A stretch of DNA of 64,000 nt, taken from positions 1,919 through 65,918 of the forward strand of contig JBBRBD010000001.1 in the NCBI GenBank assembly GCA_038206135.1. Direction: 5' to 3'. The translations under genes were made by a program, and so were the position numbers. Numbering within the stretch: the first letter of the stretch is position 1; each line of letters starts with the position of its first letter. Shown piece after piece: positions 1 to 64,000 of the stretch. The notes below the pieces were generated by a model. That model was not told the DNA's origin. It worked only from the letters and a program-made list of their open reading frames with translations, and did no database searches. Source of the DNA: Patescibacteria group bacterium (lineage in GTDB: Bacteria; Patescibacteriota; Microgenomatia; UBA8517).

Positions 1-1004
1 TTGTAGATGATAATTCGCCTGATGGCACAGGAGAAGTTGTTAAAAAGGCTGCAAAGACACATAAAAATGTACATTTGCTTTCGGGCAAAAAAGAAGGACT
101 TGGAATGGCTTATGTACGAGGTATGAAATATGCGATCAAAGAATTGAACGCAGATGCCACTATCGAAATGGATGCAGATTTCCAACACAATCCAAAGTAT
201 GTTAAAGATTTGGTTGATGCATTTGTCGATGGTGCAGACTACGTGATCGGAAGCCGCTATGTTAAAGGAGGATCTATTCCAAAAGCATGGGCCTGGCACA
301 GACGCGCTGTTAGTTATTGGGGTAACATGTTTGCCAGAACTATTTTGTTTTTGCCTAAACTACACGACACGACAACTGGCTTTAGATTAACACGAGTTAA
401 AGGAGTATTAGATCATATTGACTTGGATCACTTGATGGAACTTCATAGATTCGCTTTCAAAGTTGATCTTTTTTATCAGTCAGTAATGCTTTCTAAAAAA
501 ACTGTTGAAGTTCCAATTGCATTTGGCACACGTAAAGAAGAAAAATCGAAATTTAGTTTGATGGAAATGGTATCAACATATAAAGTTGTTTTAATGCTGC
601 GACTGAAGGCAAGCGAAAAGCTTATTAAATTTGCCATTGTTGGTTTTGTTGGATTTGTAATCAATGCAGGAGCGCTGGCTTTTTTTTCAAACAGAGCTTT
701 TCCTGAGATTGCAAGTTGGGGGCTTTCTACAGAACTTGCAATTATTAGTAACTTTACCTTAAACAATATCTGGACATTTAGAGCTGAGAAAATCGAAGGA
801 TTATATATGCTTTTAAAGAAATTTTTCCAGTTTAATTTAACTTCCTCTGGTGCATTGATCATTCAAACAATTCTGGGTGCTCTCCTTGTAAGACTTTTTG
901 GTGATCACAGAACAATTTTTCTGTTTGTAATTGTTCTTTTAGTTGTGATGCCATACAACTATTTCATGTATAACTACTTCATTTGGAAAGGGAAGAAGAA
1001 GTAA
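1..1004 (+). CDS. 5'-truncated GT2 polyprenol-phosphate glycosyltransferase (Dpm1/GtrB-like) fused to a C-terminal GtrA-like multi-TM domain
   Basis: Frame 3 is open from the window edge and reads VDDNSPDGTGEVV, the GT2 DxD-type motif. Downstream motifs DADFQHNP and GSRY. The C-terminal ~120 aa are hydrophobic (FAIVGFVGFVINAGALAFF...) like GtrA-family domains. The ORF track lists only 75..1004 from an internal TTG. Confidence 0.75.
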   Translation, partial: VDDNSPDGTGEVVKKAAKTHKNVHLLSGKKEGLGMAYVRGMKYAIKELNADATIEMDADFQHNPKYVKDLVDAFVDGADYVIGSRYVKGGSIPKAWAWHRRAVSYWGNMFARTILFLPKLHDTTTGFRLTRVKGVLDHIDLDHLMELHRFAFKVDLFYQSVMLSKKTVEVPIAFGTRKEEKSKFSLMEMVSTYKVVLMLRLKASEKLIKFAIVGFVGFVINAGALAFFSNRAFPEIASWGLSTELAIISNFTLNNIWTFRAEKIEGLYMLLKKFFQFNLTSSGALIIQTILGALLVRLFGDHRTIFLFVIVLLVVMPYNYFMYNYFIWKGKKK

Positions 1005-1067
1005 CATTAGCCTCGACTAACCATTTTTTGTTGACAAATCCTCAATCCTCATAGATCATGTCACTTC

Positions 1068-2609
1068 ATGAGTCAAAAACACTCAGGATTCGCTCAGGTT
1101 GCAACAGTTTCAGCAATTGCTGTGTTTGCTAGCTTTTTGTTTTTTAATTCTAAACGTCTTTTTAGACAACATCCAAATCCATCTCCAACTGCGAGTCAAA
1201 CACCAATTTTTACAGAAATGCCCACTCCAACAATGAGTGGAATGCCTACATCGAACACAAACCCAACAGCATCCGCGAGCTCAACACCAACTGCAGCAGC
1301 TATTCCAAACGGATCAACCACAGCAATAATCGGCTTTGGAATCGGTTCTGGAGATGGACCTGAGGTTGGCATTAATTTAGCTGCATTCAACAAAGCGAAA
1401 GTAGATGCAGTAAATGGCGTTTATGCTCGCCTCTGTACTGCACAAGAGCATGACAAAGATATTTGGCATGGCTTAGTAAATCCTGTTGCAAAATGCCACT
1501 ACGATCATGAACATGGTGACGATCCAAATTATGTAAATGATATTTTTGGTACACCAGGCGCATGGTTTGATAAGTCCGGACAATCTATTTCATATCCGTG
1601 GCAAACATTTGCCCTCTCGTCAGACATGAGCGAAGCACAAGCGCTTACTCAGTCTGGTATTGAAGGACAAAAAGAAAACGATTTGAAGCATTATGGTTAT
1701 TATTGGGTTGTTAGACGCGGACAAACATGTGATGGAGGAAAATGGTGTATTACAGACTCACGTTTGCAATTCCATTTTATGTCTTCACACCACAATGAAG
1801 TAGGAGTCCGATTTCATTCATTTTCTTTCGAAGGAAGACTGTGTAAAGATCCAAAAGACGCTAGCACATGTGGGATCTATAGAACTGGCGGTTGGACAGA
1901 CCATGGACAGCTCTTTGTATCCTCAAGCGCGAATTCTTCAGGCTATTTAACACAACCGTGTTGGAATCTCCGCAATTCAGATCCGATACGTGGACAACTT
2001 GTTAATCTTTCATCAGACGGACAATTTTATCCATTAAATAATCAAGGTCTTATGGACGAGTTTAGATGTCACAAAATAATTACTGACTCAATCGTTAAAT
2101 CTATGCCAGATGGACTGGTGAATGAACCTGCTGCAGAATGGTGGACACACGGCGCATCAGATTTTAGATATGTAATTCGGGTGTTCGATCCAATAAGTAA
2201 TGTAGATACAACCTCTCCTACTGGAGTAACTACTCACAATATGCCATTTTGTACAGCAGGCGATGTAACCTGTCGCTGGAACAATTCAGTGATATCTGCT
2301 GGGCAAGGATATACAACACAAATTTACACAAGCTATGGTGGCGTTCGAGTTGATAGCAATAACGATAATAAAACGGACTTAACACAGGGTAAAGTCTATT
2401 TAAATAGATTTGGTAATACAAACAAGAATTGTACAGTTGGTGGGTTAGATTGTATCCCTTTAATCTTAACGAATGTGCAATTGAGTGATTCGCCTATTGG
2501 TGGAAATCAACGCTATTCAAACAAGCAATGTGAGAGCTGTGCAAAAATTGATCATGACATTACTCCAAAAGGTATCCCTTCTTGGATTCAATGGTATTTG
2601 AAGATGTAA
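1068..2609 (+). CDS. hypothetical membrane-anchored/secreted Cys-rich protein with Pro/Thr/Ser-rich linker
   Basis: N-terminal hydrophobic anchor (VATVSAIAVFASFLFF). About 60-aa low-complexity linker (PNPSPTASQTPIFTEMPTPTMSGMPTSNTNPTASASSTPTAAA). Then a ~400-aa domain with more than 20 Cys and a His/Asp cluster (HYDHEHGDDPNY). No recognisable family. Confidence 0.6.
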   Translation: MSQKHSGFAQVATVSAIAVFASFLFFNSKRLFRQHPNPSPTASQTPIFTEMPTPTMSGMPTSNTNPTASASSTPTAAAIPNGSTTAIIGFGIGSGDGPEVGINLAAFNKAKVDAVNGVYARLCTAQEHDKDIWHGLVNPVAKCHYDHEHGDDPNYVNDIFGTPGAWFDKSGQSISYPWQTFALSSDMSEAQALTQSGIEGQKENDLKHYGYYWVVRRGQTCDGGKWCITDSRLQFHFMSSHHNEVGVRFHSFSFEGRLCKDPKDASTCGIYRTGGWTDHGQLFVSSSANSSGYLTQPCWNLRNSDPIRGQLVNLSSDGQFYPLNNQGLMDEFRCHKIITDSIVKSMPDGLVNEPAAEWWTHGASDFRYVIRVFDPISNVDTTSPTGVTTHNMPFCTAGDVTCRWNNSVISAGQGYTTQIYTSYGGVRVDSNNDNKTDLTQGKVYLNRFGNTNKNCTVGGLDCIPLILTNVQLSDSPIGGNQRYSNKQCESCAKIDHDITPKGIPSWIQWYLKM

Positions 2610-2804
2610 CCGTTTTTGATTTGATATACTGCTTGTTACAGTTTTAGGGAATGAAAGGTACTCATTGTGATTAGGCTACTACTTTCAATATTAATGTCTT
2701 TTGCGGTAATTTGGTATTTGGTTGTTTGTCTCTTTGTAATAGTTCTAATATTCATCGTGACATACAACCCTTTCAGCGATAAGTTGAGAGGATGACACTC
2801 CTTT

Positions 2805-2840
2805 AAAAGGGCTGAAGACATTTCAGCCCTTTTGATTTAA
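2805..2840. terminator. putative intrinsic terminator hairpin (12-bp perfect stem AAAAGGGCTGAA / TTCAGCCCTTTT, 4-5 nt loop, followed by TTTTGATTT)
   Basis: Perfect inverted repeat 2805-2816 / 2822-2833 read directly from the sequence. It is followed by a T-rich run and is flanked by A-run and T-run. It sits at the end of a 240-nt non-coding gap after the 1068..2609 gene. Confidence 0.5.
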
Positions 2841-2850
2841 AATAACCCTT

Positions 2851-3546
2851 GTGGCAAAACGCAAACCAAATTTCTATAGAATTGAAGGTATTGAGTCTAG
2901 AGTTTTTCAGGGGGATCTTCCTAAACAAAGCTATGGAAGATTCCGTCATGCAAAACAAATTGCGGTAGACTTGGAGTATAAAACGATTGAGCAAAATAAG
3001 TTTGATTTCGACACAATCAAACTTGCTTCTGTTCAGGTCTCAAGCCCTGGGCTTGGAGCGATTATTATCAGAGTGCAAAACGGCGAACGACCTCTTTATC
3101 TAATTGAAGTACTTAAAAACCCTGATATTCAAAAGATATTTCACTTCGCATTTGGAGACTGTTCATTGATAACCAAAAATTGGGGAATTCGCGTCGAAAA
3201 TGTTGCTTGTACAAAAATTGCAGCAAAGGTTCTATTTTCAGATAATAATTCTAAAACCTCATTAATTGATTTACTGCCCAAATATCTTAATATTTCAGTA
3301 TCAAAAACTGAACAGCTTTCAGATTGGTTAATACAATCACTTACAATAGAGCAAATTACATATGCAACTCGGGACGTTTTATACCTTATTCCACTGTATG
3401 AAAAACTAGTGGAAGAACTCACTATCAAAGGAAAAATGCATGAAGTACAGAAAATCTGGGATAGTTTGCCAGATATCGTAGCTGATGAAGTTTCCGGTGA
3501 ACATAAAAAAGTAGGTTGGCATGACGCATTAATAGAATATAAATAA
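2851..3546 (+). CDS. 3'-5' exonuclease domain protein (DEDDy family, RNase D / DnaQ-like)
   Basis: Three exonuclease motifs in correct order: IAVDLEY (Exo I, D-x-E), HFAFGDCSLI (Exo II), YATRDVLYL (Exo III, Y-x3-D). GTG start at 2851 with no in-frame ATG near the N-terminus. Confidence 0.65.
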   Translation: MAKRKPNFYRIEGIESRVFQGDLPKQSYGRFRHAKQIAVDLEYKTIEQNKFDFDTIKLASVQVSSPGLGAIIIRVQNGERPLYLIEVLKNPDIQKIFHFAFGDCSLITKNWGIRVENVACTKIAAKVLFSDNNSKTSLIDLLPKYLNISVSKTEQLSDWLIQSLTIEQITYATRDVLYLIPLYEKLVEELTIKGKMHEVQKIWDSLPDIVADEVSGEHKKVGWHDALIEYK

Positions 3547-3547
3547 A

Positions 3548-3602
3548 AAGCCGCAAAGTTTATTTAACTAAACTAGTTGCGGCATCGATATTAGGCGGCT
3601 TT
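3548..3602. terminator. putative bidirectional terminator-like inverted repeat between convergent genes
   Basis: GCCGCAA (3550-3556) pairs with TTGCGGC (3577-3583). An outer pair AAGCCGC (3548-3554) / GCGGCTT (3596-3602) also exists. The region is flanked by an A-run and a T-run. It lies between the + exonuclease stop (3546) and the stop of the minus-strand small ORF (3591). Confidence 0.4.
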
Positions 3603-3755
3603 AGTACCTTCACTCTTGATGGGAAACTTTTTGAGAGTTTGACCATTATTTGGTGGAGATGGCCTATTTTGCAAACTAAGCTCACCATTTTCGTAACGAA
3701 CACCCTGCAGTCTATATCGTTGGGCCTTTAGCCTCCAGTGTCTTGCGAGTTGCAT
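3591..3755 (-). CDS. small basic protein (54 aa), not in the supplied ORF track
   Basis: Minus-strand ATG at 3755 preceded by AAGGAGT with a 5-nt spacer (strong SD). Reads MQLARHWRLKAQRYRLQGVRYENGELSLQNRPSPPNNGQTLKKFPIKSEGTKAA, stop TAA at 3591-3593. Arg/Lys-rich. The terminator-like hairpin overlaps its stop. Confidence 0.4.
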   Translation of the reverse strand: MQLARHWRLKAQRYRLQGVRYENGELSLQNRPSPPNNGQTLKKFPIKSEGTKAA

Positions 3756-3864
3756 GAACTACTCCTTATCTCTCTTCTTTATATTGTGCTGTAAGTGTGC
3801 TTTCAAAAGCTCTCAAATATACAAAAGTTTATGCTTTCGTCTAATTAGTTAGATACAATACAAT

Positions 3865-4737
3865 ATGCACGAGAGAACAGAAATTTCGGAATATAAACTA
3901 TATAGCGATAGCTGGCTTATTGATAGGTATTTCATGGCAGGCTCTGTAGATGAAGCACTACAAGACACCGAGGAGTATGTTCCATTTTCGTTTGCAGATA
4001 TGCATCGCAAATTGGAGAATGCTGGTATCATCAAGTCCGCCGGAAGACAGACTAGTTTGTCTGAAGCCCTTCATTTTTTTCGAGTAAAACAAATGGAACC
4101 AGGATCTCCGCTTGAATCTATTTATAAAGGAATGCCACTTAATTTTAAAACTTCGATCGCAACGCTTCATCGAATTTACAATCGTATTCTTGAGGCTAAG
4201 TTGAATGTGGTGACCAATAGGTATGCCACCGCATTAATAATCTCTGATGAAGAAAATATGAACAGTGTAATGGTTGGTACTGAACAATACTCCCGTTTGA
4301 AATATGGAAAATTATCTGGTCAACTTACTATTCCGCTTACTTTTTCTAAATTTAATGACACGCCGGGTCAAAGAGTTCTGCGCGTACTTCAGCAGGAAGT
4401 ATTCACAAATGAATCGATCGAGAAACGTTTCTCCGATAGGTCATTCGTGCAGATGCTTCTGTTAAATCTTTCAAATCCTTTTTTAAAATATCGTTTGCTT
4501 GATGTGGAAATTCAATGTTATTCAATTACTATTCCGAAGACGCTGTCAACTTTTTCAAGTTATAAGTTAAGCAACCACCATTTTGTAGAGAAAGAAGAAA
4601 TATTACATACAGTAGATGGATCGTATCGTGAGGGTATACAAGATATTATCAATTTTTCAATAAAACCTTTAATTAAATTGGCACAAACTCCAGTGATGGT
4701 TTCTAGCTTTAATATTTCACTTGAGAAAACGTCTTAA
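3865..4737 (+). CDS. hypothetical soluble protein (290 aa), no recognised family
   Basis: Long uninterrupted ORF of mixed composition with no TM segments and no obvious SD. A TACAAT -10-like hexamer lies 5 nt upstream of the ATG. Confidence 0.5.
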   Translation: MHERTEISEYKLYSDSWLIDRYFMAGSVDEALQDTEEYVPFSFADMHRKLENAGIIKSAGRQTSLSEALHFFRVKQMEPGSPLESIYKGMPLNFKTSIATLHRIYNRILEAKLNVVTNRYATALIISDEENMNSVMVGTEQYSRLKYGKLSGQLTIPLTFSKFNDTPGQRVLRVLQQEVFTNESIEKRFSDRSFVQMLLLNLSNPFLKYRLLDVEIQCYSITIPKTLSTFSSYKLSNHHFVEKEEILHTVDGSYREGIQDIINFSIKPLIKLAQTPVMVSSFNISLEKTS

Positions 4738-5888
4738 AGAAGCGGACCCCAATCTGAAATAGGCATGACATTATTTGAAATAAAAGCGAAACTAAACAGA
4801 AATATTGGAATTAAAATAATGATTGCTCCTACTAAAAACTCTCGTTTTACGAGTTCTTTTCTATAAGCAATTATGAGAAAAGGCACAATAGGAAGTGAAT
4901 ATCGAATTAAATCTCTGTGCGATACAAACAGTGTTGTTGTGTAAAATACTCCGACAAATGCTGAAAGTGCCCATTCTTTTTGAGAGACGAGTTTCATCAG
5001 TCCAATCGCACCGAGAAGATACACGAAAATAATTTCTTCAAGCCAGTGAGTATTCACCCAAGGTTGGGAGTAATTAAATATTTGAAATGGCGGAAAAAAC
5101 AGATGAATATTGTCTCCAGAATTAAAGTATGCAAAAAAGTTTCCAAACTGAATACTATATAAGTAAAATACTGCGATTAACGCTAATGGTATGAGTCCGA
5201 TGAAAACCACACTAGGGTGGATGGACTTGAGCCATTTTTTGTGGTCGTTCGTGATTGCCAAGCTATGAAGACGAGGAACTATAACAGCTACAATCAGCGC
5301 TGCAAAAATCAAAATTCCTGGAGACTTCGTAAACTGAGCAATTGCGCCAAATATTCCTGCGAGTAAATACTGACGTTTCCTGAAATAATACATACAAGCA
5401 ATTATTGCTCCAACAAACAATGGTTCAGGAGAGCCAACTGACCGGACAATAAGCCATCTCGCCGGGAACAAGGCGAATACAAGTGTTAGCCACAGCGCAT
5501 GGTGTTCTTCAACATATTCTTTAGCAAGCTTATAAAACATAAGATGTGCAAATACGCTGGTAACAAGTGTCGTAACAAGCATTCCCCATGGGTATCCGGT
5601 AACTGTGGCTATTATACGAATTAAAAGTGGAAAGAGTGGAAAGTGAGCAGCATAATATTCGTATGGAAGCGAAAATGAGAAATTTTGCAAAATGAGGTTC
5701 TTTTGATACAGCGTTTTAGCAACAACTAAATATAGTGGACCATCGTAATTTGATACAACGACTTGCATGCCTCCTTTTGCCAATGGAATTCCCCAAATAG
5801 CTGGCATCTGTAAATAAAAAGGTGCCCACAAAAGGAATGTAGGGACAATACTCATAAGTGCAACTAGAATGTATGAGCGGAACTTCAT
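4734..5888 (-). CDS. polytopic membrane protein, PIG-V/Gpi18-like mannosyltransferase-like (GT-C superfamily)
   Basis: Multi-TM protein. N-terminal loop motif VVSNYDGPLYLVVAKTLY also occurs in the paralog at 40499 (ANYDGEHYLTIAQFGY). TKSPG motif later in the protein. Only sizeable minus-strand gene in the window. Confidence 0.55.
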   Translation of the reverse strand: MKFRSYILVALMSIVPTFLLWAPFYLQMPAIWGIPLAKGGMQVVVSNYDGPLYLVVAKTLYQKNLILQNFSFSLPYEYYAAHFPLFPLLIRIIATVTGYPWGMLVTTLVTSVFAHLMFYKLAKEYVEEHHALWLTLVFALFPARWLIVRSVGSPEPLFVGAIIACMYYFRKRQYLLAGIFGAIAQFTKSPGILIFAALIVAVIVPRLHSLAITNDHKKWLKSIHPSVVFIGLIPLALIAVFYLYSIQFGNFFAYFNSGDNIHLFFPPFQIFNYSQPWVNTHWLEEIIFVYLLGAIGLMKLVSQKEWALSAFVGVFYTTTLFVSHRDLIRYSLPIVPFLIIAYRKELVKREFLVGAIIILIPIFLFSFAFISNNVMPISDWGPLL

Positions 5889-5939
5889 GCACCAATGGTA
5901 CCACGAGGGGTGTCTCGTATGCTAGACTAGCGTATTGAT

Positions 5940-6644
5940 ATGAAACTACCTGAATTGAGCGTGTTTTTTCCAGCTTACAACGAGGAGGGAAATATAACGG
6001 CAACCGTTGAGAAAGCGCTAAAAATTCTTCCAACCGTTGCAACTAAATGGGAACTTCTTGTTGTAAACGATGGCTCAAAGGATAAAACAGGAATGGTAAT
6101 TGATGCGCTATCAAAGCGACACAAAGGATTGAGAGCTATCCAGCACGAAATGAACAGGGGCTATGGTGCTGCAATTAAAAGTGGTCTTTATAATGCTAAA
6201 TACGACTGGATTGTATTTACTGATTCCGACGGTCAATTCGATTTTTCAGAAGTGACCAACTTCATTGATACTCAAGAAAAAACAAAAGCAGATTTGGTTG
6301 TTGGTTATTACAAAAAACGCCAAGTGAGTTTTTTTAAAATTCTCACAAGTAAAATGTGGGAAGTTGCTGTTTTTCTTTTGTTTGGACTTAAAGTCCATGA
6401 TATAGATTGTGGTTTTAAATTAATTAGTAAAAAAATGCTTGACAAAATTCCAGTGCTAGAAAGCGAGCGTGGAGCATTTGTTAGTAGTGAACTGCTTATA
6501 AAATCAAAGCGTTATGGTGCAAAAATTGTAGAAATTCCGATCACCCATTACCCTCGTGTGAAAGGCGAAGGAACTGGCCGTAACATTGATGTCATTATTG
6601 AAAGTTTTAAAGATTTACTAAAATTATGGTTAAAACTTCGCTAA
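5940..6644 (+). CDS. GT2 polyprenol-phosphate sugar synthase (Dpm1/ArnC/GtrB-like)
   Basis: LSVFFPAYNEEGNI, LLVVNDGSKDKT, NRGYGAAIKSG and FTDSDGQFD are canonical GT2 Dpm1-like motifs. It immediately precedes, and overlaps, a GT-C gene. Confidence 0.85.
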   Translation: MKLPELSVFFPAYNEEGNITATVEKALKILPTVATKWELLVVNDGSKDKTGMVIDALSKRHKGLRAIQHEMNRGYGAAIKSGLYNAKYDWIVFTDSDGQFDFSEVTNFIDTQEKTKADLVVGYYKKRQVSFFKILTSKMWEVAVFLLFGLKVHDIDCGFKLISKKMLDKIPVLESERGAFVSSELLIKSKRYGAKIVEIPITHYPRVKGEGTGRNIDVIIESFKDLLKLWLKLR

Positions 6645-8224
6645 TCAAAAACACTAATCTTTTACTGATTCAAACAAAAGAGTGGATTAAAGCTCACAAA
6701 GCTGAATTTGCTTTACTTGTATTTATATTAGTAGTTGCCTCGTTTATGCGTCTTTATAGAATTAGTGACTATATGACTTTCTTAGGGGATGAAGGGCGTG
6801 ATGTCATTATTGTAAAACGTTTCGTAACTCAAGGTGACATTATGCTCATCGGTCCAGGAACTTCAATTGGGAATATGTATTTAGGACCACTCTACTACTA
6901 TATGATGGCTCCTGCTCTACTTTTTGCTGGGTTTTCTCCTGTTGGTCCAGCTGTAATGGTTGCCTTATTGGGTATCGCAACTGTGTATTTAGTCTGGTTT
7001 TCGGTTCGTACTTGGTTTGGTAAAAAAGCTGCGGCTATTGCAAGTTTTTTATATGCAATTTCACCTACTATTATTATTTATAGTCACTCCAGTTGGAATC
7101 CGAATATTATGCCATTTTTCGCACTGCTTGCGGTTTGGGGAATTTGGAAAACTTGGAACGACAAACAATATTGGTGGCTTTTAGTTGTTGGCATTTGTAT
7201 CGCTGCGGCTTTGCAGTCACATTACTTGGCACTTTTGATAGTGCCCGTCCTTGGTTTGTTTTGGCTTTTTGCTTTTTGGCAGGCAAGAAAAGGAAAGAAC
7301 TTAAAGCGTATTGTTTTGTATTCACTCGGAGGTTTATTTCTCTTTTTGTTCCTGATGTCTCCACTTGCAATTTTCGATCTTCGACACAACTATATGAATT
7401 TCAATGCCTTGAAAGCATTTTTTACTGAAAGACAAACAACAGTATCCATTAAGCCGTGGAAAGCACTACCTGGAATGCTTCCACAACTTACACAAATCAC
7501 GACTCGTTTAATGGGTGGTTATGACACTACATTTGGCAATTGGATAGCATTAGGGGTAATTGCAAGCGTATTTATTGTAATAAAAAAAGGTTCATTGAAA
7601 GTGTGGAGTATTGAGCAAAAATCCGCGAGTTTGGTGTTGGTATGGCTCGGAACTGGTTTACTAGGACTTGCCCTCTATAAGCAACAAATTTATGATCATT
7701 ACTACGGCTTTTTGTTTCCGGTTCCATTTATTCTTATAGGAGGAGTACTTGGTACTATCAGTAATAAATATCGATTTAGAGGCCTATGGCTTATCATTAT
7801 TGTTCTCACATTACTTACCTGGGTGAGTTTGAAAGCAAGCCCATTGCAATATGCTCCAAACAAACAATATCCAAGATCAATTGATGTAGCAAATTCAATT
7901 TTGGACAAAAAGGGAAGTGACAACTTTAACTTCGCAGTGATTGCAGAGAGAAATTATGAGGGTGCATACCAGTACTTTTTACAAGATTCTACTAACTTTA
8001 AAGTAATAGACCCTCAAAACACGAAGGATACGATTACAAAACAACTGTTTGTTGTTTGTGAATTGCCTGTTGAAAAATGCGACCCTACCCATAATGCAAA
8101 AGCAGAAGTAGCAAACTTTGGTTGGAGTAAAATTGATGAAACGTGGCAGGTTGACGGAGTTAATATTTTCAAACTTACACATTCTCAGCCTCAGGCAACT
8201 TCATCCGCAAATCTCAAGAAATAA
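6626..8224 (+). CDS. GT-C membrane glycosyltransferase, PMT/ArnT-like (PMT_2-type)
   Basis: About 11 TM segments. First-loop motif FLGDEGRDVII followed by LIGPGTSIGNMYLGPLYYY. 19-nt overlap with the upstream GT2 gene. Confidence 0.8.
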   Translation: MVKTSLIKNTNLLLIQTKEWIKAHKAEFALLVFILVVASFMRLYRISDYMTFLGDEGRDVIIVKRFVTQGDIMLIGPGTSIGNMYLGPLYYYMMAPALLFAGFSPVGPAVMVALLGIATVYLVWFSVRTWFGKKAAAIASFLYAISPTIIIYSHSSWNPNIMPFFALLAVWGIWKTWNDKQYWWLLVVGICIAAALQSHYLALLIVPVLGLFWLFAFWQARKGKNLKRIVLYSLGGLFLFLFLMSPLAIFDLRHNYMNFNALKAFFTERQTTVSIKPWKALPGMLPQLTQITTRLMGGYDTTFGNWIALGVIASVFIVIKKGSLKVWSIEQKSASLVLVWLGTGLLGLALYKQQIYDHYYGFLFPVPFILIGGVLGTISNKYRFRGLWLIIIVLTLLTWVSLKASPLQYAPNKQYPRSIDVANSILDKKGSDNFNFAVIAERNYEGAYQYFLQDSTNFKVIDPQNTKDTITKQLFVVCELPVEKCDPTHNAKAEVANFGWSKIDETWQVDGVNIFKLTHSQPQATSSANLKK

Positions 8225-8225
8225 A

Positions 8226-9206
8226 ATGAATTATAAGGAATCTGCAGAAATACTTGAAAAAATAAAGGTTTCAAACAAAATTCTGTTGTCGTGTCATCAC
8301 CATCCAGATGCAGATACTGTTGGATGCGCGACCGTGCTTTCAGGAGTATTAACTGAAATGGGAAAGCAAACAAAAATTATTTGTCCAGATATTATTCCAG
8401 ATTTTTTAAAATTTATTGATGGAGCAGACAAAATTGAAACAGTACATTTCGAAGAATTTAATTTTGGTGAATATGACTTGTATATTGTTTGTGATACCTC
8501 TAGCTGGAAAAGACTGTTTATAGACCCCAACTTCACCAAACCAAATATCCCTGTAGTAGTTGTTGACAATCACACTTCAAATCAAGGTTTTGGGGCTATC
8601 GATTTACTCGATTATGAAACAAGTTCTGTTTGCGAAATGATTTGTAGTCTTTTTGAAGATTGGAGTATTGAGATTACAAAGTCTCGCGCAACAACCCTGT
8701 TGGCAGGAATTTTGGGAGATACAGGCTCGTTTCAATTTGAAGTTCACAAGAATACATTCTCAATTGCAGACAAGCTTATGAAGAATGGAGCTGATCGTGA
8801 GCTTGTAGCACTTAATTTATTTAATAATCTTCCCCTTGAATTGATTAAATTTTGGGGCTTGGTTATAGACAAACTTACGCTGGATAAAGCAGGGTTTGCT
8901 TATGTTGCGATATCTGAAGAAGAATATGCTCCGTACTTACACGTATATGGTACTCGAGAAACAGCAGCAAGCATGATTGTTTCAAAGGTAAAAGGCTCAT
9001 CATTTGGTTTTATTATGACCGGGGAATCGAACGGATGTTCAATTAGTTTTCGTTCTCGAGGAGGGGTAGATACATCAAAAATTGCAGTTGCACTCGGTGG
9101 AGGAGGTCACCCAGGGGCATCTGGCGCATGGATACGAAACAAATCTTTTGAGGAAACACTTGAAACAGTTTTGCAGTTATGCCGGGAAACAGCGAAAACT
9201 TCATGA
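8226..9206 (+). CDS. nrnA: DHH/DHHA1 phosphoesterase, NrnA-like (nanoRNase / pAp phosphatase)
   Basis: Motifs CHHHPDADTVGC (DHH motif I), VVVVDNHTSN (DHH), GILGDTGSFQF and GGGHPGASGA (DHHA1). Start moved to ATG 8226 right after the upstream stop. The ORF-track start at 8118 would overlap by 100 nt. Confidence 0.75.
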   Translation: MNYKESAEILEKIKVSNKILLSCHHHPDADTVGCATVLSGVLTEMGKQTKIICPDIIPDFLKFIDGADKIETVHFEEFNFGEYDLYIVCDTSSWKRLFIDPNFTKPNIPVVVVDNHTSNQGFGAIDLLDYETSSVCEMICSLFEDWSIEITKSRATTLLAGILGDTGSFQFEVHKNTFSIADKLMKNGADRELVALNLFNNLPLELIKFWGLVIDKLTLDKAGFAYVAISEEEYAPYLHVYGTRETAASMIVSKVKGSSFGFIMTGESNGCSISFRSRGGVDTSKIAVALGGGGHPGASGAWIRNKSFEETLETVLQLCRETAKTS

Positions 9207-10753
9207 GGCAGAAAAGAGGTATATCAAATCTTAGATCGCGCTTGTACCTAGAAATTAAGAGCCACATTTTTATATATTTAGCACTATTTGGTCTACTTCT
9301 CGAAGCAACTTTTTTAAGAGTCACTAGGACAAATCAAATATTAGGTTTTTACTTCGATCAGGGGCGAGATGCTTTAGTTATATCTGATTTGTTACAGCAT
9401 GGAAAATGGTTTTTGATCGGACCTACGACGGGTATTGCAGGAATATTTCGAGGACCGTTTTACTATTATCTGATTACACCTTTTTATTGGATAGGGCGAG
9501 GAAATCCAGTTTTTCCTGCCATTTTTCTTGCGCTTACTAGTGTTCTTGCTCTTTTACTTTTGTATTATTTGGCCAAAGAAGTTGCAGGACGTGGAGCAGG
9601 GCTTATCGCCGTTTGTATAGCAACATTTTCTTACTACTTGGTTTATGCAAGTCGTTGGCTAAGTAATCCCACACCAATGCTATTGTTGTCCCTCTTATTG
9701 TTTTGGATGATGGTTTTGATTCAAAAAGGGAAGTCTTGGGCTTGGATTGTGCTGTCCTTTATTGCCGGAAGCTCATTATTCCACTTTGGTTCATCAGGTG
9801 AGTTCTTTTATTTGCCCGCAATTCTAGTTTTTGCTTTGTGGCAATGGGGTGTATTTTCACTGAATTTTAAATTCCCTAAACTTGTTATTATTTTTGGCTC
9901 AATTCTTGCATTCATTTCGACTGCTGCACCACTTGTTATTTTTGACCTCAGACATGATAGGATTTTATCACACAATATTTTACAGTTTTTTGTTAAGGAC
10001 GGGAGCTTTAAAGCATCTTTCTGGGCAGTTGCACAAGCTAGAATTCAGTTTTTTGTAGAAGGTTTTTACAATAAAGTGTTTTTAAGCAGAGATGCATTAT
10101 CTACCTCACTTATGTGGGCGGCAATTATTGCAGGAGTGCTAAGTATTAAAATTTTCTGGACGAATGTTCATATTCGCGCCCTTATTCTTCTGCTCATTTC
10201 TCCGATAATTGGACTTATGTTTTTCCAGGGGAATCAAGGAAATATTTATGACTATTACTTAACCGGATATTATTTACCCTTCATTTTGTTTTTAAGCATA
10301 TGTGTATATCAGTTTTTGCGTGTTCGTCTTGTTGGTATATTATTTGTAATATTGTTTTTACTTATTTCGTATAAGGAAAACATTGAACCAAGCTGGTCAT
10401 TGACTCATAACCCTATTGATGGTCCGACAACTATTGCGTTTGGAAATGAGAGACAAGCTGTTTCTTGGGTATATGAAAACGCAAATGGGTCTGAATTTAA
10501 TGTAGACGAATATGTCCCTCCAGTCATTCCTTACACATACGATTATCTCTTTAGTTGGTATGGAAGAACACTAAATGGTAATGTGACAGAGAGGAAGGTT
10601 TCTCTTTTGTACACATTATATGAAGTAGACCCTCCCCATCCAGAAAGATTAAAAGCTTGGCTAGATCGGCAACAAGGTATTGGAATAGTTCAAGATGAGG
10701 TACACTTTGGGGGTATAACTGTTCAACGAAGAACGCGAATTACAATAAAATGA
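9203..10753 (+). CDS. GT-C membrane glycosyltransferase, PMT/ArnT-like
   Basis: Multi-TM. Loop motif FDQGRDALVISDL...LIGPTTGIAGIFRGPFYYY is paralogous to the 6626 and 10750 products. ATG 9203 overlaps the nrnA stop (ATGA). Confidence 0.75.
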   Translation: MRQKRGISNLRSRLYLEIKSHIFIYLALFGLLLEATFLRVTRTNQILGFYFDQGRDALVISDLLQHGKWFLIGPTTGIAGIFRGPFYYYLITPFYWIGRGNPVFPAIFLALTSVLALLLLYYLAKEVAGRGAGLIAVCIATFSYYLVYASRWLSNPTPMLLLSLLLFWMMVLIQKGKSWAWIVLSFIAGSSLFHFGSSGEFFYLPAILVFALWQWGVFSLNFKFPKLVIIFGSILAFISTAAPLVIFDLRHDRILSHNILQFFVKDGSFKASFWAVAQARIQFFVEGFYNKVFLSRDALSTSLMWAAIIAGVLSIKIFWTNVHIRALILLLISPIIGLMFFQGNQGNIYDYYLTGYYLPFILFLSICVYQFLRVRLVGILFVILFLLISYKENIEPSWSLTHNPIDGPTTIAFGNERQAVSWVYENANGSEFNVDEYVPPVIPYTYDYLFSWYGRTLNGNVTERKVSLLYTLYEVDPPHPERLKAWLDRQQGIGIVQDEVHFGGITVQRRTRITIK

Positions 10754-12228
10754 AAATAATTACTTTTATAAAGACACATAAACTACTTTTATTGGTATTA
10801 ATTTTAGGGTTGTTTTTTAGAGCGAGCAGAAGCCTTGAATTATTTGCGTATGGACACGATCAAGATCTTGCAGGCTGGTTTGTAAGAGATATAGTTGAAA
10901 ATCACCATCTACGCCTAATTGGGCAAGAAACATCAGTCCACGGGGTTTATATCGGTCCTGCATGGTATTACTCAATCGTGCCTTTTTATCTGTTGTTTCA
11001 TATGGCCCCGACTGCAGGTCTCGTTGTTTCTATATTCGCCGGATTAATTACTATTTTTAGTATTTGGTATGTTTTAAAAAGTATTTTTTCAAATAACGTA
11101 GGTCTCATCTCGTCATTTATATACGCTTGCTCCTTTGTGCTTGTTATGACCGACCGGGAAGTAGACCCTACAATCACAGTCGTATTGTGGTCAGTCTGGT
11201 TTTTGTATTCACTTCACCTTTTGATGAAGCAGAAAATACATAGAGGACTTGTTTTAAGTGCGTTTCTGTTCGCGTTTACTTGGCAAATTAATTTGGCACT
11301 CATAATTCTTGCGCCAGTTACAATCTTGACATTAATTTTTGCTAAAAAATGGCCACGCGTTTACGCGCTTCGAGATGCAATGATTGTAGGAGCATTAACA
11401 GTTAGTCCTTTCATGTTATTTGAAATAAAAAATGGTTTTTTACAAACAAGAGCAGTTTTAGGATCCGCAGTTGGTGGGGGAACACCAGTAAATTTTATTG
11501 AGAAGTTAGACAGAACAACGACGTTGTTATCTAAAAATATTCGTAATATATATTCTGGTGACATTATTTCAATGCCTGACAAGACTGCAATGCTTCTTAT
11601 GTTTGGTATCTTTTTCTTTTTAATACTCAGACGGAAAATTCGTTTGCAGTGGGCAATACTCTTTACGCTTTGGGTTTCGCTATATATTGTTTTTTTCAGT
11701 CATAATCCGCTAAATCTCTCCGAATACTATTTGAATGGGATGACGGTACTTTGGGTTCTTCTACCGTCCTTACTTTTGGAATCAATTCAAGAAAGTATTG
11801 TAGGAAAAGGTTTTGTCTTTATATTACTCACAACTTTTATTGTGGCTAACTTTATACGATTTGAAACAATACCTGTAAATAGAAGCGGATATGTTGATCG
11901 TATGAATCTAATTACTGAAATAAAACATGATTCTGCCATTCACAATTATCCTTGTGTCGCAGTAAGCTATATTACAACTCCAGGAAACAACTTAGGATAT
12001 AGATATTTGTTTTATTATCAAAATTTAGCAGTAAATTTACCAAAAACAGAGGCGCCTGTTTACACTATCGTATTCCCACATAGTTTAGTTGATAAAATTG
12101 ATGTCAGCTTCGGGGCACTTGGGCTAATTTATCCAGATTATAAAAAATACACTCCAGAAAGCGTGTCCAAAAGCTGTAGTTTCGGAAACCAAAATTTAAC
12201 TGAGCCATTATTTGGTTTTACTAACTGA
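10750..12228 (+). CDS. GT-C membrane glycosyltransferase, PMT/ArnT-like
   Basis: Multi-TM. GHDQDLAGWFVRDI...LIGQETSVHGVYIGPAWYY is the same subfamily as the 6626 and 9203 products. ATGA overlap with the upstream gene. Confidence 0.7.
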   Translation: MKIITFIKTHKLLLLVLILGLFFRASRSLELFAYGHDQDLAGWFVRDIVENHHLRLIGQETSVHGVYIGPAWYYSIVPFYLLFHMAPTAGLVVSIFAGLITIFSIWYVLKSIFSNNVGLISSFIYACSFVLVMTDREVDPTITVVLWSVWFLYSLHLLMKQKIHRGLVLSAFLFAFTWQINLALIILAPVTILTLIFAKKWPRVYALRDAMIVGALTVSPFMLFEIKNGFLQTRAVLGSAVGGGTPVNFIEKLDRTTTLLSKNIRNIYSGDIISMPDKTAMLLMFGIFFFLILRRKIRLQWAILFTLWVSLYIVFFSHNPLNLSEYYLNGMTVLWVLLPSLLLESIQESIVGKGFVFILLTTFIVANFIRFETIPVNRSGYVDRMNLITEIKHDSAIHNYPCVAVSYITTPGNNLGYRYLFYYQNLAVNLPKTEAPVYTIVFPHSLVDKIDVSFGALGLIYPDYKKYTPESVSKSCSFGNQNLTEPLFGFTN

Positions 12229-12247
12229 ATAGATATACAATACTCTC

Positions 12248-12994
12248 ATGAAATCTCCTTATTTATCTGTGGTTATACCCGCTTACCGAGAATCCGGAAA
12301 TATAAAGCGTGGAGTTTTGTCTAATGTGAATGAATATTTAAAAAAACAATCTTTTTCTTGGGAAGTAATTGTTGTTGATGACGGGTCTCCTGATAAAACA
12401 GCGGAAGAGATAGGTAAACAAATAAAAAAATATAAAAACTTTTCTCTCAAAAAAGAACCTCATCGAGGGAAGGGCGGAACGGTTATTGCAGGAATACTTT
12501 CTGCCAAGGGAGAAATCATTCTTTTTACAGATATGGATCAAGCTACCCCACTTTCAGAAATTCAGAAGTTCCTCCCGTACTTTTCGAAAGATTATGATGT
12601 TGTGATTGGTTCACGTTCAGGTCGCAAAGGGGAGCCACCTATAAGACAACTTATGGCATATGCCTTCATGTTTTTAAGAACTGCAATTCTTAGATTGCCA
12701 TACAAAGACACTCAATGCGGTTTCAAAGCCTTCAAAAGAGACGCTGCAAAAAAGATTTTTAGTAATATGAGAATTTTTACGTCTACTGGAACCGGAATGA
12801 CTGGTGTCACTGCAGCATTTGATCTAGAACTTTTATATATAGCGAGAAAATTGAATCTAAAAATCGCAGAAGTACCAGTAAACTGGGAACATGTGGGAAG
12901 TGTGCGCGTAAATCCACTTAAGGATTCTTGGCTCGGTTTTAAAGGGCTTATCCAAGTACGAATAAATGCACTCCGAGGGGTATATCGCGTTTAA
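12248..12994 (+). CDS. GT2 polyprenol-phosphate glucosyl/mannosyl-transferase (Alg5/GtrB-like)
   Basis: LSVVIPAYRESGNI, VIVVDDGSPDKT, HRGKGGTVIAG and FTDMDQATP are GT2 Dpm1/Alg5-like motifs. Confidence 0.85.
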   Translation: MKSPYLSVVIPAYRESGNIKRGVLSNVNEYLKKQSFSWEVIVVDDGSPDKTAEEIGKQIKKYKNFSLKKEPHRGKGGTVIAGILSAKGEIILFTDMDQATPLSEIQKFLPYFSKDYDVVIGSRSGRKGEPPIRQLMAYAFMFLRTAILRLPYKDTQCGFKAFKRDAAKKIFSNMRIFTSTGTGMTGVTAAFDLELLYIARKLNLKIAEVPVNWEHVGSVRVNPLKDSWLGFKGLIQVRINALRGVYRV

Positions 12995-12995
12995 T

Positions 12996-14531
12996 ATGTT
13001 GCAACTTAAAAAAAGTCATTGGTTAATGTTTGGAATACTTCTACTGCTTGTGGCAGTATTTGCATTTGCTATTCGAGTTCTAGGGATCACCAAAATCCCA
13101 GTTTTTGCAGATGAGGCAATTTATATACGATGGTCACAAGTTATGCGGGCTGAGCCAACGCTTCGCTTTTTACCTCTTTCAGACGGGAAACAGCCACTTT
13201 TTATGTGGATAGCAATTCCCTTCTTGAAGTTATTTTTGAATCCGCTTGTATCTGGACGAATGGTTTCCGTCTTATCAGGAGTAGGTACATTGCTGGGGAT
13301 TGCTTCATTAAGTTTTATTCTTTTGCGTTCTAAAAAGGCAGCACTTCTTTCCGCATTTTTGTACGCTTTGTCACCATTCACACTCTTTTTTGACAGAATG
13401 AGCTTAGTAGATTCTCTCCTTTCACTGACAGGCATATGGTTTTTTGTATTTCTCTTAATTTCTGTAAAAAAACTTAGGTGGGACTTTGCTATGCTCGCGG
13501 GATTTGCACTCGGAGCTGCTCTACTCACAAAGTCGCCGGGATTATTTTTTCTTATGATAGCTCCTCTTTCCATTCTCTTTGCACCATGGGGAACAAAACG
13601 ACCAGTTATTCTTTGTTTCCAAATTGTGGGATTGTGGCTCACAACCGCAATAATTGGATATGTAATGTCACAAATATTACGTCTTGGTCCGAATTTTCAA
13701 ATGATAGCAATCAGAAATCTTGATTATGTATTTCCTGTTTCACATATACTCACAAACGCCAAAGATCCTTTCATTTCTAATCTGGATCGTGCATTGCAAT
13801 GGATCATAGAAATGGCTCCATTTGAAGTAATAGTTATGGCAATATTCGGATACTTTGCATCTGTAAAAAAACTTAATATAAAGCTTCTTTTTCTTGTAGT
13901 TGCTTTTGCGTTTCCACTCCTTGTCGGGAGTATGTATTCAAAATCTTTTACTGCTCGCTATATATTATTTACGTTACCTCCATTATTTGTGCTTGCAGGG
14001 TTCACGACCCTTTTTAAAAAGAAATGGTATTTGGCGATTGTTTTTCTTTTTGCAATACATTCAATTTATTTTGATTTTTTACTTATTTCTAGCCCAGTTC
14101 AGGCACCAATCCCTGAATCTGAAAGAAGTGGATATTTTGAGGAATGGAGTTCAGGAACAGGAATCATAGAAGCTGCAAACTATATAAAACAGGAAGCCGC
14201 AACACACCCCGGTGAGCATATAATTGTTGGAACGGAGGGATATTTTGGAACGCTCCCAGATGGACTGCAAATGTATTTAGAAAAAATTCCAAATATAGTT
14301 GTGATTGGCACAGGTCTTGATTTTAAACAAATCCCCAATCAGTTGATTGAGGCTAAGAAATCTGGTGCAAAAACATATTTTGTGGTAAATTCGTCAAGGT
14401 TGGATAAAACATTTAAAACAAATGGACTGACGCTTCTGTATTCTGTTAAAAAAGAATTACGAATGCCAAATACCCATGAATATGTTCGATATGGGCCTCA
14501 GGAGACATTTTACTTCTTTGAGTTGAATTAA
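12996..14531 (+). CDS. GT-C membrane glycosyltransferase, ArnT/PMT-like
   Basis: Multi-TM. First-loop FADEAIYIRWSQ, later LLTKSPGLFFL. Start placed at ATG 12996 immediately after the GT2 stop. Confidence 0.75.
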   Translation: MLQLKKSHWLMFGILLLLVAVFAFAIRVLGITKIPVFADEAIYIRWSQVMRAEPTLRFLPLSDGKQPLFMWIAIPFLKLFLNPLVSGRMVSVLSGVGTLLGIASLSFILLRSKKAALLSAFLYALSPFTLFFDRMSLVDSLLSLTGIWFFVFLLISVKKLRWDFAMLAGFALGAALLTKSPGLFFLMIAPLSILFAPWGTKRPVILCFQIVGLWLTTAIIGYVMSQILRLGPNFQMIAIRNLDYVFPVSHILTNAKDPFISNLDRALQWIIEMAPFEVIVMAIFGYFASVKKLNIKLLFLVVAFAFPLLVGSMYSKSFTARYILFTLPPLFVLAGFTTLFKKKWYLAIVFLFAIHSIYFDFLLISSPVQAPIPESERSGYFEEWSSGTGIIEAANYIKQEAATHPGEHIIVGTEGYFGTLPDGLQMYLEKIPNIVVIGTGLDFKQIPNQLIEAKKSGAKTYFVVNSSRLDKTFKTNGLTLLYSVKKELRMPNTHEYVRYGPQETFYFFELN

Positions 14532-14546
14532 TTTATCAGTGGCCTA

Positions 14547-14570
14547 TACTTGTGACATCTGTATTTTAAT
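14547..14570 (+). promoter_or_regulatory. intergenic motif TACTTGTGACATCTGTATTTTAAT (copy 1 of a repeated 11-mer GTGACATCTGT)
   Basis: An identical 11-mer recurs at 50503-50513 in another intergenic gap. This copy lies directly 5' of the GGAGG RBS of the 14584 gene. Confidence 0.3.
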
Positions 14571-14583
14571 GGAGGATTAGAAG

Positions 14584-15033
14584 ATGGATCAGCAAGGATT
14601 CAAGTTTATCATTCCATTTAATGAGGGTGGAGTGTTGGTTCGTCGAATGGATGACATCGCATCGAATCATATACGTATAGAAAAGCATTTCCGAAAACGC
14701 TTTGGATATTTTGTCCCAATAGTAATTGGTCATTTCGAAATGACAGATGATCGATCGACGGGGATAGATATTCTAATTCACGAGCATACCAAAGTTCCAC
14801 TGGCTTTTTTTACATATTGGACGCCTGAATTCATTGGTAAATATCTAGGTGTTATTCTGGATGGACGCGGCAGTATCGGATTAGTCTGTTGCAGTGATAG
14901 TTTTGAAGAAGTTCAGAACGAAATTCATCCATATTGTAGTACTAAAGTGTCTTACCACGATTGTAAACACCAAACTTGGCTTGTGAAAAGTGGAACAGAC
15001 TTTGTGGAAGCTTTCATTACCGCTTGTTCATGA
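14584..15033 (+). CDS. hypothetical small soluble protein (149 aa)
   Basis: GGAGG SD 8 nt upstream of the ATG. No TM segments. Cys/His-containing (LVCCSDSFEE, CSTKVSYHDCKH). Its stop overlaps the downstream start (ATGA). Confidence 0.55.
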   Translation: MDQQGFKFIIPFNEGGVLVRRMDDIASNHIRIEKHFRKRFGYFVPIVIGHFEMTDDRSTGIDILIHEHTKVPLAFFTYWTPEFIGKYLGVILDGRGSIGLVCCSDSFEEVQNEIHPYCSTKVSYHDCKHQTWLVKSGTDFVEAFITACS

Positions 15034-16850
15034 GTACATTGCGCTGTACAGGGTTACCCTTACAGCGCATATTTGTGTTACCATTAGCGGTGAGGCTCTT
15101 TTCTCTTATCAAAAGAATTACTTCGAGTAAAAACTTTTTGCCATTAGTTGCAGTTCTCTTTTTTGCATGGCTTGCAGCTAAACCTCTATTTGCTGGTGGA
15201 TATTTTAATATGCACGACGATCTACAAATGATGCGTCAGCTTGAGATGGAAAAGTGCTTTGCGGATCTTCAAATTCCTTGTCGCTGGGTTCCTGACATGG
15301 GCTACGGCTTTGGATACCCACTTTTTAATTTCTATCCGCCACTTCCTTATTTAGTAGGACAGATATTTAGGGTTTTAGGATACTCATTCGTTGACACGGC
15401 AAAAGCATTGTTTATAACAGCCTTTTTTGCTTCAGCTGTAACCATGTATTTCTTTGCTAAACGCTTTTTTGGGAGGCTTGGCGGGGTACTTTCTTCAATT
15501 TTTTATGTTTGGGCTCCGTATCACGCTGTAGACATTTATGTTCGGGGAGCTATGAACGAAAGCTGGGGTATGATTTGGTTCCCTCTTATTCTTTTGTTTT
15601 CATATAACATCATTTCAAATAAAGACATCTCACTAAAGGGTACTAAAAATTCGATTTTTCAAAACCTTAAACTTGGACTCCCACTTGCACTTGCATGGGC
15701 TGCGCTTCTAACCTCTCATAATTTAATGGTAATTATATTTACACCGTTTTTTGCATTGTGGTGTGTAGCATGGCTTTTGTACTACAGAAACTGGAAGGTA
15801 CTTCCGCCCCTTGTTGTTTCAGGTCTGTGGGCTTTTGCGTTGGCCGCATTTTTCACACTTCCTGTGTTTTTAGAAAAAAATGTAGTACAAACTGATACTT
15901 TGGTACAGGGTTATTATGAATTTACAGCTCATTTTCCTAGTATCGGACAGCTGCTTATTAGTCGCTTTTGGGGATATGGTCCATCTGTTTGGGGTCTAAA
16001 TGATGAAATGTCATTCCAAGTTGGATGGTTCCATTGGATTATTCCCCTATTCTTTGTCCCACTTTTTACTTTACAGTTTTTGCGAAAACGAAAAGTCACG
16101 CCATTGATGGTAGCAGTGGGAAGCATGTTTACAGTCGGATGGGTTGCACTTTTTATGGCTCACCCTAAATCTACTCCAATTTGGGAACATCTTAAATTCT
16201 TGCAGTTTATTCAATTTCCATGGAGATACCTAACGATGATAATTCTTGGATTTTCATTTTGTATGGGTGCAATCGCTGCGATTTTGCCCAAAATTAGCAG
16301 GTACTTCGTATCAATTGTGCTAGTAATTGCAGTTCTTGCATATAGCTGGAATTTCTTCATGCCACAGAATGGCAAACTTGGACCGTTAACAGATGAACAA
16401 AAATTTACAGGTGCCGCATGGCAATTACAGCAGACTGCAGGTATTTATGATTATTTACCAAATACTTCACAGATGGCTCCGCAGGGTCCACGAAAAGTAC
16501 AAGCAGAGGTCTTAGTAGGGGAAGGTACAGTACTTACAGGACCATCAGGGACTAATTGGGAGCGATTCAATGTTGATGCCAAGAGTGACATAACTGTGAG
16601 AATTGGAGTTCTTGCTTTTCCTAATTGGAAAGTAACAGTAGATGGGAAGGATGTTGAAACTTTCATTCCAAAAACAGAAACTTGGGGGAGATTGTACGTT
16701 AACATTCCAACAGGTACTCATGAGGTTTATGCAAAGCTTATGGACACTCCAGCAAGATCAATAGGAAATATACTAACTATAATTGCATGGATTTTGCTTC
16801 TTGTTGTAGTCTTCAATAAACAGAAGGAGAACATAAAGAAATCTTCCTGA
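15030..16850 (+). CDS. polytopic membrane protein, YfhO-like GT-C glycosyltransferase candidate
   Basis: First-loop MHDDLQMMRQ...QIPCRWVPDMGYGFGYPLFNFY, then FTAHFPSIGQLLISRFWGYGPSVWG. Clear paralog of the 31927 product. C-terminal periplasmic-type domain then a final TM. ATG 15030 overlaps the upstream stop. Confidence 0.55.
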   Translation: MSTLRCTGLPLQRIFVLPLAVRLFSLIKRITSSKNFLPLVAVLFFAWLAAKPLFAGGYFNMHDDLQMMRQLEMEKCFADLQIPCRWVPDMGYGFGYPLFNFYPPLPYLVGQIFRVLGYSFVDTAKALFITAFFASAVTMYFFAKRFFGRLGGVLSSIFYVWAPYHAVDIYVRGAMNESWGMIWFPLILLFSYNIISNKDISLKGTKNSIFQNLKLGLPLALAWAALLTSHNLMVIIFTPFFALWCVAWLLYYRNWKVLPPLVVSGLWAFALAAFFTLPVFLEKNVVQTDTLVQGYYEFTAHFPSIGQLLISRFWGYGPSVWGLNDEMSFQVGWFHWIIPLFFVPLFTLQFLRKRKVTPLMVAVGSMFTVGWVALFMAHPKSTPIWEHLKFLQFIQFPWRYLTMIILGFSFCMGAIAAILPKISRYFVSIVLVIAVLAYSWNFFMPQNGKLGPLTDEQKFTGAAWQLQQTAGIYDYLPNTSQMAPQGPRKVQAEVLVGEGTVLTGPSGTNWERFNVDAKSDITVRIGVLAFPNWKVTVDGKDVETFIPKTETWGRLYVNIPTGTHEVYAKLMDTPARSIGNILTIIAWILLLVVVFNKQKENIKKSS

Positions 16851-16876
16851 AGATATCTGTATTATAGCAGTTCTAT

Positions 16877-16909
16877 CTTAACTTCTAAAGAGTTGTTTTT
16901 GCCTATAAT
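16877..16909 (+). promoter_or_regulatory. putative sigma70-type promoter (-10 TATAAT at 16904-16909) upstream of the ABC exporter gene
   Basis: A perfect TATAAT hexamer lies 19 nt upstream of the GGAGA RBS / ATG 16928 in a 77-nt gap. The -35 is poor (TTAACT/ACTTCT). Confidence 0.3.
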
Positions 16910-16927
16910 CAGGGATAATATTGGAGA

Positions 16928-18721
16928 ATGAAAAGCACAAAAGACTTCTTAAGGATTAGTATCGAAGTTTTTAAAATATACTTCCAAATCGCAAAGGGAC
17001 TTACGATCGGTGTGATTGTGACCAGTACTATAATGTCACTTCAATCACTAATAAATGCGTATGTTTTGTCTGTCCTTCTAGATAAACTTATAACTGCTGT
17101 ATCACTGAAACAAACAAATATATCAGAGTTATTTCCTATAATTTTTCTGTTTGGTTTAATAAATCTATTTATATTGGTAATTACAAATTTATATGATTAC
17201 TTTTTTACTTTACTCACGAGTCAGGATTCATACAAGCTACGCATTAAACAAATGGACTTTATGGTCGGTCTGGGAATTTCCCAGTTAGAGGATCCTGAGC
17301 TGACGAATAAATCGACGCGATATACGGAGTCTTATTCTAACTTGAGTAACCATTTGTCTACCTTAATTACACTTTTATCCAGTACAGTTTCAATTTTTAT
17401 TTCAGGAGCAATTCTTTTCAAGTTTAAACCTATCGTGATGATTTTATACTTTGTGTTATTTGTATTTAAATACATAAATAACTCTCGCTTCAGGACTCAA
17501 ATTTGGAGACTTATCCGAGAAAATACTGAAAACCGTAGAAATGCTTGGCAATCTGCAGCTTATCTCACAGACCCTTCTAGCGTGAAGGAAATGCTCATAT
17601 CGGGAGGGATAAAGTTTTTAAGAGCAAAGTTTTTTAACTATCAAGAATGGTATTACAAACAATATCGGAAAATACGAACCCGGTGGGCGGCATTTGAATT
17701 TACACACGCAGTTTTTGATATTTCATTATTAATCGTCGGTGTCTACTTCATTCTTGAAATGGGAGTGACAGGAGCAATTACAGTAGGGGCTATCGCGTTT
17801 TATTTAAATACGCTTAGAGGTTTTTCGGAGCAAATTGACAATCTTAGTTATAGAATAGGACGGGCAGTCGAGGTTAGTATTCGAGTTCAAGATTCTCTGG
17901 TTATGTTCGATGAGTACACACCGGAAATTGATGGTAGGAAAAAACTTTCAAATTCCACAAGACCATCTCTAATAACCGTAGAAAATTTAACTTTTTCATA
18001 TCCAAATTCCAATAGTCCAGTACTTCGAAACATCAACCTAACTGTTCACCCTGGTGAAAAAATTGCAATTGTAGGTGAAAATGGTGCAGGGAAAACGACA
18101 CTTATTAAAGTCATAAATCGGATTTACCGCCCTCAAAAGGGACGAGTTCTTTTGGATAATTTTGATATTCAAGATATCCGTATAAAATCTTGGTATCAGA
18201 AAATAGGAGTGCTTTTTCAAGACTACAATACATATCCTCATTTAAATGTTGAAGAAAATGTTGCGATTGGAAAAAATGCGATAGTAAGTATCAACAGAAA
18301 TAAGGTAGTTGAGTCTTTAACTAAAGCAGGAGTATATCCTGATATTGAGAAATACCCGAACCTTTTAAAACAGATATTGAGCGAAAAATATAAAGGGGGT
18401 ATACGTCCCTCTGGAGGACAATGGCAAAAGATTGCTATTGCACGTTTTTTTTACCGAAATGCTCCTATCCTAATTCTCGATGAGCCAACAGCTTCAATTG
18501 ATGCTATTTCTGAAGCACAGATATTTGGAAATATATACAAATTCATGAAAGGTAAGACTGTGATTATAATCTCACATCGCTTTAGCACGGTCAGAAATGC
18601 TGACCGAATATTGGTCCTCGATAAAGGTAAAATTATTGAAGACGGCTCACATGAGGAACTTTTGAAGCTTAACGGTAAGTATGCCCATTCATTTAAGCTT
18701 CAAGCAAAAGGGTATAGTTGA
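16928..18721 (+). CDS. ABC transporter, fused permease/ATPase exporter (MsbA-type, type I exporter)
   Basis: N-terminal 6-TM domain. Walker A GENGAGKTTL, signature SGGQWQKIAIARF, Walker B ILILDEPTASID, H-loop ISHR. Confidence 0.85.
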   Translation: MKSTKDFLRISIEVFKIYFQIAKGLTIGVIVTSTIMSLQSLINAYVLSVLLDKLITAVSLKQTNISELFPIIFLFGLINLFILVITNLYDYFFTLLTSQDSYKLRIKQMDFMVGLGISQLEDPELTNKSTRYTESYSNLSNHLSTLITLLSSTVSIFISGAILFKFKPIVMILYFVLFVFKYINNSRFRTQIWRLIRENTENRRNAWQSAAYLTDPSSVKEMLISGGIKFLRAKFFNYQEWYYKQYRKIRTRWAAFEFTHAVFDISLLIVGVYFILEMGVTGAITVGAIAFYLNTLRGFSEQIDNLSYRIGRAVEVSIRVQDSLVMFDEYTPEIDGRKKLSNSTRPSLITVENLTFSYPNSNSPVLRNINLTVHPGEKIAIVGENGAGKTTLIKVINRIYRPQKGRVLLDNFDIQDIRIKSWYQKIGVLFQDYNTYPHLNVEENVAIGKNAIVSINRNKVVESLTKAGVYPDIEKYPNLLKQILSEKYKGGIRPSGGQWQKIAIARFFYRNAPILILDEPTASIDAISEAQIFGNIYKFMKGKTVIIISHRFSTVRNADRILVLDKGKIIEDGSHEELLKLNGKYAHSFKLQAKGYS

Positions 18722-18748
18722 GGTTCAGTAAATGTTACAATTGAAGCT

Positions 18749-20254
18749 GTGAAACCGACAGCAGCCAAAGAATCAGTTGAAGTTCGAGACCCTGGTGAAA
18801 TTGAGATTGGTATTGAAGATGTAAAGGCGCGTTCTGTTCGTGGAATTGTGGTACTCACTGGTCGCACCTTTTTCTTGCAAATCATAGCTGTCGTTGCCTC
18901 AGGATTCATGTGGGCGTATTTGGGACCAAAAGAGCTTGGAATCTTTTTCATCCTTAATGCAGTAATTAACTTCTTAAATTATTTTTCTGACATCGGCTTG
19001 GCCGCAGCACTTATTCAAAAGAAAAATCACCCTACCGAGACTGATCTTAAAACAACTTTTTTTGTACAAGAACTCTTAGTTGTGGGAATTATTGGTATTG
19101 TAGTAGCATTTACACCTTATTTAACTCAACACTACTCTCTTGACCGTGATGGTGTGATTTTATTATATGCACTCGCGCTTTCGTTCTTCTTGTCATCACT
19201 GAAAAGTATTCCTTCCATTTTGCTTGAGCGAAAATTAGATTTTATCAAACTTACTTTCCCTCAGATTCTAGAACAAGTAGTGTATTACGTAATTTTAGTC
19301 ATTTTGGCGATACAAGGGTATGGCATTAGGAGTTTTACAATTGCTGTCATCGTTCGAGATATTGTTGGGTTAGTCAGTATTTATTGGTTGCAACCGTGGA
19401 AGCCTGGTTTCGCTTTTTCAAAAGAAACACTCAAGGATTTATTCAAATTTGGAATTCCTTATCAAGTAAACACTCTTTTAGCTGCGTTTAAAGACGATGG
19501 CATGACAATTATCTTGGGTGGGATATTAGGCCCTGCAGGCGTAGGTTTTTTGGGAACAGCCCAAAAATTTGCACGGTATCCACTTACTTTTTTCATGGAT
19601 ACTGTCACAAGAGTCACGTTTCCTGCATTTTCTCGTATGCAAGACTCACCTGATCATTTGGCACGAAGTGTAACTCGTTCCATATTCTTTATTTGTTTCC
19701 TGGTGTTCCCATCATTGGTTGGACTTGCAATACTTGCTCCATACATAGTGGAGCTCATTCCTCGATATAATCAATGGAAGCCGGCACTCATTGCGCTTAC
19801 GTTTGTATCAATTAACTTTATGTTTGCCGCAGCAACTACACAGCTTACAAATCTATTGAATGCAATTGGAAAAATAAAAATAACTTTTTTCTTGATGATT
19901 ATGTGGACAGCTCTTACCTGGGCTTTAATCCCATTCTTAGCAACAAAATTTGGAGCTGATGGTGCTGCTCTTGGATATGCACTTGTTGGTTCATCTTCAA
20001 TTGTAGCTATTTTTATAGCTAAGAAATACGTGGATTTTTCACTTTACCATTCTATTGGAAAGCCGCTACTCGGTACTGCAATAATGGCAACCGTAATGCT
20101 TATTATTAAAATGTTTTTGCCGGTAACCACGTACACAATGCTCATTTTGATGCTTGTTGGCGCAGTTGTATATGGAGTCGTAATGGTAGTAATTGTTGGG
20201 GCCTCACTTGTTGAAGATGCTAAAAAAAGTTTCAAAACAGTTATTGGGAAATAG
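18749..20254 (+). CDS. Wzx-type flippase / polysaccharide biosynthesis protein (MOP superfamily)
   Basis: Multi-TM with the N-terminal pattern of Wzx proteins (ASGFMWAYLGPKELGIFF). GTG start at 18749. Confidence 0.7.
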   Translation: MKPTAAKESVEVRDPGEIEIGIEDVKARSVRGIVVLTGRTFFLQIIAVVASGFMWAYLGPKELGIFFILNAVINFLNYFSDIGLAAALIQKKNHPTETDLKTTFFVQELLVVGIIGIVVAFTPYLTQHYSLDRDGVILLYALALSFFLSSLKSIPSILLERKLDFIKLTFPQILEQVVYYVILVILAIQGYGIRSFTIAVIVRDIVGLVSIYWLQPWKPGFAFSKETLKDLFKFGIPYQVNTLLAAFKDDGMTIILGGILGPAGVGFLGTAQKFARYPLTFFMDTVTRVTFPAFSRMQDSPDHLARSVTRSIFFICFLVFPSLVGLAILAPYIVELIPRYNQWKPALIALTFVSINFMFAAATTQLTNLLNAIGKIKITFFLMIMWTALTWALIPFLATKFGADGAALGYALVGSSSIVAIFIAKKYVDFSLYHSIGKPLLGTAIMATVMLIIKMFLPVTTYTMLILMLVGAVVYGVVMVVIVGASLVEDAKKSFKTVIGK

Positions 20255-21956
20255 AAATATTTTACTGCTCGTTTTAATTGGGAGTTTAAGTTGGATGATT
20301 ACGATGCTTAAAAACGGCTTGCCACTTCCTAATGGTGACTTGGGATATTGGGGAGCGAATGCACATGATGGTATTTGGCATTTGGCTCTCGCCGGTTCGC
20401 TCTCGAGAGGTTCGATTCTGATGCCAGTTTTTGCAGGAAGCGGGCTGCAAAATTATCATATCGGCTTCGACTTAATACTTGCATTGTTATATAAAGCTAC
20501 TTCAATTCCTATTTCATTTTGGTACTTTCAAATTATCCCAATAATTCTCGCAGTAGGTATTGGAATATTGACTTATAAATTTGTGCTTCTTTGGCAGAAA
20601 TCTAAAACAGCAGCATTTTGGAGTACTTTTTTTGTTTATTTTGGTGGTAGTTTTGGATATATTGTGACGTTTCTTCGAGGTGAAGGGATTGGAGGAGAAT
20701 CATTGTTTTGGAGTCAGCAGTCAATCTCAACGCTTATTAACCCGCCATTTGCTTTATCACTTATCATTCTTCTTGCTGCACTTATCTGTTTGATCGAATT
20801 CCAAAGGCTAAACTCCAAAAAATATTTTTTACTGAGCGTACTTTTGTTCTCGTCTCTATTATCTGTTAAAGCATATGCAGGCGTACTTGGTTTAACAACA
20901 TTATTCCTTGTAAGTGTTTATGTATTTATACAAACGAAAACGTTCAAAATATTGTTACTTTGGATTGTTTCATCTGTTGTATCTCTTATTTTATTTTTAC
21001 CTTTAAACAAAAGTGCAGGCCAGTTGGTGGTTTTTCAACCTGGATGGTTTTTGGAAACGATGTTAGCTTTATCAGATAGGTTTTATTGGCCAAAACTTTT
21101 TGAAGCTATTATTAATTGGAGAGCTGCACATATTTACTACAAAGCAGCAGTTGGATACTCTGTTGCATTTATTGTCTTTCTAATTGGTAATCTTGGATCA
21201 CGAGTTTTGTTTGTTCTTTTAATTGAACCGTCTACTTTAAAAATAAAATCTCTATTAAAATTGTCTACCGTTACTTTGTTTTTATTGCTTTTTGGATTAG
21301 GCGGAATTATTGCTCCAATGCTTTATTTGCAAACAGGTACTGCTTGGAACACAATTCAATTCTTTTATTATGCGTTGTTTGTTGGTGCATTGTTTTCGGG
21401 ACTTACCATAAGACGTTTTCTTGAAAGCGGTTACTCTCATGTATTTAAACGTAGTGTGATTTTTTTTATTATCTTGTTAACTATTCCAACATCAGTCTCA
21501 ACATTACTTCAAGTATATATTCCAGGAAGACCCCCAGCACGTCTCTCAATCTATGAGCAACAAGCATTAGCATTCCTAAAAACTCAACCTCAAGGTATCG
21601 TTCTGACTTTTCCATATGATCCACTCCTCGCTAAGGCTGCAATTTCAAATCCACCGAGACCTATCTATTTGTATGAGTCGACTGCCTATGTTTCTGCATA
21701 CGGTAATCATGACGTTTATTTAGAAGATGAAGTAAATCTTACAATTATGAATTACCAGTGGAAAGAAAGAAGAAAAGTACTTGATGACATTTACGCTTCA
21801 ACTGATCAAAGGAAAGTTTTTAATTTCTTTAGAGATAATAAGATTAGTTATGTTTATTGGGTAAAACCTCAATTTACGCAAATAGGTGATTTGCAGTTAC
21901 AGCTAAAAAATATTTTTGAAAATAAAGAAACAATAATTTTTGAAGTGATAAAATAG
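20193..21956 (+). CDS. large polytopic membrane protein, unclassified (GT-C/polymerase-like candidate)
   Basis: At least 12 TM segments, a loop with GANAHDGIWHLALAGSL, and a C-terminal soluble domain. Start uncertain: 20193 overlaps the upstream gene by 62 nt, and a TTG or ATG 20298 are alternatives. Confidence 0.5.
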   Translation: MLGPHLLKMLKKVSKQLLGNRNILLLVLIGSLSWMITMLKNGLPLPNGDLGYWGANAHDGIWHLALAGSLSRGSILMPVFAGSGLQNYHIGFDLILALLYKATSIPISFWYFQIIPIILAVGIGILTYKFVLLWQKSKTAAFWSTFFVYFGGSFGYIVTFLRGEGIGGESLFWSQQSISTLINPPFALSLIILLAALICLIEFQRLNSKKYFLLSVLLFSSLLSVKAYAGVLGLTTLFLVSVYVFIQTKTFKILLLWIVSSVVSLILFLPLNKSAGQLVVFQPGWFLETMLALSDRFYWPKLFEAIINWRAAHIYYKAAVGYSVAFIVFLIGNLGSRVLFVLLIEPSTLKIKSLLKLSTVTLFLLLFGLGGIIAPMLYLQTGTAWNTIQFFYYALFVGALFSGLTIRRFLESGYSHVFKRSVIFFIILLTIPTSVSTLLQVYIPGRPPARLSIYEQQALAFLKTQPQGIVLTFPYDPLLAKAAISNPPRPIYLYESTAYVSAYGNHDVYLEDEVNLTIMNYQWKERRKVLDDIYASTDQRKVFNFFRDNKISYVYWVKPQFTQIGDLQLQLKNIFENKETIIFEVIK

Positions 21957-21962
21957 TAATAT

Positions 21963-22859
21963 ATGAAAATCTCTGTAGTAATCAACACTTTGAATGAAGA
22001 ACAAAATATTGAACGTGCAATAAAATCTGTAAAAGGTTTTGCTACTGAAATTATCGTTGTTGATATGCAAAGTGTGGATAAAACAGTTAGTATCGCTAAA
22101 AAAATGGGTGCCAAAGTTTTTAAACACAAGCCCATGAATTATGTTGAACCTGCTCGTAATTTCGCAATATCTAAAACAAAAGGCGAGTGGATTTTCATAC
22201 TTGATGCGGACGAAGAAGCAACTTTAGAACTCATAAAAGAGTTACAACGAATTGTCGATTTAGATATTGCTGATTTCGTTCGAATTCCTCGTAAAAATCT
22301 TATTTTCGGTAAATGGATGATGTATGCTCGCTGGTGGCCTGACTATAATATACGCTTTTTTAAGAAAAACTCTGTTACATGGGAAGATGAAATTCATTCA
22401 ATTCCTATAACAGAAGGTAGAGAATACAATATTCTTGATCATGAGAAATTTGCATTGGTTCACCATCACTATGAAACTATTGAACAATACTTGGAGCGAA
22501 TGAATAGATATACGACAGTACAGTCACAAGAGCTTCTCTTAAGTGATAGGAAAGTTACACTTTCAGATTTAATTCGTAAACCAACAAATGAATTCTTGAG
22601 CAGATATTTTGCAGGTGAAGGATACCGAGACGGTATTCACGGTCTTGTCATCTCAAGTTTACAAGGTCTTTCTGAACTTGCAGTCTATGCTAAGCTTTGG
22701 CAATTACAAGGTTTTAAGGAAAAGCAGTTTACATTAAACGAAGTTATATTAGAAATCACTGAATCTCAAAAAGACACGAATTATTGGAAAGCTCATTCTC
22801 AGCTTCAAGAAAAATCGACTTTAAAAACAAGGCTAAAAAGAAAATTTAAATTACAATGA
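21963..22859 (+). CDS. GT2 glycosyltransferase (paralog group with W-W-P-D-Y motif)
   Basis: ISVVINTLNEEQNI, IIVVDMQSVDKT, ILDADEEAT, ARWWPDY. Paralogous to the 23769 and 38584 products. Confidence 0.8.
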   Translation: MKISVVINTLNEEQNIERAIKSVKGFATEIIVVDMQSVDKTVSIAKKMGAKVFKHKPMNYVEPARNFAISKTKGEWIFILDADEEATLELIKELQRIVDLDIADFVRIPRKNLIFGKWMMYARWWPDYNIRFFKKNSVTWEDEIHSIPITEGREYNILDHEKFALVHHHYETIEQYLERMNRYTTVQSQELLLSDRKVTLSDLIRKPTNEFLSRYFAGEGYRDGIHGLVISSLQGLSELAVYAKLWQLQGFKEKQFTLNEVILEITESQKDTNYWKAHSQLQEKSTLKTRLKRKFKLQ

Positions 22860-22860
22860 T

Positions 22861-23781
22861 ATGCCGAAAGTCTCAATTGTAATATTGAATTGGAATGGGT
22901 ATAAAGATACGATTGAACTTTTCAAGTCTGTAAAACTTCTAAATCACTCAAATTGCGAGATTAACACAATCATAGTAGACAATGCTTCAACAAATGAATC
23001 TATTACAAAAATAAAATCTGCAATTAGTTCTCAGAAAGCTTTCGAGCTTATTCAAAACCAAAGTAATTTTGGATTTGCAGGCGGAAATAATATTGGAATT
23101 AAGAAAGCGATATCTCTTGGAAGTGATTATGTCATGGTGTTAAATAACGATACTATTTTAGATTCAAATATTGTTTTTAACTTAGTATCGTTTATGGAAA
23201 ATAAACCTCAAGTAGGGGCCGCCTCACCCAAAATGTATTTCGCAAAAGGTTTTGAATTTCACAAAAATCGATATAATACAAATGAACTCGGAAAAGTGAT
23301 TTGGTATGCAGGTGGTGATATCGATTGGAAGAATATGTATGGGAGTAATCACGGAGTAGATCAATTTGATACAGGACAGTTTGATCAACCACTAGAAACA
23401 GAATTTGGTTCAGGAGCATGTCTGTTTCTGAGAAGTTCAGTTTTAAAGGATGTTGGATTGTTTAATGAAAAGTATTTTTTGTATTTGGAAGACACCGACC
23501 TGTGTATCCGAATACGACAACGTGGTTACCTGATATATTTTGTACCTTCAGCTATTTTGTGGCACAAAGTTTCACAGAGCTCAGGGATAGGGAGCTTATT
23601 AAATGATTATTTTATTACTCGCAATCGGTTGCTTTTTGCCTCAAAGTATGCCACGCTTCGAACAAACATAGCGTTATTTAAAGAAAGTATTCGCTTTTTG
23701 ATTAATGGTCGTGAATGGCAAAAGAAAGGAGTCATGGATTATTATCTTAAAAAATTTGGTAAAGGTTCATGGCAGAATTAA
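22861..23781 (+). CDS. GT2 glycosyltransferase (rhamnosyltransferase/WbbL-like subgroup)
   Basis: VSIVILNWNGYKDT, IIVDNASTNES, GFAGGNNIGI, LEDTDLCIR. Confidence 0.85.
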   Translation: MPKVSIVILNWNGYKDTIELFKSVKLLNHSNCEINTIIVDNASTNESITKIKSAISSQKAFELIQNQSNFGFAGGNNIGIKKAISLGSDYVMVLNNDTILDSNIVFNLVSFMENKPQVGAASPKMYFAKGFEFHKNRYNTNELGKVIWYAGGDIDWKNMYGSNHGVDQFDTGQFDQPLETEFGSGACLFLRSSVLKDVGLFNEKYFLYLEDTDLCIRIRQRGYLIYFVPSAILWHKVSQSSGIGSLLNDYFITRNRLLFASKYATLRTNIALFKESIRFLINGREWQKKGVMDYYLKKFGKGSWQN

Positions 23782-24554
23782 TGAAGAAAAACACAATAAG
23801 TGCAATTATCATTGTAAAAAATGAAGAAAAAATGTTACCTTCGTGCCTAAAAACGCTATTGTGGGTTGATGAAATATTAGTTATAGACACAGGTTCAACT
23901 GACAAAACGATTAAAATTGCAAAAAAACATGGTGCCCGGGTTGTTGAATACACAAACGGAAAATCATTTTCTGATTGGCGAAACTGTGGTTTGAAAGAGG
24001 CGAAAGGAAATTGGGTTTTCTATATCGATGCGGACGAAAGAATATCTGAAAAACTTAAAAATGAGATATCAATAATTGTCTCTAAGAATGGAGAACACGG
24101 AGTATTTGCAATACCTCGATCAAATATTATTTTTAAAAAGGAATTTCGCCACGGCGGCTGGTGGCCCGACTATGTAAAACGTTTCTATAAAAAAACTGCA
24201 TTACAAGGCTGGGTTGGTGATCTACATGAAGAACCTATTATTAATGAACCATTTATTCATCTTAAAAATCATTTGATACATGACAAGCACGAAACTGTTT
24301 TTGAGATGGTTGAGAAAACTAATATCTGGTCTGCAATAGAAGGAAGGCTTATGTATGATGCTAATCACCCTCAAATGAATATTTTAAGGTTCATCACTGC
24401 AATGTGGCGAGAATTCTGGAAACGTATGATTGTCGAACGTGCGTTCTTAGACGGGAAAGAAGGAATTGTAATGGCAATTTATCAGGTTTTCAGTAGATAC
24501 TGTTCATATGCTAAATTGTGGGAACTACAAATTTCAAACAACAAACAAAAATGA
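23769..24554 (+). CDS. GT2 glycosyltransferase (W-W-P-D-Y paralog group)
   Basis: ISAIIIVKNEEKML, ILVIDTGSTDKT, YIDADERIS, GGWWPDY. Confidence 0.8.
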   Translation: MAELMKKNTISAIIIVKNEEKMLPSCLKTLLWVDEILVIDTGSTDKTIKIAKKHGARVVEYTNGKSFSDWRNCGLKEAKGNWVFYIDADERISEKLKNEISIIVSKNGEHGVFAIPRSNIIFKKEFRHGGWWPDYVKRFYKKTALQGWVGDLHEEPIINEPFIHLKNHLIHDKHETVFEMVEKTNIWSAIEGRLMYDANHPQMNILRFITAMWREFWKRMIVERAFLDGKEGIVMAIYQVFSRYCSYAKLWELQISNNKQK

Positions 24555-25576
24555 GAGCAGCACTTTACACTCCTTACTTAGATACCCTCGGTGGTGGTGA
24601 GAGATACTTGCTATCAATTGCACGGGTTCTTTTGGAAGAGAAATGGAATGTAGATATTGAAACAAATGCTCCGGACTTGATACAAAAGGCTTCTCAAAGG
24701 TTTGGCTTTTCGCTAGATGGTTTAAAAGCTGTGCAATCTATAAATCGCGGTGAGGGATATGACCTCTGCATATGGCTTTCTGATGGAAGTATCCCGACTC
24801 TCAGATCGAGAAAAAACATTCTTCATTTTCAAAGACCTTTCCATGATGTTGATGGAAAATCACTTGTTTCAAGGATGAAATTTTTTAGAATATCAAATGT
24901 CATTGTAAACTCAGAATTTACAAAGAAATATATTGACGATGAATTCCCTAAACAGAGTATTGTATTGTACCCACCAGTTGATGTGACAGAATTCATAAGT
25001 AAGCCTAAAGAAAATTTAATATTATATGTAGGTCGTTTTAGTCAATTGGAGCAGGCAAAACGGCAAGATGTAGTTCTTACAGCTTTCTTGAAATTTTATA
25101 AGTTTCATTTGGGGAATTGGAAACTTGTTTTGGCAGGAAGTAGTGATATTGGACGGACAGACTCAGTCGATATTTTGAAAGAACATTCTAAAAAAGATTC
25201 AGTTGAAATACTTGAAAACCCGTCTTTCTCGAAAATCAAAAGTCTTTATGGAAAGGCATCATTTTTTTGGTCTGCTGCAGGCTATGGTGTAAATCAGAAG
25301 CTTGAACCTCAACGTTTAGAGCATTTTGGCATGACTGTAGTTGAGGCAATGGCCGCCGGATGTGTTCCAATCATCTACAATGGTGGAGGACATCGAGAAA
25401 CCGTTGTGAATGGTGTTAATGGATATTTGTGGGATAACCCACTGGACATGATTTCATATACAAAAAAATTAATTCAAGATAAAACACTTCAGAAAGTAGT
25501 ATCTGAGGAAGCTAAACTTAGTTCGAAGAAATATTCATATGAGGTTTTTAAAAAACATTTTCTTCAAATTATATGA
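24551..25576 (+). CDS. GT4 glycosyltransferase (group 1)
   Basis: GGGERY near the N-terminus and C-terminal EHFGMTVVEAMAAGCVPI (GT4 E-x7-E region). ATG 24551 overlaps the upstream stop (ATGA). Confidence 0.8.
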   Translation: MRAALYTPYLDTLGGGERYLLSIARVLLEEKWNVDIETNAPDLIQKASQRFGFSLDGLKAVQSINRGEGYDLCIWLSDGSIPTLRSRKNILHFQRPFHDVDGKSLVSRMKFFRISNVIVNSEFTKKYIDDEFPKQSIVLYPPVDVTEFISKPKENLILYVGRFSQLEQAKRQDVVLTAFLKFYKFHLGNWKLVLAGSSDIGRTDSVDILKEHSKKDSVEILENPSFSKIKSLYGKASFFWSAAGYGVNQKLEPQRLEHFGMTVVEAMAAGCVPIIYNGGGHRETVVNGVNGYLWDNPLDMISYTKKLIQDKTLQKVVSEEAKLSSKKYSYEVFKKHFLQII

Positions 25577-26481
25577 ACAAATTAACTGTCTCTATTATTA
25601 TTCCTAATTGGAACGGAAAACAGTTATTAGAAAAAAATCTACCTTTTGTTATCGAAGCATCTAAATCTAAAAAAAATTCAATATTAGAGATTATTGTTGT
25701 TGACGATGCTTCAACTGATGAATCATTTCAGTTTTTACAGAAAACATACAAAAGACAGATCCGAATAATCAAACATAAAAAAAACTCTGGATTTGCTTCT
25801 GCAGTTAACACGGGTGCAAGACATGCGAAAGGGACGCTACTTTGTCTATTGAATTCAGATGTAGTGCCATCGAAAAACTTCTTAGTAAATACCGTAAGTC
25901 ATTTTAATGAATCAAACATCTTTGCTGTAGTTTTACACGAAAGCTCATATGGACCGGCAACTGGTACATTTACAAATGGATATTTATCTCATAAAGGTAT
26001 GAAAGAATCGAACACGCAACAGTATTCATTTTGGGCAAGTGGTGGCAGTGCCGTTTTTAGTAGGAAACTCTGGTGGGAACTTGGTGGTCTCGACGCTGAT
26101 CTTTTTACACCTTTTTATTGGGAGGATGTTGATTTGGGATATCGAGCTTGGAAGCGAGGTTATAAGATTCTTTGGGAACCAAGTGCACATGTATCTCACG
26201 AACATGAAGGCACAATAAATACAAGCTCATTTCAAAAGCGATATATGGATCAAATAAAGGAACGGAATGAACTACTGTTTCTTTGGAAAAACATTACCAG
26301 CGAGAAAATGTTTCAAAAACATATTCTTGGAATGTTAAATAGATGTATACATCATCCCGGATATCTGAGAATAGTAATTATGGCTCTTAAAAAAGGATCG
26401 TCGGTATTGAAAAAAAGAAGAAAAGAAATAAAGGAAACAACAGTCTCAGATGAAGCAGTTTTTACATTGTTTAATTCATGA
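25573..26481 (+). CDS. GT2 glycosyltransferase
   Basis: VSIIIPNWNGKQLL, IIVVDDASTDES, GFASAVNTGA, WEDVDLGYR. ATGA overlap with the upstream gene. Confidence 0.85.
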   Translation: MNKLTVSIIIPNWNGKQLLEKNLPFVIEASKSKKNSILEIIVVDDASTDESFQFLQKTYKRQIRIIKHKKNSGFASAVNTGARHAKGTLLCLLNSDVVPSKNFLVNTVSHFNESNIFAVVLHESSYGPATGTFTNGYLSHKGMKESNTQQYSFWASGGSAVFSRKLWWELGGLDADLFTPFYWEDVDLGYRAWKRGYKILWEPSAHVSHEHEGTINTSSFQKRYMDQIKERNELLFLWKNITSEKMFQKHILGMLNRCIHHPGYLRIVIMALKKGSSVLKKRRKEIKETTVSDEAVFTLFNS

Positions 26482-27266
26482 AACTTTCAATTATTATTGT
26501 TTCATATAACACTTCAGAGTTTACTGTTTCTTGCATCCGTTCAATTGAGAAATTTTCTCCAAAATGTACATATGAAATTATTGTAGTTGATAACGCTTCT
26601 ACCGACAAAAGCGTTGAGAATTTAATGAAACTAGGTAGTAAGATTGTATTAATCCAAAATAGTGAAAATCTAGGGTTTTCTAAAGCCAATAATATTGGAA
26701 TTCGAAAATCAAAAGGAGAATATGTTTTCTTATTAAATTCAGACACAATACTTGTAGAACAAATTTTTGATGAGCTCATTGCAATTTCAGTAAGTGAAAA
26801 AAAAGCTGGAGTTGTTGCACCACAACTGTTAAATCTGGATAAATCAATACAATCATCCATTTATCGTTTACCAACAATTGTGAATGCTATGAAGCAATAT
26901 TGGTTTGGCATGAAAAATGTATTAGATAAATATGCAGTGAAGGCGGGAAAACCACTTATTGTAGAGTCTGTTGTAGGGGCTGCTTTTTTGATTACTCCTG
27001 AAGCTAGAAAGAAGGTGGGCTTATTAGATGAGAAATATTTTATGTATTTCGAGGATTTAGATTATTGTAGAGCTATCAATTCTTCTGGGTTATTTATATA
27101 TTATGTTCCCAATATTCACATTGTGCACATTCACGGTGCAAGTGGAACTAGTCGGGTGAATGATCTTCTTGTTGAATCTAGTAAAAAATATCTTGGATTT
27201 GGCTATTATTTTTACACTTTTGTGCTTTGGAGCGGACAAAAGTTACAACTTCTCAAATTAGTATGA
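26478..27266 (+). CDS. GT2 glycosyltransferase
   Basis: LSIIIVSYNTSEFT, IIVVDNASTDKS, GFSKANNIGI, FEDLDYCRA. ATGA overlap with the upstream gene. Confidence 0.85.
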   Translation: MKLSIIIVSYNTSEFTVSCIRSIEKFSPKCTYEIIVVDNASTDKSVENLMKLGSKIVLIQNSENLGFSKANNIGIRKSKGEYVFLLNSDTILVEQIFDELIAISVSEKKAGVVAPQLLNLDKSIQSSIYRLPTIVNAMKQYWFGMKNVLDKYAVKAGKPLIVESVVGAAFLITPEARKKVGLLDEKYFMYFEDLDYCRAINSSGLFIYYVPNIHIVHIHGASGTSRVNDLLVESSKKYLGFGYYFYTFVLWSGQKLQLLKLV

Positions 27267-29014
27267 AAATGCGGTATACTTTAAATGTGAAAAAAAGCAC
27301 AGTAATTTTATTGCTAATCCTGATTTTCGCTTCGTACTTGAGGCTTAATAAATTAGATAAAGTTCCTGTTTCCATGTTTGGTGATGAACTCGATGCTGGA
27401 TATCAAGCTTATTCTATTCTTAAGACTGGAAAAGATTACTCTGGAAACTTTATGCCAATTCATATGCAGAGTTTAGCCGAGTGGAGAACTTCACTCTACT
27501 TGTATTCAATTGTTCCAACTGTGGCTGTCTTTGGTATTACACCACTTGGTGTAAGACTTCCAGCTGCGCTATTCGGAATTCTCGGGGTTTGGGCACTTTA
27601 TTTACTTGTGAAAGAGCTTGTCGATCGTATAAATAAAAAGGAACTTCGATATCTCCCGATCGTCGCCGCATTTGTTTTAACAATATCTCCATGGCACATT
27701 GAATATTCAAGAGCAGGTTTTGAAGTAACTGAAATGATTTTCTGTTTACTTATTGGACTTGTCATTTTTTTGAGAAGCTTACGACTTAAAGGGAAATATT
27801 TATGGCTATCAGGTGTGTTTTTTATGTTAATACCTTGGATTTATAGTACAGGTAAACTTTTTGTACCAATGTTTTTGCTTCTGCTTTTTGTACTTTTTAT
27901 AAAAGACATTGTTAAACTTCCACGTAAACAATTACTCTTTGTCGTTGTGTCTATGCTTATTGTTGGTATTCCAATTTTGTACAGTACTTTATTTGGTGGT
28001 GGAACCGCGAGATTTAATTATATTTCTATTTTTGGAGATCCAACACTTGAGCCTGAAATAGGTACCGCCCGTGGAGAAGATGCTCTTTCACGCGGTGAGG
28101 AAGGGACAGGTCTCACTCCGACAATTATTGATAAGGCATATCACAATAAAGTTACTTACTTAGGAAGTGAAGTTATTGCTCACATGGTGATGCCATTTTC
28201 GACTGACTTTTTGTTCTTAACTGGAGATCCAAATCCTCGACATTCCATAGATGGAATGGGAGAACTTTACATTGTTGAAATTGTTTTTCTTTTAGCAGGA
28301 CTCTCCTTTTTCATTTCTAAATCAGATGCTCGTTTAAAGTTATTGATTGGTGGATGGCTTATTCTTGGAGTAATTCCCTCTGCATTAACTCGAGATGGAG
28401 GTAATCATGCGACGCGACTAATACTTATTTTACCACCACTGAGTTTCCTTGTTTCAATGGGGATACTTCAAATTGTAAATAATACTAAAAAATTCTTGAA
28501 GCCATTGGCCGTTGCATTTATTGTTGGAGGATATTTACTTTCATTTACTTCATATCAACACCTTTATTGGATACATAATCCATTACAATCTGAACGGTGG
28601 TGGCATTTTGGATGGGAGCAAGCAATAGGAGACATGAAAGCGGTAGAAAGCCAGTATGATCAAGTATTTATTACGACTAGAGATGAGCCACCTTGGGTCT
28701 TCTTTGCCGCTTGGTCTCAGTATGATCCAAATCTGTGGCACTCAGGATATCCATTTAAAGAACACACGGTAGAAGGGTTTGGAAAAATGAGCTACATTGG
28801 TAAATATTCGTTTGGAAGTCCTGAAAAACTCGCAATGTATGATTGGGGAAAAATTCTTACCCCAAAGATGCTTTTTGTAGCAAGCGCAAAAGAAGTGAAT
28901 GTGAATTTGATCAAGGAACCAAATAGAACACCACCAGATTTAAAGCTAATTAATTCAGTTGCATATCCATCCGGAGAACCCGCTTTTTACTTATTTACTA
29001 AAATAGACAAATGA
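27263..29014 (+). CDS. GT-C membrane glycosyltransferase, PMT/ArnT-like (tandem paralog 1 of 5)
   Basis: MFGDELDAGYQAYSILKTGKDYSGN first-loop motif, multi-TM, C-terminal soluble domain. ATG 27263 overlaps the upstream stop (ATGA). Confidence 0.8.
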   Translation: MKMRYTLNVKKSTVILLLILIFASYLRLNKLDKVPVSMFGDELDAGYQAYSILKTGKDYSGNFMPIHMQSLAEWRTSLYLYSIVPTVAVFGITPLGVRLPAALFGILGVWALYLLVKELVDRINKKELRYLPIVAAFVLTISPWHIEYSRAGFEVTEMIFCLLIGLVIFLRSLRLKGKYLWLSGVFFMLIPWIYSTGKLFVPMFLLLLFVLFIKDIVKLPRKQLLFVVVSMLIVGIPILYSTLFGGGTARFNYISIFGDPTLEPEIGTARGEDALSRGEEGTGLTPTIIDKAYHNKVTYLGSEVIAHMVMPFSTDFLFLTGDPNPRHSIDGMGELYIVEIVFLLAGLSFFISKSDARLKLLIGGWLILGVIPSALTRDGGNHATRLILILPPLSFLVSMGILQIVNNTKKFLKPLAVAFIVGGYLLSFTSYQHLYWIHNPLQSERWWHFGWEQAIGDMKAVESQYDQVFITTRDEPPWVFFAAWSQYDPNLWHSGYPFKEHTVEGFGKMSYIGKYSFGSPEKLAMYDWGKILTPKMLFVASAKEVNVNLIKEPNRTPPDLKLINSVAYPSGEPAFYLFTKIDK

Positions 29015-30270
29015 ACTGGAAATTGGTGAGTATTCTTTTTTTTGGGTTGCTTTTTAGAATATTTCTCATTCCAGTTGCCAGACATGGAGATATAAACAAC
29101 AACACCTCATGGGGCCAACTTCTTCTTACTCGCGGGCCAAATGGCTTTTATGAGCAAGAAAATTGGACATATTCTGCACCAAATCAACCACCACTTTACC
29201 TCGTTTTATTTGGATCAACAGCGTTTTTTCAAAACACGATTAATACTAGTATCCATTGGGCAAATGATCACATTTCAGTATTTCCTTCGAAAACAATTTG
29301 GTGGTTTGATAGTTGGGGGGAGTTGTATATTGCAAAGCTTCCAGGTATTTTTGCAGATCTCGGAATAGCATTTGTTATTTACAAACTTATAAAAGCGAAG
29401 AAAGGATTGATACTCGCAACCGTATGGCTTCTAAATCCAGTTTCTTGGTATAACTCTGCCATTTGGGGAGGAACAGACAGTATTGTTAATTTAATTGGAT
29501 TGGTTTCATTGAGTTTCTTATATAAAAAGAAATTAGAGTCGTCGGCAGTTTTTTTCACTTTGAGTGTTCTGTTCAAGGGCTCACTTCTAATCTTTGCGCC
29601 GTTTTGGCTTTTAGTGGCATTCAGGCAAAAATTTACTATGCGAGAATGGAAAAACACGATACTAATGTGTCTTTTAGTTTTTCTTCTGTTTTCACTTCCT
29701 TTTCACTTTTCGTTAAATATGCCTATTTGGTTCTTTAACCTCTATACTCAACGTTTTCTTCCAGGTGAAATTGGTACTGTTACCGCAAATGCATTCAATT
29801 TTTGGTGGATGGCGAGTCCCTCAAATGTACTGGATAACGTGACAACCTTTGGAATAAGTATGCGAATTATTGGACTCGCGATAACAATAGTTCTTGCAAT
29901 ACCGCTTATTAAACGGATATTAAAATCACCCGTTAAAATTAATCAATTTATTATCTTCGCAGTGCTGTCATTTGTATCATTCTTTTTTATGACCCGTATT
30001 CATGAACGATATTTGTATCCTTTTTTTCCGCTCGCAACAGTGTCACTAGCTTTCTTCCCGTGGCTTTGGGTACCATATGTACTGTTGTCTCTCTCTCATC
30101 TTCTAAATCTTTACAATCTATTCTGGGCACCGGGGATACCATCACTTGAGTCGATTTACACAAATCCGTCACTTCCCCAAGCACTTTCAATTCTTAATGG
30201 TGTAATTCTTTTAGTTGTTTTTGTGTTTTTACTTGTTTCTAAAAAAAATACCGCATCACATGGTAAATAG
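29011..30270 (+). CDS. polytopic membrane protein, Gpi18/PIG-V-like mannosyltransferase-like (GT-C superfamily candidate)
   Basis: At least 10 TM. N-terminal loop VARHGDINNNTSWGQ. Later TRIHERYLYPFFPL. ATGA overlap with the upstream gene. Family assignment is tentative. Confidence 0.5.
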   Translation: MNWKLVSILFFGLLFRIFLIPVARHGDINNNTSWGQLLLTRGPNGFYEQENWTYSAPNQPPLYLVLFGSTAFFQNTINTSIHWANDHISVFPSKTIWWFDSWGELYIAKLPGIFADLGIAFVIYKLIKAKKGLILATVWLLNPVSWYNSAIWGGTDSIVNLIGLVSLSFLYKKKLESSAVFFTLSVLFKGSLLIFAPFWLLVAFRQKFTMREWKNTILMCLLVFLLFSLPFHFSLNMPIWFFNLYTQRFLPGEIGTVTANAFNFWWMASPSNVLDNVTTFGISMRIIGLAITIVLAIPLIKRILKSPVKINQFIIFAVLSFVSFFFMTRIHERYLYPFFPLATVSLAFFPWLWVPYVLLSLSHLLNLYNLFWAPGIPSLESIYTNPSLPQALSILNGVILLVVFVFLLVSKKNTASHGK

Positions 30271-30292
30271 AGGAGTTGCCACGTATACTTAA

Positions 30293-31930
30293 GTGAATAT
30301 GCAGCGGATGATTGTACTGGGAATTGTGCTTCTCGCGTTTGTTGTGAGATTGGTTGGGCTATCGAACCATCCAGGAGGTTTCACCCCTGATGAAGCTTCT
30401 TTTGGGTATGATGCCTATTCGATTTTAAAGACTGGTAAAGACCAATGGGGAAATACATTTCCTCTCACCTTCAAATCATTTGGCGACTATAAATTACCGG
30501 TTTATACGTATATTGCGATACCTTCAGTAGCATTATTTGGTTTAAATGAAGCAGCTGTTCGATTGCCAAATGCTATTCTTGGGTCTTTGGCAGTTTTAGC
30601 AACATATTTACTGGCATTTGAATTCTGTCATGAAGACAAAAGCAAACAAAAAATTGTCCCACTATTTGCGGCGCTTTTCCTGGCACTTTCTTATTGGCAT
30701 ATTACATTGTCTAGAGGTGCATTTGAAGCAAACCTTACGACTTTTTTCATGACGGCTGGTGTTTGGCTGTTCTTAAAAGCTAGAAAAAAAAAGTGGTTAA
30801 TATTTCTTTCTATGTTTTTATTTGGTTTTAACCTCTTTACTTACCACGCTTCACGGTTAGTTACTCCAGTAGTTGTTGTTACATTAATGTGGATATATAG
30901 GGATGCTTTTCCAAAAGGAAAAGCACATCTGCTTGCTAAGTTCATATTTGTGGGTTTCTTTGTAGCAAGTGCCTTGAGTCTTGTCTCTGGCTCTGGAATA
31001 CGAGCTGCTACCGCCACCATTTTTTCACAAAACTTAGGATCAGGAGTTATCAGAGCGTCAGTCGTAAATGCTGGTATGCCTTTAGTTCTTGGAAAGGCAC
31101 TGTATAACGAACCGTCATTTAAGTTTAGTAAAATTGTTTCAAACTATATTTCATATTTTTCACCCCAGTTCCTAATTACAGAAGGAGCTCGTGAGGCAAG
31201 TTATGGAATGATCCCTGGTGTTGGTTTAATAACAGTTGTTGAATTTACTGGTTTGTTGTTTTTTGTTTGGATTCTCACAAAACAAAAGTCAAAATATTTA
31301 TTGTTGTTAAGTATTTGGATTCTTGTCGCCCCGTTTCCAGCAGCTGTTTCTGTGGGTCCAGGTGGCGCTGCAAATAGAGCAGCAATACTGATGCCAGCGC
31401 TTGAGATTGCTGCTAGTTTTGGTGTTTATTATGCAGTAAATTTGCTAAAGAAAAAGTGGCAGTTTATGAGTTATTCCTTTTTAATATTATTAACATGTAT
31501 TCTTGGGCTTTTTGCTTACACCAAATATATATATGAACAACCAGTCTATGCAAGCAATGGAATGATGTATGGAATGTCTTCGTTATTTGAGTATTTAAAT
31601 GAATATCCTACAAAGAAAATTATCATAAGTCGTGCACTTTCAGAACCTCACATGTATGCTGCATTTTATGATCAAATTGACCCATCGCTATATCAACAAG
31701 CAACCATTAATTGGAATTTTCAAAAAAAAGGACTAAATTGGGTTGACCAGCAAGAAGGGTATTCTGTCGGAAGATATACTATTGGTTCGATAGACAAAAT
31801 TCGCGATTTTCAGTTTGATAATACATATGTAGTAGGAAGCCCTGAAGATATGCCTCTAAAAGTGCACATAGTTAAAACTATATATTCTGCAGATCAGAAA
31901 CCACTTTGGGTTGTTGCAGAAAAGCCATGA
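30293..31930 (+). CDS. GT-C membrane glycosyltransferase, PMT/ArnT-like (tandem paralog 2 of 5)
   Basis: FTPDEASFGYDAYSILKTGKDQWGN, WHITLSRGAFEANL, multi-TM. Confidence 0.8.
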   Translation: MNMQRMIVLGIVLLAFVVRLVGLSNHPGGFTPDEASFGYDAYSILKTGKDQWGNTFPLTFKSFGDYKLPVYTYIAIPSVALFGLNEAAVRLPNAILGSLAVLATYLLAFEFCHEDKSKQKIVPLFAALFLALSYWHITLSRGAFEANLTTFFMTAGVWLFLKARKKKWLIFLSMFLFGFNLFTYHASRLVTPVVVVTLMWIYRDAFPKGKAHLLAKFIFVGFFVASALSLVSGSGIRAATATIFSQNLGSGVIRASVVNAGMPLVLGKALYNEPSFKFSKIVSNYISYFSPQFLITEGAREASYGMIPGVGLITVVEFTGLLFFVWILTKQKSKYLLLLSIWILVAPFPAAVSVGPGGAANRAAILMPALEIAASFGVYYAVNLLKKKWQFMSYSFLILLTCILGLFAYTKYIYEQPVYASNGMMYGMSSLFEYLNEYPTKKIIISRALSEPHMYAAFYDQIDPSLYQQATINWNFQKKGLNWVDQQEGYSVGRYTIGSIDKIRDFQFDNTYVVGSPEDMPLKVHIVKTIYSADQKPLWVVAEKP

Positions 31931-33597
31931 AAAATATCTTACGAAAGAGACCAATAACACTTTCCGCAGTTTCATTTGCTTTGTTTTTTATACTATTAAT
32001 ACCAACATTTAGTAGAATGCTGCGACCGGGGATATACAGCATGCAGGATTTTCCTTACTTTAGACTTGTTGAATATACTCAGTGTCTAAAAGACGGCCAA
32101 ATTCCGTGTCGTTGGGCAGCAGATGCTGGATTGGGTTTTGGAGAACCAGTCTTTAACTTCTATTCTCATGTCCCATTCTTTTTTGGTGCACTGTTAGTTC
32201 AAATTGGTATTAGTGCTATATCTTCTTTGAAATTATTGTTTGCATTCTCTATTGTTGCCTCTGGATTTACTATGTATTTACTTTCAAAAGAATTGTGGAA
32301 AAGTAAATATTCTGCGTTTGTTTCAGGAATACTTTATGTCTATGCTCCGTATCGCGCCGTGAATGTTTGGGTGAGAGGTGCGTTGCCCGAATCATTTGCA
32401 TTTATCTTTTTACCACTTATTTTGTTTTTTTTCGAAAAGTATCTTATAAATAAAAATAAAAAGTATTTGTTAGGTTTTATTAGTTCATTTACGGCTCTCA
32501 TCCTCACTCACAATCTATCTGTTCTATTATTTTTCCCTATTATTTTATTTTATATTTTCACACGACTTATCCAAATGAGATCGTTGCCATTATTGGTATC
32601 ATTTTTCCTTGGGTTTTTATGTTCTGTTCTACTTGCTTCATTTTATATATTCCCAACTGTTTTTGAATCAAGTCTAGTAAATCTACAAACAACTACCCAA
32701 GGATATTTTGATTTTAGAGCACATTTCGTAACGATTCCTCAATTGCTTTTTTCTCGTTTCTGGGGGTATGGCGGTTCGACATGGGGTGATCAAGATGGGT
32801 TAAGTCTAGCTCTCGGTCAAGTTCAGTGGATTGTCGCTCTATTTCTAATAATCGGATTATTACTCAAATCTTTAAGGAAGAAGCTGACGTATATAGATAT
32901 TTTAGCAGCATTATTAATTTTCCTAAGTATGTTGTTTTTATTCTTTACTCACAATAAATCTGCATTTATATGGGAAGAGTTCTCTACAGTTATGAAATAT
33001 ATTCAATTTCCGTGGAGATTTTTGGGAGTAACTTTATTTACAATTTCACTTGCTGGAGGGTATTTGCCGCTTTTATTTTCAAAGTTCAGAGTAATAATCT
33101 CTGTTTTAATTGTTTTTACAGCAATATTTTTTAACTACTCGTATTATCACGAAGATATCTGGAATGTGACTTCTGATAACGAAATGCAATCAGGTAAAAA
33201 TTGGGTAGAACAATCAAGAGCATCAATAGGTGATTATTGGCCAAAATATGGAGTAATTCCTCATGATTTCCAATCACAGTCGTTTCCAAACTTACAACCA
33301 CTTGTCAAAAAAAGTAATTCACAAGTATTTACAGTTAATGTCTTAAATCAAAGTCCTGTTGTTTTTCCCGTAACATATTTCCCAGGGTGGAGTGGTTCAA
33401 GTAGTCTTGGAAATATTTCAATTTTACCAAACAAAGATGGGTTAATATCAACATTACTTCCTATTGGTAAACAAACCATTAATTTGAGTTTCAACAATTC
33501 GCCAGTCCGTACATATTCAAACATGGTTTCATTTATAACATTTACTGCGCTTTGTCTTTGGTTTACATTTTCAAATAAAATAAAGAAATTCAAATGA
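31927..33597 (+). CDS. polytopic membrane protein, YfhO-like GT-C candidate (paralog of the 15030 product)
   Basis: MQDFPYFRLVEYTQCLKDGQIPCRWAADAGLGFGEPVFNFY and FRAHFVTIPQLLFSRFWGYGGSTWG align with the 15030 protein. ATG 31927 overlaps the upstream stop. Confidence 0.55.
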   Translation: MKNILRKRPITLSAVSFALFFILLIPTFSRMLRPGIYSMQDFPYFRLVEYTQCLKDGQIPCRWAADAGLGFGEPVFNFYSHVPFFFGALLVQIGISAISSLKLLFAFSIVASGFTMYLLSKELWKSKYSAFVSGILYVYAPYRAVNVWVRGALPESFAFIFLPLILFFFEKYLINKNKKYLLGFISSFTALILTHNLSVLLFFPIILFYIFTRLIQMRSLPLLVSFFLGFLCSVLLASFYIFPTVFESSLVNLQTTTQGYFDFRAHFVTIPQLLFSRFWGYGGSTWGDQDGLSLALGQVQWIVALFLIIGLLLKSLRKKLTYIDILAALLIFLSMLFLFFTHNKSAFIWEEFSTVMKYIQFPWRFLGVTLFTISLAGGYLPLLFSKFRVIISVLIVFTAIFFNYSYYHEDIWNVTSDNEMQSGKNWVEQSRASIGDYWPKYGVIPHDFQSQSFPNLQPLVKKSNSQVFTVNVLNQSPVVFPVTYFPGWSGSSSLGNISILPNKDGLISTLLPIGKQTINLSFNNSPVRTYSNMVSFITFTALCLWFTFSNKIKKFK

Positions 33598-35261
33598 TAA
33601 AAAAATATTCATTATTAATTTTAGTAATTATAATTTTACTTGGTGCTTTACTCCGATTAGTAAATTTAAGCACAATGCCGCCTTCACTAAACTGGGACGA
33701 AATTTCTCATGGGTATAACGCATACTCAATTTTGAGAACTGGTATGGATGAATGGGGTGTACATTTTCCAGTAGCGAACTTCAGGGCGTATGGTGACTAC
33801 CCACTAACCTTAAATTTATATTTAACAGTACCCTTCGTTTGGGCTTTCGGCTTGACTGCTTTTGCGATTCGTTTTCCACATGCGCTTTTAGGAATAGGTA
33901 CTATCATTGTTAGTTACTTACTTTCATATGGAGTAACCAAGAAGAAAGGTGTCAGTTTGGTCGTAGCTTTTTTGGTTTCAGTAGATCCTTGGTATGTTTT
34001 TACCTCTCGGTTTGTCTTGCAGAGCAATTTATCAGTATTTCTACTTACCGCAGGTATGGCTGCATTTGTTCATCGTAAATCGAACAAATATTTGTTGCCA
34101 ATTAGCACATTTTTATTAGGTCTTACACTTTTTTCTTATCATACGACAAGAATATTTACCCCGCTTCTTTTAGTCTCAATCGCGATAATATTTAGAAAAG
34201 AATTTTTCACTAAACTAAATATTTTTATTGCCGTTTTATTTCTTTTACCTCTGCCTTTTATTTTATTAAATCCCAATGCCAGAGCTCGTTCTGCTGAAGT
34301 ATTTCTAATAAATGATGGTTCAGTTGCAGCAATTGAGTATACTAGAAACAACTCATCCCTTCCTGCACTATTCTCAAAGATAATCTACAACAGACCTGCT
34401 TATCTAATTGAACAATCGTTACTACATTATGTTGATTATTTTTCTCCCCAATTTCTTTTTTTAAGGGGAGGAACTCAGTATCAGTTTAGCGTTCCAGATC
34501 AAGGGCTTCTGTATTTGTTCAGCGCGCCATTTTTTTATATTGGATTTATATTGTTAATATACAGAGCAACACGAAAAAAAGACAAACTTTCTCAAATTCT
34601 GCTCATATGGATTCTCTTAGCACCAATTCCTGCAAGTATTACGACAGAACGGTTTGCAGTTCTACGTTCATCTAGTATGTTACCAATACCTGAAGTTCTA
34701 ACTTCGATGGGGTTATATGAAATTGTCGAATTACTACGTAGTAGAAAACTTAAATTATTTTCGTTTCTTGTACCTTCATTTATATTGTTAACATTATTAG
34801 GACTTATACATTACATTTCTATATATACAGAAAGTTATAAGACAAATTATTCATGGGCTTGGCAGTATGGTTACTCACAGGTAGTGCAGTTTTCTCAGAG
34901 TCACTATAATGAATTCGATCAGTTTATTATTACGAAAAAGTTTGGAGAGCCACACGAGTATGTTTTGTTTTATACTGCTTGGAGCCCTAATAAGTATATG
35001 AATGACACTAACTTAGTTCGTTATACGCAATCAAATTGGTGGTGGGTCGATTCTTTTGATAAATATGTGTTTGTAAACGATTGGCAAATTCCAAAGATTG
35101 GGGAGAAGTTTGTTACTGAGCGTAAAGCAATTACTGACTGTGCTACTTTAAAATGTGCACTTATAACATCTGAAGGAAATGCACCTGAAGGTTGGAAAAA
35201 AATTCAAACTATACTATTTTTAGATGGAAAAACGGCATTTGAGATATATGAAAATAAATAA
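33594..35261 (+). CDS. GT-C membrane glycosyltransferase, PMT/ArnT-like (tandem paralog 3 of 5)
   Basis: LNWDEISHGYNAYSILRTGMDEWG, multi-TM. ATGA overlap with the upstream gene. Confidence 0.8.
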   Translation: MIKKYSLLILVIIILLGALLRLVNLSTMPPSLNWDEISHGYNAYSILRTGMDEWGVHFPVANFRAYGDYPLTLNLYLTVPFVWAFGLTAFAIRFPHALLGIGTIIVSYLLSYGVTKKKGVSLVVAFLVSVDPWYVFTSRFVLQSNLSVFLLTAGMAAFVHRKSNKYLLPISTFLLGLTLFSYHTTRIFTPLLLVSIAIIFRKEFFTKLNIFIAVLFLLPLPFILLNPNARARSAEVFLINDGSVAAIEYTRNNSSLPALFSKIIYNRPAYLIEQSLLHYVDYFSPQFLFLRGGTQYQFSVPDQGLLYLFSAPFFYIGFILLIYRATRKKDKLSQILLIWILLAPIPASITTERFAVLRSSSMLPIPEVLTSMGLYEIVELLRSRKLKLFSFLVPSFILLTLLGLIHYISIYTESYKTNYSWAWQYGYSQVVQFSQSHYNEFDQFIITKKFGEPHEYVLFYTAWSPNKYMNDTNLVRYTQSNWWWVDSFDKYVFVNDWQIPKIGEKFVTERKAITDCATLKCALITSEGNAPEGWKKIQTILFLDGKTAFEIYENK

Positions 35262-36921
35262 GATAACCTTACATTCATTGATATTGATTTTCATAATTAC
35301 CATTGCGGCTGCTATTAGGCTCTATAACTTATCGAATGTCCCTCCCCATTTAACTGCAGACGAGGCTGCTCTCGGCTATAATGCATATTCTATTTTGAAA
35401 ACTGGACGAGACGAACATGGAGTACTTCTTCCGATAATTTTCAAATCCTTCGGAGATTATAAGCCTGGTTTATATGTATATCTTACAGTCCCTTTTGTTG
35501 CAATTTTTGGATTAAATGAATTTTCGTCTCGAATTGCAGGTGCACTTTTTGGAATATTAGCGGTATATATATTATATAAAGTTGTTGGACTTTTGTTTGC
35601 AGAAGAAAAACAGAAGCATTTATCACTCATTTCAGCTTTTCTTTTAGCTCTTTGTCCTTGGCATATATTGTTTAGTAGAGGGGCCTGGGAAGTTGATGTT
35701 GCGCTCACCTTTACACTAATCGGTATATATTTCTTTTTAAAATCTTTTAAATCATCAAAAAATCTTCTTTTCTCTGCATTCTTTTTCGCGTTAACATTAG
35801 CAACATATCAAGGAGCAAAACTTTCTACAGCTATTGTTGTAGTAATACTTTTAATTTCATTTAGAAAGCAGTTTTTCAATCTTCCTAAGAAGTCTATTTT
35901 TACGGCAGGTATAGTCGGTCTTCTCATGTCACTACCAATAGTTCTTTCGTTGTTTAATGGCCAAGCGGGGAGACTCCAAGTTTTTAGTGTGTTTTCAGCA
36001 CCCAGACCTGAAGCGTATCTACAGAACTTTTTAAGCGAAGGTAGCGAACAGGTAGGAACGATAGGATATTATGCATTTCACCCCGAAGGTCTTAATTTTT
36101 TAAGAGGAATAATGGGGAGGTGGTTTAATCATTTTTCTGGCCGCTTTTTATTTTTTGAAGGGGATTGGCAAAATCCCCGTCATTCTGCTCCATATGTCGG
36201 AATGCTAAATTTTCTTGATTTACCACTTTTGTTAGTTGGTATTGTCGTACTCATAAAAACAAAAAATAGAGAGGCATCAACATTTATTTTTCTTTGGTTA
36301 TTATTTGCAAGTTTACCAGCAATTCTCTCTAGAGATCAGGTTCATGCAGTTCGAAGTTTAAATATGCTGGTGCCCCTCGTCCTAATAGAAGCACTTGGAT
36401 TTTCTTCAATTGTGACAAAAATTTCGGTTAAACGAAGCGTACTTTTTATCGGCGGTGCAATTTATCTTATCTTTTTCGTGTATTACCTTGACGCTTACTT
36501 TGTTCACTTGCCCAAGTTAAACTCACAATATTGGGAGTATGGGTTTAAACAGGCAGTTCAGACTATCTCTCCTATTCAAAATCAATACAAAACTATTATA
36601 TTCCAACAAAGTTACTCACAACCTTATATTTATTTCTTGTTTTATGAGAAATATGATCCAAAGACATACCAATCGCAAAGCGCTAACCACTTTATTGCCA
36701 GTAAATATGGAGATGTAGGCCAGGTAAGTAATCTAGACAACATACAGTTTAAAGGTATTGATTGGCAGGTATTGCGTGGCCAAACAGGTACACTTGTAGT
36801 AGGTGACAGCGAACGTATACCAGTTGGGGATTCTCAAGAAGGTACAGCATTTCATGTAATCAAAGAAATTCCGTATTTAAACGGAAAATCTATTTCGCTT
36901 CGAATTATTGATATCAAATAA
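35248..36921 (+). CDS. GT-C membrane glycosyltransferase, PMT/ArnT-like (tandem paralog 4 of 5)
   Basis: LTADEAALGYNAYSILKTGRDEHG, WHILFSRGAWEVDV, multi-TM. Start could be 35224 or 35248. Confidence 0.8.
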   Translation: MKINKITLHSLILIFIITIAAAIRLYNLSNVPPHLTADEAALGYNAYSILKTGRDEHGVLLPIIFKSFGDYKPGLYVYLTVPFVAIFGLNEFSSRIAGALFGILAVYILYKVVGLLFAEEKQKHLSLISAFLLALCPWHILFSRGAWEVDVALTFTLIGIYFFLKSFKSSKNLLFSAFFFALTLATYQGAKLSTAIVVVILLISFRKQFFNLPKKSIFTAGIVGLLMSLPIVLSLFNGQAGRLQVFSVFSAPRPEAYLQNFLSEGSEQVGTIGYYAFHPEGLNFLRGIMGRWFNHFSGRFLFFEGDWQNPRHSAPYVGMLNFLDLPLLLVGIVVLIKTKNREASTFIFLWLLFASLPAILSRDQVHAVRSLNMLVPLVLIEALGFSSIVTKISVKRSVLFIGGAIYLIFFVYYLDAYFVHLPKLNSQYWEYGFKQAVQTISPIQNQYKTIIFQQSYSQPYIYFLFYEKYDPKTYQSQSANHFIASKYGDVGQVSNLDNIQFKGIDWQVLRGQTGTLVVGDSERIPVGDSQEGTAFHVIKEIPYLNGKSISLRIIDIK

Positions 36922-36923
36922 CT

Positions 36924-38579
36924 ATGAATTTTTTAAATAAACACAAAATAGCAATTATCTTGTTTTTGGTAGTTATTCTTGGAAGTATCTTGAGACTTTA
37001 TCAATTAGGGCAAACACCAGCATTGAACGCGGATGAGGCTGCGTTGGGATATAATGCATTTTCTCTCCTAAAAACAGGTAAAGATGAACATGGTAATTCT
37101 TGGCCTTTGTATTTCCAGTCATTCAATGATTATAAGCCGGGTCTTACAGTATATTTGATCCTACCTATGGTGTATTTCTTTGGATTAACTGAATGGAGTG
37201 TTCGGCTTTTACCCGCCATTATTGGAATACTTACAATTCCGTTGTTGTACTTTTTAGTGAAGGAAATCATAAAAGGGACGAAAGACAAAAATATTGAAAA
37301 ATATGTACCTTTAGTTGCAGCTTTTGTACTATCTGTCTCTCCTTGGCATATACATTTTAGTAGAGGAGCTTGGGAAGTAAATATTGCTACCTTCTTTATG
37401 TGTCTAGGTTCTTTGTTTTTTATGCGAATGAGGACAAATTCAAGAGCAATTGTTATTTCAGCCATCTTTTTTGTGTTATCACTCTACACATACCACGCTG
37501 CACGGATTACTTCACCACTTTTAGCAATTACACTCGCAGTTATCTACCGCAAAGATTTAATAGAGAATAAAAAGTACCTAATAGTCTCGATTGTTGTAGG
37601 CTTTGTTCTTTGTGTACCACTGCTACTTTCATTGAGAGGACCTGCAGGTCTTGCTCGTGCTGACGGTGTTGCTATTTGGTCTGATTCAGGCCCCGAAAAC
37701 AGAGTGAACGAACTTAGAGGGGACTACAGTAATTTAAATGGTATTGTTCCGAAAGTTTTACATAATAAACCCGTAGCGTATTCACTCGCTATTGCAAGTA
37801 ACTGGGCTAAACACTATTGGGGTGAGTTCTTGTTTCTTTCAGGTGACGATATTCAAAGGAACAAAGTCCCTGAAACAGGACAAATGCATTTAATTGAAAT
37901 AGTTTCTGTGTGCGTTGGTATGTTCGAAGTTATTAAACGTTCAAACAAAAAATGGATATTTGTATTAGTTTGGCTTGCAATTGCTCCAATTCCGGCAGCC
38001 ATCACATTTCAAGCTCCACATGCACTTCGTGCTGAAAGCATGGTAATTCCTTTAACTATCATTGCCGCATTTGGTCTTGTGAAGTTCATACAATATTTTA
38101 AGAAATATCGGATACTACAAGTATTCATTATTATATTAACCGGACTTTTATACACTGTAATTGTTGCTCGCTACGTACATATGTATTATGTACACATGGC
38201 AAAAGAATATCCATTTTCATCTCAATATGGTATTAAAGAATTAGTAAATTTTGTAGGGCCGATTCATCAGAATTACACAAACGTAATTATCACAGACAGA
38301 TATGATCAGCCATATATTCTGTTTTTGTTTTATATGAAATATGATCCTGCTACATTTCAACAAGAGCACACACTCACGCCACGAGATTTATACGGCTTTT
38401 CGACAGTACGATCATTCAGCAATTTTAGGTTTGAATCAATTCCGTTTGAAGTATTCAAAAACAAGTATCCAGGTAGTCTTATAATCGGCACAGATAAAGA
38501 AATTTTAAGTGGAGCAAACATTACTAAAGATATATATGGAATTAATGGTTACCGTTATTTTAGAGTTGTTTTAAATTAA
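36924..38579 (+). CDS. GT-C membrane glycosyltransferase, PMT/ArnT-like (tandem paralog 5 of 5)
   Basis: LNADEAALGYNAFSLLKTGKDEHGN, WHIHFSRGAWEVNI, multi-TM. Confidence 0.8.
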   Translation: MNFLNKHKIAIILFLVVILGSILRLYQLGQTPALNADEAALGYNAFSLLKTGKDEHGNSWPLYFQSFNDYKPGLTVYLILPMVYFFGLTEWSVRLLPAIIGILTIPLLYFLVKEIIKGTKDKNIEKYVPLVAAFVLSVSPWHIHFSRGAWEVNIATFFMCLGSLFFMRMRTNSRAIVISAIFFVLSLYTYHAARITSPLLAITLAVIYRKDLIENKKYLIVSIVVGFVLCVPLLLSLRGPAGLARADGVAIWSDSGPENRVNELRGDYSNLNGIVPKVLHNKPVAYSLAIASNWAKHYWGEFLFLSGDDIQRNKVPETGQMHLIEIVSVCVGMFEVIKRSNKKWIFVLVWLAIAPIPAAITFQAPHALRAESMVIPLTIIAAFGLVKFIQYFKKYRILQVFIIILTGLLYTVIVARYVHMYYVHMAKEYPFSSQYGIKELVNFVGPIHQNYTNVIITDRYDQPYILFLFYMKYDPATFQQEHTLTPRDLYGFSTVRSFSNFRFESIPFEVFKNKYPGSLIIGTDKEILSGANITKDIYGINGYRYFRVVLN

Positions 38580-38583
38580 TTTT

Positions 38584-39450
38584 ATGAAATTATCAATTGT
38601 GCTCGCTACGAGAAACGAAGAATCAAATATTTACAACTGTCTTTTTGCTATAAAAAGTATAGCCGACGAAATAATCATTTTTGACGAACACTCTACTGAT
38701 AAAACAATTGAAATTGCTAGAAAATTTGGCGCATCCGTTTTTGATACGAATCATAATGATAATTTTCATGTAACAAAACAGAAAGCAATAAATAAAGCAA
38801 AGGGTGAATGGATATTGCAACTCGACGCTGACGAGATTGTAACAAAACAGCTTTCTAATGAAATATCGGAAGTTATTAAAATGACTAACGAAGAAATACA
38901 TAATAGAGTTCCCAAAAACAAAAAGGATGCATTACTTTTTGAAAGGCATCTTGCACTTCTTAATAAGCGCGATGGTCAACCCAAAAATAATTTTGGAGAA
39001 GTTGTTGCATTTTTTATTCCTCGAGTAAACATGTTCTTAGGAAAACCACTTATACATGGAGGTGTTTATCCTGATGGTGTTATTCGTTTAATTAAAAATG
39101 GTCGGGCGCATTTACCAGCTAAGTCAGTCCATGAACAAATGCAAATAAATGGCGCCGTTGCATGGCTTTACAACCCTTTGGAACATTGGGATTCTCCTAC
39201 ATTAATGAGATATATTATGCGATTAAATCGTTATACAAGTCTGCAGTCCGTTGATATATCAAAAAAGGGTGTTTCTAAGTCACTTTTGAATTTAATACGG
39301 TATTCGTCATTTGAACCGGCAAAGGTTTTTATCGATCGATTTGTAGTTCATCGAGGATATCTCGATGGAATGTATGGGTTTATCTGGGCATTGTTCTCGG
39401 CTTGGCATTATCCAATCGCATATTATAAATTTTTTGTAAATACACCATGA
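38584..39450 (+). CDS. GT2 glycosyltransferase (W-W-P-D-Y paralog group, third member)
   Basis: LSIVLATRNEESNI, IIIFDEHSTDKT, LQLDADEIVT, GGVYPDG. Confidence 0.8.
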   Translation: MKLSIVLATRNEESNIYNCLFAIKSIADEIIIFDEHSTDKTIEIARKFGASVFDTNHNDNFHVTKQKAINKAKGEWILQLDADEIVTKQLSNEISEVIKMTNEEIHNRVPKNKKDALLFERHLALLNKRDGQPKNNFGEVVAFFIPRVNMFLGKPLIHGGVYPDGVIRLIKNGRAHLPAKSVHEQMQINGAVAWLYNPLEHWDSPTLMRYIMRLNRYTSLQSVDISKKGVSKSLLNLIRYSSFEPAKVFIDRFVVHRGYLDGMYGFIWALFSAWHYPIAYYKFFVNTP

Positions 39451-40502
39451 GAATTGCAATAGATGCAGGTCCACTTTCCGATGGGAACTCTGGTCGTGGA
39501 ATTGGAGTATACACAAAATTACTTTCAGAAGCGCTTATTACAATTGCTTCGAATCACAGAAGCAATATTGATTTAATTGATATTCATAATGCACAAGACC
39601 TTTCAATATATGATGTAGTTCACTATCCTTACTTTGATTTTTTTAAAAACACGCTTAAAGTTCCACAACGCACACCAGTTATAGTAACAATACACGACGC
39701 AATTCCACTTATTTATCCAAAACAATATCCTTTAGGTGTGAAAGGCACTATAAATTTATTTCGGCAAAAAAACACGCTTAAACGTGCAAAAATTGTTATC
39801 ACTGATTCTAATACTAGTAAAAAAGATATTGTTCGTTTTCTGAATATTAAAGAAAATATGATAGTACCTATTTATTTAGGAACGACGATTTTGGGTGTTC
39901 AACCTGCTATTGATGTAAAAAAATTGCTTATAAAACACGGAATAGAGTTTCCATATGTTCTGTACATAGGTGACGTAAATTGGAATAAAAATTTGGTATC
40001 ATTGGCAGAAGCGTGTGAAAGTGCAAAGCTCCACTTAGTAATTATTGGAAAGAAGGCTATATCAACAAATTTCGATAAAAACCATATAGAAAATATGCCT
40101 TTATTAGAACTACAATCCAAATATGGAAACAGCGAGTACATCCATCGAATAGGATTCATTCTTGATGAGGAACTTCCAGTTTTAATAAAAAAGGCAATAC
40201 TTTTGTGTCAACCATCATACTACGAAGGATTTGGACTAAGTGTGCTGGACGCTATGTCACTAGGTACACCTACTGTTTGTGCTCGGACACAAGCTTTAGT
40301 AGAAATATATGGTGATTCAACCGTTTATTTCGATCCATACAATATCTCTGAAATGTCCTCTGTCTTGAAATCAGTATTTACGAGTAAAAATTTGCAGTCA
40401 AAGTTATCAAAAAAAGGTGAAACATTATCTCAAAAATTTAGTTGGGAGAAAACAGCACAGAAAACTTTTGAAATATATCAAAAGGTATTAAACACAAAAT
40501 GA
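39447..40502 (+). CDS. GT4 glycosyltransferase (group 1)
   Basis: MRIAIDAGPL N-terminus and C-terminal EGFGLSVLDAMSLGTPTV. ATGA overlap with the upstream gene. Confidence 0.8.
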   Translation: MRIAIDAGPLSDGNSGRGIGVYTKLLSEALITIASNHRSNIDLIDIHNAQDLSIYDVVHYPYFDFFKNTLKVPQRTPVIVTIHDAIPLIYPKQYPLGVKGTINLFRQKNTLKRAKIVITDSNTSKKDIVRFLNIKENMIVPIYLGTTILGVQPAIDVKKLLIKHGIEFPYVLYIGDVNWNKNLVSLAEACESAKLHLVIIGKKAISTNFDKNHIENMPLLELQSKYGNSEYIHRIGFILDEELPVLIKKAILLCQPSYYEGFGLSVLDAMSLGTPTVCARTQALVEIYGDSTVYFDPYNISEMSSVLKSVFTSKNLQSKLSKKGETLSQKFSWEKTAQKTFEIYQKVLNTK

Positions 40503-41635
40503 ATAACCAAAGGAAATCTTTTATCTTTGGACTCTTACTTTGGCAAGTATTGATTCTTCTTTTTTTTTACCTAGGCTTACAATATCTACCCCTTCAACAG
40601 AATTCTCTAGGAGGGAGTAGTAATTTTCAAAGAGCTTCCCTAATGTGGGCGCATGCGAACTATGATGGTGAACATTATCTGACGATTGCGCAATTTGGCT
40701 ATAGCCCATTACATTACTTTTTCTTTCCACTATACCCAATAATGATTCGTTTTTTGGCACAATATTTACATTATTTCCAATTTCCACTTCCTATTGCTGG
40801 AATTTTAATTTCATTAACCGCCTTTTTTATAGGATTTGTAACTTTATATAAACTTCTACGATTGGATTATTCAAATAAAGTTACACAGTTCACATTACTA
40901 TTAATACTATTGTGTCCGACGAGCTTTTACTTCACAGGTGTGTATACCGAATCATTGTTTTTTTGCCTGTGTGTATCCTGCTTTTATTTTGCCAGAAAAC
41001 AAAATTTTATTGCTGCCGGGATTTTTGGATTTTTTGCTTCAGCAACACGTATTGTTGGGCTAGTATTGTTTATATCAATTTTTCTTGAATGGTGGCAATT
41101 ATATAAAAAGAAAGAAACAGGCTTGATGAATTTAATCCCTACTTTTGTAATCCCGTTTGGTCTTGTTTCATATATGTGGTATTTAAACTACACAACAGGA
41201 GATTTTTTAGCTTTTTTTCACAATTTAAATAATTTTGGAGGACAGCGTTCTGATCATTTTGTATTATTGCCTCAGGTCTTTTATAGATATATTTTTAAGA
41301 TTTTGCCAAACTTACCTCAATATCTCCCCGTTGTTTTGACAACAATACTCGAATTTTTTACAGGCAGTCTATTTCTTATCATCTCAATTCTTTCTTTTTT
41401 TAAACTTAGAAAAAGCTATGCTGTTTTTGTAAGTCTTGGATATTTAATTCCAACACTAACTGGCAGCTTTTCATCTCTACCGAGATATGTTCTGGTTTTA
41501 TTTCCAGCCTTTTTATTAATCGCACTTTATTTCGAGAAATGGAAAAGGAAATATCAATATTTTGTACTCGGATTGTCAACAATTCTTTTAGCTGTTTTTA
41601 CCATGATGTTTGTTGTAGGATATTGGGTATCATAG
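40499..41635 (+). CDS. polytopic membrane protein, PIG-V/Gpi18-like mannosyltransferase-like
   Basis: ANYDGEHYLTIAQFGY loop motif shared with the minus-strand 4734..5888 product. About 9 TM. ATGA overlap with the upstream gene. Confidence 0.55.
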   Translation: MNNQRKSFIFGLLLWQVLILLFFYLGLQYLPLQQNSLGGSSNFQRASLMWAHANYDGEHYLTIAQFGYSPLHYFFFPLYPIMIRFLAQYLHYFQFPLPIAGILISLTAFFIGFVTLYKLLRLDYSNKVTQFTLLLILLCPTSFYFTGVYTESLFFCLCVSCFYFARKQNFIAAGIFGFFASATRIVGLVLFISIFLEWWQLYKKKETGLMNLIPTFVIPFGLVSYMWYLNYTTGDFLAFFHNLNNFGGQRSDHFVLLPQVFYRYIFKILPNLPQYLPVVLTTILEFFTGSLFLIISILSFFKLRKSYAVFVSLGYLIPTLTGSFSSLPRYVLVLFPAFLLIALYFEKWKRKYQYFVLGLSTILLAVFTMMFVVGYWVS

Positions 41636-41638
41636 AGT

Positions 41639-42910
41639 ATGCAAAAGCTTTTAACTCAGATCAAAAAGGCTACTTACACAGCAACTTTACGACAATCAAG
41701 CGTTACTTTAATAGGTACCTTCCTGAATGGAATTATAGGTGTTGCCTTTTACATTGTAGTTGCTCGTTCACTTGGGCCATATGACTTTGGTATATTTTCA
41801 TTTGTAACTGTTACTATTGCCTTGCTCTCATCAATTGCAAACGCAGGTACTGACACTGGCATTACAAAATTCGTTTCTAAGTATTTTTTATCAGACAAAC
41901 TTAAGGCATTACGGTTTCTTAAAGAGGGTTTGTTACTGAAATTTATTGGTTGGGGAATCGTTATTTTAATCGGATTTCTATTTAGTAATCAGATCGCACA
42001 TCTTATATTGAAAAAGAATGAACTTCTTTATCCATTTAAAATAGCTGTTATTGGTGTGGGAGGTAGTATGTTGTTTTCGTTCGGGTGCGCGGCTTTACAG
42101 TCGTTACAAAAGTTTTGGCAATGGAGCTTTGTAAATGTCTTTGGAAATTCGCTGCGACTTCTCTTATTCATATTTCTACTGTTTTTTGGAATCAAAACTG
42201 CTGAGTCTTCAATTCTACTATTTATAATTATCCCATTTGTCGCGTTTTTTGTGTCGCTTTTATTTTTACCTAAGTTTTTAAACATAGCTGTAAGAAAATC
42301 GGATTTTAATGAATTGTTTCACTTCAACAAATGGGTAGCTGTTACTACGGTGATAGTAGCGTTATCAAGTAGACTTGACAGTTTATTTAGTGCGAGATAT
42401 TTAAACTTAACTGAGGTAGGGTATTACGCGGTGGCAGTTAGTTTGTCAGGATTCATATCACAAATAGTTCTTGCTTTGGGTACTGTCGCTGCACCTAAAT
42501 TTGCTTCAATGGATAATAAAAAAGCAGCCAAGGAATATTTCTTCAAATTTGAGGCTTTTGTACTTATATTATCTATTATTGGTGCGCCTATCGGTATTTT
42601 TATAGCACATTTCTTCGTACCGTTACTCTATGGTGAAGTATTTACTGCTTCAATTGCACCTCTTTCGATCTTGATCATTGCCTATGCAGTATTTCTTATG
42701 ACAATGCCAATAAATGATGCTTTACTTTATTATTTCTCAAACTCAAAATTCTTTGTATGGCTTTCGATTGCAGGACTTTTGATCGCTGTGCTGTCTGGTG
42801 TGTTTCTCATCCCGCAATATGGAATGATTGGTGCAGCATACTCTGTACTTATAGGAAACATATTTGATCTAGTCGTTCCTGCAGTTTATTTGTATTTTCT
42901 TTTTAAATGA
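41639..42910 (+). CDS. Wzx-type flippase / polysaccharide biosynthesis protein (MOP superfamily)
   Basis: N-terminal VARSLGPYDFGIFSF pattern typical of Wzx. About 12 TM. Confidence 0.7.
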   Translation: MQKLLTQIKKATYTATLRQSSVTLIGTFLNGIIGVAFYIVVARSLGPYDFGIFSFVTVTIALLSSIANAGTDTGITKFVSKYFLSDKLKALRFLKEGLLLKFIGWGIVILIGFLFSNQIAHLILKKNELLYPFKIAVIGVGGSMLFSFGCAALQSLQKFWQWSFVNVFGNSLRLLLFIFLLFFGIKTAESSILLFIIIPFVAFFVSLLFLPKFLNIAVRKSDFNELFHFNKWVAVTTVIVALSSRLDSLFSARYLNLTEVGYYAVAVSLSGFISQIVLALGTVAAPKFASMDNKKAAKEYFFKFEAFVLILSIIGAPIGIFIAHFFVPLLYGEVFTASIAPLSILIIAYAVFLMTMPINDALLYYFSNSKFFVWLSIAGLLIAVLSGVFLIPQYGMIGAAYSVLIGNIFDLVVPAVYLYFLFK

Positions 42911-44181
42911 AAAAAATAAAAGCGCTCGTTTCAAAGAATCCACTTCTCTCAGGAAGTTTCATAATGCTTATAGGGAGTAATATTGCAAATATATTTGCTT
43001 ATATTTACCATCCTATTTTTGGCAGAATATTGGGTAAGGATTCATATGGAGAACTTGCAGCATTTTTATCACTACTTGGGTTTCTCGCCTCATTTTATTC
43101 ATTCTTAGGACTACTAATCACTAAATATGCATCTAAACATAAAACAAAATCTGAATCGCTAAATCATTTTTTTGCTTTTTTAGATTACTTTAATAAACCT
43201 GTAGTTGTAATTTCTTTAATAATTTTAATTACGACTCCAATATTTGCGTCACTTTTAAAGATTTCATTATTGAATTATGCACTGATTAGCCCTGTGTTTT
43301 ATATTTCTTTTGTAATATTTTTCTATAAATCATACCTACAGGGACGACTTTCTTTCACTCGTATTAGCATTTATACAGTATATGAAGTTATGGGCAGACT
43401 ACTGTTTGGTGTCCTACTTTTTTACATGGGTTTTGGTGTAACAGGTGCAGTATTAGGCTTGCTAATTACTATATTAATAGAATTATCTATTCTTAGACGA
43501 GATATAAGACGACCCAAAGCGGAGCTTAAACCCCTTAATACTTCAAGTTTTGTAAGAGATGGCTTACCAGTGCTTATAACTACTTTCGCTACAACGGCCT
43601 TTTTTTCAATGGATGTACTCTTAGTTCGCAGATTTTTTGGAAATAGTGAAGCAGGTAGTTTTGCAGCAGCTTCTGTTCTTGGTAAAATAATACTTTTTGC
43701 AACTGCTCCAATAACGGCAGTACTTTTTCCACTTATTTCTAAAAAACATGCAGGTGGTGAAACGGGTTCATCAGTTTTTCTCACAAGTTTTGTAATTACG
43801 TTACTGCTCGGAGGCTGTTTTACATTATTATTTTATTTTTTTCCGAGCATCGTGGTACTCCCATTTGGAAGTCAATTTAGTACTTCGATTCCATTACTAT
43901 TTCCTTATAGTACTTTTATTTATCTTCTCGTTTTATCGCTAGTAATTGTAAATTACTACTTACCTCGTGAAAAATATTTTACAATAAAATGCCTTGGTGC
44001 CGCGGCATTTTTACAAAGTGTTGGAATAATAATGTTTCATCAAAGTTTGATTTCCATTATATATGTCTCAATAGCCGTCACTTTCACCCTTTTATTAGTT
44101 TTATTGATATACTTTGTGCATGAAGACGAACAAATTCGAAAAATCCTCAGTAACGCTTTCGGTAGTAATCCCCGCATATAA
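42907..44181 (+). CDS. Wzx-like MOP-superfamily membrane protein (second flippase paralog)
   Basis: FGRILGKDSYGELAAF and about 12 TM. ATGA overlap with the upstream flippase gene. Confidence 0.65.
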   Translation: MKKIKALVSKNPLLSGSFIMLIGSNIANIFAYIYHPIFGRILGKDSYGELAAFLSLLGFLASFYSFLGLLITKYASKHKTKSESLNHFFAFLDYFNKPVVVISLIILITTPIFASLLKISLLNYALISPVFYISFVIFFYKSYLQGRLSFTRISIYTVYEVMGRLLFGVLLFYMGFGVTGAVLGLLITILIELSILRRDIRRPKAELKPLNTSSFVRDGLPVLITTFATTAFFSMDVLLVRRFFGNSEAGSFAAASVLGKIILFATAPITAVLFPLISKKHAGGETGSSVFLTSFVITLLLGGCFTLLFYFFPSIVVLPFGSQFSTSIPLLFPYSTFIYLLVLSLVIVNYYLPREKYFTIKCLGAAAFLQSVGIIMFHQSLISIIYVSIAVTFTLLLVLLIYFVHEDEQIRKILSNAFGSNPRI

Positions 44182-44944
44182 ATCAGAAAGGTTTATTGAA
44201 AAGAGCCTTACAAAGGTTTATTCAGTATTAAATGAAGGAAGATATGCTTTTGAACTTATTTGTGTTGTCGATGGAAAAGTTGATGGTACATATAAAAAGG
44301 CTAGGAAAATAGCTCGATCACTTCCTAATCTACGAGTGTTAGGATATAAAAGTAATAAAGGTAAAGGATATGCTGTGAGATACGGAATGTCTCGCGCAAA
44401 CGGAAAAATCGTAGGTTTTATCGATGCTGGTGTGGAATTGAATATTAATGGTATGGCGATGGTGTTAGAGCATTTTGAATGGTATAAGGCAGACATTATA
44501 GTTGGAAGTAAACGACATCCTGCTTCAAAAGTTATTTACCCTTGGCAACGCACAATAATGTCTGTTTGCTACCAGATTTTAGTCAAAATTCTGTTTGGTC
44601 TTAATTTGAGAGACACACAAGTTGGAATGAAGTTTTTCCGTAAAGAAGTACTAGAAAAGACTCTTCCACGACTTCTAGTTAAAAAATTTGCATTCGATAT
44701 CGAAATGCTAGCTGTTGCCAACTATCTGGGTTTCACGCGCATTTACGAAGCACCAGTGGCACTAAAAATGAAATTTAATGGAGAGTCTACTATTGTAAGT
44801 AAAAAGTTTTTTAATGTAGTTTTCTATATGGTTTGGGATACTATCGCTGTTTTTTATCGTCTTCGTATCCTACATTATTACGATTACAAAAATAGAAAAG
44901 CCTGGGAATCTAATGATATACAAGTACTAGCAAAAACAGAATGA
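44120..44944 (+). CDS. GT2 polyprenol-phosphate sugar synthase-like glycosyltransferase
   Basis: LSVVIPAYKSERFI, LICVVDGKVDGT, KGKGYAVRYGM, FIDAGVEL. Whichever of ATG 44114 or 44120 is used, the gene overlaps the upstream gene by about 60-70 nt. Confidence 0.75.
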   Translation: MKTNKFEKSSVTLSVVIPAYKSERFIEKSLTKVYSVLNEGRYAFELICVVDGKVDGTYKKARKIARSLPNLRVLGYKSNKGKGYAVRYGMSRANGKIVGFIDAGVELNINGMAMVLEHFEWYKADIIVGSKRHPASKVIYPWQRTIMSVCYQILVKILFGLNLRDTQVGMKFFRKEVLEKTLPRLLVKKFAFDIEMLAVANYLGFTRIYEAPVALKMKFNGESTIVSKKFFNVVFYMVWDTIAVFYRLRILHYYDYKNRKAWESNDIQVLAKTE

Positions 44945-46059
44945 ATATTTTAATTTTGAGTTGGAGAGGACCCGGTCATCCACATGAAGGAGGTGCCGAG
45001 TTGGTAACACAGGAATATGCTCGAGCATGGATTAAAGCTGGACACCATGTCACATTATTTACTTCAATGTATGTGGGAGGCCAAAAAAATGAAAAAATAG
45101 ATGGAGTGAATGTTATAAGAAAAGGTGGATATGCCTTTGGCGTTAAAATACATGCATTTTTATGGTACATTACCCAGGCTAAAAATTTTGATTTGATTGT
45201 AGATCATTTTCACGGTATTCCCTTCTTTACACCGCTGTATGTGCGTGTTCACAAAATAGGCTTTATTCATGAAACAGCTCAAGAAGTTTGGAGCCTTAAC
45301 ACATGGCGATTCCCTTTAAACCTGATTCCTACTGTAATTGGAAGAATTGGTGAACCTTTTGTTTTTTTACTTTATAAGGGAATACCATTCATTACCGTAT
45401 CTAAGTCGACTAAAAATAATTTAATTAATTTTGGATTACGGAAAAATAATATTACTGTCATAAATAATGGTGTAAGAATCTTGAAATCCACAGAATCAAA
45501 AAATAAAAATCTGACAATTATGTTTTTGGGTGCTATTGCAAAAGATAAAGGAGTTGAGGATGCAATAGAATGTTTTAAAAAAGTATTTTCTCTGAATAAA
45601 AATTCTGAACTGTATATTGTTGGTAAGGGTAGCCCAACATATCTAACTTTACTAAAAGATAAAATTATAAAATTAGGACTTTCAAAGAAAATTACATTAT
45701 TTGGATTTGTAAGTGATCAAAAAAAATTCGATTTATTAAAGCGCTCACATATTTTTGTAAACCCTTCTGTTCATGAAGGTTGGGGACTCGTAAATATTGA
45801 AGCAAATAGTCAAGGATTGCCAGTTATCGGTTATGATGTGTCAGGCACAAGAGATTCTGTTGTGAGTGGTAAAACAGGTATCCTTGTTAAAACACATGAT
45901 ATTGACGGGTTTGCGAAAGCGATTTTGTTATTGGCCCAAGACTCAAAATTATATGAAAAATACTCAACAGAGGCTATCTTACACTCGAGAGAGTATACTT
46001 GGAAAGCTGCAGCTCAAAGAAGTTTGATAGTGATTAACAAAATATGTCAAAAAAAATAG
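44941..46059 (+). CDS. GT4 glycosyltransferase (group 1)
   Basis: HEGGAELV and C-terminal EGWGLVNIEANSQGLPVIGYDVSGTRD. ATGA overlap with the upstream gene. Confidence 0.8.
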   Translation: MNILILSWRGPGHPHEGGAELVTQEYARAWIKAGHHVTLFTSMYVGGQKNEKIDGVNVIRKGGYAFGVKIHAFLWYITQAKNFDLIVDHFHGIPFFTPLYVRVHKIGFIHETAQEVWSLNTWRFPLNLIPTVIGRIGEPFVFLLYKGIPFITVSKSTKNNLINFGLRKNNITVINNGVRILKSTESKNKNLTIMFLGAIAKDKGVEDAIECFKKVFSLNKNSELYIVGKGSPTYLTLLKDKIIKLGLSKKITLFGFVSDQKKFDLLKRSHIFVNPSVHEGWGLVNIEANSQGLPVIGYDVSGTRDSVVSGKTGILVKTHDIDGFAKAILLLAQDSKLYEKYSTEAILHSREYTWKAAAQRSLIVINKICQKK

Positions 46060-46820
46060 CATTAATTTCTGGCTCAAACTCTCGTCTTGGACGGTATATT
46101 GTTGCCTATTTTCTTCAGAAAAAATATATTGTTTACGCAGGACTTCATTCTAAACAAAAAACGTCATTGTTTATGAACAAAAATGCGATTGAAATATCAC
46201 TTGATGTTACGAATGACAAAAGTATTAAATATGTTATAGCGAGTATTAAAAAAAAGCACAAAACCCTTGATGTATTAGTAAATAATGCTGCGTTGAGTCT
46301 ATCAGGTGATTTTAAAGATATGGATGTTGATCAATTTGAGAAAATAATCTCTGTAAATCAAATTGGTCCGTTTAGTTTAATAAAAGAAGCAATCCCGATT
46401 ATGAAAACAAAGTCAAATATTATTAATATTGCCTCTTTAAATTCTATCTTGCCACTCCCTAGATATCCGTTATATGTCTCAACAAAATTTGCGCTGCTAG
46501 GCTTTTCCCGGGCATTATATTATGAAATGTACAATAAGATTTTTGTTACAGCAATCGCACCAGGAGCAATTGAGTTTCCTGACCAAACAATTACAAGTAC
46601 AAGTCGTGGAGCTAGAGATAAAATGCACTTTTTGAAATTACTATTTCCATTTACAAAACCTAATGAAGTAATTTCTACAATTAATAAGGTACTGGAATCC
46701 CAAAACCCTCCTTCTCAAGTTTTTGTTGGATCTGATACGACAATTGTTTCATTTCTTTTAAAGGTACTACCTCAGAGATTAGTAGATAAGGCGATTCTAT
46801 ACGTATGGCACACAAAGTAG
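46044..46820 (+). CDS. SDR-family oxidoreductase (short-chain dehydrogenase/reductase)
   Basis: Gly-rich ALISGSNSRLG, NNAALS, and catalytic YVSTK (Y-x3-K). Confidence 0.8.
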   Translation: MSKKIALISGSNSRLGRYIVAYFLQKKYIVYAGLHSKQKTSLFMNKNAIEISLDVTNDKSIKYVIASIKKKHKTLDVLVNNAALSLSGDFKDMDVDQFEKIISVNQIGPFSLIKEAIPIMKTKSNIINIASLNSILPLPRYPLYVSTKFALLGFSRALYYEMYNKIFVTAIAPGAIEFPDQTITSTSRGARDKMHFLKLLFPFTKPNEVISTINKVLESQNPPSQVFVGSDTTIVSFLLKVLPQRLVDKAILYVWHTK

Positions 46821-47836
46821 CATTACTTCCCACAATCTCTGTTTGTATTGCAACTTATAATTCAGATTCAACTTTAGAGCGATGCTTACAAACTATTAGA
46901 TCACAAGACTATCCGCAATCTAAAATTGAAATAATCCTGGGTGATGGAGGATCCACTGACAAAACTGCAATAATAGCAAAAAGGTACCGATCTAAAGTAG
47001 TTTTAGTACCAAGAGATAAACAACATGCTGAATACAATAGAGGTGTAGCCTTTAATGCAGCGAAGAGTGAATTAGTGTTAATTCTTGATCACGACAACTT
47101 TTTACCTAATAAATCATGGTTACATTCAATGGTATTACCTCTTTTGGAAAACAAAGAAATTTTGGCAAGTAGCACCTGTTATTATGATTACAATAAAAAA
47201 TATGATCTAATGGATAGATATTTTGCTTTATTCGGAACAAGTGAACCGTTACCATTCTACCTACACAAGGCTGACAGATTGCCACAAACAGATAAGATCT
47301 GGACGCTATCAGGTAATTCGATAGATAAAGGGAACTACTTTGAGGTAAGTTTTTCCAAGAATCCTAGAGAATTTCCTTCCGTAGGATCAAATGGTTGTTT
47401 AATGCGTAGGGAAATTGTATTAAATTGTGCAAAAGCAGATCCAGACCATCATTACCCCATAGATGTATTGTTTGATTGCGTTAAAAAGGGACACAACAAG
47501 TTTGCATTTGTAAAAATATCGATCATTCATTTAACACATTCTCGCGGCTTAATTCAATTTATTAGACGTCGTGTCAAATTTGTAAATAAGTATCAATTTG
47601 ACGAACAAAGTAAACGAAGATGGAGTGTTGTAATGAAAGGTGATGAAAAAATGTTAGCAATATACATTTTATATAGTCTTACCGTTGTTAAACCTACCTG
47701 GGATGCGTTAAGAGGTTACATAAAAATTCATGACGCCGCTTGGTTTGTCCATCCAATTATGTGTTTAGTCACAACACTCCTTTATGGATATACAACTGTT
47801 TTACATATGATTAGTAGAAAAAGTATAACTATATGA
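46805..47836 (+). CDS. GT2 glycosyltransferase
   Basis: ISVCIATYNSDSTL, IILGDGGSTDKT, ILDHDN. Confidence 0.8.
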   Translation: MAHKVALLPTISVCIATYNSDSTLERCLQTIRSQDYPQSKIEIILGDGGSTDKTAIIAKRYRSKVVLVPRDKQHAEYNRGVAFNAAKSELVLILDHDNFLPNKSWLHSMVLPLLENKEILASSTCYYDYNKKYDLMDRYFALFGTSEPLPFYLHKADRLPQTDKIWTLSGNSIDKGNYFEVSFSKNPREFPSVGSNGCLMRREIVLNCAKADPDHHYPIDVLFDCVKKGHNKFAFVKISIIHLTHSRGLIQFIRRRVKFVNKYQFDEQSKRRWSVVMKGDEKMLAIYILYSLTVVKPTWDALRGYIKIHDAAWFVHPIMCLVTTLLYGYTTVLHMISRKSITI

Positions 47837-48963
47837 ATAGGCAAGTACTATTAGTTTCTATCGGTTTTTCTCCAAATGTGGGAGGAATAGAAACACATTT
47901 TGATGATTTAGTTGACGGATTGAAAATGCATAACTGGATTGTTACAGTTCTCACTTATCAACCCTTAACAAGCAATATAAAGGCTCCATATTTTGAGTAT
48001 TCAAAAAGTCTCTCTGTTTTTAGATTACCTATTCTAAAAGGTATTTTTTATAAATTTGTTAAATATCCAGTTTTGGAATTTCTTTTCTTGACTCCCGGTT
48101 TGTTTCTGTTTTTACCCTTTATATTACTGAATAATAGAAAAATAAAAGTAGTACATAGCCACGGCATTATTGCCGGTTTTGTTAGTCTTTTTTGGGGTAA
48201 AATCTTTAACATCAAAGTTATTACTACCACTCACTCAATTTACAATTTTCCGAAATCAGGTCTGTATCGTAATTTAGCTTCATTTATATTTAAAAACTCT
48301 GACTCAGTTTTGTGCTTATCCGATCAATCACTTAGAGAAGTCAAAGGATTAGGAGTACCTGCGTCAAAAATAAAACGTTTTACCTATTGGATAAATTTAA
48401 AAAAATTTTCACATGTACCGAATGCAAAATCAAAATTAAATTTAAAAAGATATTTTGTAGTTTTATTTGTCGGCCGTTTAATTCAGGAAAAAGGATTAAA
48501 AATTCTTTTGAATTCATTAAAATCATGGCCTAAGAACACTGAACTTCTTATAGCAGGAATTGGTCCACTTGAAAAATTGGTTCAAAGTTGTGAAATCAAT
48601 AGTAAGTATAATGTTAGATACTTGGGAAATGTTTCACAGAATAAACTCCCACTTTATTATTCTGCGGCTGATCTGCTTATTGTCCCTTCTATACATGAAG
48701 AAGGTTTTGGACGCGTTATAATAGAATCGTTAGCCTGTGGTACCCCTGTTGTTGGCGCAAATAGAGGTGCTATCCCTGAAGCTATGAATTCTAGCGTAGG
48801 AAAACTCATTACTATTTCCGAAGAGTCTATTTCTAAATCAATAAAACAGCTGTCAGTAGATATGGAATTGATGAGATCACTTAAAAATGCAAGTAGGCCA
48901 TATGCTGTGAAAAATTATTCGAATCAGAACCTAAACATAATTATCGATCAGTATAAATCATGA
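47833..48963 (+). CDS. GT4 glycosyltransferase (group 1)
   Basis: GGIETHF and C-terminal EGFGRVIIESLACGTPVVGANRGAIPE. ATGA overlap with the upstream gene. Confidence 0.8.
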   Translation: MNRQVLLVSIGFSPNVGGIETHFDDLVDGLKMHNWIVTVLTYQPLTSNIKAPYFEYSKSLSVFRLPILKGIFYKFVKYPVLEFLFLTPGLFLFLPFILLNNRKIKVVHSHGIIAGFVSLFWGKIFNIKVITTTHSIYNFPKSGLYRNLASFIFKNSDSVLCLSDQSLREVKGLGVPASKIKRFTYWINLKKFSHVPNAKSKLNLKRYFVVLFVGRLIQEKGLKILLNSLKSWPKNTELLIAGIGPLEKLVQSCEINSKYNVRYLGNVSQNKLPLYYSAADLLIVPSIHEEGFGRVIIESLACGTPVVGANRGAIPEAMNSSVGKLITISEESISKSIKQLSVDMELMRSLKNASRPYAVKNYSNQNLNIIIDQYKS

Positions 48964-49661
48964 GAATAAGACATAACAGTACTCCATCGGAAAATCTAAA
49001 TGGTTTTCACTACAAAGCGTTTAAACTTGTTTCAAAAAAAAGCATCGTCAATAAAAATATTCTGAACGTTGGGTGTGGTTTTGGATGGTTCGAGATGTTT
49101 GCACTTAAATTAAACCCAAATAAATTAGTAGGTATCGATATTGATAAAGATGCATTAAATATTGCTAAGCAAATTAAAAGTAAAAAGTTAACTTTCTTAG
49201 AAGGAAGTGCAATAAATATCGTGTTTAAGAAAAATACTTTCGATACTGTTGTTAGTTGGGAAGTACTTGAACACATAACACCGGGAAGCGAACAATTAAT
49301 GTTTGATGAAATCTTTAGAGTGCTAAAGCCAGATGGCTATTTGTATTTGTCTACACAACACAATAACGTGTTTTCAATGGTTACAGATCCCGCTTGGTGG
49401 CTTACTGGTCATAGACACTATTCTGTATCAAAAATACGTAGTTTATCCGTAAATAGCGGCTTCAATGTTCACAGTTTAGAAACACATGGTGGGTTTATAA
49501 CGCTTATATATATTCTTAATATGTATTTTTCTAAGTGGGTATTGAATAGAGAACCATTCTTTAATAGCTACTTTGTAAGAAAAACAACAACTGAGTACTT
49601 GAATAAGAGTGGTTTTCATAATATCTTTCTAATATGCAACAAGCCCAAAAAACAAAACTAA
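48960..49661 (+). CDS. class I SAM-dependent methyltransferase
   Basis: Motif I ILNVGCGFGWF, VGIDIDKDAL, SWEVLEHI, LKPDGYLYLST. ATGA overlap with the upstream gene. Confidence 0.8.
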   Translation: MRIRHNSTPSENLNGFHYKAFKLVSKKSIVNKNILNVGCGFGWFEMFALKLNPNKLVGIDIDKDALNIAKQIKSKKLTFLEGSAINIVFKKNTFDTVVSWEVLEHITPGSEQLMFDEIFRVLKPDGYLYLSTQHNNVFSMVTDPAWWLTGHRHYSVSKIRSLSVNSGFNVHSLETHGGFITLIYILNMYFSKWVLNREPFFNSYFVRKTTTEYLNKSGFHNIFLICNKPKKQN

Positions 49662-50473
49662 ATTTACTTCTTCAAAATACTGCTGATATAGCTCTTAGGC
49701 GACGAGCTCGAAAAATTATTGAAGAAATTAATCCCAAGCCTAATGATAAGATTCTTGAGATCGGTTGTGGTGATGGATATTATTTGAACATTTTGTTCTT
49801 ATTAGAAAATAAGGCTAAATATTCAGGAGTAGATATAGATAAAAACTCGTTATCTTCTGCAAAGCGAAATTTAAAAGGAAAAAATATAAATTTATACAAA
49901 GCAGATCTTATGAAAAAACTACCGTTTGTAAAAAACTCATTTGATAAAGTTATAATGAGCGAAGTTGCAGAACATTTATCAGATGACGCAAAAGGTATTA
50001 GAGAGGCAAGACGAGTATTGAAGCCAAATGGTTTAATTTGTATTTCAGTCCCGAGCGCAAATTACCCATTTTTGTGGGATCCTGTGAATTGGGTTATTGA
50101 ACATCTAACTGGACATCACATTAAAAGTGGTTTTTGGGCGGGTATATGGAATCAGCATTTAAGACTTTATAAACCTGAGCATATAAGAAACTTAGTAAAC
50201 GATTCTGGCTTTAAAGTTAAAAAAACTTTTGCAATAACCCAATGGTCGCTTCCTTTTAATCATAATATTATTAATTTAGGCGCTCGAATGCTTGCGAGAG
50301 GTGCAAGAGACTCGTCGCTTATTGCAGGAGCAAATAAGTTTTCAGTTGATTCAAAAAAGTCTGGTATTATGAAATTTTATTACGGTATTTCAAATTTCGT
50401 AGATAAATTGAATGATAGAGATCAATCAAAGGGTTCAGGAGTCTCGAACTTAGTTGTGGCTGAGAAGATATAA
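49634..50473 (+). CDS. class I SAM-dependent methyltransferase
   Basis: ILEIGCGDGYY, GVDIDKNSL, MSEVAEHL, LKPNGLICISVP. Confidence 0.8.
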   Translation: MQQAQKTKLNLLLQNTADIALRRRARKIIEEINPKPNDKILEIGCGDGYYLNILFLLENKAKYSGVDIDKNSLSSAKRNLKGKNINLYKADLMKKLPFVKNSFDKVIMSEVAEHLSDDAKGIREARRVLKPNGLICISVPSANYPFLWDPVNWVIEHLTGHHIKSGFWAGIWNQHLRLYKPEHIRNLVNDSGFKVKKTFAITQWSLPFNHNIINLGARMLARGARDSSLIAGANKFSVDSKKSGIMKFYYGISNFVDKLNDRDQSKGSGVSNLVVAEKI

Positions 50474-50498
50474 AAGTAGTATATAATTCAGCTATGTG

Positions 50499-50520
50499 TA
50501 TAGTGACATCTGTGTTTATA
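50499..50520 (+). promoter_or_regulatory. intergenic motif TATAGTGACATCTGTGTTTATA (copy 2 of the 11-mer GTGACATCTGT)
   Basis: Same 11-mer as at 14552-14562. Lies in the 109-nt gap between the methyltransferase gene and the wecB-like gene. A TATAAT-containing stretch (gtagtatataattc) lies just upstream. Confidence 0.3.
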
Positions 50521-50582
50521 TTTGACGTTTTTGAACTTCGAAAGTTTTTTTTCATTATTAATCGGGTAAATACTAATTATTA

Positions 50583-51683
50583 ATGAAAAAGTTTTATTTC
50601 TTCATAGGTACTACAGCTGAATTAATCAAAATTGCACCTGTCATGTCAGAGTTTGAAAAACGGAATATAGAATATAATGTTATTGCCTCAAATCAAAATA
50701 CGCTAAGATTTGAAGAAGTAGAGTCAATTGTGAAAAGAAAGTCTGCAGATTATACTCTTAGAATTCCTCATATAAACGAAAATCTAAATATTTATCTCAA
50801 ATTTATAGTATGGCTAATTAAGACAACAGCTAACTATTATTTATATTTTAGAAGGGAATTTAAAAATTTCAATAAAAAAAATGTCTATTTTATAGTCCAC
50901 GGAGATACTATCTCAGCATTACTTGGCTCAGTAGTATCTAAAATAAACGGTGTTAAAGTAGTTCATGTGGAGGCAGGTTTAAGATCCTTCAATTTTTTTG
51001 AACCCTTCCCTGAAGAATTGTGTAGATATATTATTTCCTCTATTTCCGACATTCATTTTTCTCCAAATTCGTGGGCTATAAAAAATTTGAAGAATAAAAA
51101 AGGAGTAAAGATTAATACATTCAGTAATACAAACTACGAAAGCGTTACAAATGCGTTAAAAGTATTAAATATAACTCCCAAAGATAAAATTACAAAAAGT
51201 AAGTACTTCATATTAGTAATACACAGACAGGAACATATCCTTTTCAACAAACAAATCACTCAAAATATAATCAATACATTTATTCATAATATTAACTCCA
51301 ATTTAAAATGTGTTTTTATTATGCATCCTCTGACTAAAAATTACCTCGTTAATGTAGGAATGTATGAAAAAATATTGCAAAACAAAAATATTGTAATTGT
51401 CGAGAGACTACCTTATATTAATTTTATTGATTTGCTTTCAAAATCTGAATTTATTGCAACAGATGGTGGTAGTAATCAGGAAGATGCATTTTATCTTGGT
51501 AAGCCTTGTTTAGTACTTAGGAAAAGAACTGAGAGAATAGAAGGATTAAAGCAGAATGTTGTTATTGGGGGAAATAATATCGCAAAAATTAACAAATTCA
51601 TAAATGAATATAAAAAATATAAAATTAAATTGCCAAAATATGAACTACTTGCGTCCACAATTATTGTTGACAATCTCACATGA
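50583..51683 (+). CDS. wecB: UDP-N-acetylglucosamine 2-epimerase (WecB/MnaA-like)
   Basis: GTTAELIKIAP (compare GTRPEAIKMAP), VHGDTISALLG, HVEAGLRS (the HVEAGLRT signature), HFSPNS, TDGGSNQEDAFYLGKPCLVLRKRTERIE (compare [28 protein letters not shown]). Confidence 0.8.
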   Translation: MKKFYFFIGTTAELIKIAPVMSEFEKRNIEYNVIASNQNTLRFEEVESIVKRKSADYTLRIPHINENLNIYLKFIVWLIKTTANYYLYFRREFKNFNKKNVYFIVHGDTISALLGSVVSKINGVKVVHVEAGLRSFNFFEPFPEELCRYIISSISDIHFSPNSWAIKNLKNKKGVKINTFSNTNYESVTNALKVLNITPKDKITKSKYFILVIHRQEHILFNKQITQNIINTFIHNINSNLKCVFIMHPLTKNYLVNVGMYEKILQNKNIVIVERLPYINFIDLLSKSEFIATDGGSNQEDAFYLGKPCLVLRKRTERIEGLKQNVVIGGNNIAKINKFINEYKKYKIKLPKYELLASTIIVDNLT

Positions 51684-52729
51684 ACAGAAAAAATATACTA
51701 TTGTCAGTTATAATTGCAACGTATAATTCTGAAAAAACACTTACCAAAGTATTAGATTCTGTTCAAAGTCAGACGCTTTCTAGCGAAAAATTTGAAATAC
51801 TAATCGTTGACGGTGGTTCATCTGATTCAACTCTTAATATTGCAAAAGATCATAAGTGTAAGATTTTTAAGAATACAGAGACTAATCCAGTCGCTGGGAA
51901 ACTATTGGGTTATCAGAAGGCTCAAGGAAAATATATTATGTATCTTGATCATGACGAATTAATTGACAAGAATACTAGTTTAGAAGTTAAATTAAGTGCA
52001 TTATCCTCTAACCCTAACGTGAAGGCCGTAGCTGGAGGTAACTACGTAAATCCTCCTAACTATCCATTTATAAATCAATATATCAACGAGTTCGGAGATC
52101 CTTTTTCTTTCTTCATGTATAGGATTTCTAAAAGAAACCGTATTTTTTATGAAAACATGAAAGAAAGATACGATTGTGACAAAGAAACGAATAAGTATGG
52201 AATTTTTTCTTTTATATATGTTATAAATTATCCGATTATAGAACTAGTCGCAGGTGGAAGTATGTTTGATGCTGAATTTTTAAAAAGGAAATATCCGAAC
52301 ACACTTAATACACAAAGCTTACTTCCACACCTGTTTTATCTCATTTGTAAGACCAATCCGTTTTTAGTTGTATTGAAGAACGACCCGTATATTCATTATT
52401 CTTCTGATTCATTTAAAAGGTATATTCGTAAAATATCTTGGAGAGTACGGAATAATATCTATCTTAAAGATTCATTGGGATCATCTGGTTACACGGGAAG
52501 AGAAGAATACTCTGGCAATTTTTGGAAATTCAAAAAATATTTATTTATACCATATTCACTTTTAATATTACCTGTTTTATCAGACGCGCTATATTTATCT
52601 TTTAAGCGTAAAGATTCAAGATATCTTTTACATATATTATTAAGTATTATTACTGCTGCAATGATTATTTACCATGCAATATTAAATATATCTGGCGCGA
52701 AGTTTAATTTAAAAGTATATGGTAGTTAG
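51680..52729 (+). CDS. GT2 glycosyltransferase
   Basis: LSVIIATYNSEKTL, ILIVDGGSSDST, YLDHDE. ATGA overlap with the upstream gene. Confidence 0.8.
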   Translation: MNRKNILLSVIIATYNSEKTLTKVLDSVQSQTLSSEKFEILIVDGGSSDSTLNIAKDHKCKIFKNTETNPVAGKLLGYQKAQGKYIMYLDHDELIDKNTSLEVKLSALSSNPNVKAVAGGNYVNPPNYPFINQYINEFGDPFSFFMYRISKRNRIFYENMKERYDCDKETNKYGIFSFIYVINYPIIELVAGGSMFDAEFLKRKYPNTLNTQSLLPHLFYLICKTNPFLVVLKNDPYIHYSSDSFKRYIRKISWRVRNNIYLKDSLGSSGYTGREEYSGNFWKFKKYLFIPYSLLILPVLSDALYLSFKRKDSRYLLHILLSIITAAMIIYHAILNISGAKFNLKVYGS

Positions 52730-52732
52730 ATT

Positions 52733-54739
52733 ATGTTTGTCACCAATTATATGAACAAAATAATTTTGTCATCATTTTTATATTATTCTAGGAAGATAAA
52801 AGGTCACTTCATAATTATATTTTTTATAATACTATCAGTTATTCTTGTACAGGCATGGTTTTCGCATCACAATTTAATCGCGACAGGTGAGGAAGGGTTA
52901 ATGTTTTATAATCCTCAAATTTTACTGTCTAAATTTGGTTCAAGTTGGATAGATACAGGTCTAGGAGCCCCAAACCCCGGTTTTATTCCAAGAATTCCTT
53001 TTTTTTGGTTACTTTCAGCTCTCAACAGTTTATTCCCGTCATGGATTAGTGAGTTAATTGTATTTGCAACTTTACTTTCAGTAGGTGGAATTGGCACCTA
53101 CTATTTGGGTAGTAAATATATATGGAGTAATAGGATGTCAAACTTTATTGCAGCCAACTTCTACATTTTAAATTTGTATACTCAAACACAAATTTTTAAC
53201 AGATTTCTTACACCATCAATGTTTGCTTGGAGCTTTTTACCATGGTTTATATACCTTTGGCTAAACTGGATAAAGATTGGAAAATTAAAGCAAATTATTT
53301 ACTTTGTTCTCTGCTGTTTACTTTTTTCAAATATGTATTCATCGCCGGCGAATGTAATCACTATGTGGCTGCCAGCAGCAATTCTTTCATTATCTTTATT
53401 CAAAAAATCTGAATGGAAGGTTTATTTATTTCGATTTACTTTAGGCATTTTTTTGTGGTTACTTGCGAATTTGTGGTGGCTATATCCGATTATAACAATA
53501 GGAAGTGATACATTTTCTGAGGTTTTTACACTAAAATATAATATAGACTCGCTCTCAAGTGTATCGAGTCAGTTCGATTGGTGGCATTACCTTGTTTTCT
53601 ATCATTGGTTGTATATGTCGCCAACTGGACCTTGGGGAATATTATATACATTGCCTCATCGCATATTTATTTCCTTCATTCCGCTGTTTTTTCTACCCGT
53701 AGGCTTAATTAAAACACCAAGGAGTAATATTAAATATTTCTTAATAATTTTATTACTTCTGTCATGGTTTATTATAAAAGGAACAAATCCACCTCTAGGA
53801 ACTCGCTTTTACACTTTATTATTTTCTGCATCTAGTTTGTTTGAGGTATTTAGAAATCCATTTGAAAAATTTGGAATAGTCTGGTTACTGATATATTCAT
53901 TTTTCTTTGGGGCAGGGTTATCATGGTTTATTGCTAAAAATTCAAACACTCTAAAAAAGATTATTGGATATACTTCAATGTTTATAGTTTTTTATATAGT
54001 AGTGAAACCTATGTGGAATGGACAAATATATCAAGTTAATACGAAAGTTACAGTGCCTAGTTATTACACAAATTTAAACGAATTTTTAAAAAACACAAAA
54101 AATGATAGTAGGGTGGTGCTTTTGCCATTAATTGGAGGAGATTCAGTTAAATATAATTGGGGTTATCAGGGCATAGATGCATCTGATGTACTTATACAAA
54201 AAGAATCGCTCTCAAGAGTATTACCACAAACACTGGCAGACGTAGAACGATCAAAGTTCAAAGTTAGTTTTAATAGTGGTAAAGATTTTAGGAAAGAGCT
54301 GGAGGACATGAATATTGAATATCTTCTTGTTCAAAATGATTTAGATTATGTAACTAGTGATGCAAGTTCATCTGCATCAGTTTCAAAACGATTAATATCA
54401 TCAGCATTACAGAAAGTTACCTCTATTGGACCAATCGATATATATAAATACGAACAAACTAATCCTGGGCTCTTTGTAATTGAAAATGGCGAAAAATCTG
54501 TAGTTAGCTACACTAAATTGTCGAATACACACTATCGTGTTTATGTAAAAAACGCTAACAGTGAAGCTATCCTAGTATTTCGAGAAACTTATCACAAAAA
54601 TTGGCATGCTACATTGAATGATAAATTAATATCAGATCACTATATTTGGGAAGGTTATGGAAACAGCTGGAAATTACATAATAGCGGAGATTATGCAGTT
54701 GAAGTAACATTTCCTACAATGCCATGGAATCATTTGTAA
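52733..54739 (+). CDS. large polytopic membrane protein, DUF3367/AftD-like (arabinofuranosyltransferase-like GT-C candidate)
   Basis: 668 aa. N-terminal LIATGEEGLMFYNPQ...SSWIDTGLGAPNPGFIPRIPFFW, more than 12 TM, and a large C-terminal soluble domain. Paralog of the partial gene at 63236. Confidence 0.5.
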   Translation: MFVTNYMNKIILSSFLYYSRKIKGHFIIIFFIILSVILVQAWFSHHNLIATGEEGLMFYNPQILLSKFGSSWIDTGLGAPNPGFIPRIPFFWLLSALNSLFPSWISELIVFATLLSVGGIGTYYLGSKYIWSNRMSNFIAANFYILNLYTQTQIFNRFLTPSMFAWSFLPWFIYLWLNWIKIGKLKQIIYFVLCCLLFSNMYSSPANVITMWLPAAILSLSLFKKSEWKVYLFRFTLGIFLWLLANLWWLYPIITIGSDTFSEVFTLKYNIDSLSSVSSQFDWWHYLVFYHWLYMSPTGPWGILYTLPHRIFISFIPLFFLPVGLIKTPRSNIKYFLIILLLLSWFIIKGTNPPLGTRFYTLLFSASSLFEVFRNPFEKFGIVWLLIYSFFFGAGLSWFIAKNSNTLKKIIGYTSMFIVFYIVVKPMWNGQIYQVNTKVTVPSYYTNLNEFLKNTKNDSRVVLLPLIGGDSVKYNWGYQGIDASDVLIQKESLSRVLPQTLADVERSKFKVSFNSGKDFRKELEDMNIEYLLVQNDLDYVTSDASSSASVSKRLISSALQKVTSIGPIDIYKYEQTNPGLFVIENGEKSVVSYTKLSNTHYRVYVKNANSEAILVFRETYHKNWHATLNDKLISDHYIWEGYGNSWKLHNSGDYAVEVTFPTMPWNHL

Positions 54740-56244
54740 AGTCTAGAAAGTTCGATTTTCTTGTCGTAGTTATACTAATCGGAATTACCTTTTACTTTCT
54801 TCGAGGATTTCTAAAATTTGGAATTTGCTGCGACGATTATTTTTTGTTATATGCAGTAAAAAACAAACTTACATATAACCCATGGATGATAACTGATTAC
54901 ATAGTTGGCCCATACTCTGGTCAATACATCCTTATAGGTGTATTGAATAAAGTAGTACATTACAATTCCTATTATTACTTCTTCACTTCTATCTTGTTGA
55001 GAGCTTGTGTGTCAATTTCCCTGTACTTACTAACTAAGTATATTACGACAAATAAAGTTCTAGCGTTTATTGCTGGAGTATTATTTTCTATTCAATATGC
55101 AGGTATACAAACAACTGAAGCAGTGGTTAATTCAAGTAACTATGTATCTTTATTTTTTTGGATAATATCCTTTCAATTTTTGTTAAGATATTATTTTGAT
55201 TCAAAAAGATACTACTTAAACTTTTTTTATTTTTTATTATTTGCATCAATTTCATTAATAGTAGCTACTTCTAGAGCAAACGGCATTATTTTTGTATTTT
55301 TTATTTTAGAATTTATTTTTTTGATTTTTAAAAAAACAACATATAAATTATCAGCGTTAAGATTATTCTTCTTTTTTACTCTACTTTATTTAATAAAGAT
55401 AATCGGTTTTTTTAAACCAGTTGGAAGTGCAAATGTAAATCCCTTGTTAAGTATGGAGAAATCAATAAATTCATTGTTTGCCGCAAAACTATGGTTATCA
55501 TATTTTGTAAAAAACATTGTAGAGATTATAGTTCCTCCACGATATTCAAGTGCTGTAAATATATGGGTGTTTTGTGTCCTTATATCTCTAATATTATTTT
55601 ATACTTATGTACGCTCCAATGAGAAATATCGAATTGTCCTATTAGTTTCAATTAGTTGGTTCTTCGCCTTTATGCTGGCACCATATACTTATTATCCAAA
55701 TTCTTATAATGAAGTAACTTCTCGATATCTGCTTTTCCCTTCAATTGGCATTTTAATTATTATATCTTTATTTTTAGAGACACTTTTTAAAGAAAAATTG
55801 TTGTTTTATAAGATATCAGCAGTAAGTATTTGTGCATTGCTATTAATTATAAACACAGTAAGTATTAACAATTTTATATCCGATGTAAGTGTATATCGTA
55901 ATAATGAGAAAATCGAAGCTATCTTTAAAGTTATGAATGCTGAAGTCTCAAAAAGCATTGGTACGAAAAGACCACTTATATATATACAATCTGATGATTC
56001 CACATTTGTTTATTTTGCTGTGCTTTATGGCGGTCAGGAGCGATTTTCTTTGAGAAATCAATATTTTGATACTGCATACTTTCCATTCATTATTACTGAT
56101 AGACTTTCAATACCTGATGAGATTATTAAAAATAATATATCTGTCAATGATTTTTATTCATTTAATATAGTGTCTGGGAATGCAATATCTAGTACTGTAG
56201 AGGAAAGGAAAAAATATTTTTATGAAACTACTAGATTACATTAA
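54724..56244 (+). CDS. polytopic membrane protein, unclassified (GT-C-like candidate, DD loop motif)
   Basis: About 12 TM. First loop GICCDDYFLLYAVKN. Paralogous to the 56222 product. Confidence 0.5.
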   Translation: MESFVKSRKFDFLVVVILIGITFYFLRGFLKFGICCDDYFLLYAVKNKLTYNPWMITDYIVGPYSGQYILIGVLNKVVHYNSYYYFFTSILLRACVSISLYLLTKYITTNKVLAFIAGVLFSIQYAGIQTTEAVVNSSNYVSLFFWIISFQFLLRYYFDSKRYYLNFFYFLLFASISLIVATSRANGIIFVFFILEFIFLIFKKTTYKLSALRLFFFFTLLYLIKIIGFFKPVGSANVNPLLSMEKSINSLFAAKLWLSYFVKNIVEIIVPPRYSSAVNIWVFCVLISLILFYTYVRSNEKYRIVLLVSISWFFAFMLAPYTYYPNSYNEVTSRYLLFPSIGILIIISLFLETLFKEKLLFYKISAVSICALLLIINTVSINNFISDVSVYRNNEKIEAIFKVMNAEVSKSIGTKRPLIYIQSDDSTFVYFAVLYGGQERFSLRNQYFDTAYFPFIITDRLSIPDEIIKNNISVNDFYSFNIVSGNAISSTVEERKKYFYETTRLH

Positions 56245-58090
56245 TAGGAAAAAACGTTTGGCATTTACATGTTTTTGTTTGATTGTCGTTTTGTCGTTTT
56301 TAAGTTGTTACAAATCCTTTAGATACGGCTTTTGGAGAGATGACTGGGTACTTATATGGCAAGCGTTGTATGATAGGGCTAATTTTCTAAAGTGGATATT
56401 GGGAATTAGACATCCCGGTGAAATATTCAACACATATGCCTTGGCCCCAATCTTTGGTCAACAGGTACTACTTTGGCAATATTTCGGTTTTATATTGAAA
56501 GTACTTGTTAGTTTAGTAAGCAGCTTTGTCCTTTATTCTTTAATAGGTTCAAAAAAAGGTGCATTCATTTCATCATTACTAATTGCTTCAAGCTTTATCG
56601 GATTGGAAGGGTATAACTGGATTAGCGCAAGATTAAACGTATATGTCCTTCTAGTTTGTCTCATTGCAACTTTGTTTTATATTGAGAGTAAAAAAATGTC
56701 TTCAATTAAATATTATATCTATAGTTTGATTTTTCTAATATTTGGTATGTTCATGGAGCCGGGAAGGGTTATATTTCTACCATTCGTTCTAATATCTTGG
56801 GAAATAACTGTTGGACGGATAGAAAATAGCATATTTAAATTTATAAATTTGATTAGAATGGTTTTTATTATTATAGCTACACTTGCTGGAGCCTTAACTA
56901 CAAGCTATGGAAGAACATTACTTTATGGTGGTACGTCTGGCTATATTCAAAATCTTCAGAAGGATAATAGTGCTTTCTTGCGTTTTTTCTACTCGCTTTC
57001 AAATTTAATTCTTATATATATAAAAGGGATACGTGAATCTGCGGGATTGTCAACTGGGTTTAATCGTTTTGATGCATATATCGGTCTATTATTAGTTGTA
57101 TTATTGATATTAAGCGGTTTATTCATGTTTGTTAAAAAAGAAAAGAATTTACCGGTTTTTGTGGTATCTAGCCTGTGGTTACTTTTATTCTTTGCACCTG
57201 GATGGATATCAGACATGTCAGTTTCTTTAAGTGAAAGCTCTCGATTCTTTACAATTAGTTCAGTTGGATTTACATGGATTTTAACTCTGATTGTATTAAA
57301 ATTTTCACCAAAAATTTGTATTGTAGTTACAATACTACTTATATTTACGAATCTTTTGTTTTCAAACAAAATACAATCTTCAAATTACAACATCAGAAGC
57401 TTTGAAATTGCGAATAATTTTTACAGAACGCAACAAAAGTATGTGTCTGGTTTAGGTACACCTCTGATTTTTATAGTCACTGGTGATAACATTCTAAAAG
57501 GTTATATTTTTGATTGGGGAACTGACGGTTCTGTACAATTTTCCTATGCTAGAAGTATTAAGCAAATTGAGAAAATTCCTATATATGGTATAGATTATAA
57601 ATTGGCTGCCAAATTGATTTGCGAGAAGAATGTAAATAGACCATTTATAAATGAATGGGGGTTACAAACTGATAAAGTTACGATAGATGAAGTGTATGGT
57701 TGGAATTTAAACAAAGATGGCAACTTAGATCAAACTATAGATAAAACAAGAATCAAGGTTGCACATGAAGGCGATTGTTTATTTCGAAATATTGACAAGA
57801 CTTTTAATAATCGACAATTGATAATCAAATCATACTTTCTTCTTAAGCATCCATATAATGACGTAGTCAATTCGGTTAGTAGTTTTAAGGTAATAAATAT
57901 TGTCAAGAATGCATTCGAAGTAAATGTTTTACTCTACGAAAAAGGAAAATTAATCACAAAATATATGCAAAAAGTAGATCAGATATCAAGTGTCGGTGAA
58001 TATTATATTTACATTCGGCACCCTGTAATTAATATTCCAGATAAAGCAGTTTTTATTTACGAAAATCAGAGTAAAGTAATAAGTATATGA
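56222..58090 (+). CDS. polytopic membrane protein, unclassified (paralog of the 54724 product, with C-terminal soluble domain)
   Basis: First loop FWRDDWVLIWQALYD, about 11 TM, then a ~220-aa soluble C-terminal domain. Confidence 0.5.
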   Translation: MKLLDYINRKKRLAFTCFCLIVVLSFLSCYKSFRYGFWRDDWVLIWQALYDRANFLKWILGIRHPGEIFNTYALAPIFGQQVLLWQYFGFILKVLVSLVSSFVLYSLIGSKKGAFISSLLIASSFIGLEGYNWISARLNVYVLLVCLIATLFYIESKKMSSIKYYIYSLIFLIFGMFMEPGRVIFLPFVLISWEITVGRIENSIFKFINLIRMVFIIIATLAGALTTSYGRTLLYGGTSGYIQNLQKDNSAFLRFFYSLSNLILIYIKGIRESAGLSTGFNRFDAYIGLLLVVLLILSGLFMFVKKEKNLPVFVVSSLWLLLFFAPGWISDMSVSLSESSRFFTISSVGFTWILTLIVLKFSPKICIVVTILLIFTNLLFSNKIQSSNYNIRSFEIANNFYRTQQKYVSGLGTPLIFIVTGDNILKGYIFDWGTDGSVQFSYARSIKQIEKIPIYGIDYKLAAKLICEKNVNRPFINEWGLQTDKVTIDEVYGWNLNKDGNLDQTIDKTRIKVAHEGDCLFRNIDKTFNNRQLIIKSYFLLKHPYNDVVNSVSSFKVINIVKNAFEVNVLLYEKGKLITKYMQKVDQISSVGEYYIYIRHPVINIPDKAVFIYENQSKVISI

Positions 58091-59286
58091 AAGAACACAA
58101 ACTAACAATTCATATCTTTTCATTGGCAGTAGAAGGTGTAGGTATTTCAGGAGGAGATAAAATTTTTATTGAATTTGCAAGAAACTGGAAAAATACTGAA
58201 AACGTGATTATACATACGTGGGATGCAGGTGTTCAAATGATGGATAAACAGGGATTATCTGAAGGTAAATCATTAAATATAATAAATTATAATGCCACTC
58301 GCATTTCGAAATTCGGAAAAATACCTTTTTACATTTTTCGAATAATACTTGGCGCGTTTAAAGCATGTTTATTGCGTACCGAAAACAGCAAATATACCGT
58401 TTTTTATAGCTCATCTGAATTTCTGATCGATGTTGTGCCCACCTTAATTTTAAAATTTCGATACCCTAAATCTATTTGGGTTGCATCTTGGTATCAAACA
58501 GCCCCAAACCCATTGGTAGGATTCGGCGATTCTTCTAGAGATCAAAAACATAGATTCAAAGCGTTATTATATTGGCTATCTCAAATACCAACTCGACCTC
58601 TGATTTCTTTATTTTCTAATTTTGTTTTGGTTAACAATAACGATGAAATGAATGAATTTCCTAAGCACAACAAACTAAAAAAAGTTGGTGTTGTATTAGG
58701 TGCAGTAGATATAAGTAAAATTGAAATTTGGAAAAACAAACTAACCTCACAAGCAAAATATAAAGCGGTTTTCCAAGGTCGGTTCCATCCTCAAAAAGGT
58801 GTATCAGAACTAATTGATATTTGGAAGCTAGTAGTTAATCAAATCCCTTCTGCAAAATTAGTAATGATAGGAGATGGTCCTGAGATGCAAACAGTTATTA
58901 AAAAAATAGAAAAATATCATCTAGAGAAAAATATCGAATTAAAAGGATACTTATTCGATGGTGAGGAAAAATATCAGATTTTTGTAAATTCAGAAATAGT
59001 TGTACATCCCTCATATTTTGATTCAGGTGGAATGGCTTCTGCTGAAGCGGCGGCGTTTGGATTGCCAATAGTTGGTTTTAATCTACCTGCTTATAAATAC
59101 TATTATCCCAAGGGTATGTTGAAGGTTCCTATTGGGAATAAAACAGCTTTTGCTAAAGCTGTGATATATTTACTAGTAAACTCAAAAGAAAGAAGAAAAA
59201 TCGGGAAAGAAGCAATGTTAAGTATTCACAAAAATTTTGATTGGAAGGTAAGAGCAAAGGAAACATTGAATTTAATAAAAAGATAA
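58087..59286 (+). CDS. GT4-like glycosyltransferase (GT-B fold)
   Basis: C-terminal GRFHPQKGV...VMIGDGPE...VHPSYFDSGGMASAEAAAFGLPIVGFN is typical of GT4. ATGA overlap with the upstream gene. Confidence 0.65.
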   Translation: MKEHKLTIHIFSLAVEGVGISGGDKIFIEFARNWKNTENVIIHTWDAGVQMMDKQGLSEGKSLNIINYNATRISKFGKIPFYIFRIILGAFKACLLRTENSKYTVFYSSSEFLIDVVPTLILKFRYPKSIWVASWYQTAPNPLVGFGDSSRDQKHRFKALLYWLSQIPTRPLISLFSNFVLVNNNDEMNEFPKHNKLKKVGVVLGAVDISKIEIWKNKLTSQAKYKAVFQGRFHPQKGVSELIDIWKLVVNQIPSAKLVMIGDGPEMQTVIKKIEKYHLEKNIELKGYLFDGEEKYQIFVNSEIVVHPSYFDSGGMASAEAAAFGLPIVGFNLPAYKYYYPKGMLKVPIGNKTAFAKAVIYLLVNSKERRKIGKEAMLSIHKNFDWKVRAKETLNLIKR

Positions 59287-60035
59287 TGAATAACAAACAA
59301 ATAATTGTAGAAAAAAAATTAGGTATTCCAGCAGATTATCAATATAAAGCAATTCGTAGTAAAAACTTTTTACAAAGAAATTGGCATAAAAATAAATTGA
59401 TAGTTGTAAATGAATTGCTAAACTTCAGTAAAGAAAGTTCTGTGCTTGATTTAGGGCCAGGTTCAGGGAATTTTGAACTTCAGTACTGTAAAAAGGTCTC
59501 TAATATAGTTGCCATTGATTATAACAACGAAGCGATCAATTTCTTGTATAAGAAAATAAAACAACGAAAAATCAAAAATATAACACTAAAAGTACTAGAT
59601 GTTCGAAATTTATCTCGATATAAAACTACACAAAAGTTTGATTTTATTGTAATGATAGATGTTATTGAGCATATTAAGATAAATGAAGCAGAGCAAGTTG
59701 TGAAAGAAATGAATAGGCTTCTAAAAAAAGGAGGAAGAGCCTGCATTATAACTCCAAACTACAAAAGTTTTTGGGTGTATATTGAAAGAATTCTAGATCT
59801 ACTTACCATTGTTCCAAAATTTGATAATCAGCAACACCTGGCTAAGTTTCACAAACAAAATCTAATTCAAATGTTTGAGAAAAGAGGTTTTAAAACAAAC
59901 TATATAGGATCCTTTAATTTATTTGCTTTCTTTTTCCCAAAATCAAATTTGAGTCAAACAATTACTAAATTTGAATTAAATTCAATTGGAACAATCGGTA
60001 ATCTACTAGTCGGTGTATTTGAGAAGAAAAAGTAA
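59286..60035 (+). CDS. class I SAM-dependent methyltransferase
   Basis: VLDLGPGSGNF, AIDYNNEAI, MIDVIEHI, LKKGGRACIITPN. ATG 59286 overlaps the upstream TAA. Confidence 0.75.
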   Translation: MNNKQIIVEKKLGIPADYQYKAIRSKNFLQRNWHKNKLIVVNELLNFSKESSVLDLGPGSGNFELQYCKKVSNIVAIDYNNEAINFLYKKIKQRKIKNITLKVLDVRNLSRYKTTQKFDFIVMIDVIEHIKINEAEQVVKEMNRLLKKGGRACIITPNYKSFWVYIERILDLLTIVPKFDNQQHLAKFHKQNLIQMFEKRGFKTNYIGSFNLFAFFFPKSNLSQTITKFELNSIGTIGNLLVGVFEKKK

Positions 60036-60053
60036 GTAAATCATGTTTTTTAT

Positions 60054-60926
60054 ATGAAATCAAAACTAATAAAAGTGGTTGCAGTAGTTCCTACGTTTCA
60101 GAGTTATGTAACTTTGATAGCATGTGTAAATTCACTCCTCGAACAAAACTTCAAATTGAGTGAGATCGTTATCGTAGATAATAATACTAAATCTAAAAAA
60201 CTTAAATTTAAATCAAATATTGTGAAAGTTGTAACACCAGGAAAAAATTTAGGTGTTTCAGGCGGTAGAAATAAAGGACTAGATTCAATTTCTGGAAAGT
60301 ACGAATATGTCCTCTTTTTTGACCACGATATGGTGGCAGACGTGAATATGGTTAAGTGTCTTCTAGAAACGGCCAAACGTATTACAAAAGCGGGAATTAT
60401 AACACCAAAGATTTATTATTGGGAGCAGAAAAAAATCATTTGGGCAGCAGGAACTGAAATAGACACATTAAGTGGACAAGTTTTGTTTCGAGGCGGAAAT
60501 GATACTGGCCAATATGACGAGGAACAGGAGGTTCAAGTTGCACCCGCAGCTATATTTGTAAAAAAGATCGTAATTAACAAAATAAAATGTTTTGATGAGC
60601 GTTATTTTGCTACATATGAAGATACTGATTTCTGTTTTAGAGCAAAAAGCGTTGGTTATTCGACCATGTACGCACCTGATGCAATTGCCTATCATAAAAT
60701 TCCATATGATGAAAAAAAATCAAATTTAAAGCTACTTTCGAGAAGTTATTATGTTGCAAAAAATAGAATTATTTTTATGAAGAAATATGGACAAAATTTT
60801 CTACTTTTCTGCTTATTTTTCATTCCTGTCTATGCCTGTTATTATCTAATATTGTCCCTTAAATATAATAGACTTAGTGAATACAAGAATTATCTAAAAG
60901 GAACTATAGCGGGATTAACTAATTAA
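60054..60926 (+). CDS. GT2 glycosyltransferase
   Basis: VAVVPTFQSY, IVIVDNNTKS, FFDHDM, YEDTDFCFR. Confidence 0.8.
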   Translation: MKSKLIKVVAVVPTFQSYVTLIACVNSLLEQNFKLSEIVIVDNNTKSKKLKFKSNIVKVVTPGKNLGVSGGRNKGLDSISGKYEYVLFFDHDMVADVNMVKCLLETAKRITKAGIITPKIYYWEQKKIIWAAGTEIDTLSGQVLFRGGNDTGQYDEEQEVQVAPAAIFVKKIVINKIKCFDERYFATYEDTDFCFRAKSVGYSTMYAPDAIAYHKIPYDEKKSNLKLLSRSYYVAKNRIIFMKKYGQNFLLFCLFFIPVYACYYLILSLKYNRLSEYKNYLKGTIAGLTN

Positions 60927-60927
60927 G

Positions 60928-61569
60928 ATGTTATTTCCTTTTTCTTATCATTGGATCCTTTTGAAATCAATCTCAAATGCAGATAGTATATTGGATATTG
61001 GATGTGGTGAAGGATCATTAATGAAAGATTTAATTCAATACAGACCTTTATGGAAGGTAACGGGGATAGAGCTATATGAGGATTCTTTAAAAAACGCTCG
61101 TGAGAAAAACATATATACAAAAGTATTAAAAGGAAATGTTGTACATATTGAAAATAGATTTAAGAGTAAATCTGTAGACGTTGTGTTTAGTTCACAAGTA
61201 GTAGAACATCTAAAGAAGGATGAAGCGATTAAAGCTTTAAAAGAGTGGGAACATTTTGCAAAAAAAAGAATAGTCATCACGACAATAGTGGGTTTCTTTG
61301 AATATAATCCAATAGAAAAAGAAAAAGATAAGAACCCTCTTCAAGCTCACAAAAGTGCCTGGTCAATAGAAGAGTTTAAGCAAATGGGATACAAGGTTCA
61401 TGGTCAAGGATTGAAATATATATATGGAGAAAAAGGCATTGCACACAAATACCCATTTTTTCTGCATTGGTTTACTTATATTGCGTTCTGTTTTGCACCT
61501 ATCTGTTATTTTTTTCCTTCACTATCAACATATATGATTGCAGTTAAAGAGATTAAAAATGAATATTGA
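60928..61569 (+). CDS. class I SAM-dependent methyltransferase
   Basis: ILDIGCGEGSL, GIELYEDSL, SSQVVEHL. Confidence 0.75.
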   Translation: MLFPFSYHWILLKSISNADSILDIGCGEGSLMKDLIQYRPLWKVTGIELYEDSLKNAREKNIYTKVLKGNVVHIENRFKSKSVDVVFSSQVVEHLKKDEAIKALKEWEHFAKKRIVITTIVGFFEYNPIEKEKDKNPLQAHKSAWSIEEFKQMGYKVHGQGLKYIYGEKGIAHKYPFFLHWFTYIAFCFAPICYFFPSLSTYMIAVKEIKNEY

Positions 61570-62215
61570 AACTATTCTCAAATATGTGCCATTTTCGATT
61601 ATTTGGGTACATCGTAAGGCAATCGGCGAACCAAACACACTGCTCGATCTTGGAAGCGGTGATGGTACATTCACAAAGTCAATAAAGCTTGATTCTGATT
61701 GGATTATAACAGCAGCTGACATATACCCCAAGATTGTTAAAGATGCACTGAGAAATGACTTATACAAAAAAGTAATAAATGGAGATGTAAATACTATTGT
61801 CAACGATTTAATTAAGAAAAAGCAGAAGTATAATGTTGTTTTACTGTCTCAAGTTATTGAACATTTGAATAAAAATGAAGGCAAAAAATTATTAAAAGCT
61901 GTTGAAAAAATTGCAACCAACCGTATTGTAGTTGGTACACCGCGTGGATATCTGTCACAGGAAGATGTGTTTGTAGATGAAAATCCATTTCAAAAACACA
62001 AATCTGGTTGGACAACTGAGGAGTTTCAAGAAATGGGATATGTGGTAAGAGGTGTTGGTTTAAATATAGTATGGAAAGAAAAAGGGCCAGGGAGATCAGG
62101 TAATATGTTAAAAGTTTTAATCTTTAGACTATTTTCGTTGCTTTGTTCACCGATGGTATATTATCACCCAGAATATGCCTCTGGCCTTGTTTGTTATAAA
62201 GAAATGCATGATTGA
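61559..62215 (+). CDS. class I SAM-dependent methyltransferase (paralog of the 60928 product)
   Basis: LLDLGSGDGTF, LSQVIEHL, and QKHKSGWTTEEFQEMGY parallel to QAHKSAWSIEEFKQMGY in the upstream paralog. Confidence 0.75.
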   Translation: MNIETILKYVPFSIIWVHRKAIGEPNTLLDLGSGDGTFTKSIKLDSDWIITAADIYPKIVKDALRNDLYKKVINGDVNTIVNDLIKKKQKYNVVLLSQVIEHLNKNEGKKLLKAVEKIATNRIVVGTPRGYLSQEDVFVDENPFQKHKSGWTTEEFQEMGYVVRGVGLNIVWKEKGPGRSGNMLKVLIFRLFSLLCSPMVYYHPEYASGLVCYKEMHD

Positions 62216-63233
62216 ACATCCATTTGCGTCTATTGTAATTGCAAACTATAACGGGGAAAAACACCTAGAACGATGTTTGAAAAGCGTTTTAAAACAGAAT
62301 TATAAAAATTTCGATTTAATAATTGTAGACGATGGTTCCACAGATAATAGTCAAAAAATTATTAGGAAATATTTACAGAGTGATAAAAGAATTAAACTTA
62401 TTAGTAACAAGTCTAACCTTGGCGCTGCAGCATCGAGAAACAATGCAATAAAGATCTCAAATTCAGAAATACTCGTTTTCCTTGATAACGATACTGCGGT
62501 CGAAAAAAATTGGCTTAAAGAATTAATAATAGTTTTAACATCAAATTCAAACATTGGTGCAACTCAATCTTTGATTCTAGATATGGAAAAAGGTGATTTG
62601 ATTCAAATGGCAGGAGGGAAGTTAATTGCTCAAACGGCCTGGCTTATTCCTAGATTACAGTGGAAGAGTTATCGACGTTTCAAAAATTCTCTAAAGAATA
62701 CGCAGATAATCGCAATTTCAGCTTCACTTGCTGTAAAGTCTAGCGTTTTTAAACATATAGGTTTTTTTGATGAAAAGGAAGCTGTAACGACCGAAGATAT
62801 TGATTTAAGTTGGCGAGTATGGATTGCAGGTTACAAAATATTGCTAGCTCCTAAATCCATTGTTTATCACGAGACAAAATCAGTTGAAGCCAGAAAATAT
62901 ATGAATGTTAATTATCAAAAGGTTTATTTTCACTTAGCAAAGAACTCTTTTCGTTCAATTTTGAAAAATTATGAGGCGATAAATTCGTTTAGATATTTGT
63001 TTATGAGTATATTCATAAACATCACTCGAGCATGTATTGTTATCCCGAAAGTAGGTTTTTCTGCAATGAATGGTACTATTGCAGCTATTTTGTGGAATAT
63101 TTTTAATATAAGAGACACTCTTTTAGAGAGAAAAAAGGTTCAGCTCATAAGGCATACCACTGATCATGAATTATTGACAGCAGTTTTTGATGGCAGAAGT
63201 ATATGGCAGATTTATTTGCAATATTTTCGTTAA
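62208..63233 (+). CDS. GT2 glycosyltransferase
   Basis: ASIVIANYNGEKHL, LIIVDDGSTDNS, FLDNDT, TEDIDLSWR. ATG 62208 placed just upstream of the previous gene's stop. Confidence 0.8.
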   Translation: MIEHPFASIVIANYNGEKHLERCLKSVLKQNYKNFDLIIVDDGSTDNSQKIIRKYLQSDKRIKLISNKSNLGAAASRNNAIKISNSEILVFLDNDTAVEKNWLKELIIVLTSNSNIGATQSLILDMEKGDLIQMAGGKLIAQTAWLIPRLQWKSYRRFKNSLKNTQIIAISASLAVKSSVFKHIGFFDEKEAVTTEDIDLSWRVWIAGYKILLAPKSIVYHETKSVEARKYMNVNYQKVYFHLAKNSFRSILKNYEAINSFRYLFMSIFINITRACIVIPKVGFSAMNGTIAAILWNIFNIRDTLLERKKVQLIRHTTDHELLTAVFDGRSIWQIYLQYFR

Positions 63234-63235
63234 AA

Positions 63236-64000
63236 ATGAAAAAATTAATATTTTTTACTTCAATTCTACTTGTCGTTATATGGTTTAGATCAGGAAATCT
63301 AATGGGGACAGGAGAGTCAGGATTACCGTTTTATAATATTAGTCTCGAGGCAAATATAACTCGACACTCGTGGACAGATGTCTTTCTGGGTTTTCCTACA
63401 ACTGCTAGTGTTGGCACCTATCCTTTATATAAGGTCTTCACCGTAATAGAGCAAACGTTTAGCTTGAAAGGTTACCAAACAGAAGCATTATTTATATTTA
63501 TTGTTTTGATTATTTCCGGATTTTCTATCGATTTATTAGTTTGTTATATTTTTCCAAATACAAAGTTAATAAATAGATACACAGGTGTATTGTTTTATTG
63601 GTTTAATCCGTTTGCGGCCGTAAATATATGGAATCGATTTCTTTATAATTACATGCTTTTTTATGCAATCTTGCCGCTTCTTTTGTATGTCTATTACAAA
63701 GGAATTAATGAACGCAGAATAGAGTACGCATTTGGAATAGGAATATTAGTATTTATATTTTCCTATGCAATTATAAATGTGCCGTTTATTTTACTGATGT
63801 TGGGCTTGTTCTTATTAACCACTATTTACTTTTCGAACAAAAGAACAATCCTTTTTAATATTAAATTTTATGCAATTGCTGTTACCTCGATTATTGCAAT
63901 AAATTTCTGGTGGATTGCTCAACTTTTTATTTATACGCATTCGAGTGATTTTAAGGTTTCTGTAAGTTCTTTTTTTACAATCGAGGGAAATGTATCTAAT
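63236..64000 (+). CDS. 3'-truncated large membrane protein, DUF3367/AftD-like (paralog of 52733..54739)
   Basis: ATG 63236 overlaps the upstream TAA. LMGTGESGLPFYN and NIWNRFLYNYMLFYAILPLL align with LIATGEEGLMFYN and QIFNRFLTPSMFAWSFLPWF of the 52733 protein. Open to the window end. Confidence 0.5.
   Translation, partial: MKKLIFFTSILLVVIWFRSGNLMGTGESGLPFYNISLEANITRHSWTDVFLGFPTTASVGTYPLYKVFTVIEQTFSLKGYQTEALFIFIVLIISGFSIDLLVCYIFPNTKLINRYTGVLFYWFNPFAAVNIWNRFLYNYMLFYAILPLLLYVYYKGINERRIEYAFGIGILVFIFSYAIINVPFILLMLGLFLLTTIYFSNKRTILFNIKFYAIAVTSIIAINFWWIAQLFIYTHSSDFKVSVSSFFTIEGNVSN

Follow-up and report, generated by a model that had tools for sequence, protein, structure and literature searches.

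A gene array from an uncultured, ultra-small bacterium, most likely of Patescibacteria (Microgenomates-type), is read here as encoding two kinds of GT-C-type membrane glycosyltransferase: three proteins (A, B, and E) of the AftD branch and two (C and D) of a separate GT-C family, which would carry out extracytoplasmic transfer from lipid-phosphate-sugar donors onto a surface glycan. We give this reading a probability of roughly 70%. The analysis adds more members of the known AftD-type kind plus one unnamed GT-C family.

Gene content and conserved order

Within the 64 kb window (the whole stretch of DNA analyzed), these genes made up the distal portion of a ~70 kb supercluster for glycan biosynthesis, with all genes on the same (+) strand. 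The sole sizeable intergenic gap upstream of A (110 nt) preceded a gene for a UDP-GlcNAc 2-epimerase-like protein (366 aa, 50583..51683) that matched NCBIfam TIGR00236 wecB at 179 bits (E 1.3e-52), under the equivalog cut-off of 210, and Pfam Epimerase_2 in the Logan annotation; genes of this type recurred beside A-type genes in a synteny comparison of related loci. It was followed by a GT2 with a hydrophobic C-terminal tail (349 aa, 51680..52729; generic GT2 matches only) ending 3 nt before A (668 aa, 52733..54739). The start of C (506 aa, 54724..56244) overlapped the end of A by 16 nt, and D (622 aa, 56222..58090) was followed by a GT4 (399 aa, 58087..59286; Pfam Glycos_transf_1, E 9e-27) that was the most constant neighbor downstream of A-type genes, at 47-54% identity in related loci. 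Further downstream lay a SAM-dependent methyltransferase (264 aa, 59241..60035; Pfam Methyltransf_23/31/25), for which the Logan gene call is shorter (249 aa, start 59286), a GT2 with a C-terminal hydrophobic segment (290 aa, 60054..60926; Pfam Glycos_transf_2, E 3e-16), two further SAM-dependent methyltransferases, the former with a hydrophobic C-terminal tail (213 aa, 60928..61569, Pfam Methyltransf_11/25; 218-225 aa, 61538..62215, Pfam Methyltransf_12/23), and a GT2 (352 aa, 62175..63233; Pfam Glycos_transf_2, E 8.5e-35) ending 2 nt before B, which is cut by the window end (63236..64000). The Pfam matches bore out the GT4, three methyltransferases, and two GT2 listed for this stretch in an earlier sequence-only reading, and the peptides quoted there were all present at the positions given.

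The window also contained Wzx-type flippases, an ABC transporter, and ~10 PMT_2-type GT-C genes. It yielded no initiating phosphoglycosyltransferase, and Pfam scans of the cluster returned no recognized ligase or polymerase despite several Wzx-type flippases and many Leloir glycosyltransferases. Small GT2 enzymes in the cluster were similar along their entire length to ArnC, dolichyl-phosphate hexose transferase, and PpgS, with all scores far under the NCBIfam equivalog cut-offs. The GT2 that precedes A and the one that precedes B were generic and not clearly lipid-phosphate-sugar synthases. In many related loci, the A-type gene was immediately preceded by a gene resembling either of them, and in L027, L035, L041, and L044 the B-type gene was preceded in the same way by an ortholog of the 62175 GT2 (50-56% identity).

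The order A ... GT4-GT2-MT-GT2-B-E recurred in dozens of Patescibacteria (Microgenomates-type) genome bins and is therefore a lineage-wide operon design. Synteny placed the 60054 GT2 within the conserved cassette and the 60928 methyltransferase in the same cassette upstream of B-type genes, and the B-E tandem was kept in seven loci (L027, L035, L037, L044, L045, L046, and L050). Orthologs across loci (~35% identity) were closer than paralogs within a genome (24-28%). The view that such proteins are unusual outside Actinobacteria held for the published AftD phylogeny, in which a PSI-BLAST search returned Actinobacteria only, but not for Pfam, whose model already captures them. At least 51 loci carried AftD-like proteins; nearly all belonged to Patescibacteria bins, where lineage follows the bin labels and many bins carry the implausible label 'uncultured Gammaproteobacteria'.

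AftD-like proteins A, B, and E

Protein A scored 68.2 bits on Pfam PF11847 (GT-C_AftD, formerly DUF3367), for which the cut-off is 26. Its predicted structure (AlphaFold pLDDT 92.5, pTM 0.91) comprised a membrane domain (~1-430), an alpha/beta periplasmic domain (444-534), and a beta-sandwich (560-659). A Foldseek comparison with the PDB ranked AftD first (E 1.1e-11, TMq 0.60), followed by OST (STT3), DPY19, and PglB (TM 0.38-0.46, E 1e-6 to 1e-4). The A-family profile aligned with Mycobacterium abscessus AftD (6w98) at E 3e-19, from profile positions 24-562 to AftD residues 31-570, spanning the whole GT-C super-domain (~600 residues); identity in the structure match was ~12%. The HMM and structure searches proposed with the sequence-only reading both pointed to the AftD relationship it had suspected, and the permease or protease fold that would have refuted it emerged for neither the A nor the D model.

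Candidate active-site residues of A are E53 (52889-52891), R374/K379 (53852-53869), and D482 (54176-54178). In the profile alignment, AftD K361 fell on family K379 (at least 90% conserved) and R357 on R374, which is invariant; D474/E475 aligned with the acid of a conserved GYxGxD motif (D482 in A), in a periplasmic domain where A-type proteins carry a conserved W-x-Y-x-G-x-D motif (NWGYQGID). These AftD residues are among those essential in vivo in the published AftD study, whereas the essential K39 and E251 had no conserved equivalents in the A-family profile alignment, and the loop-1 acid of the A family was off the register of AftD D41 by one to three residues.

A public contig, L001, shares 8756 nt with the window at 100% identity and extends it to a full B of 1089 aa (window-equivalent 63236-66505; L001:7992-11261) with E27 in GTGESG (63314-63316), an FRNPYEKFG motif, an extra region of ~500 aa, and a single C-terminal TM helix (hydrophobic stretch 1055-1083). 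The proposed paralogy of the genes at 52733 and 63236 was confirmed by BLASTP of A against truncated B (63236-64000; 28% identity over 156 aa, E 3e-13) and by hhalign of full-length B, over residues 5-535, with a profile of A's relatives that excluded B (probability 100%, E 3.7e-62). The extension also revealed a third, divergent AftD-like copy, E (>754 aa), starting ~500 nt after the end of B at the equivalent of 67006, beyond the window end. E matched the same profile (probability 98.5%, E 3.6e-15), and its orthologs retain both the R..K motif and an Asp that follows TM1; against PF11847, B scored 17.9 bits, under threshold, and E gave no hit. These sequence comparisons support A, B, and E as probably three anciently diverged paralogs in the AftD branch of GT-C glycosyltransferases, and together with the structural model support A and B as distant, stripped-down proteins of the AftD/DUF3367 type. 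Of the two giant paralogs said to bracket the stretch, the pair stood, with three copies rather than two; A, at 668 aa compared to ~1400 aa for AftD, is not giant.

Proteins C and D

Direct comparison of C and D gave a weak match (21% identity over 171 aa, E 6e-4). The two were recovered as paralogous polytopic proteins, as had been suggested, when C was aligned by hhalign with a D-family profile of 62 sequences (probability 99.8%, E 2.7e-29, 467 columns), which placed CCDDY of C (D37-D38, 54832-54837) on FWRDDW of D. The NCBI gene model of C (452 aa) starts at M55, so that TM1 and the DD motif are missing from it. Neither protein had a match in Pfam, NCBIfam, or PDB sequence searches. The D family numbered 174 representative homologs at E<=1e-3 and has no Pfam model, PMT_2 being detected in one of 62 members. 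Its conserved features included FWxDDW (D40-D41 in D, 56339-56344), with the DD after the first membrane helix (TM1) at least 90% conserved, HPG, HRYL (R341, Y342), and a Cys pair (C467/C519) in the C-terminal domain. All five proteins, A to E, began with a polytopic block of ~390-430 aa and continued into a soluble domain, and sequence inspection found basic residues preceding TM1.

For the D model (AlphaFold pLDDT 85.7, pTM 0.86), the top 20 Foldseek matches in the PDB were all GT-C proteins (PglB, AglB, STT3, ALG9/12, DPY19, Pmt4, EmbB, and ArnT) at probabilities of 0.87-1.0 (0.98-1.0 for the top 16) and TMq up to 0.43, with marginal E-values (~1e-3, TM ~0.4). The D-family profile also matched the PMT_2-type paralogs of the window (98%, E 6e-14) and the AftD-like profile (97%, E 7e-11), whereas polytopic flippases from the same window gave <1% probability against both the A-type and D-family profiles; the paralog matches are therefore not an artefact of hydrophobic composition. 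The homology and model support C and D as two likely members of a separate, unnamed GT-C family. The suggestion of novel membrane-protein families was thus not upheld in the sense of a non-GT-C fold, but was in that of a family of their own within GT-C.

Proposed function, alternatives, and known systems

As inferred from their families, A to E would be integral-membrane enzymes with the active site on the outer face of the cytoplasmic membrane, using a polyprenyl-phosphate-linked sugar flipped across the membrane and passing it to a growing surface glycan or glycoconjugate. The cytoplasmic GT2/GT4, methyltransferases, and epimerase would build and modify the lipid-linked precursor, and the upstream Wzx-type flippases would export it. 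Transfer may use the conserved acid of the first external loop (E53 for A, E27 for B, an Asp for E, and the DD pair for both C and D). Among the AftD-like proteins, the Arg/Lys pair R374/K379 (FRNPxEKF) would be the counterpart of the essential AftD K361, and D482, a periplasmic-domain acid, that of D474/E475. Binding of the acceptor glycan probably falls to the beta-sandwich at the C-terminus of A and, in B, to its longer extension. Arabinofuranose is less likely as the donor sugar than a hexose type made by the cluster's small ArnC/DPM-like GT2 enzymes.

The furanosyl or pentosyl transfer raised in the sequence-only reading would make A, B, and E true AftD equivalents, moving arabinofuranose or another pentofuranose from polyprenyl-phospho-pentofuranose to build an arabinan-like polymer outside Actinobacteria. 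Among solved structures AftD comes closest, and no other PF11847 member has been characterized; pentofuranose systems of three components that include a GT-C enzyme occur widely beyond Actinobacteria (PMC11127046). A short-chain dehydrogenase (46044-46820) is kept in the cassette, and enzymes of this SDR class serve as epimerases in pentofuranose pathways; the dehydrogenase matched generic oxidoreductase models only. Neither a polyprenyl-phosphoribose synthase of UbiA type nor a DprE1-type oxidase nor a MATE flippase appeared in Pfam scans of the window or among the precomputed Pfam marks on the L001 genes (69 kb in all), and the claim also fits poorly with the lack of K39 and E251 equivalents. 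Given further the low identity to AftD, the arabinan-binding modules and ACP-binding helix bundle missing from A, and that family membership within the GT-C fold does not fix the donor, this specificity is not supported here and is quite improbable.

Transfer of a whole flipped lipid-diphosphate oligosaccharide onto protein (for example S-layer or pilin) or a wall polymer by the AftD-like proteins, in the manner of an oligosaccharyltransferase or ligase, is unlikely. It would suit the ranking of STT3, PglB, and DPY19 next after AftD for the A model, the several flippases and many Leloir glycosyltransferases in a cluster with no recognized ligase or polymerase, the faint contact of the A-family profile with the soluble domain of archaeal oligosaccharyltransferase 3vgp (E 0.08), and NWGYQGID, apparently placed comparably to WWDYG in the periplasmic domain. 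However, WWDYG and the DK/MI motifs are not present as such in the A family, the match to AftD, which transfers monosaccharides, is clearly better, and three paralogs in fixed order suggest successive linkage-specific steps over one en bloc transfer. That the proteins are structural or transport proteins (permease, protease, or scaffold) or inactive GT-C relics is very improbable: C and D have no annotated relatives in database searches, but the high-confidence models of A and D matched only GT-C proteins at high probability, with transporters at <0.25, and the genes sit among glycosyltransferases in conserved order. The acidic loop-1 and R/K motifs are kept across distant homologs, which argues for retained catalysis.

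Under the preferred reading of extracytoplasmic transfer by two GT-C groups, the nearest known system is AftD (PF11847; PDB 6W98, 6WBX, and 6WBY), the alpha-(1->3)-arabinofuranosyltransferase of Mycobacterium and best structural match for A. They have in common the acidic residue in external loop 1, a C-terminal beta-sandwich with an NGYANxW/NGWQQGW motif, and, for B, the C-terminal membrane re-entry. In contrast, A is half the size, without the three arabinan-binding CBMs or the C-terminal ACP-binding helix bundle (TM12-16), the host belongs to Patescibacteria and not Actinobacteria, each locus has three paralogs in fixed order, and no DPA-pathway gene lies near A, B, or E. The class A GT-C enzymes STT3, PglB, AglB, and DPY19 were matched at a second tier by both the A and the D model (TM 0.38-0.46) and resemble these proteins in the acidic motif of the first external loop and in the periplasmic alpha/beta domain that comes after the membrane core; their WWDYG, DK, and MI motifs are missing here, and single-sequence PDB searches gave no match to them. 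The ~10 PMT_2/ArnT-type paralogs of the window (PF13231) resemble the D family in architecture, cluster, presumed polyprenyl-phosphate-sugar donor, and a 133-column core in the TM3-TM6 region (the 98% profile match), but PF13231 detects one of 62 D-family members, the loop-1 motif is x-D-E-x compared to FWxDDW, and the C-terminal domain, which carries the conserved Cys pair in the D family, is different too. Three-component extracytoplasmic systems (GtrA/B/X, ArnC/ArnT, and GT136 pentofuranose; PMC11127046) follow the same logic, in which a synthase of lipid-phosphate-sugar and a flippase work with a GT-C enzyme that modifies an external glycan, whereas here many GT-C genes of three families stand in one operon-like array.

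AftD-type proteins at the low-GC end of the cluster

The open reading frames and peptides quoted in the sequence-only reading were all present in the window. The membrane proteins A (52733-54739, plus strand, 668 aa) and B (starting at 63236, plus strand, cut by the window end) bracket the polytopic proteins C (54724-56244, plus strand, 506 aa) and D (56222-58090, plus strand, 622 aa), and the other genes named earlier for this stretch were confirmed with Pfam, which places a single GT4, two GT2, and three methyltransferases between D and B. A was similar to the truncated B (BLASTP E 3e-13) and the pairwise similarity between C and D was weak (BLASTP E 6e-4). A public contig overlapping the window end (L001), retrieved by exact-protein look-up, was identical to the window over 8756 nt and extended 5.3 kb further, completing B to 1089 aa with a single transmembrane helix at its C-terminus. 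A third, divergent AftD-like paralog designated E was identified past the window end, approximately 500 nt after B (L001:11762-14023, equivalent to window positions 67006-69267; >754 aa, truncated), carrying the same signature KGxNPPFG...FRDxxKF. Its orthologs are approximately 870-965 aa long, with R-[VA]-A-x-D-[FY]-P retained as a motif behind TM1, and the B-E tandem was conserved in seven loci from other genome bins (L027, L035, L037, L044, L045, L046, and L050).

The suggestion that A resembles mycobacterial AftD was borne out by its match to PF11847 (GT-C_AftD, formerly DUF3367; 68.2 bits, E 4.8e-19, gathering threshold 26). B scored 17.9 bits, under the 26-bit gathering threshold, and the Pfam scan gave no match to this model for E; both were nevertheless assigned to the family because they are matched by the A-subfamily profile (B, E 3.7e-62 against the profile built without it; E, probability 98.5%, E 3.6e-15). 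A 41-sequence family profile matched the M. abscessus AftD structures (PDB 6W98 and 6WBX; E 3.1e-19 for 6w98_A), with profile positions 24-562 aligned to AftD residues 31-570 and thus to the entire GT-C super-domain, and a second, weak match linked a C-terminal NGYANxW motif with AftD residues 1204-1259. Searches of PDB sequences with A, C, and D as single sequences gave nothing useful. The AlphaFold model of A (pLDDT 92.5, pTM 0.91) comprises a helical membrane domain to approximately residue 430, an alpha/beta domain (444-534), and a beta-sandwich (560-659). Foldseek ranks 1-3 for this model were all AftD (E 1.1e-11, TMq 0.60), followed by STT3, DPY19, and PglB at TMq 0.38-0.46 and then Emb proteins at 0.30. 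The competing possibility of a permease or protease fold for A found no support, with transporters appearing only at Foldseek probability <0.2. The fold and family inferred earlier for A and B were right and apply to E as well.

Five AftD residues (K39, D41, E251, K361, and D474) were reported as essential in the AftD cryo-EM paper, and HMMER and family alignments were used to place AftD residues on A. K361 corresponds to K379 of A (≥90% conserved in the family) and R357 to the invariant R374, while D474/E475 align with I481/D482, where D/E at position 482 is conserved within GYxGxD. The first loop holds an acidic residue in nearly all members (E/D; E53 in A, E27 in B), including a conserved Asp in the orthologs of E, with a register that is off by one to three residues relative to AftD D41, as E53 lies seven residues ahead of the shared N-P compared with four in AftD and HMMER places D41 on G55. 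No conserved Lys equivalent to K39 was present in the family alignment, and the column aligned with E251 (D272 in A, S in B) was variable, containing D, S, E, Y, T, N, and G.

C and D as members of a separate GT-C family

C and D matched no Pfam or NCBIfam model and no PDB sequence, and word-indexed homolog searches recovered only the queries themselves. Exhaustive HMMER searches identified 174 representative homologs of D, 125 of them at E≤1e-10 and typically of 500-530 aa; the closest (P0042) was encoded on contigs of <3.1 kb without informative neighbors. An alignment of 62 D-family sequences displayed an FWxDDW motif with D40 and D41 each conserved at ≥90%, together with HPG, HRYL (R341, Y342), and a Cys pair in the C-terminal domain. 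The paralogy of C and D proposed earlier is real, since C matches the D-family profile over 467 columns (probability 99.8%, E 2.7e-29) with its CCDD (D37-D38) aligned to the DD motif of the family. Both proteins have a hydrophobic block (residues 1-385 or 1-388) followed by a soluble domain. The NCBI gene model for C (452 aa) starts at M55 (54886) and omits TM1 and the DD motif (54724-54885), such that the deposited annotation is probably N-terminally truncated.

The sequence-only reading had left open that these were novel membrane-protein families of another kind. Existing GT-C Pfam models detected a single one of the 62 D-family members (PMT_2, 1.3e-5) and the best GT-C match of the D-family profile in the PDB was the non-significant STT3 (E 2.8). 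The AlphaFold model of D (pLDDT 85.7, pTM 0.86) had GT-C proteins as all of its top 20 Foldseek PDB matches, including PglB, AglB, ALG9, STT3, DPY19, ALG12, Pmt4, EmbB, and ArnT (probability 0.87-1.0, with 0.98-1.0 for the top 16; TMq 0.27-0.43; marginal E of ~1e-3), and non-GT-C matches remained at probability <0.25. Profile-profile comparison connected the D family with the PMT_2-type paralogs of the window (98%, E 6e-14) and with the AftD-like family (97%, E 7e-11), compared to <1% for the controls, i.e., two Wzx-type flippases and an unrelated ORF. C and D thus belong to GT-C, in a family of enzymes that has no name, and are not another kind of membrane protein. The DD, HPG, and R341-Y342 features bear only a superficial parallel to the pentofuranosyl GT-C family CAZy GT136 (C. 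youngae ORF12), which conserves D31, E34, H106, R349, and Y350.

Distribution and context of the glycan cluster

A motif-seeded scan of species-representative genomes, seeded from a 13-sequence subset of the family alignment, identified 51 related loci. Among these representative genomes, the top match to A had 35% identity. Informative bin names were Woesebacteria, Daviesbacteria, Levyibacteriota, Microgenomates, and Patescibacteria, together with one Bathyarchaeia and one "Deltaproteobacteria" bin. Approximately half of the related loci (L003-L053) were from third-party assemblies titled "uncultured Gammaproteobacteria" in which the Patescibacteria cassette was nevertheless present, with neighboring genes of 50-65% identity, and these labels look like placeholders or misassignments. 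The PSI-BLAST survey in the AftD paper reported homologs in Actinobacteria only, and in the paper collection searched, Patescibacteria or CPR were nowhere linked to AftD, an arabinosyltransferase, or GT-C.

Mapping of the window proteins on the loci revealed the recurrent order (GT4-SDR-GT2-GT4-MT-epimerase-GT2)-A-GT4-GT2-MT-(MT)-GT2-B-E, with several contigs carrying two or three AftD-like paralogs. The GT4-SDR-GT2-GT4 block (44941-48963; genes at 44941, 46044, 46805, and 47833) was strongly conserved upstream of A-type genes and its GT2 at 46805 was the best-conserved gene of the cassette, with up to 65% identity in other bins. D-family genes were a variable element of this arrangement, and 12 of the 51 loci had them within 10 kb. 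A, B, and E shared approximately 35% identity with their orthologs in other bins compared to 24-28% between A and B; therefore, the triplication predates the divergence of these genomes. The adjacent methyltransferases at 60928 and 61538 (60928-62215) both end in a hydrophobic tail. In related loci, at least one of them is found again immediately ahead of the GT2-B pair, a placement suggesting that sugars are methylated at the membrane in connection with the B step.

The window is a single plus-strand gene array in which the GC content falls from approximately 38 to 30% (34-39% in the first 38 kb and 29-32% in the last 16 kb, 48000-64000), and the low-GC end may be where the glycan cluster varies more or was acquired more recently. 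Approximately ten PMT_2/PMT-type GT-C paralogs of 490-600 aa were identified in two tandem arrays, the first spanning 6626-14531 (genes at 6626, 9179, 10750, and 12966) and the second 27227-38579 (27227, 30293, 31906, 33594, 35224, and 36924), along with an eleventh GT-C-like ORF at 14976-16850 (hhalign 97% against these paralogs). Including A to E, at least 16 GT-C genes occur in approximately 69 kb, and this expansion is unusually dense. The window further encodes three Wzx-type flippases, an ABC transporter, many GT2 and GT4, five methyltransferases, an SDR, and a WecB-like epimerase. At the thresholds used, six sizeable ORFs matched neither Pfam nor NCBIfam: 1068-2609, which profile comparison showed to be unrelated to the D family; 3865-4737; 4734-5888 on the minus strand; 20193-21956, ambiguous against the PMT_2 paralogs (46% probability); and 29011-30270 (419 aa) and 40499-41635 (378 aa), whose position alone makes them possible Wzy- or ligase-type candidates. 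Scans of the window for tRNA and Rfam families were empty and promoter and terminator scans gave no excess over shuffled controls.

Donor sugars and relation to known systems

Judging from family membership and residue conservation, A to E would act on the extracytoplasmic side, where they would pass sugars one at a time from polyprenyl-phosphate donors onto a surface glycan, with catalysis through the loop-1 acid, the R/K motif, and the acid motif. An OST-like transfer en bloc rather than of single sugars is a minor alternative. With regard to the donor, the likeness to AftD had led the sequence-only reading to consider furanosyl or pentosyl transfer, a proposal weakened by the gene content, as neither a UbiA-type synthase (PF01040) nor a DprE1-type FAD oxidase was found in Pfam scans of the window or among the Pfam marks on L001 genes. 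The only gene resembling a donor pathway in the window was a generic SDR at 46044, which was considered as a DprE2-like epimerase and rejected, matching generic oxidoreductase models only. Full-length similarity to ArnC, dolichyl-phosphate hexose transferase, and PpgS was seen for the small GT2 at 5940, 12248, and 44114, at scores well below the curated cut-offs. ORF 75-1004 joins a GT2 catalytic domain, matched in its C-terminal part only (profile positions 62-162), to a GtrA/DPMS-type TM domain and is a candidate lipid-phosphate-sugar synthase with a possibly wrong annotated start. The GT2 directly upstream of A and B were rejected for this role, having generic GT2 as best PDB matches with GtrB and DPMS near the bottom. 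The candidates encoded in cis favor lipid-phosphate hexoses derived from NDP-sugars over PRPP-derived pentofuranoses, and for this reason A, B, and E as arabinofuranose transferases were given a low probability.

The mycobacterial cell-wall enzyme AftD is essential and unusual in structure, and the surface chemistry of Patescibacteria, thought to mediate attachment to host cells, is almost unknown. The compact AftD-like clade of ultra-small uncultured bacteria (approximately 650-1100 aa, three conserved paralog lineages) offers the AftD core in minimal form as a model, as well as an entry point to this surface chemistry, and C and D add a further GT-C family named by no curated resource. A far-reaching reading, improbable as a whole at roughly one chance in ten, is that the assembly of a complex methylated surface polysaccharide in Patescibacteria takes place largely on the outer side of the membrane, by a mycobacterium-like GT-C relay of three AftD-type paralogs in fixed order, the undescribed C/D family, and approximately ten PMT_2-type enzymes, perhaps with pentofuranose donors made elsewhere in the genome for one or more steps, and that the ~650-aa AftD-type protein represents the ancestral core of the 1400-aa actinobacterial enzyme.

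AftD has been described with three CBMs and, at its C-terminus, an acyl carrier protein-binding bundle formed by TM12-16. In contrast, A has neither the three CBMs nor the ACP-binding bundle, its model displaying a single beta-sandwich behind the GT-C soluble domain and lacking a TM helix at the C-terminus. B has a region of approximately 500 aa without an assigned fold and one C-terminal TM helix. What is new is the documented clade and its operon architecture; the system itself is of a known kind, and the known principles of glycan assembly are unchanged by these findings.
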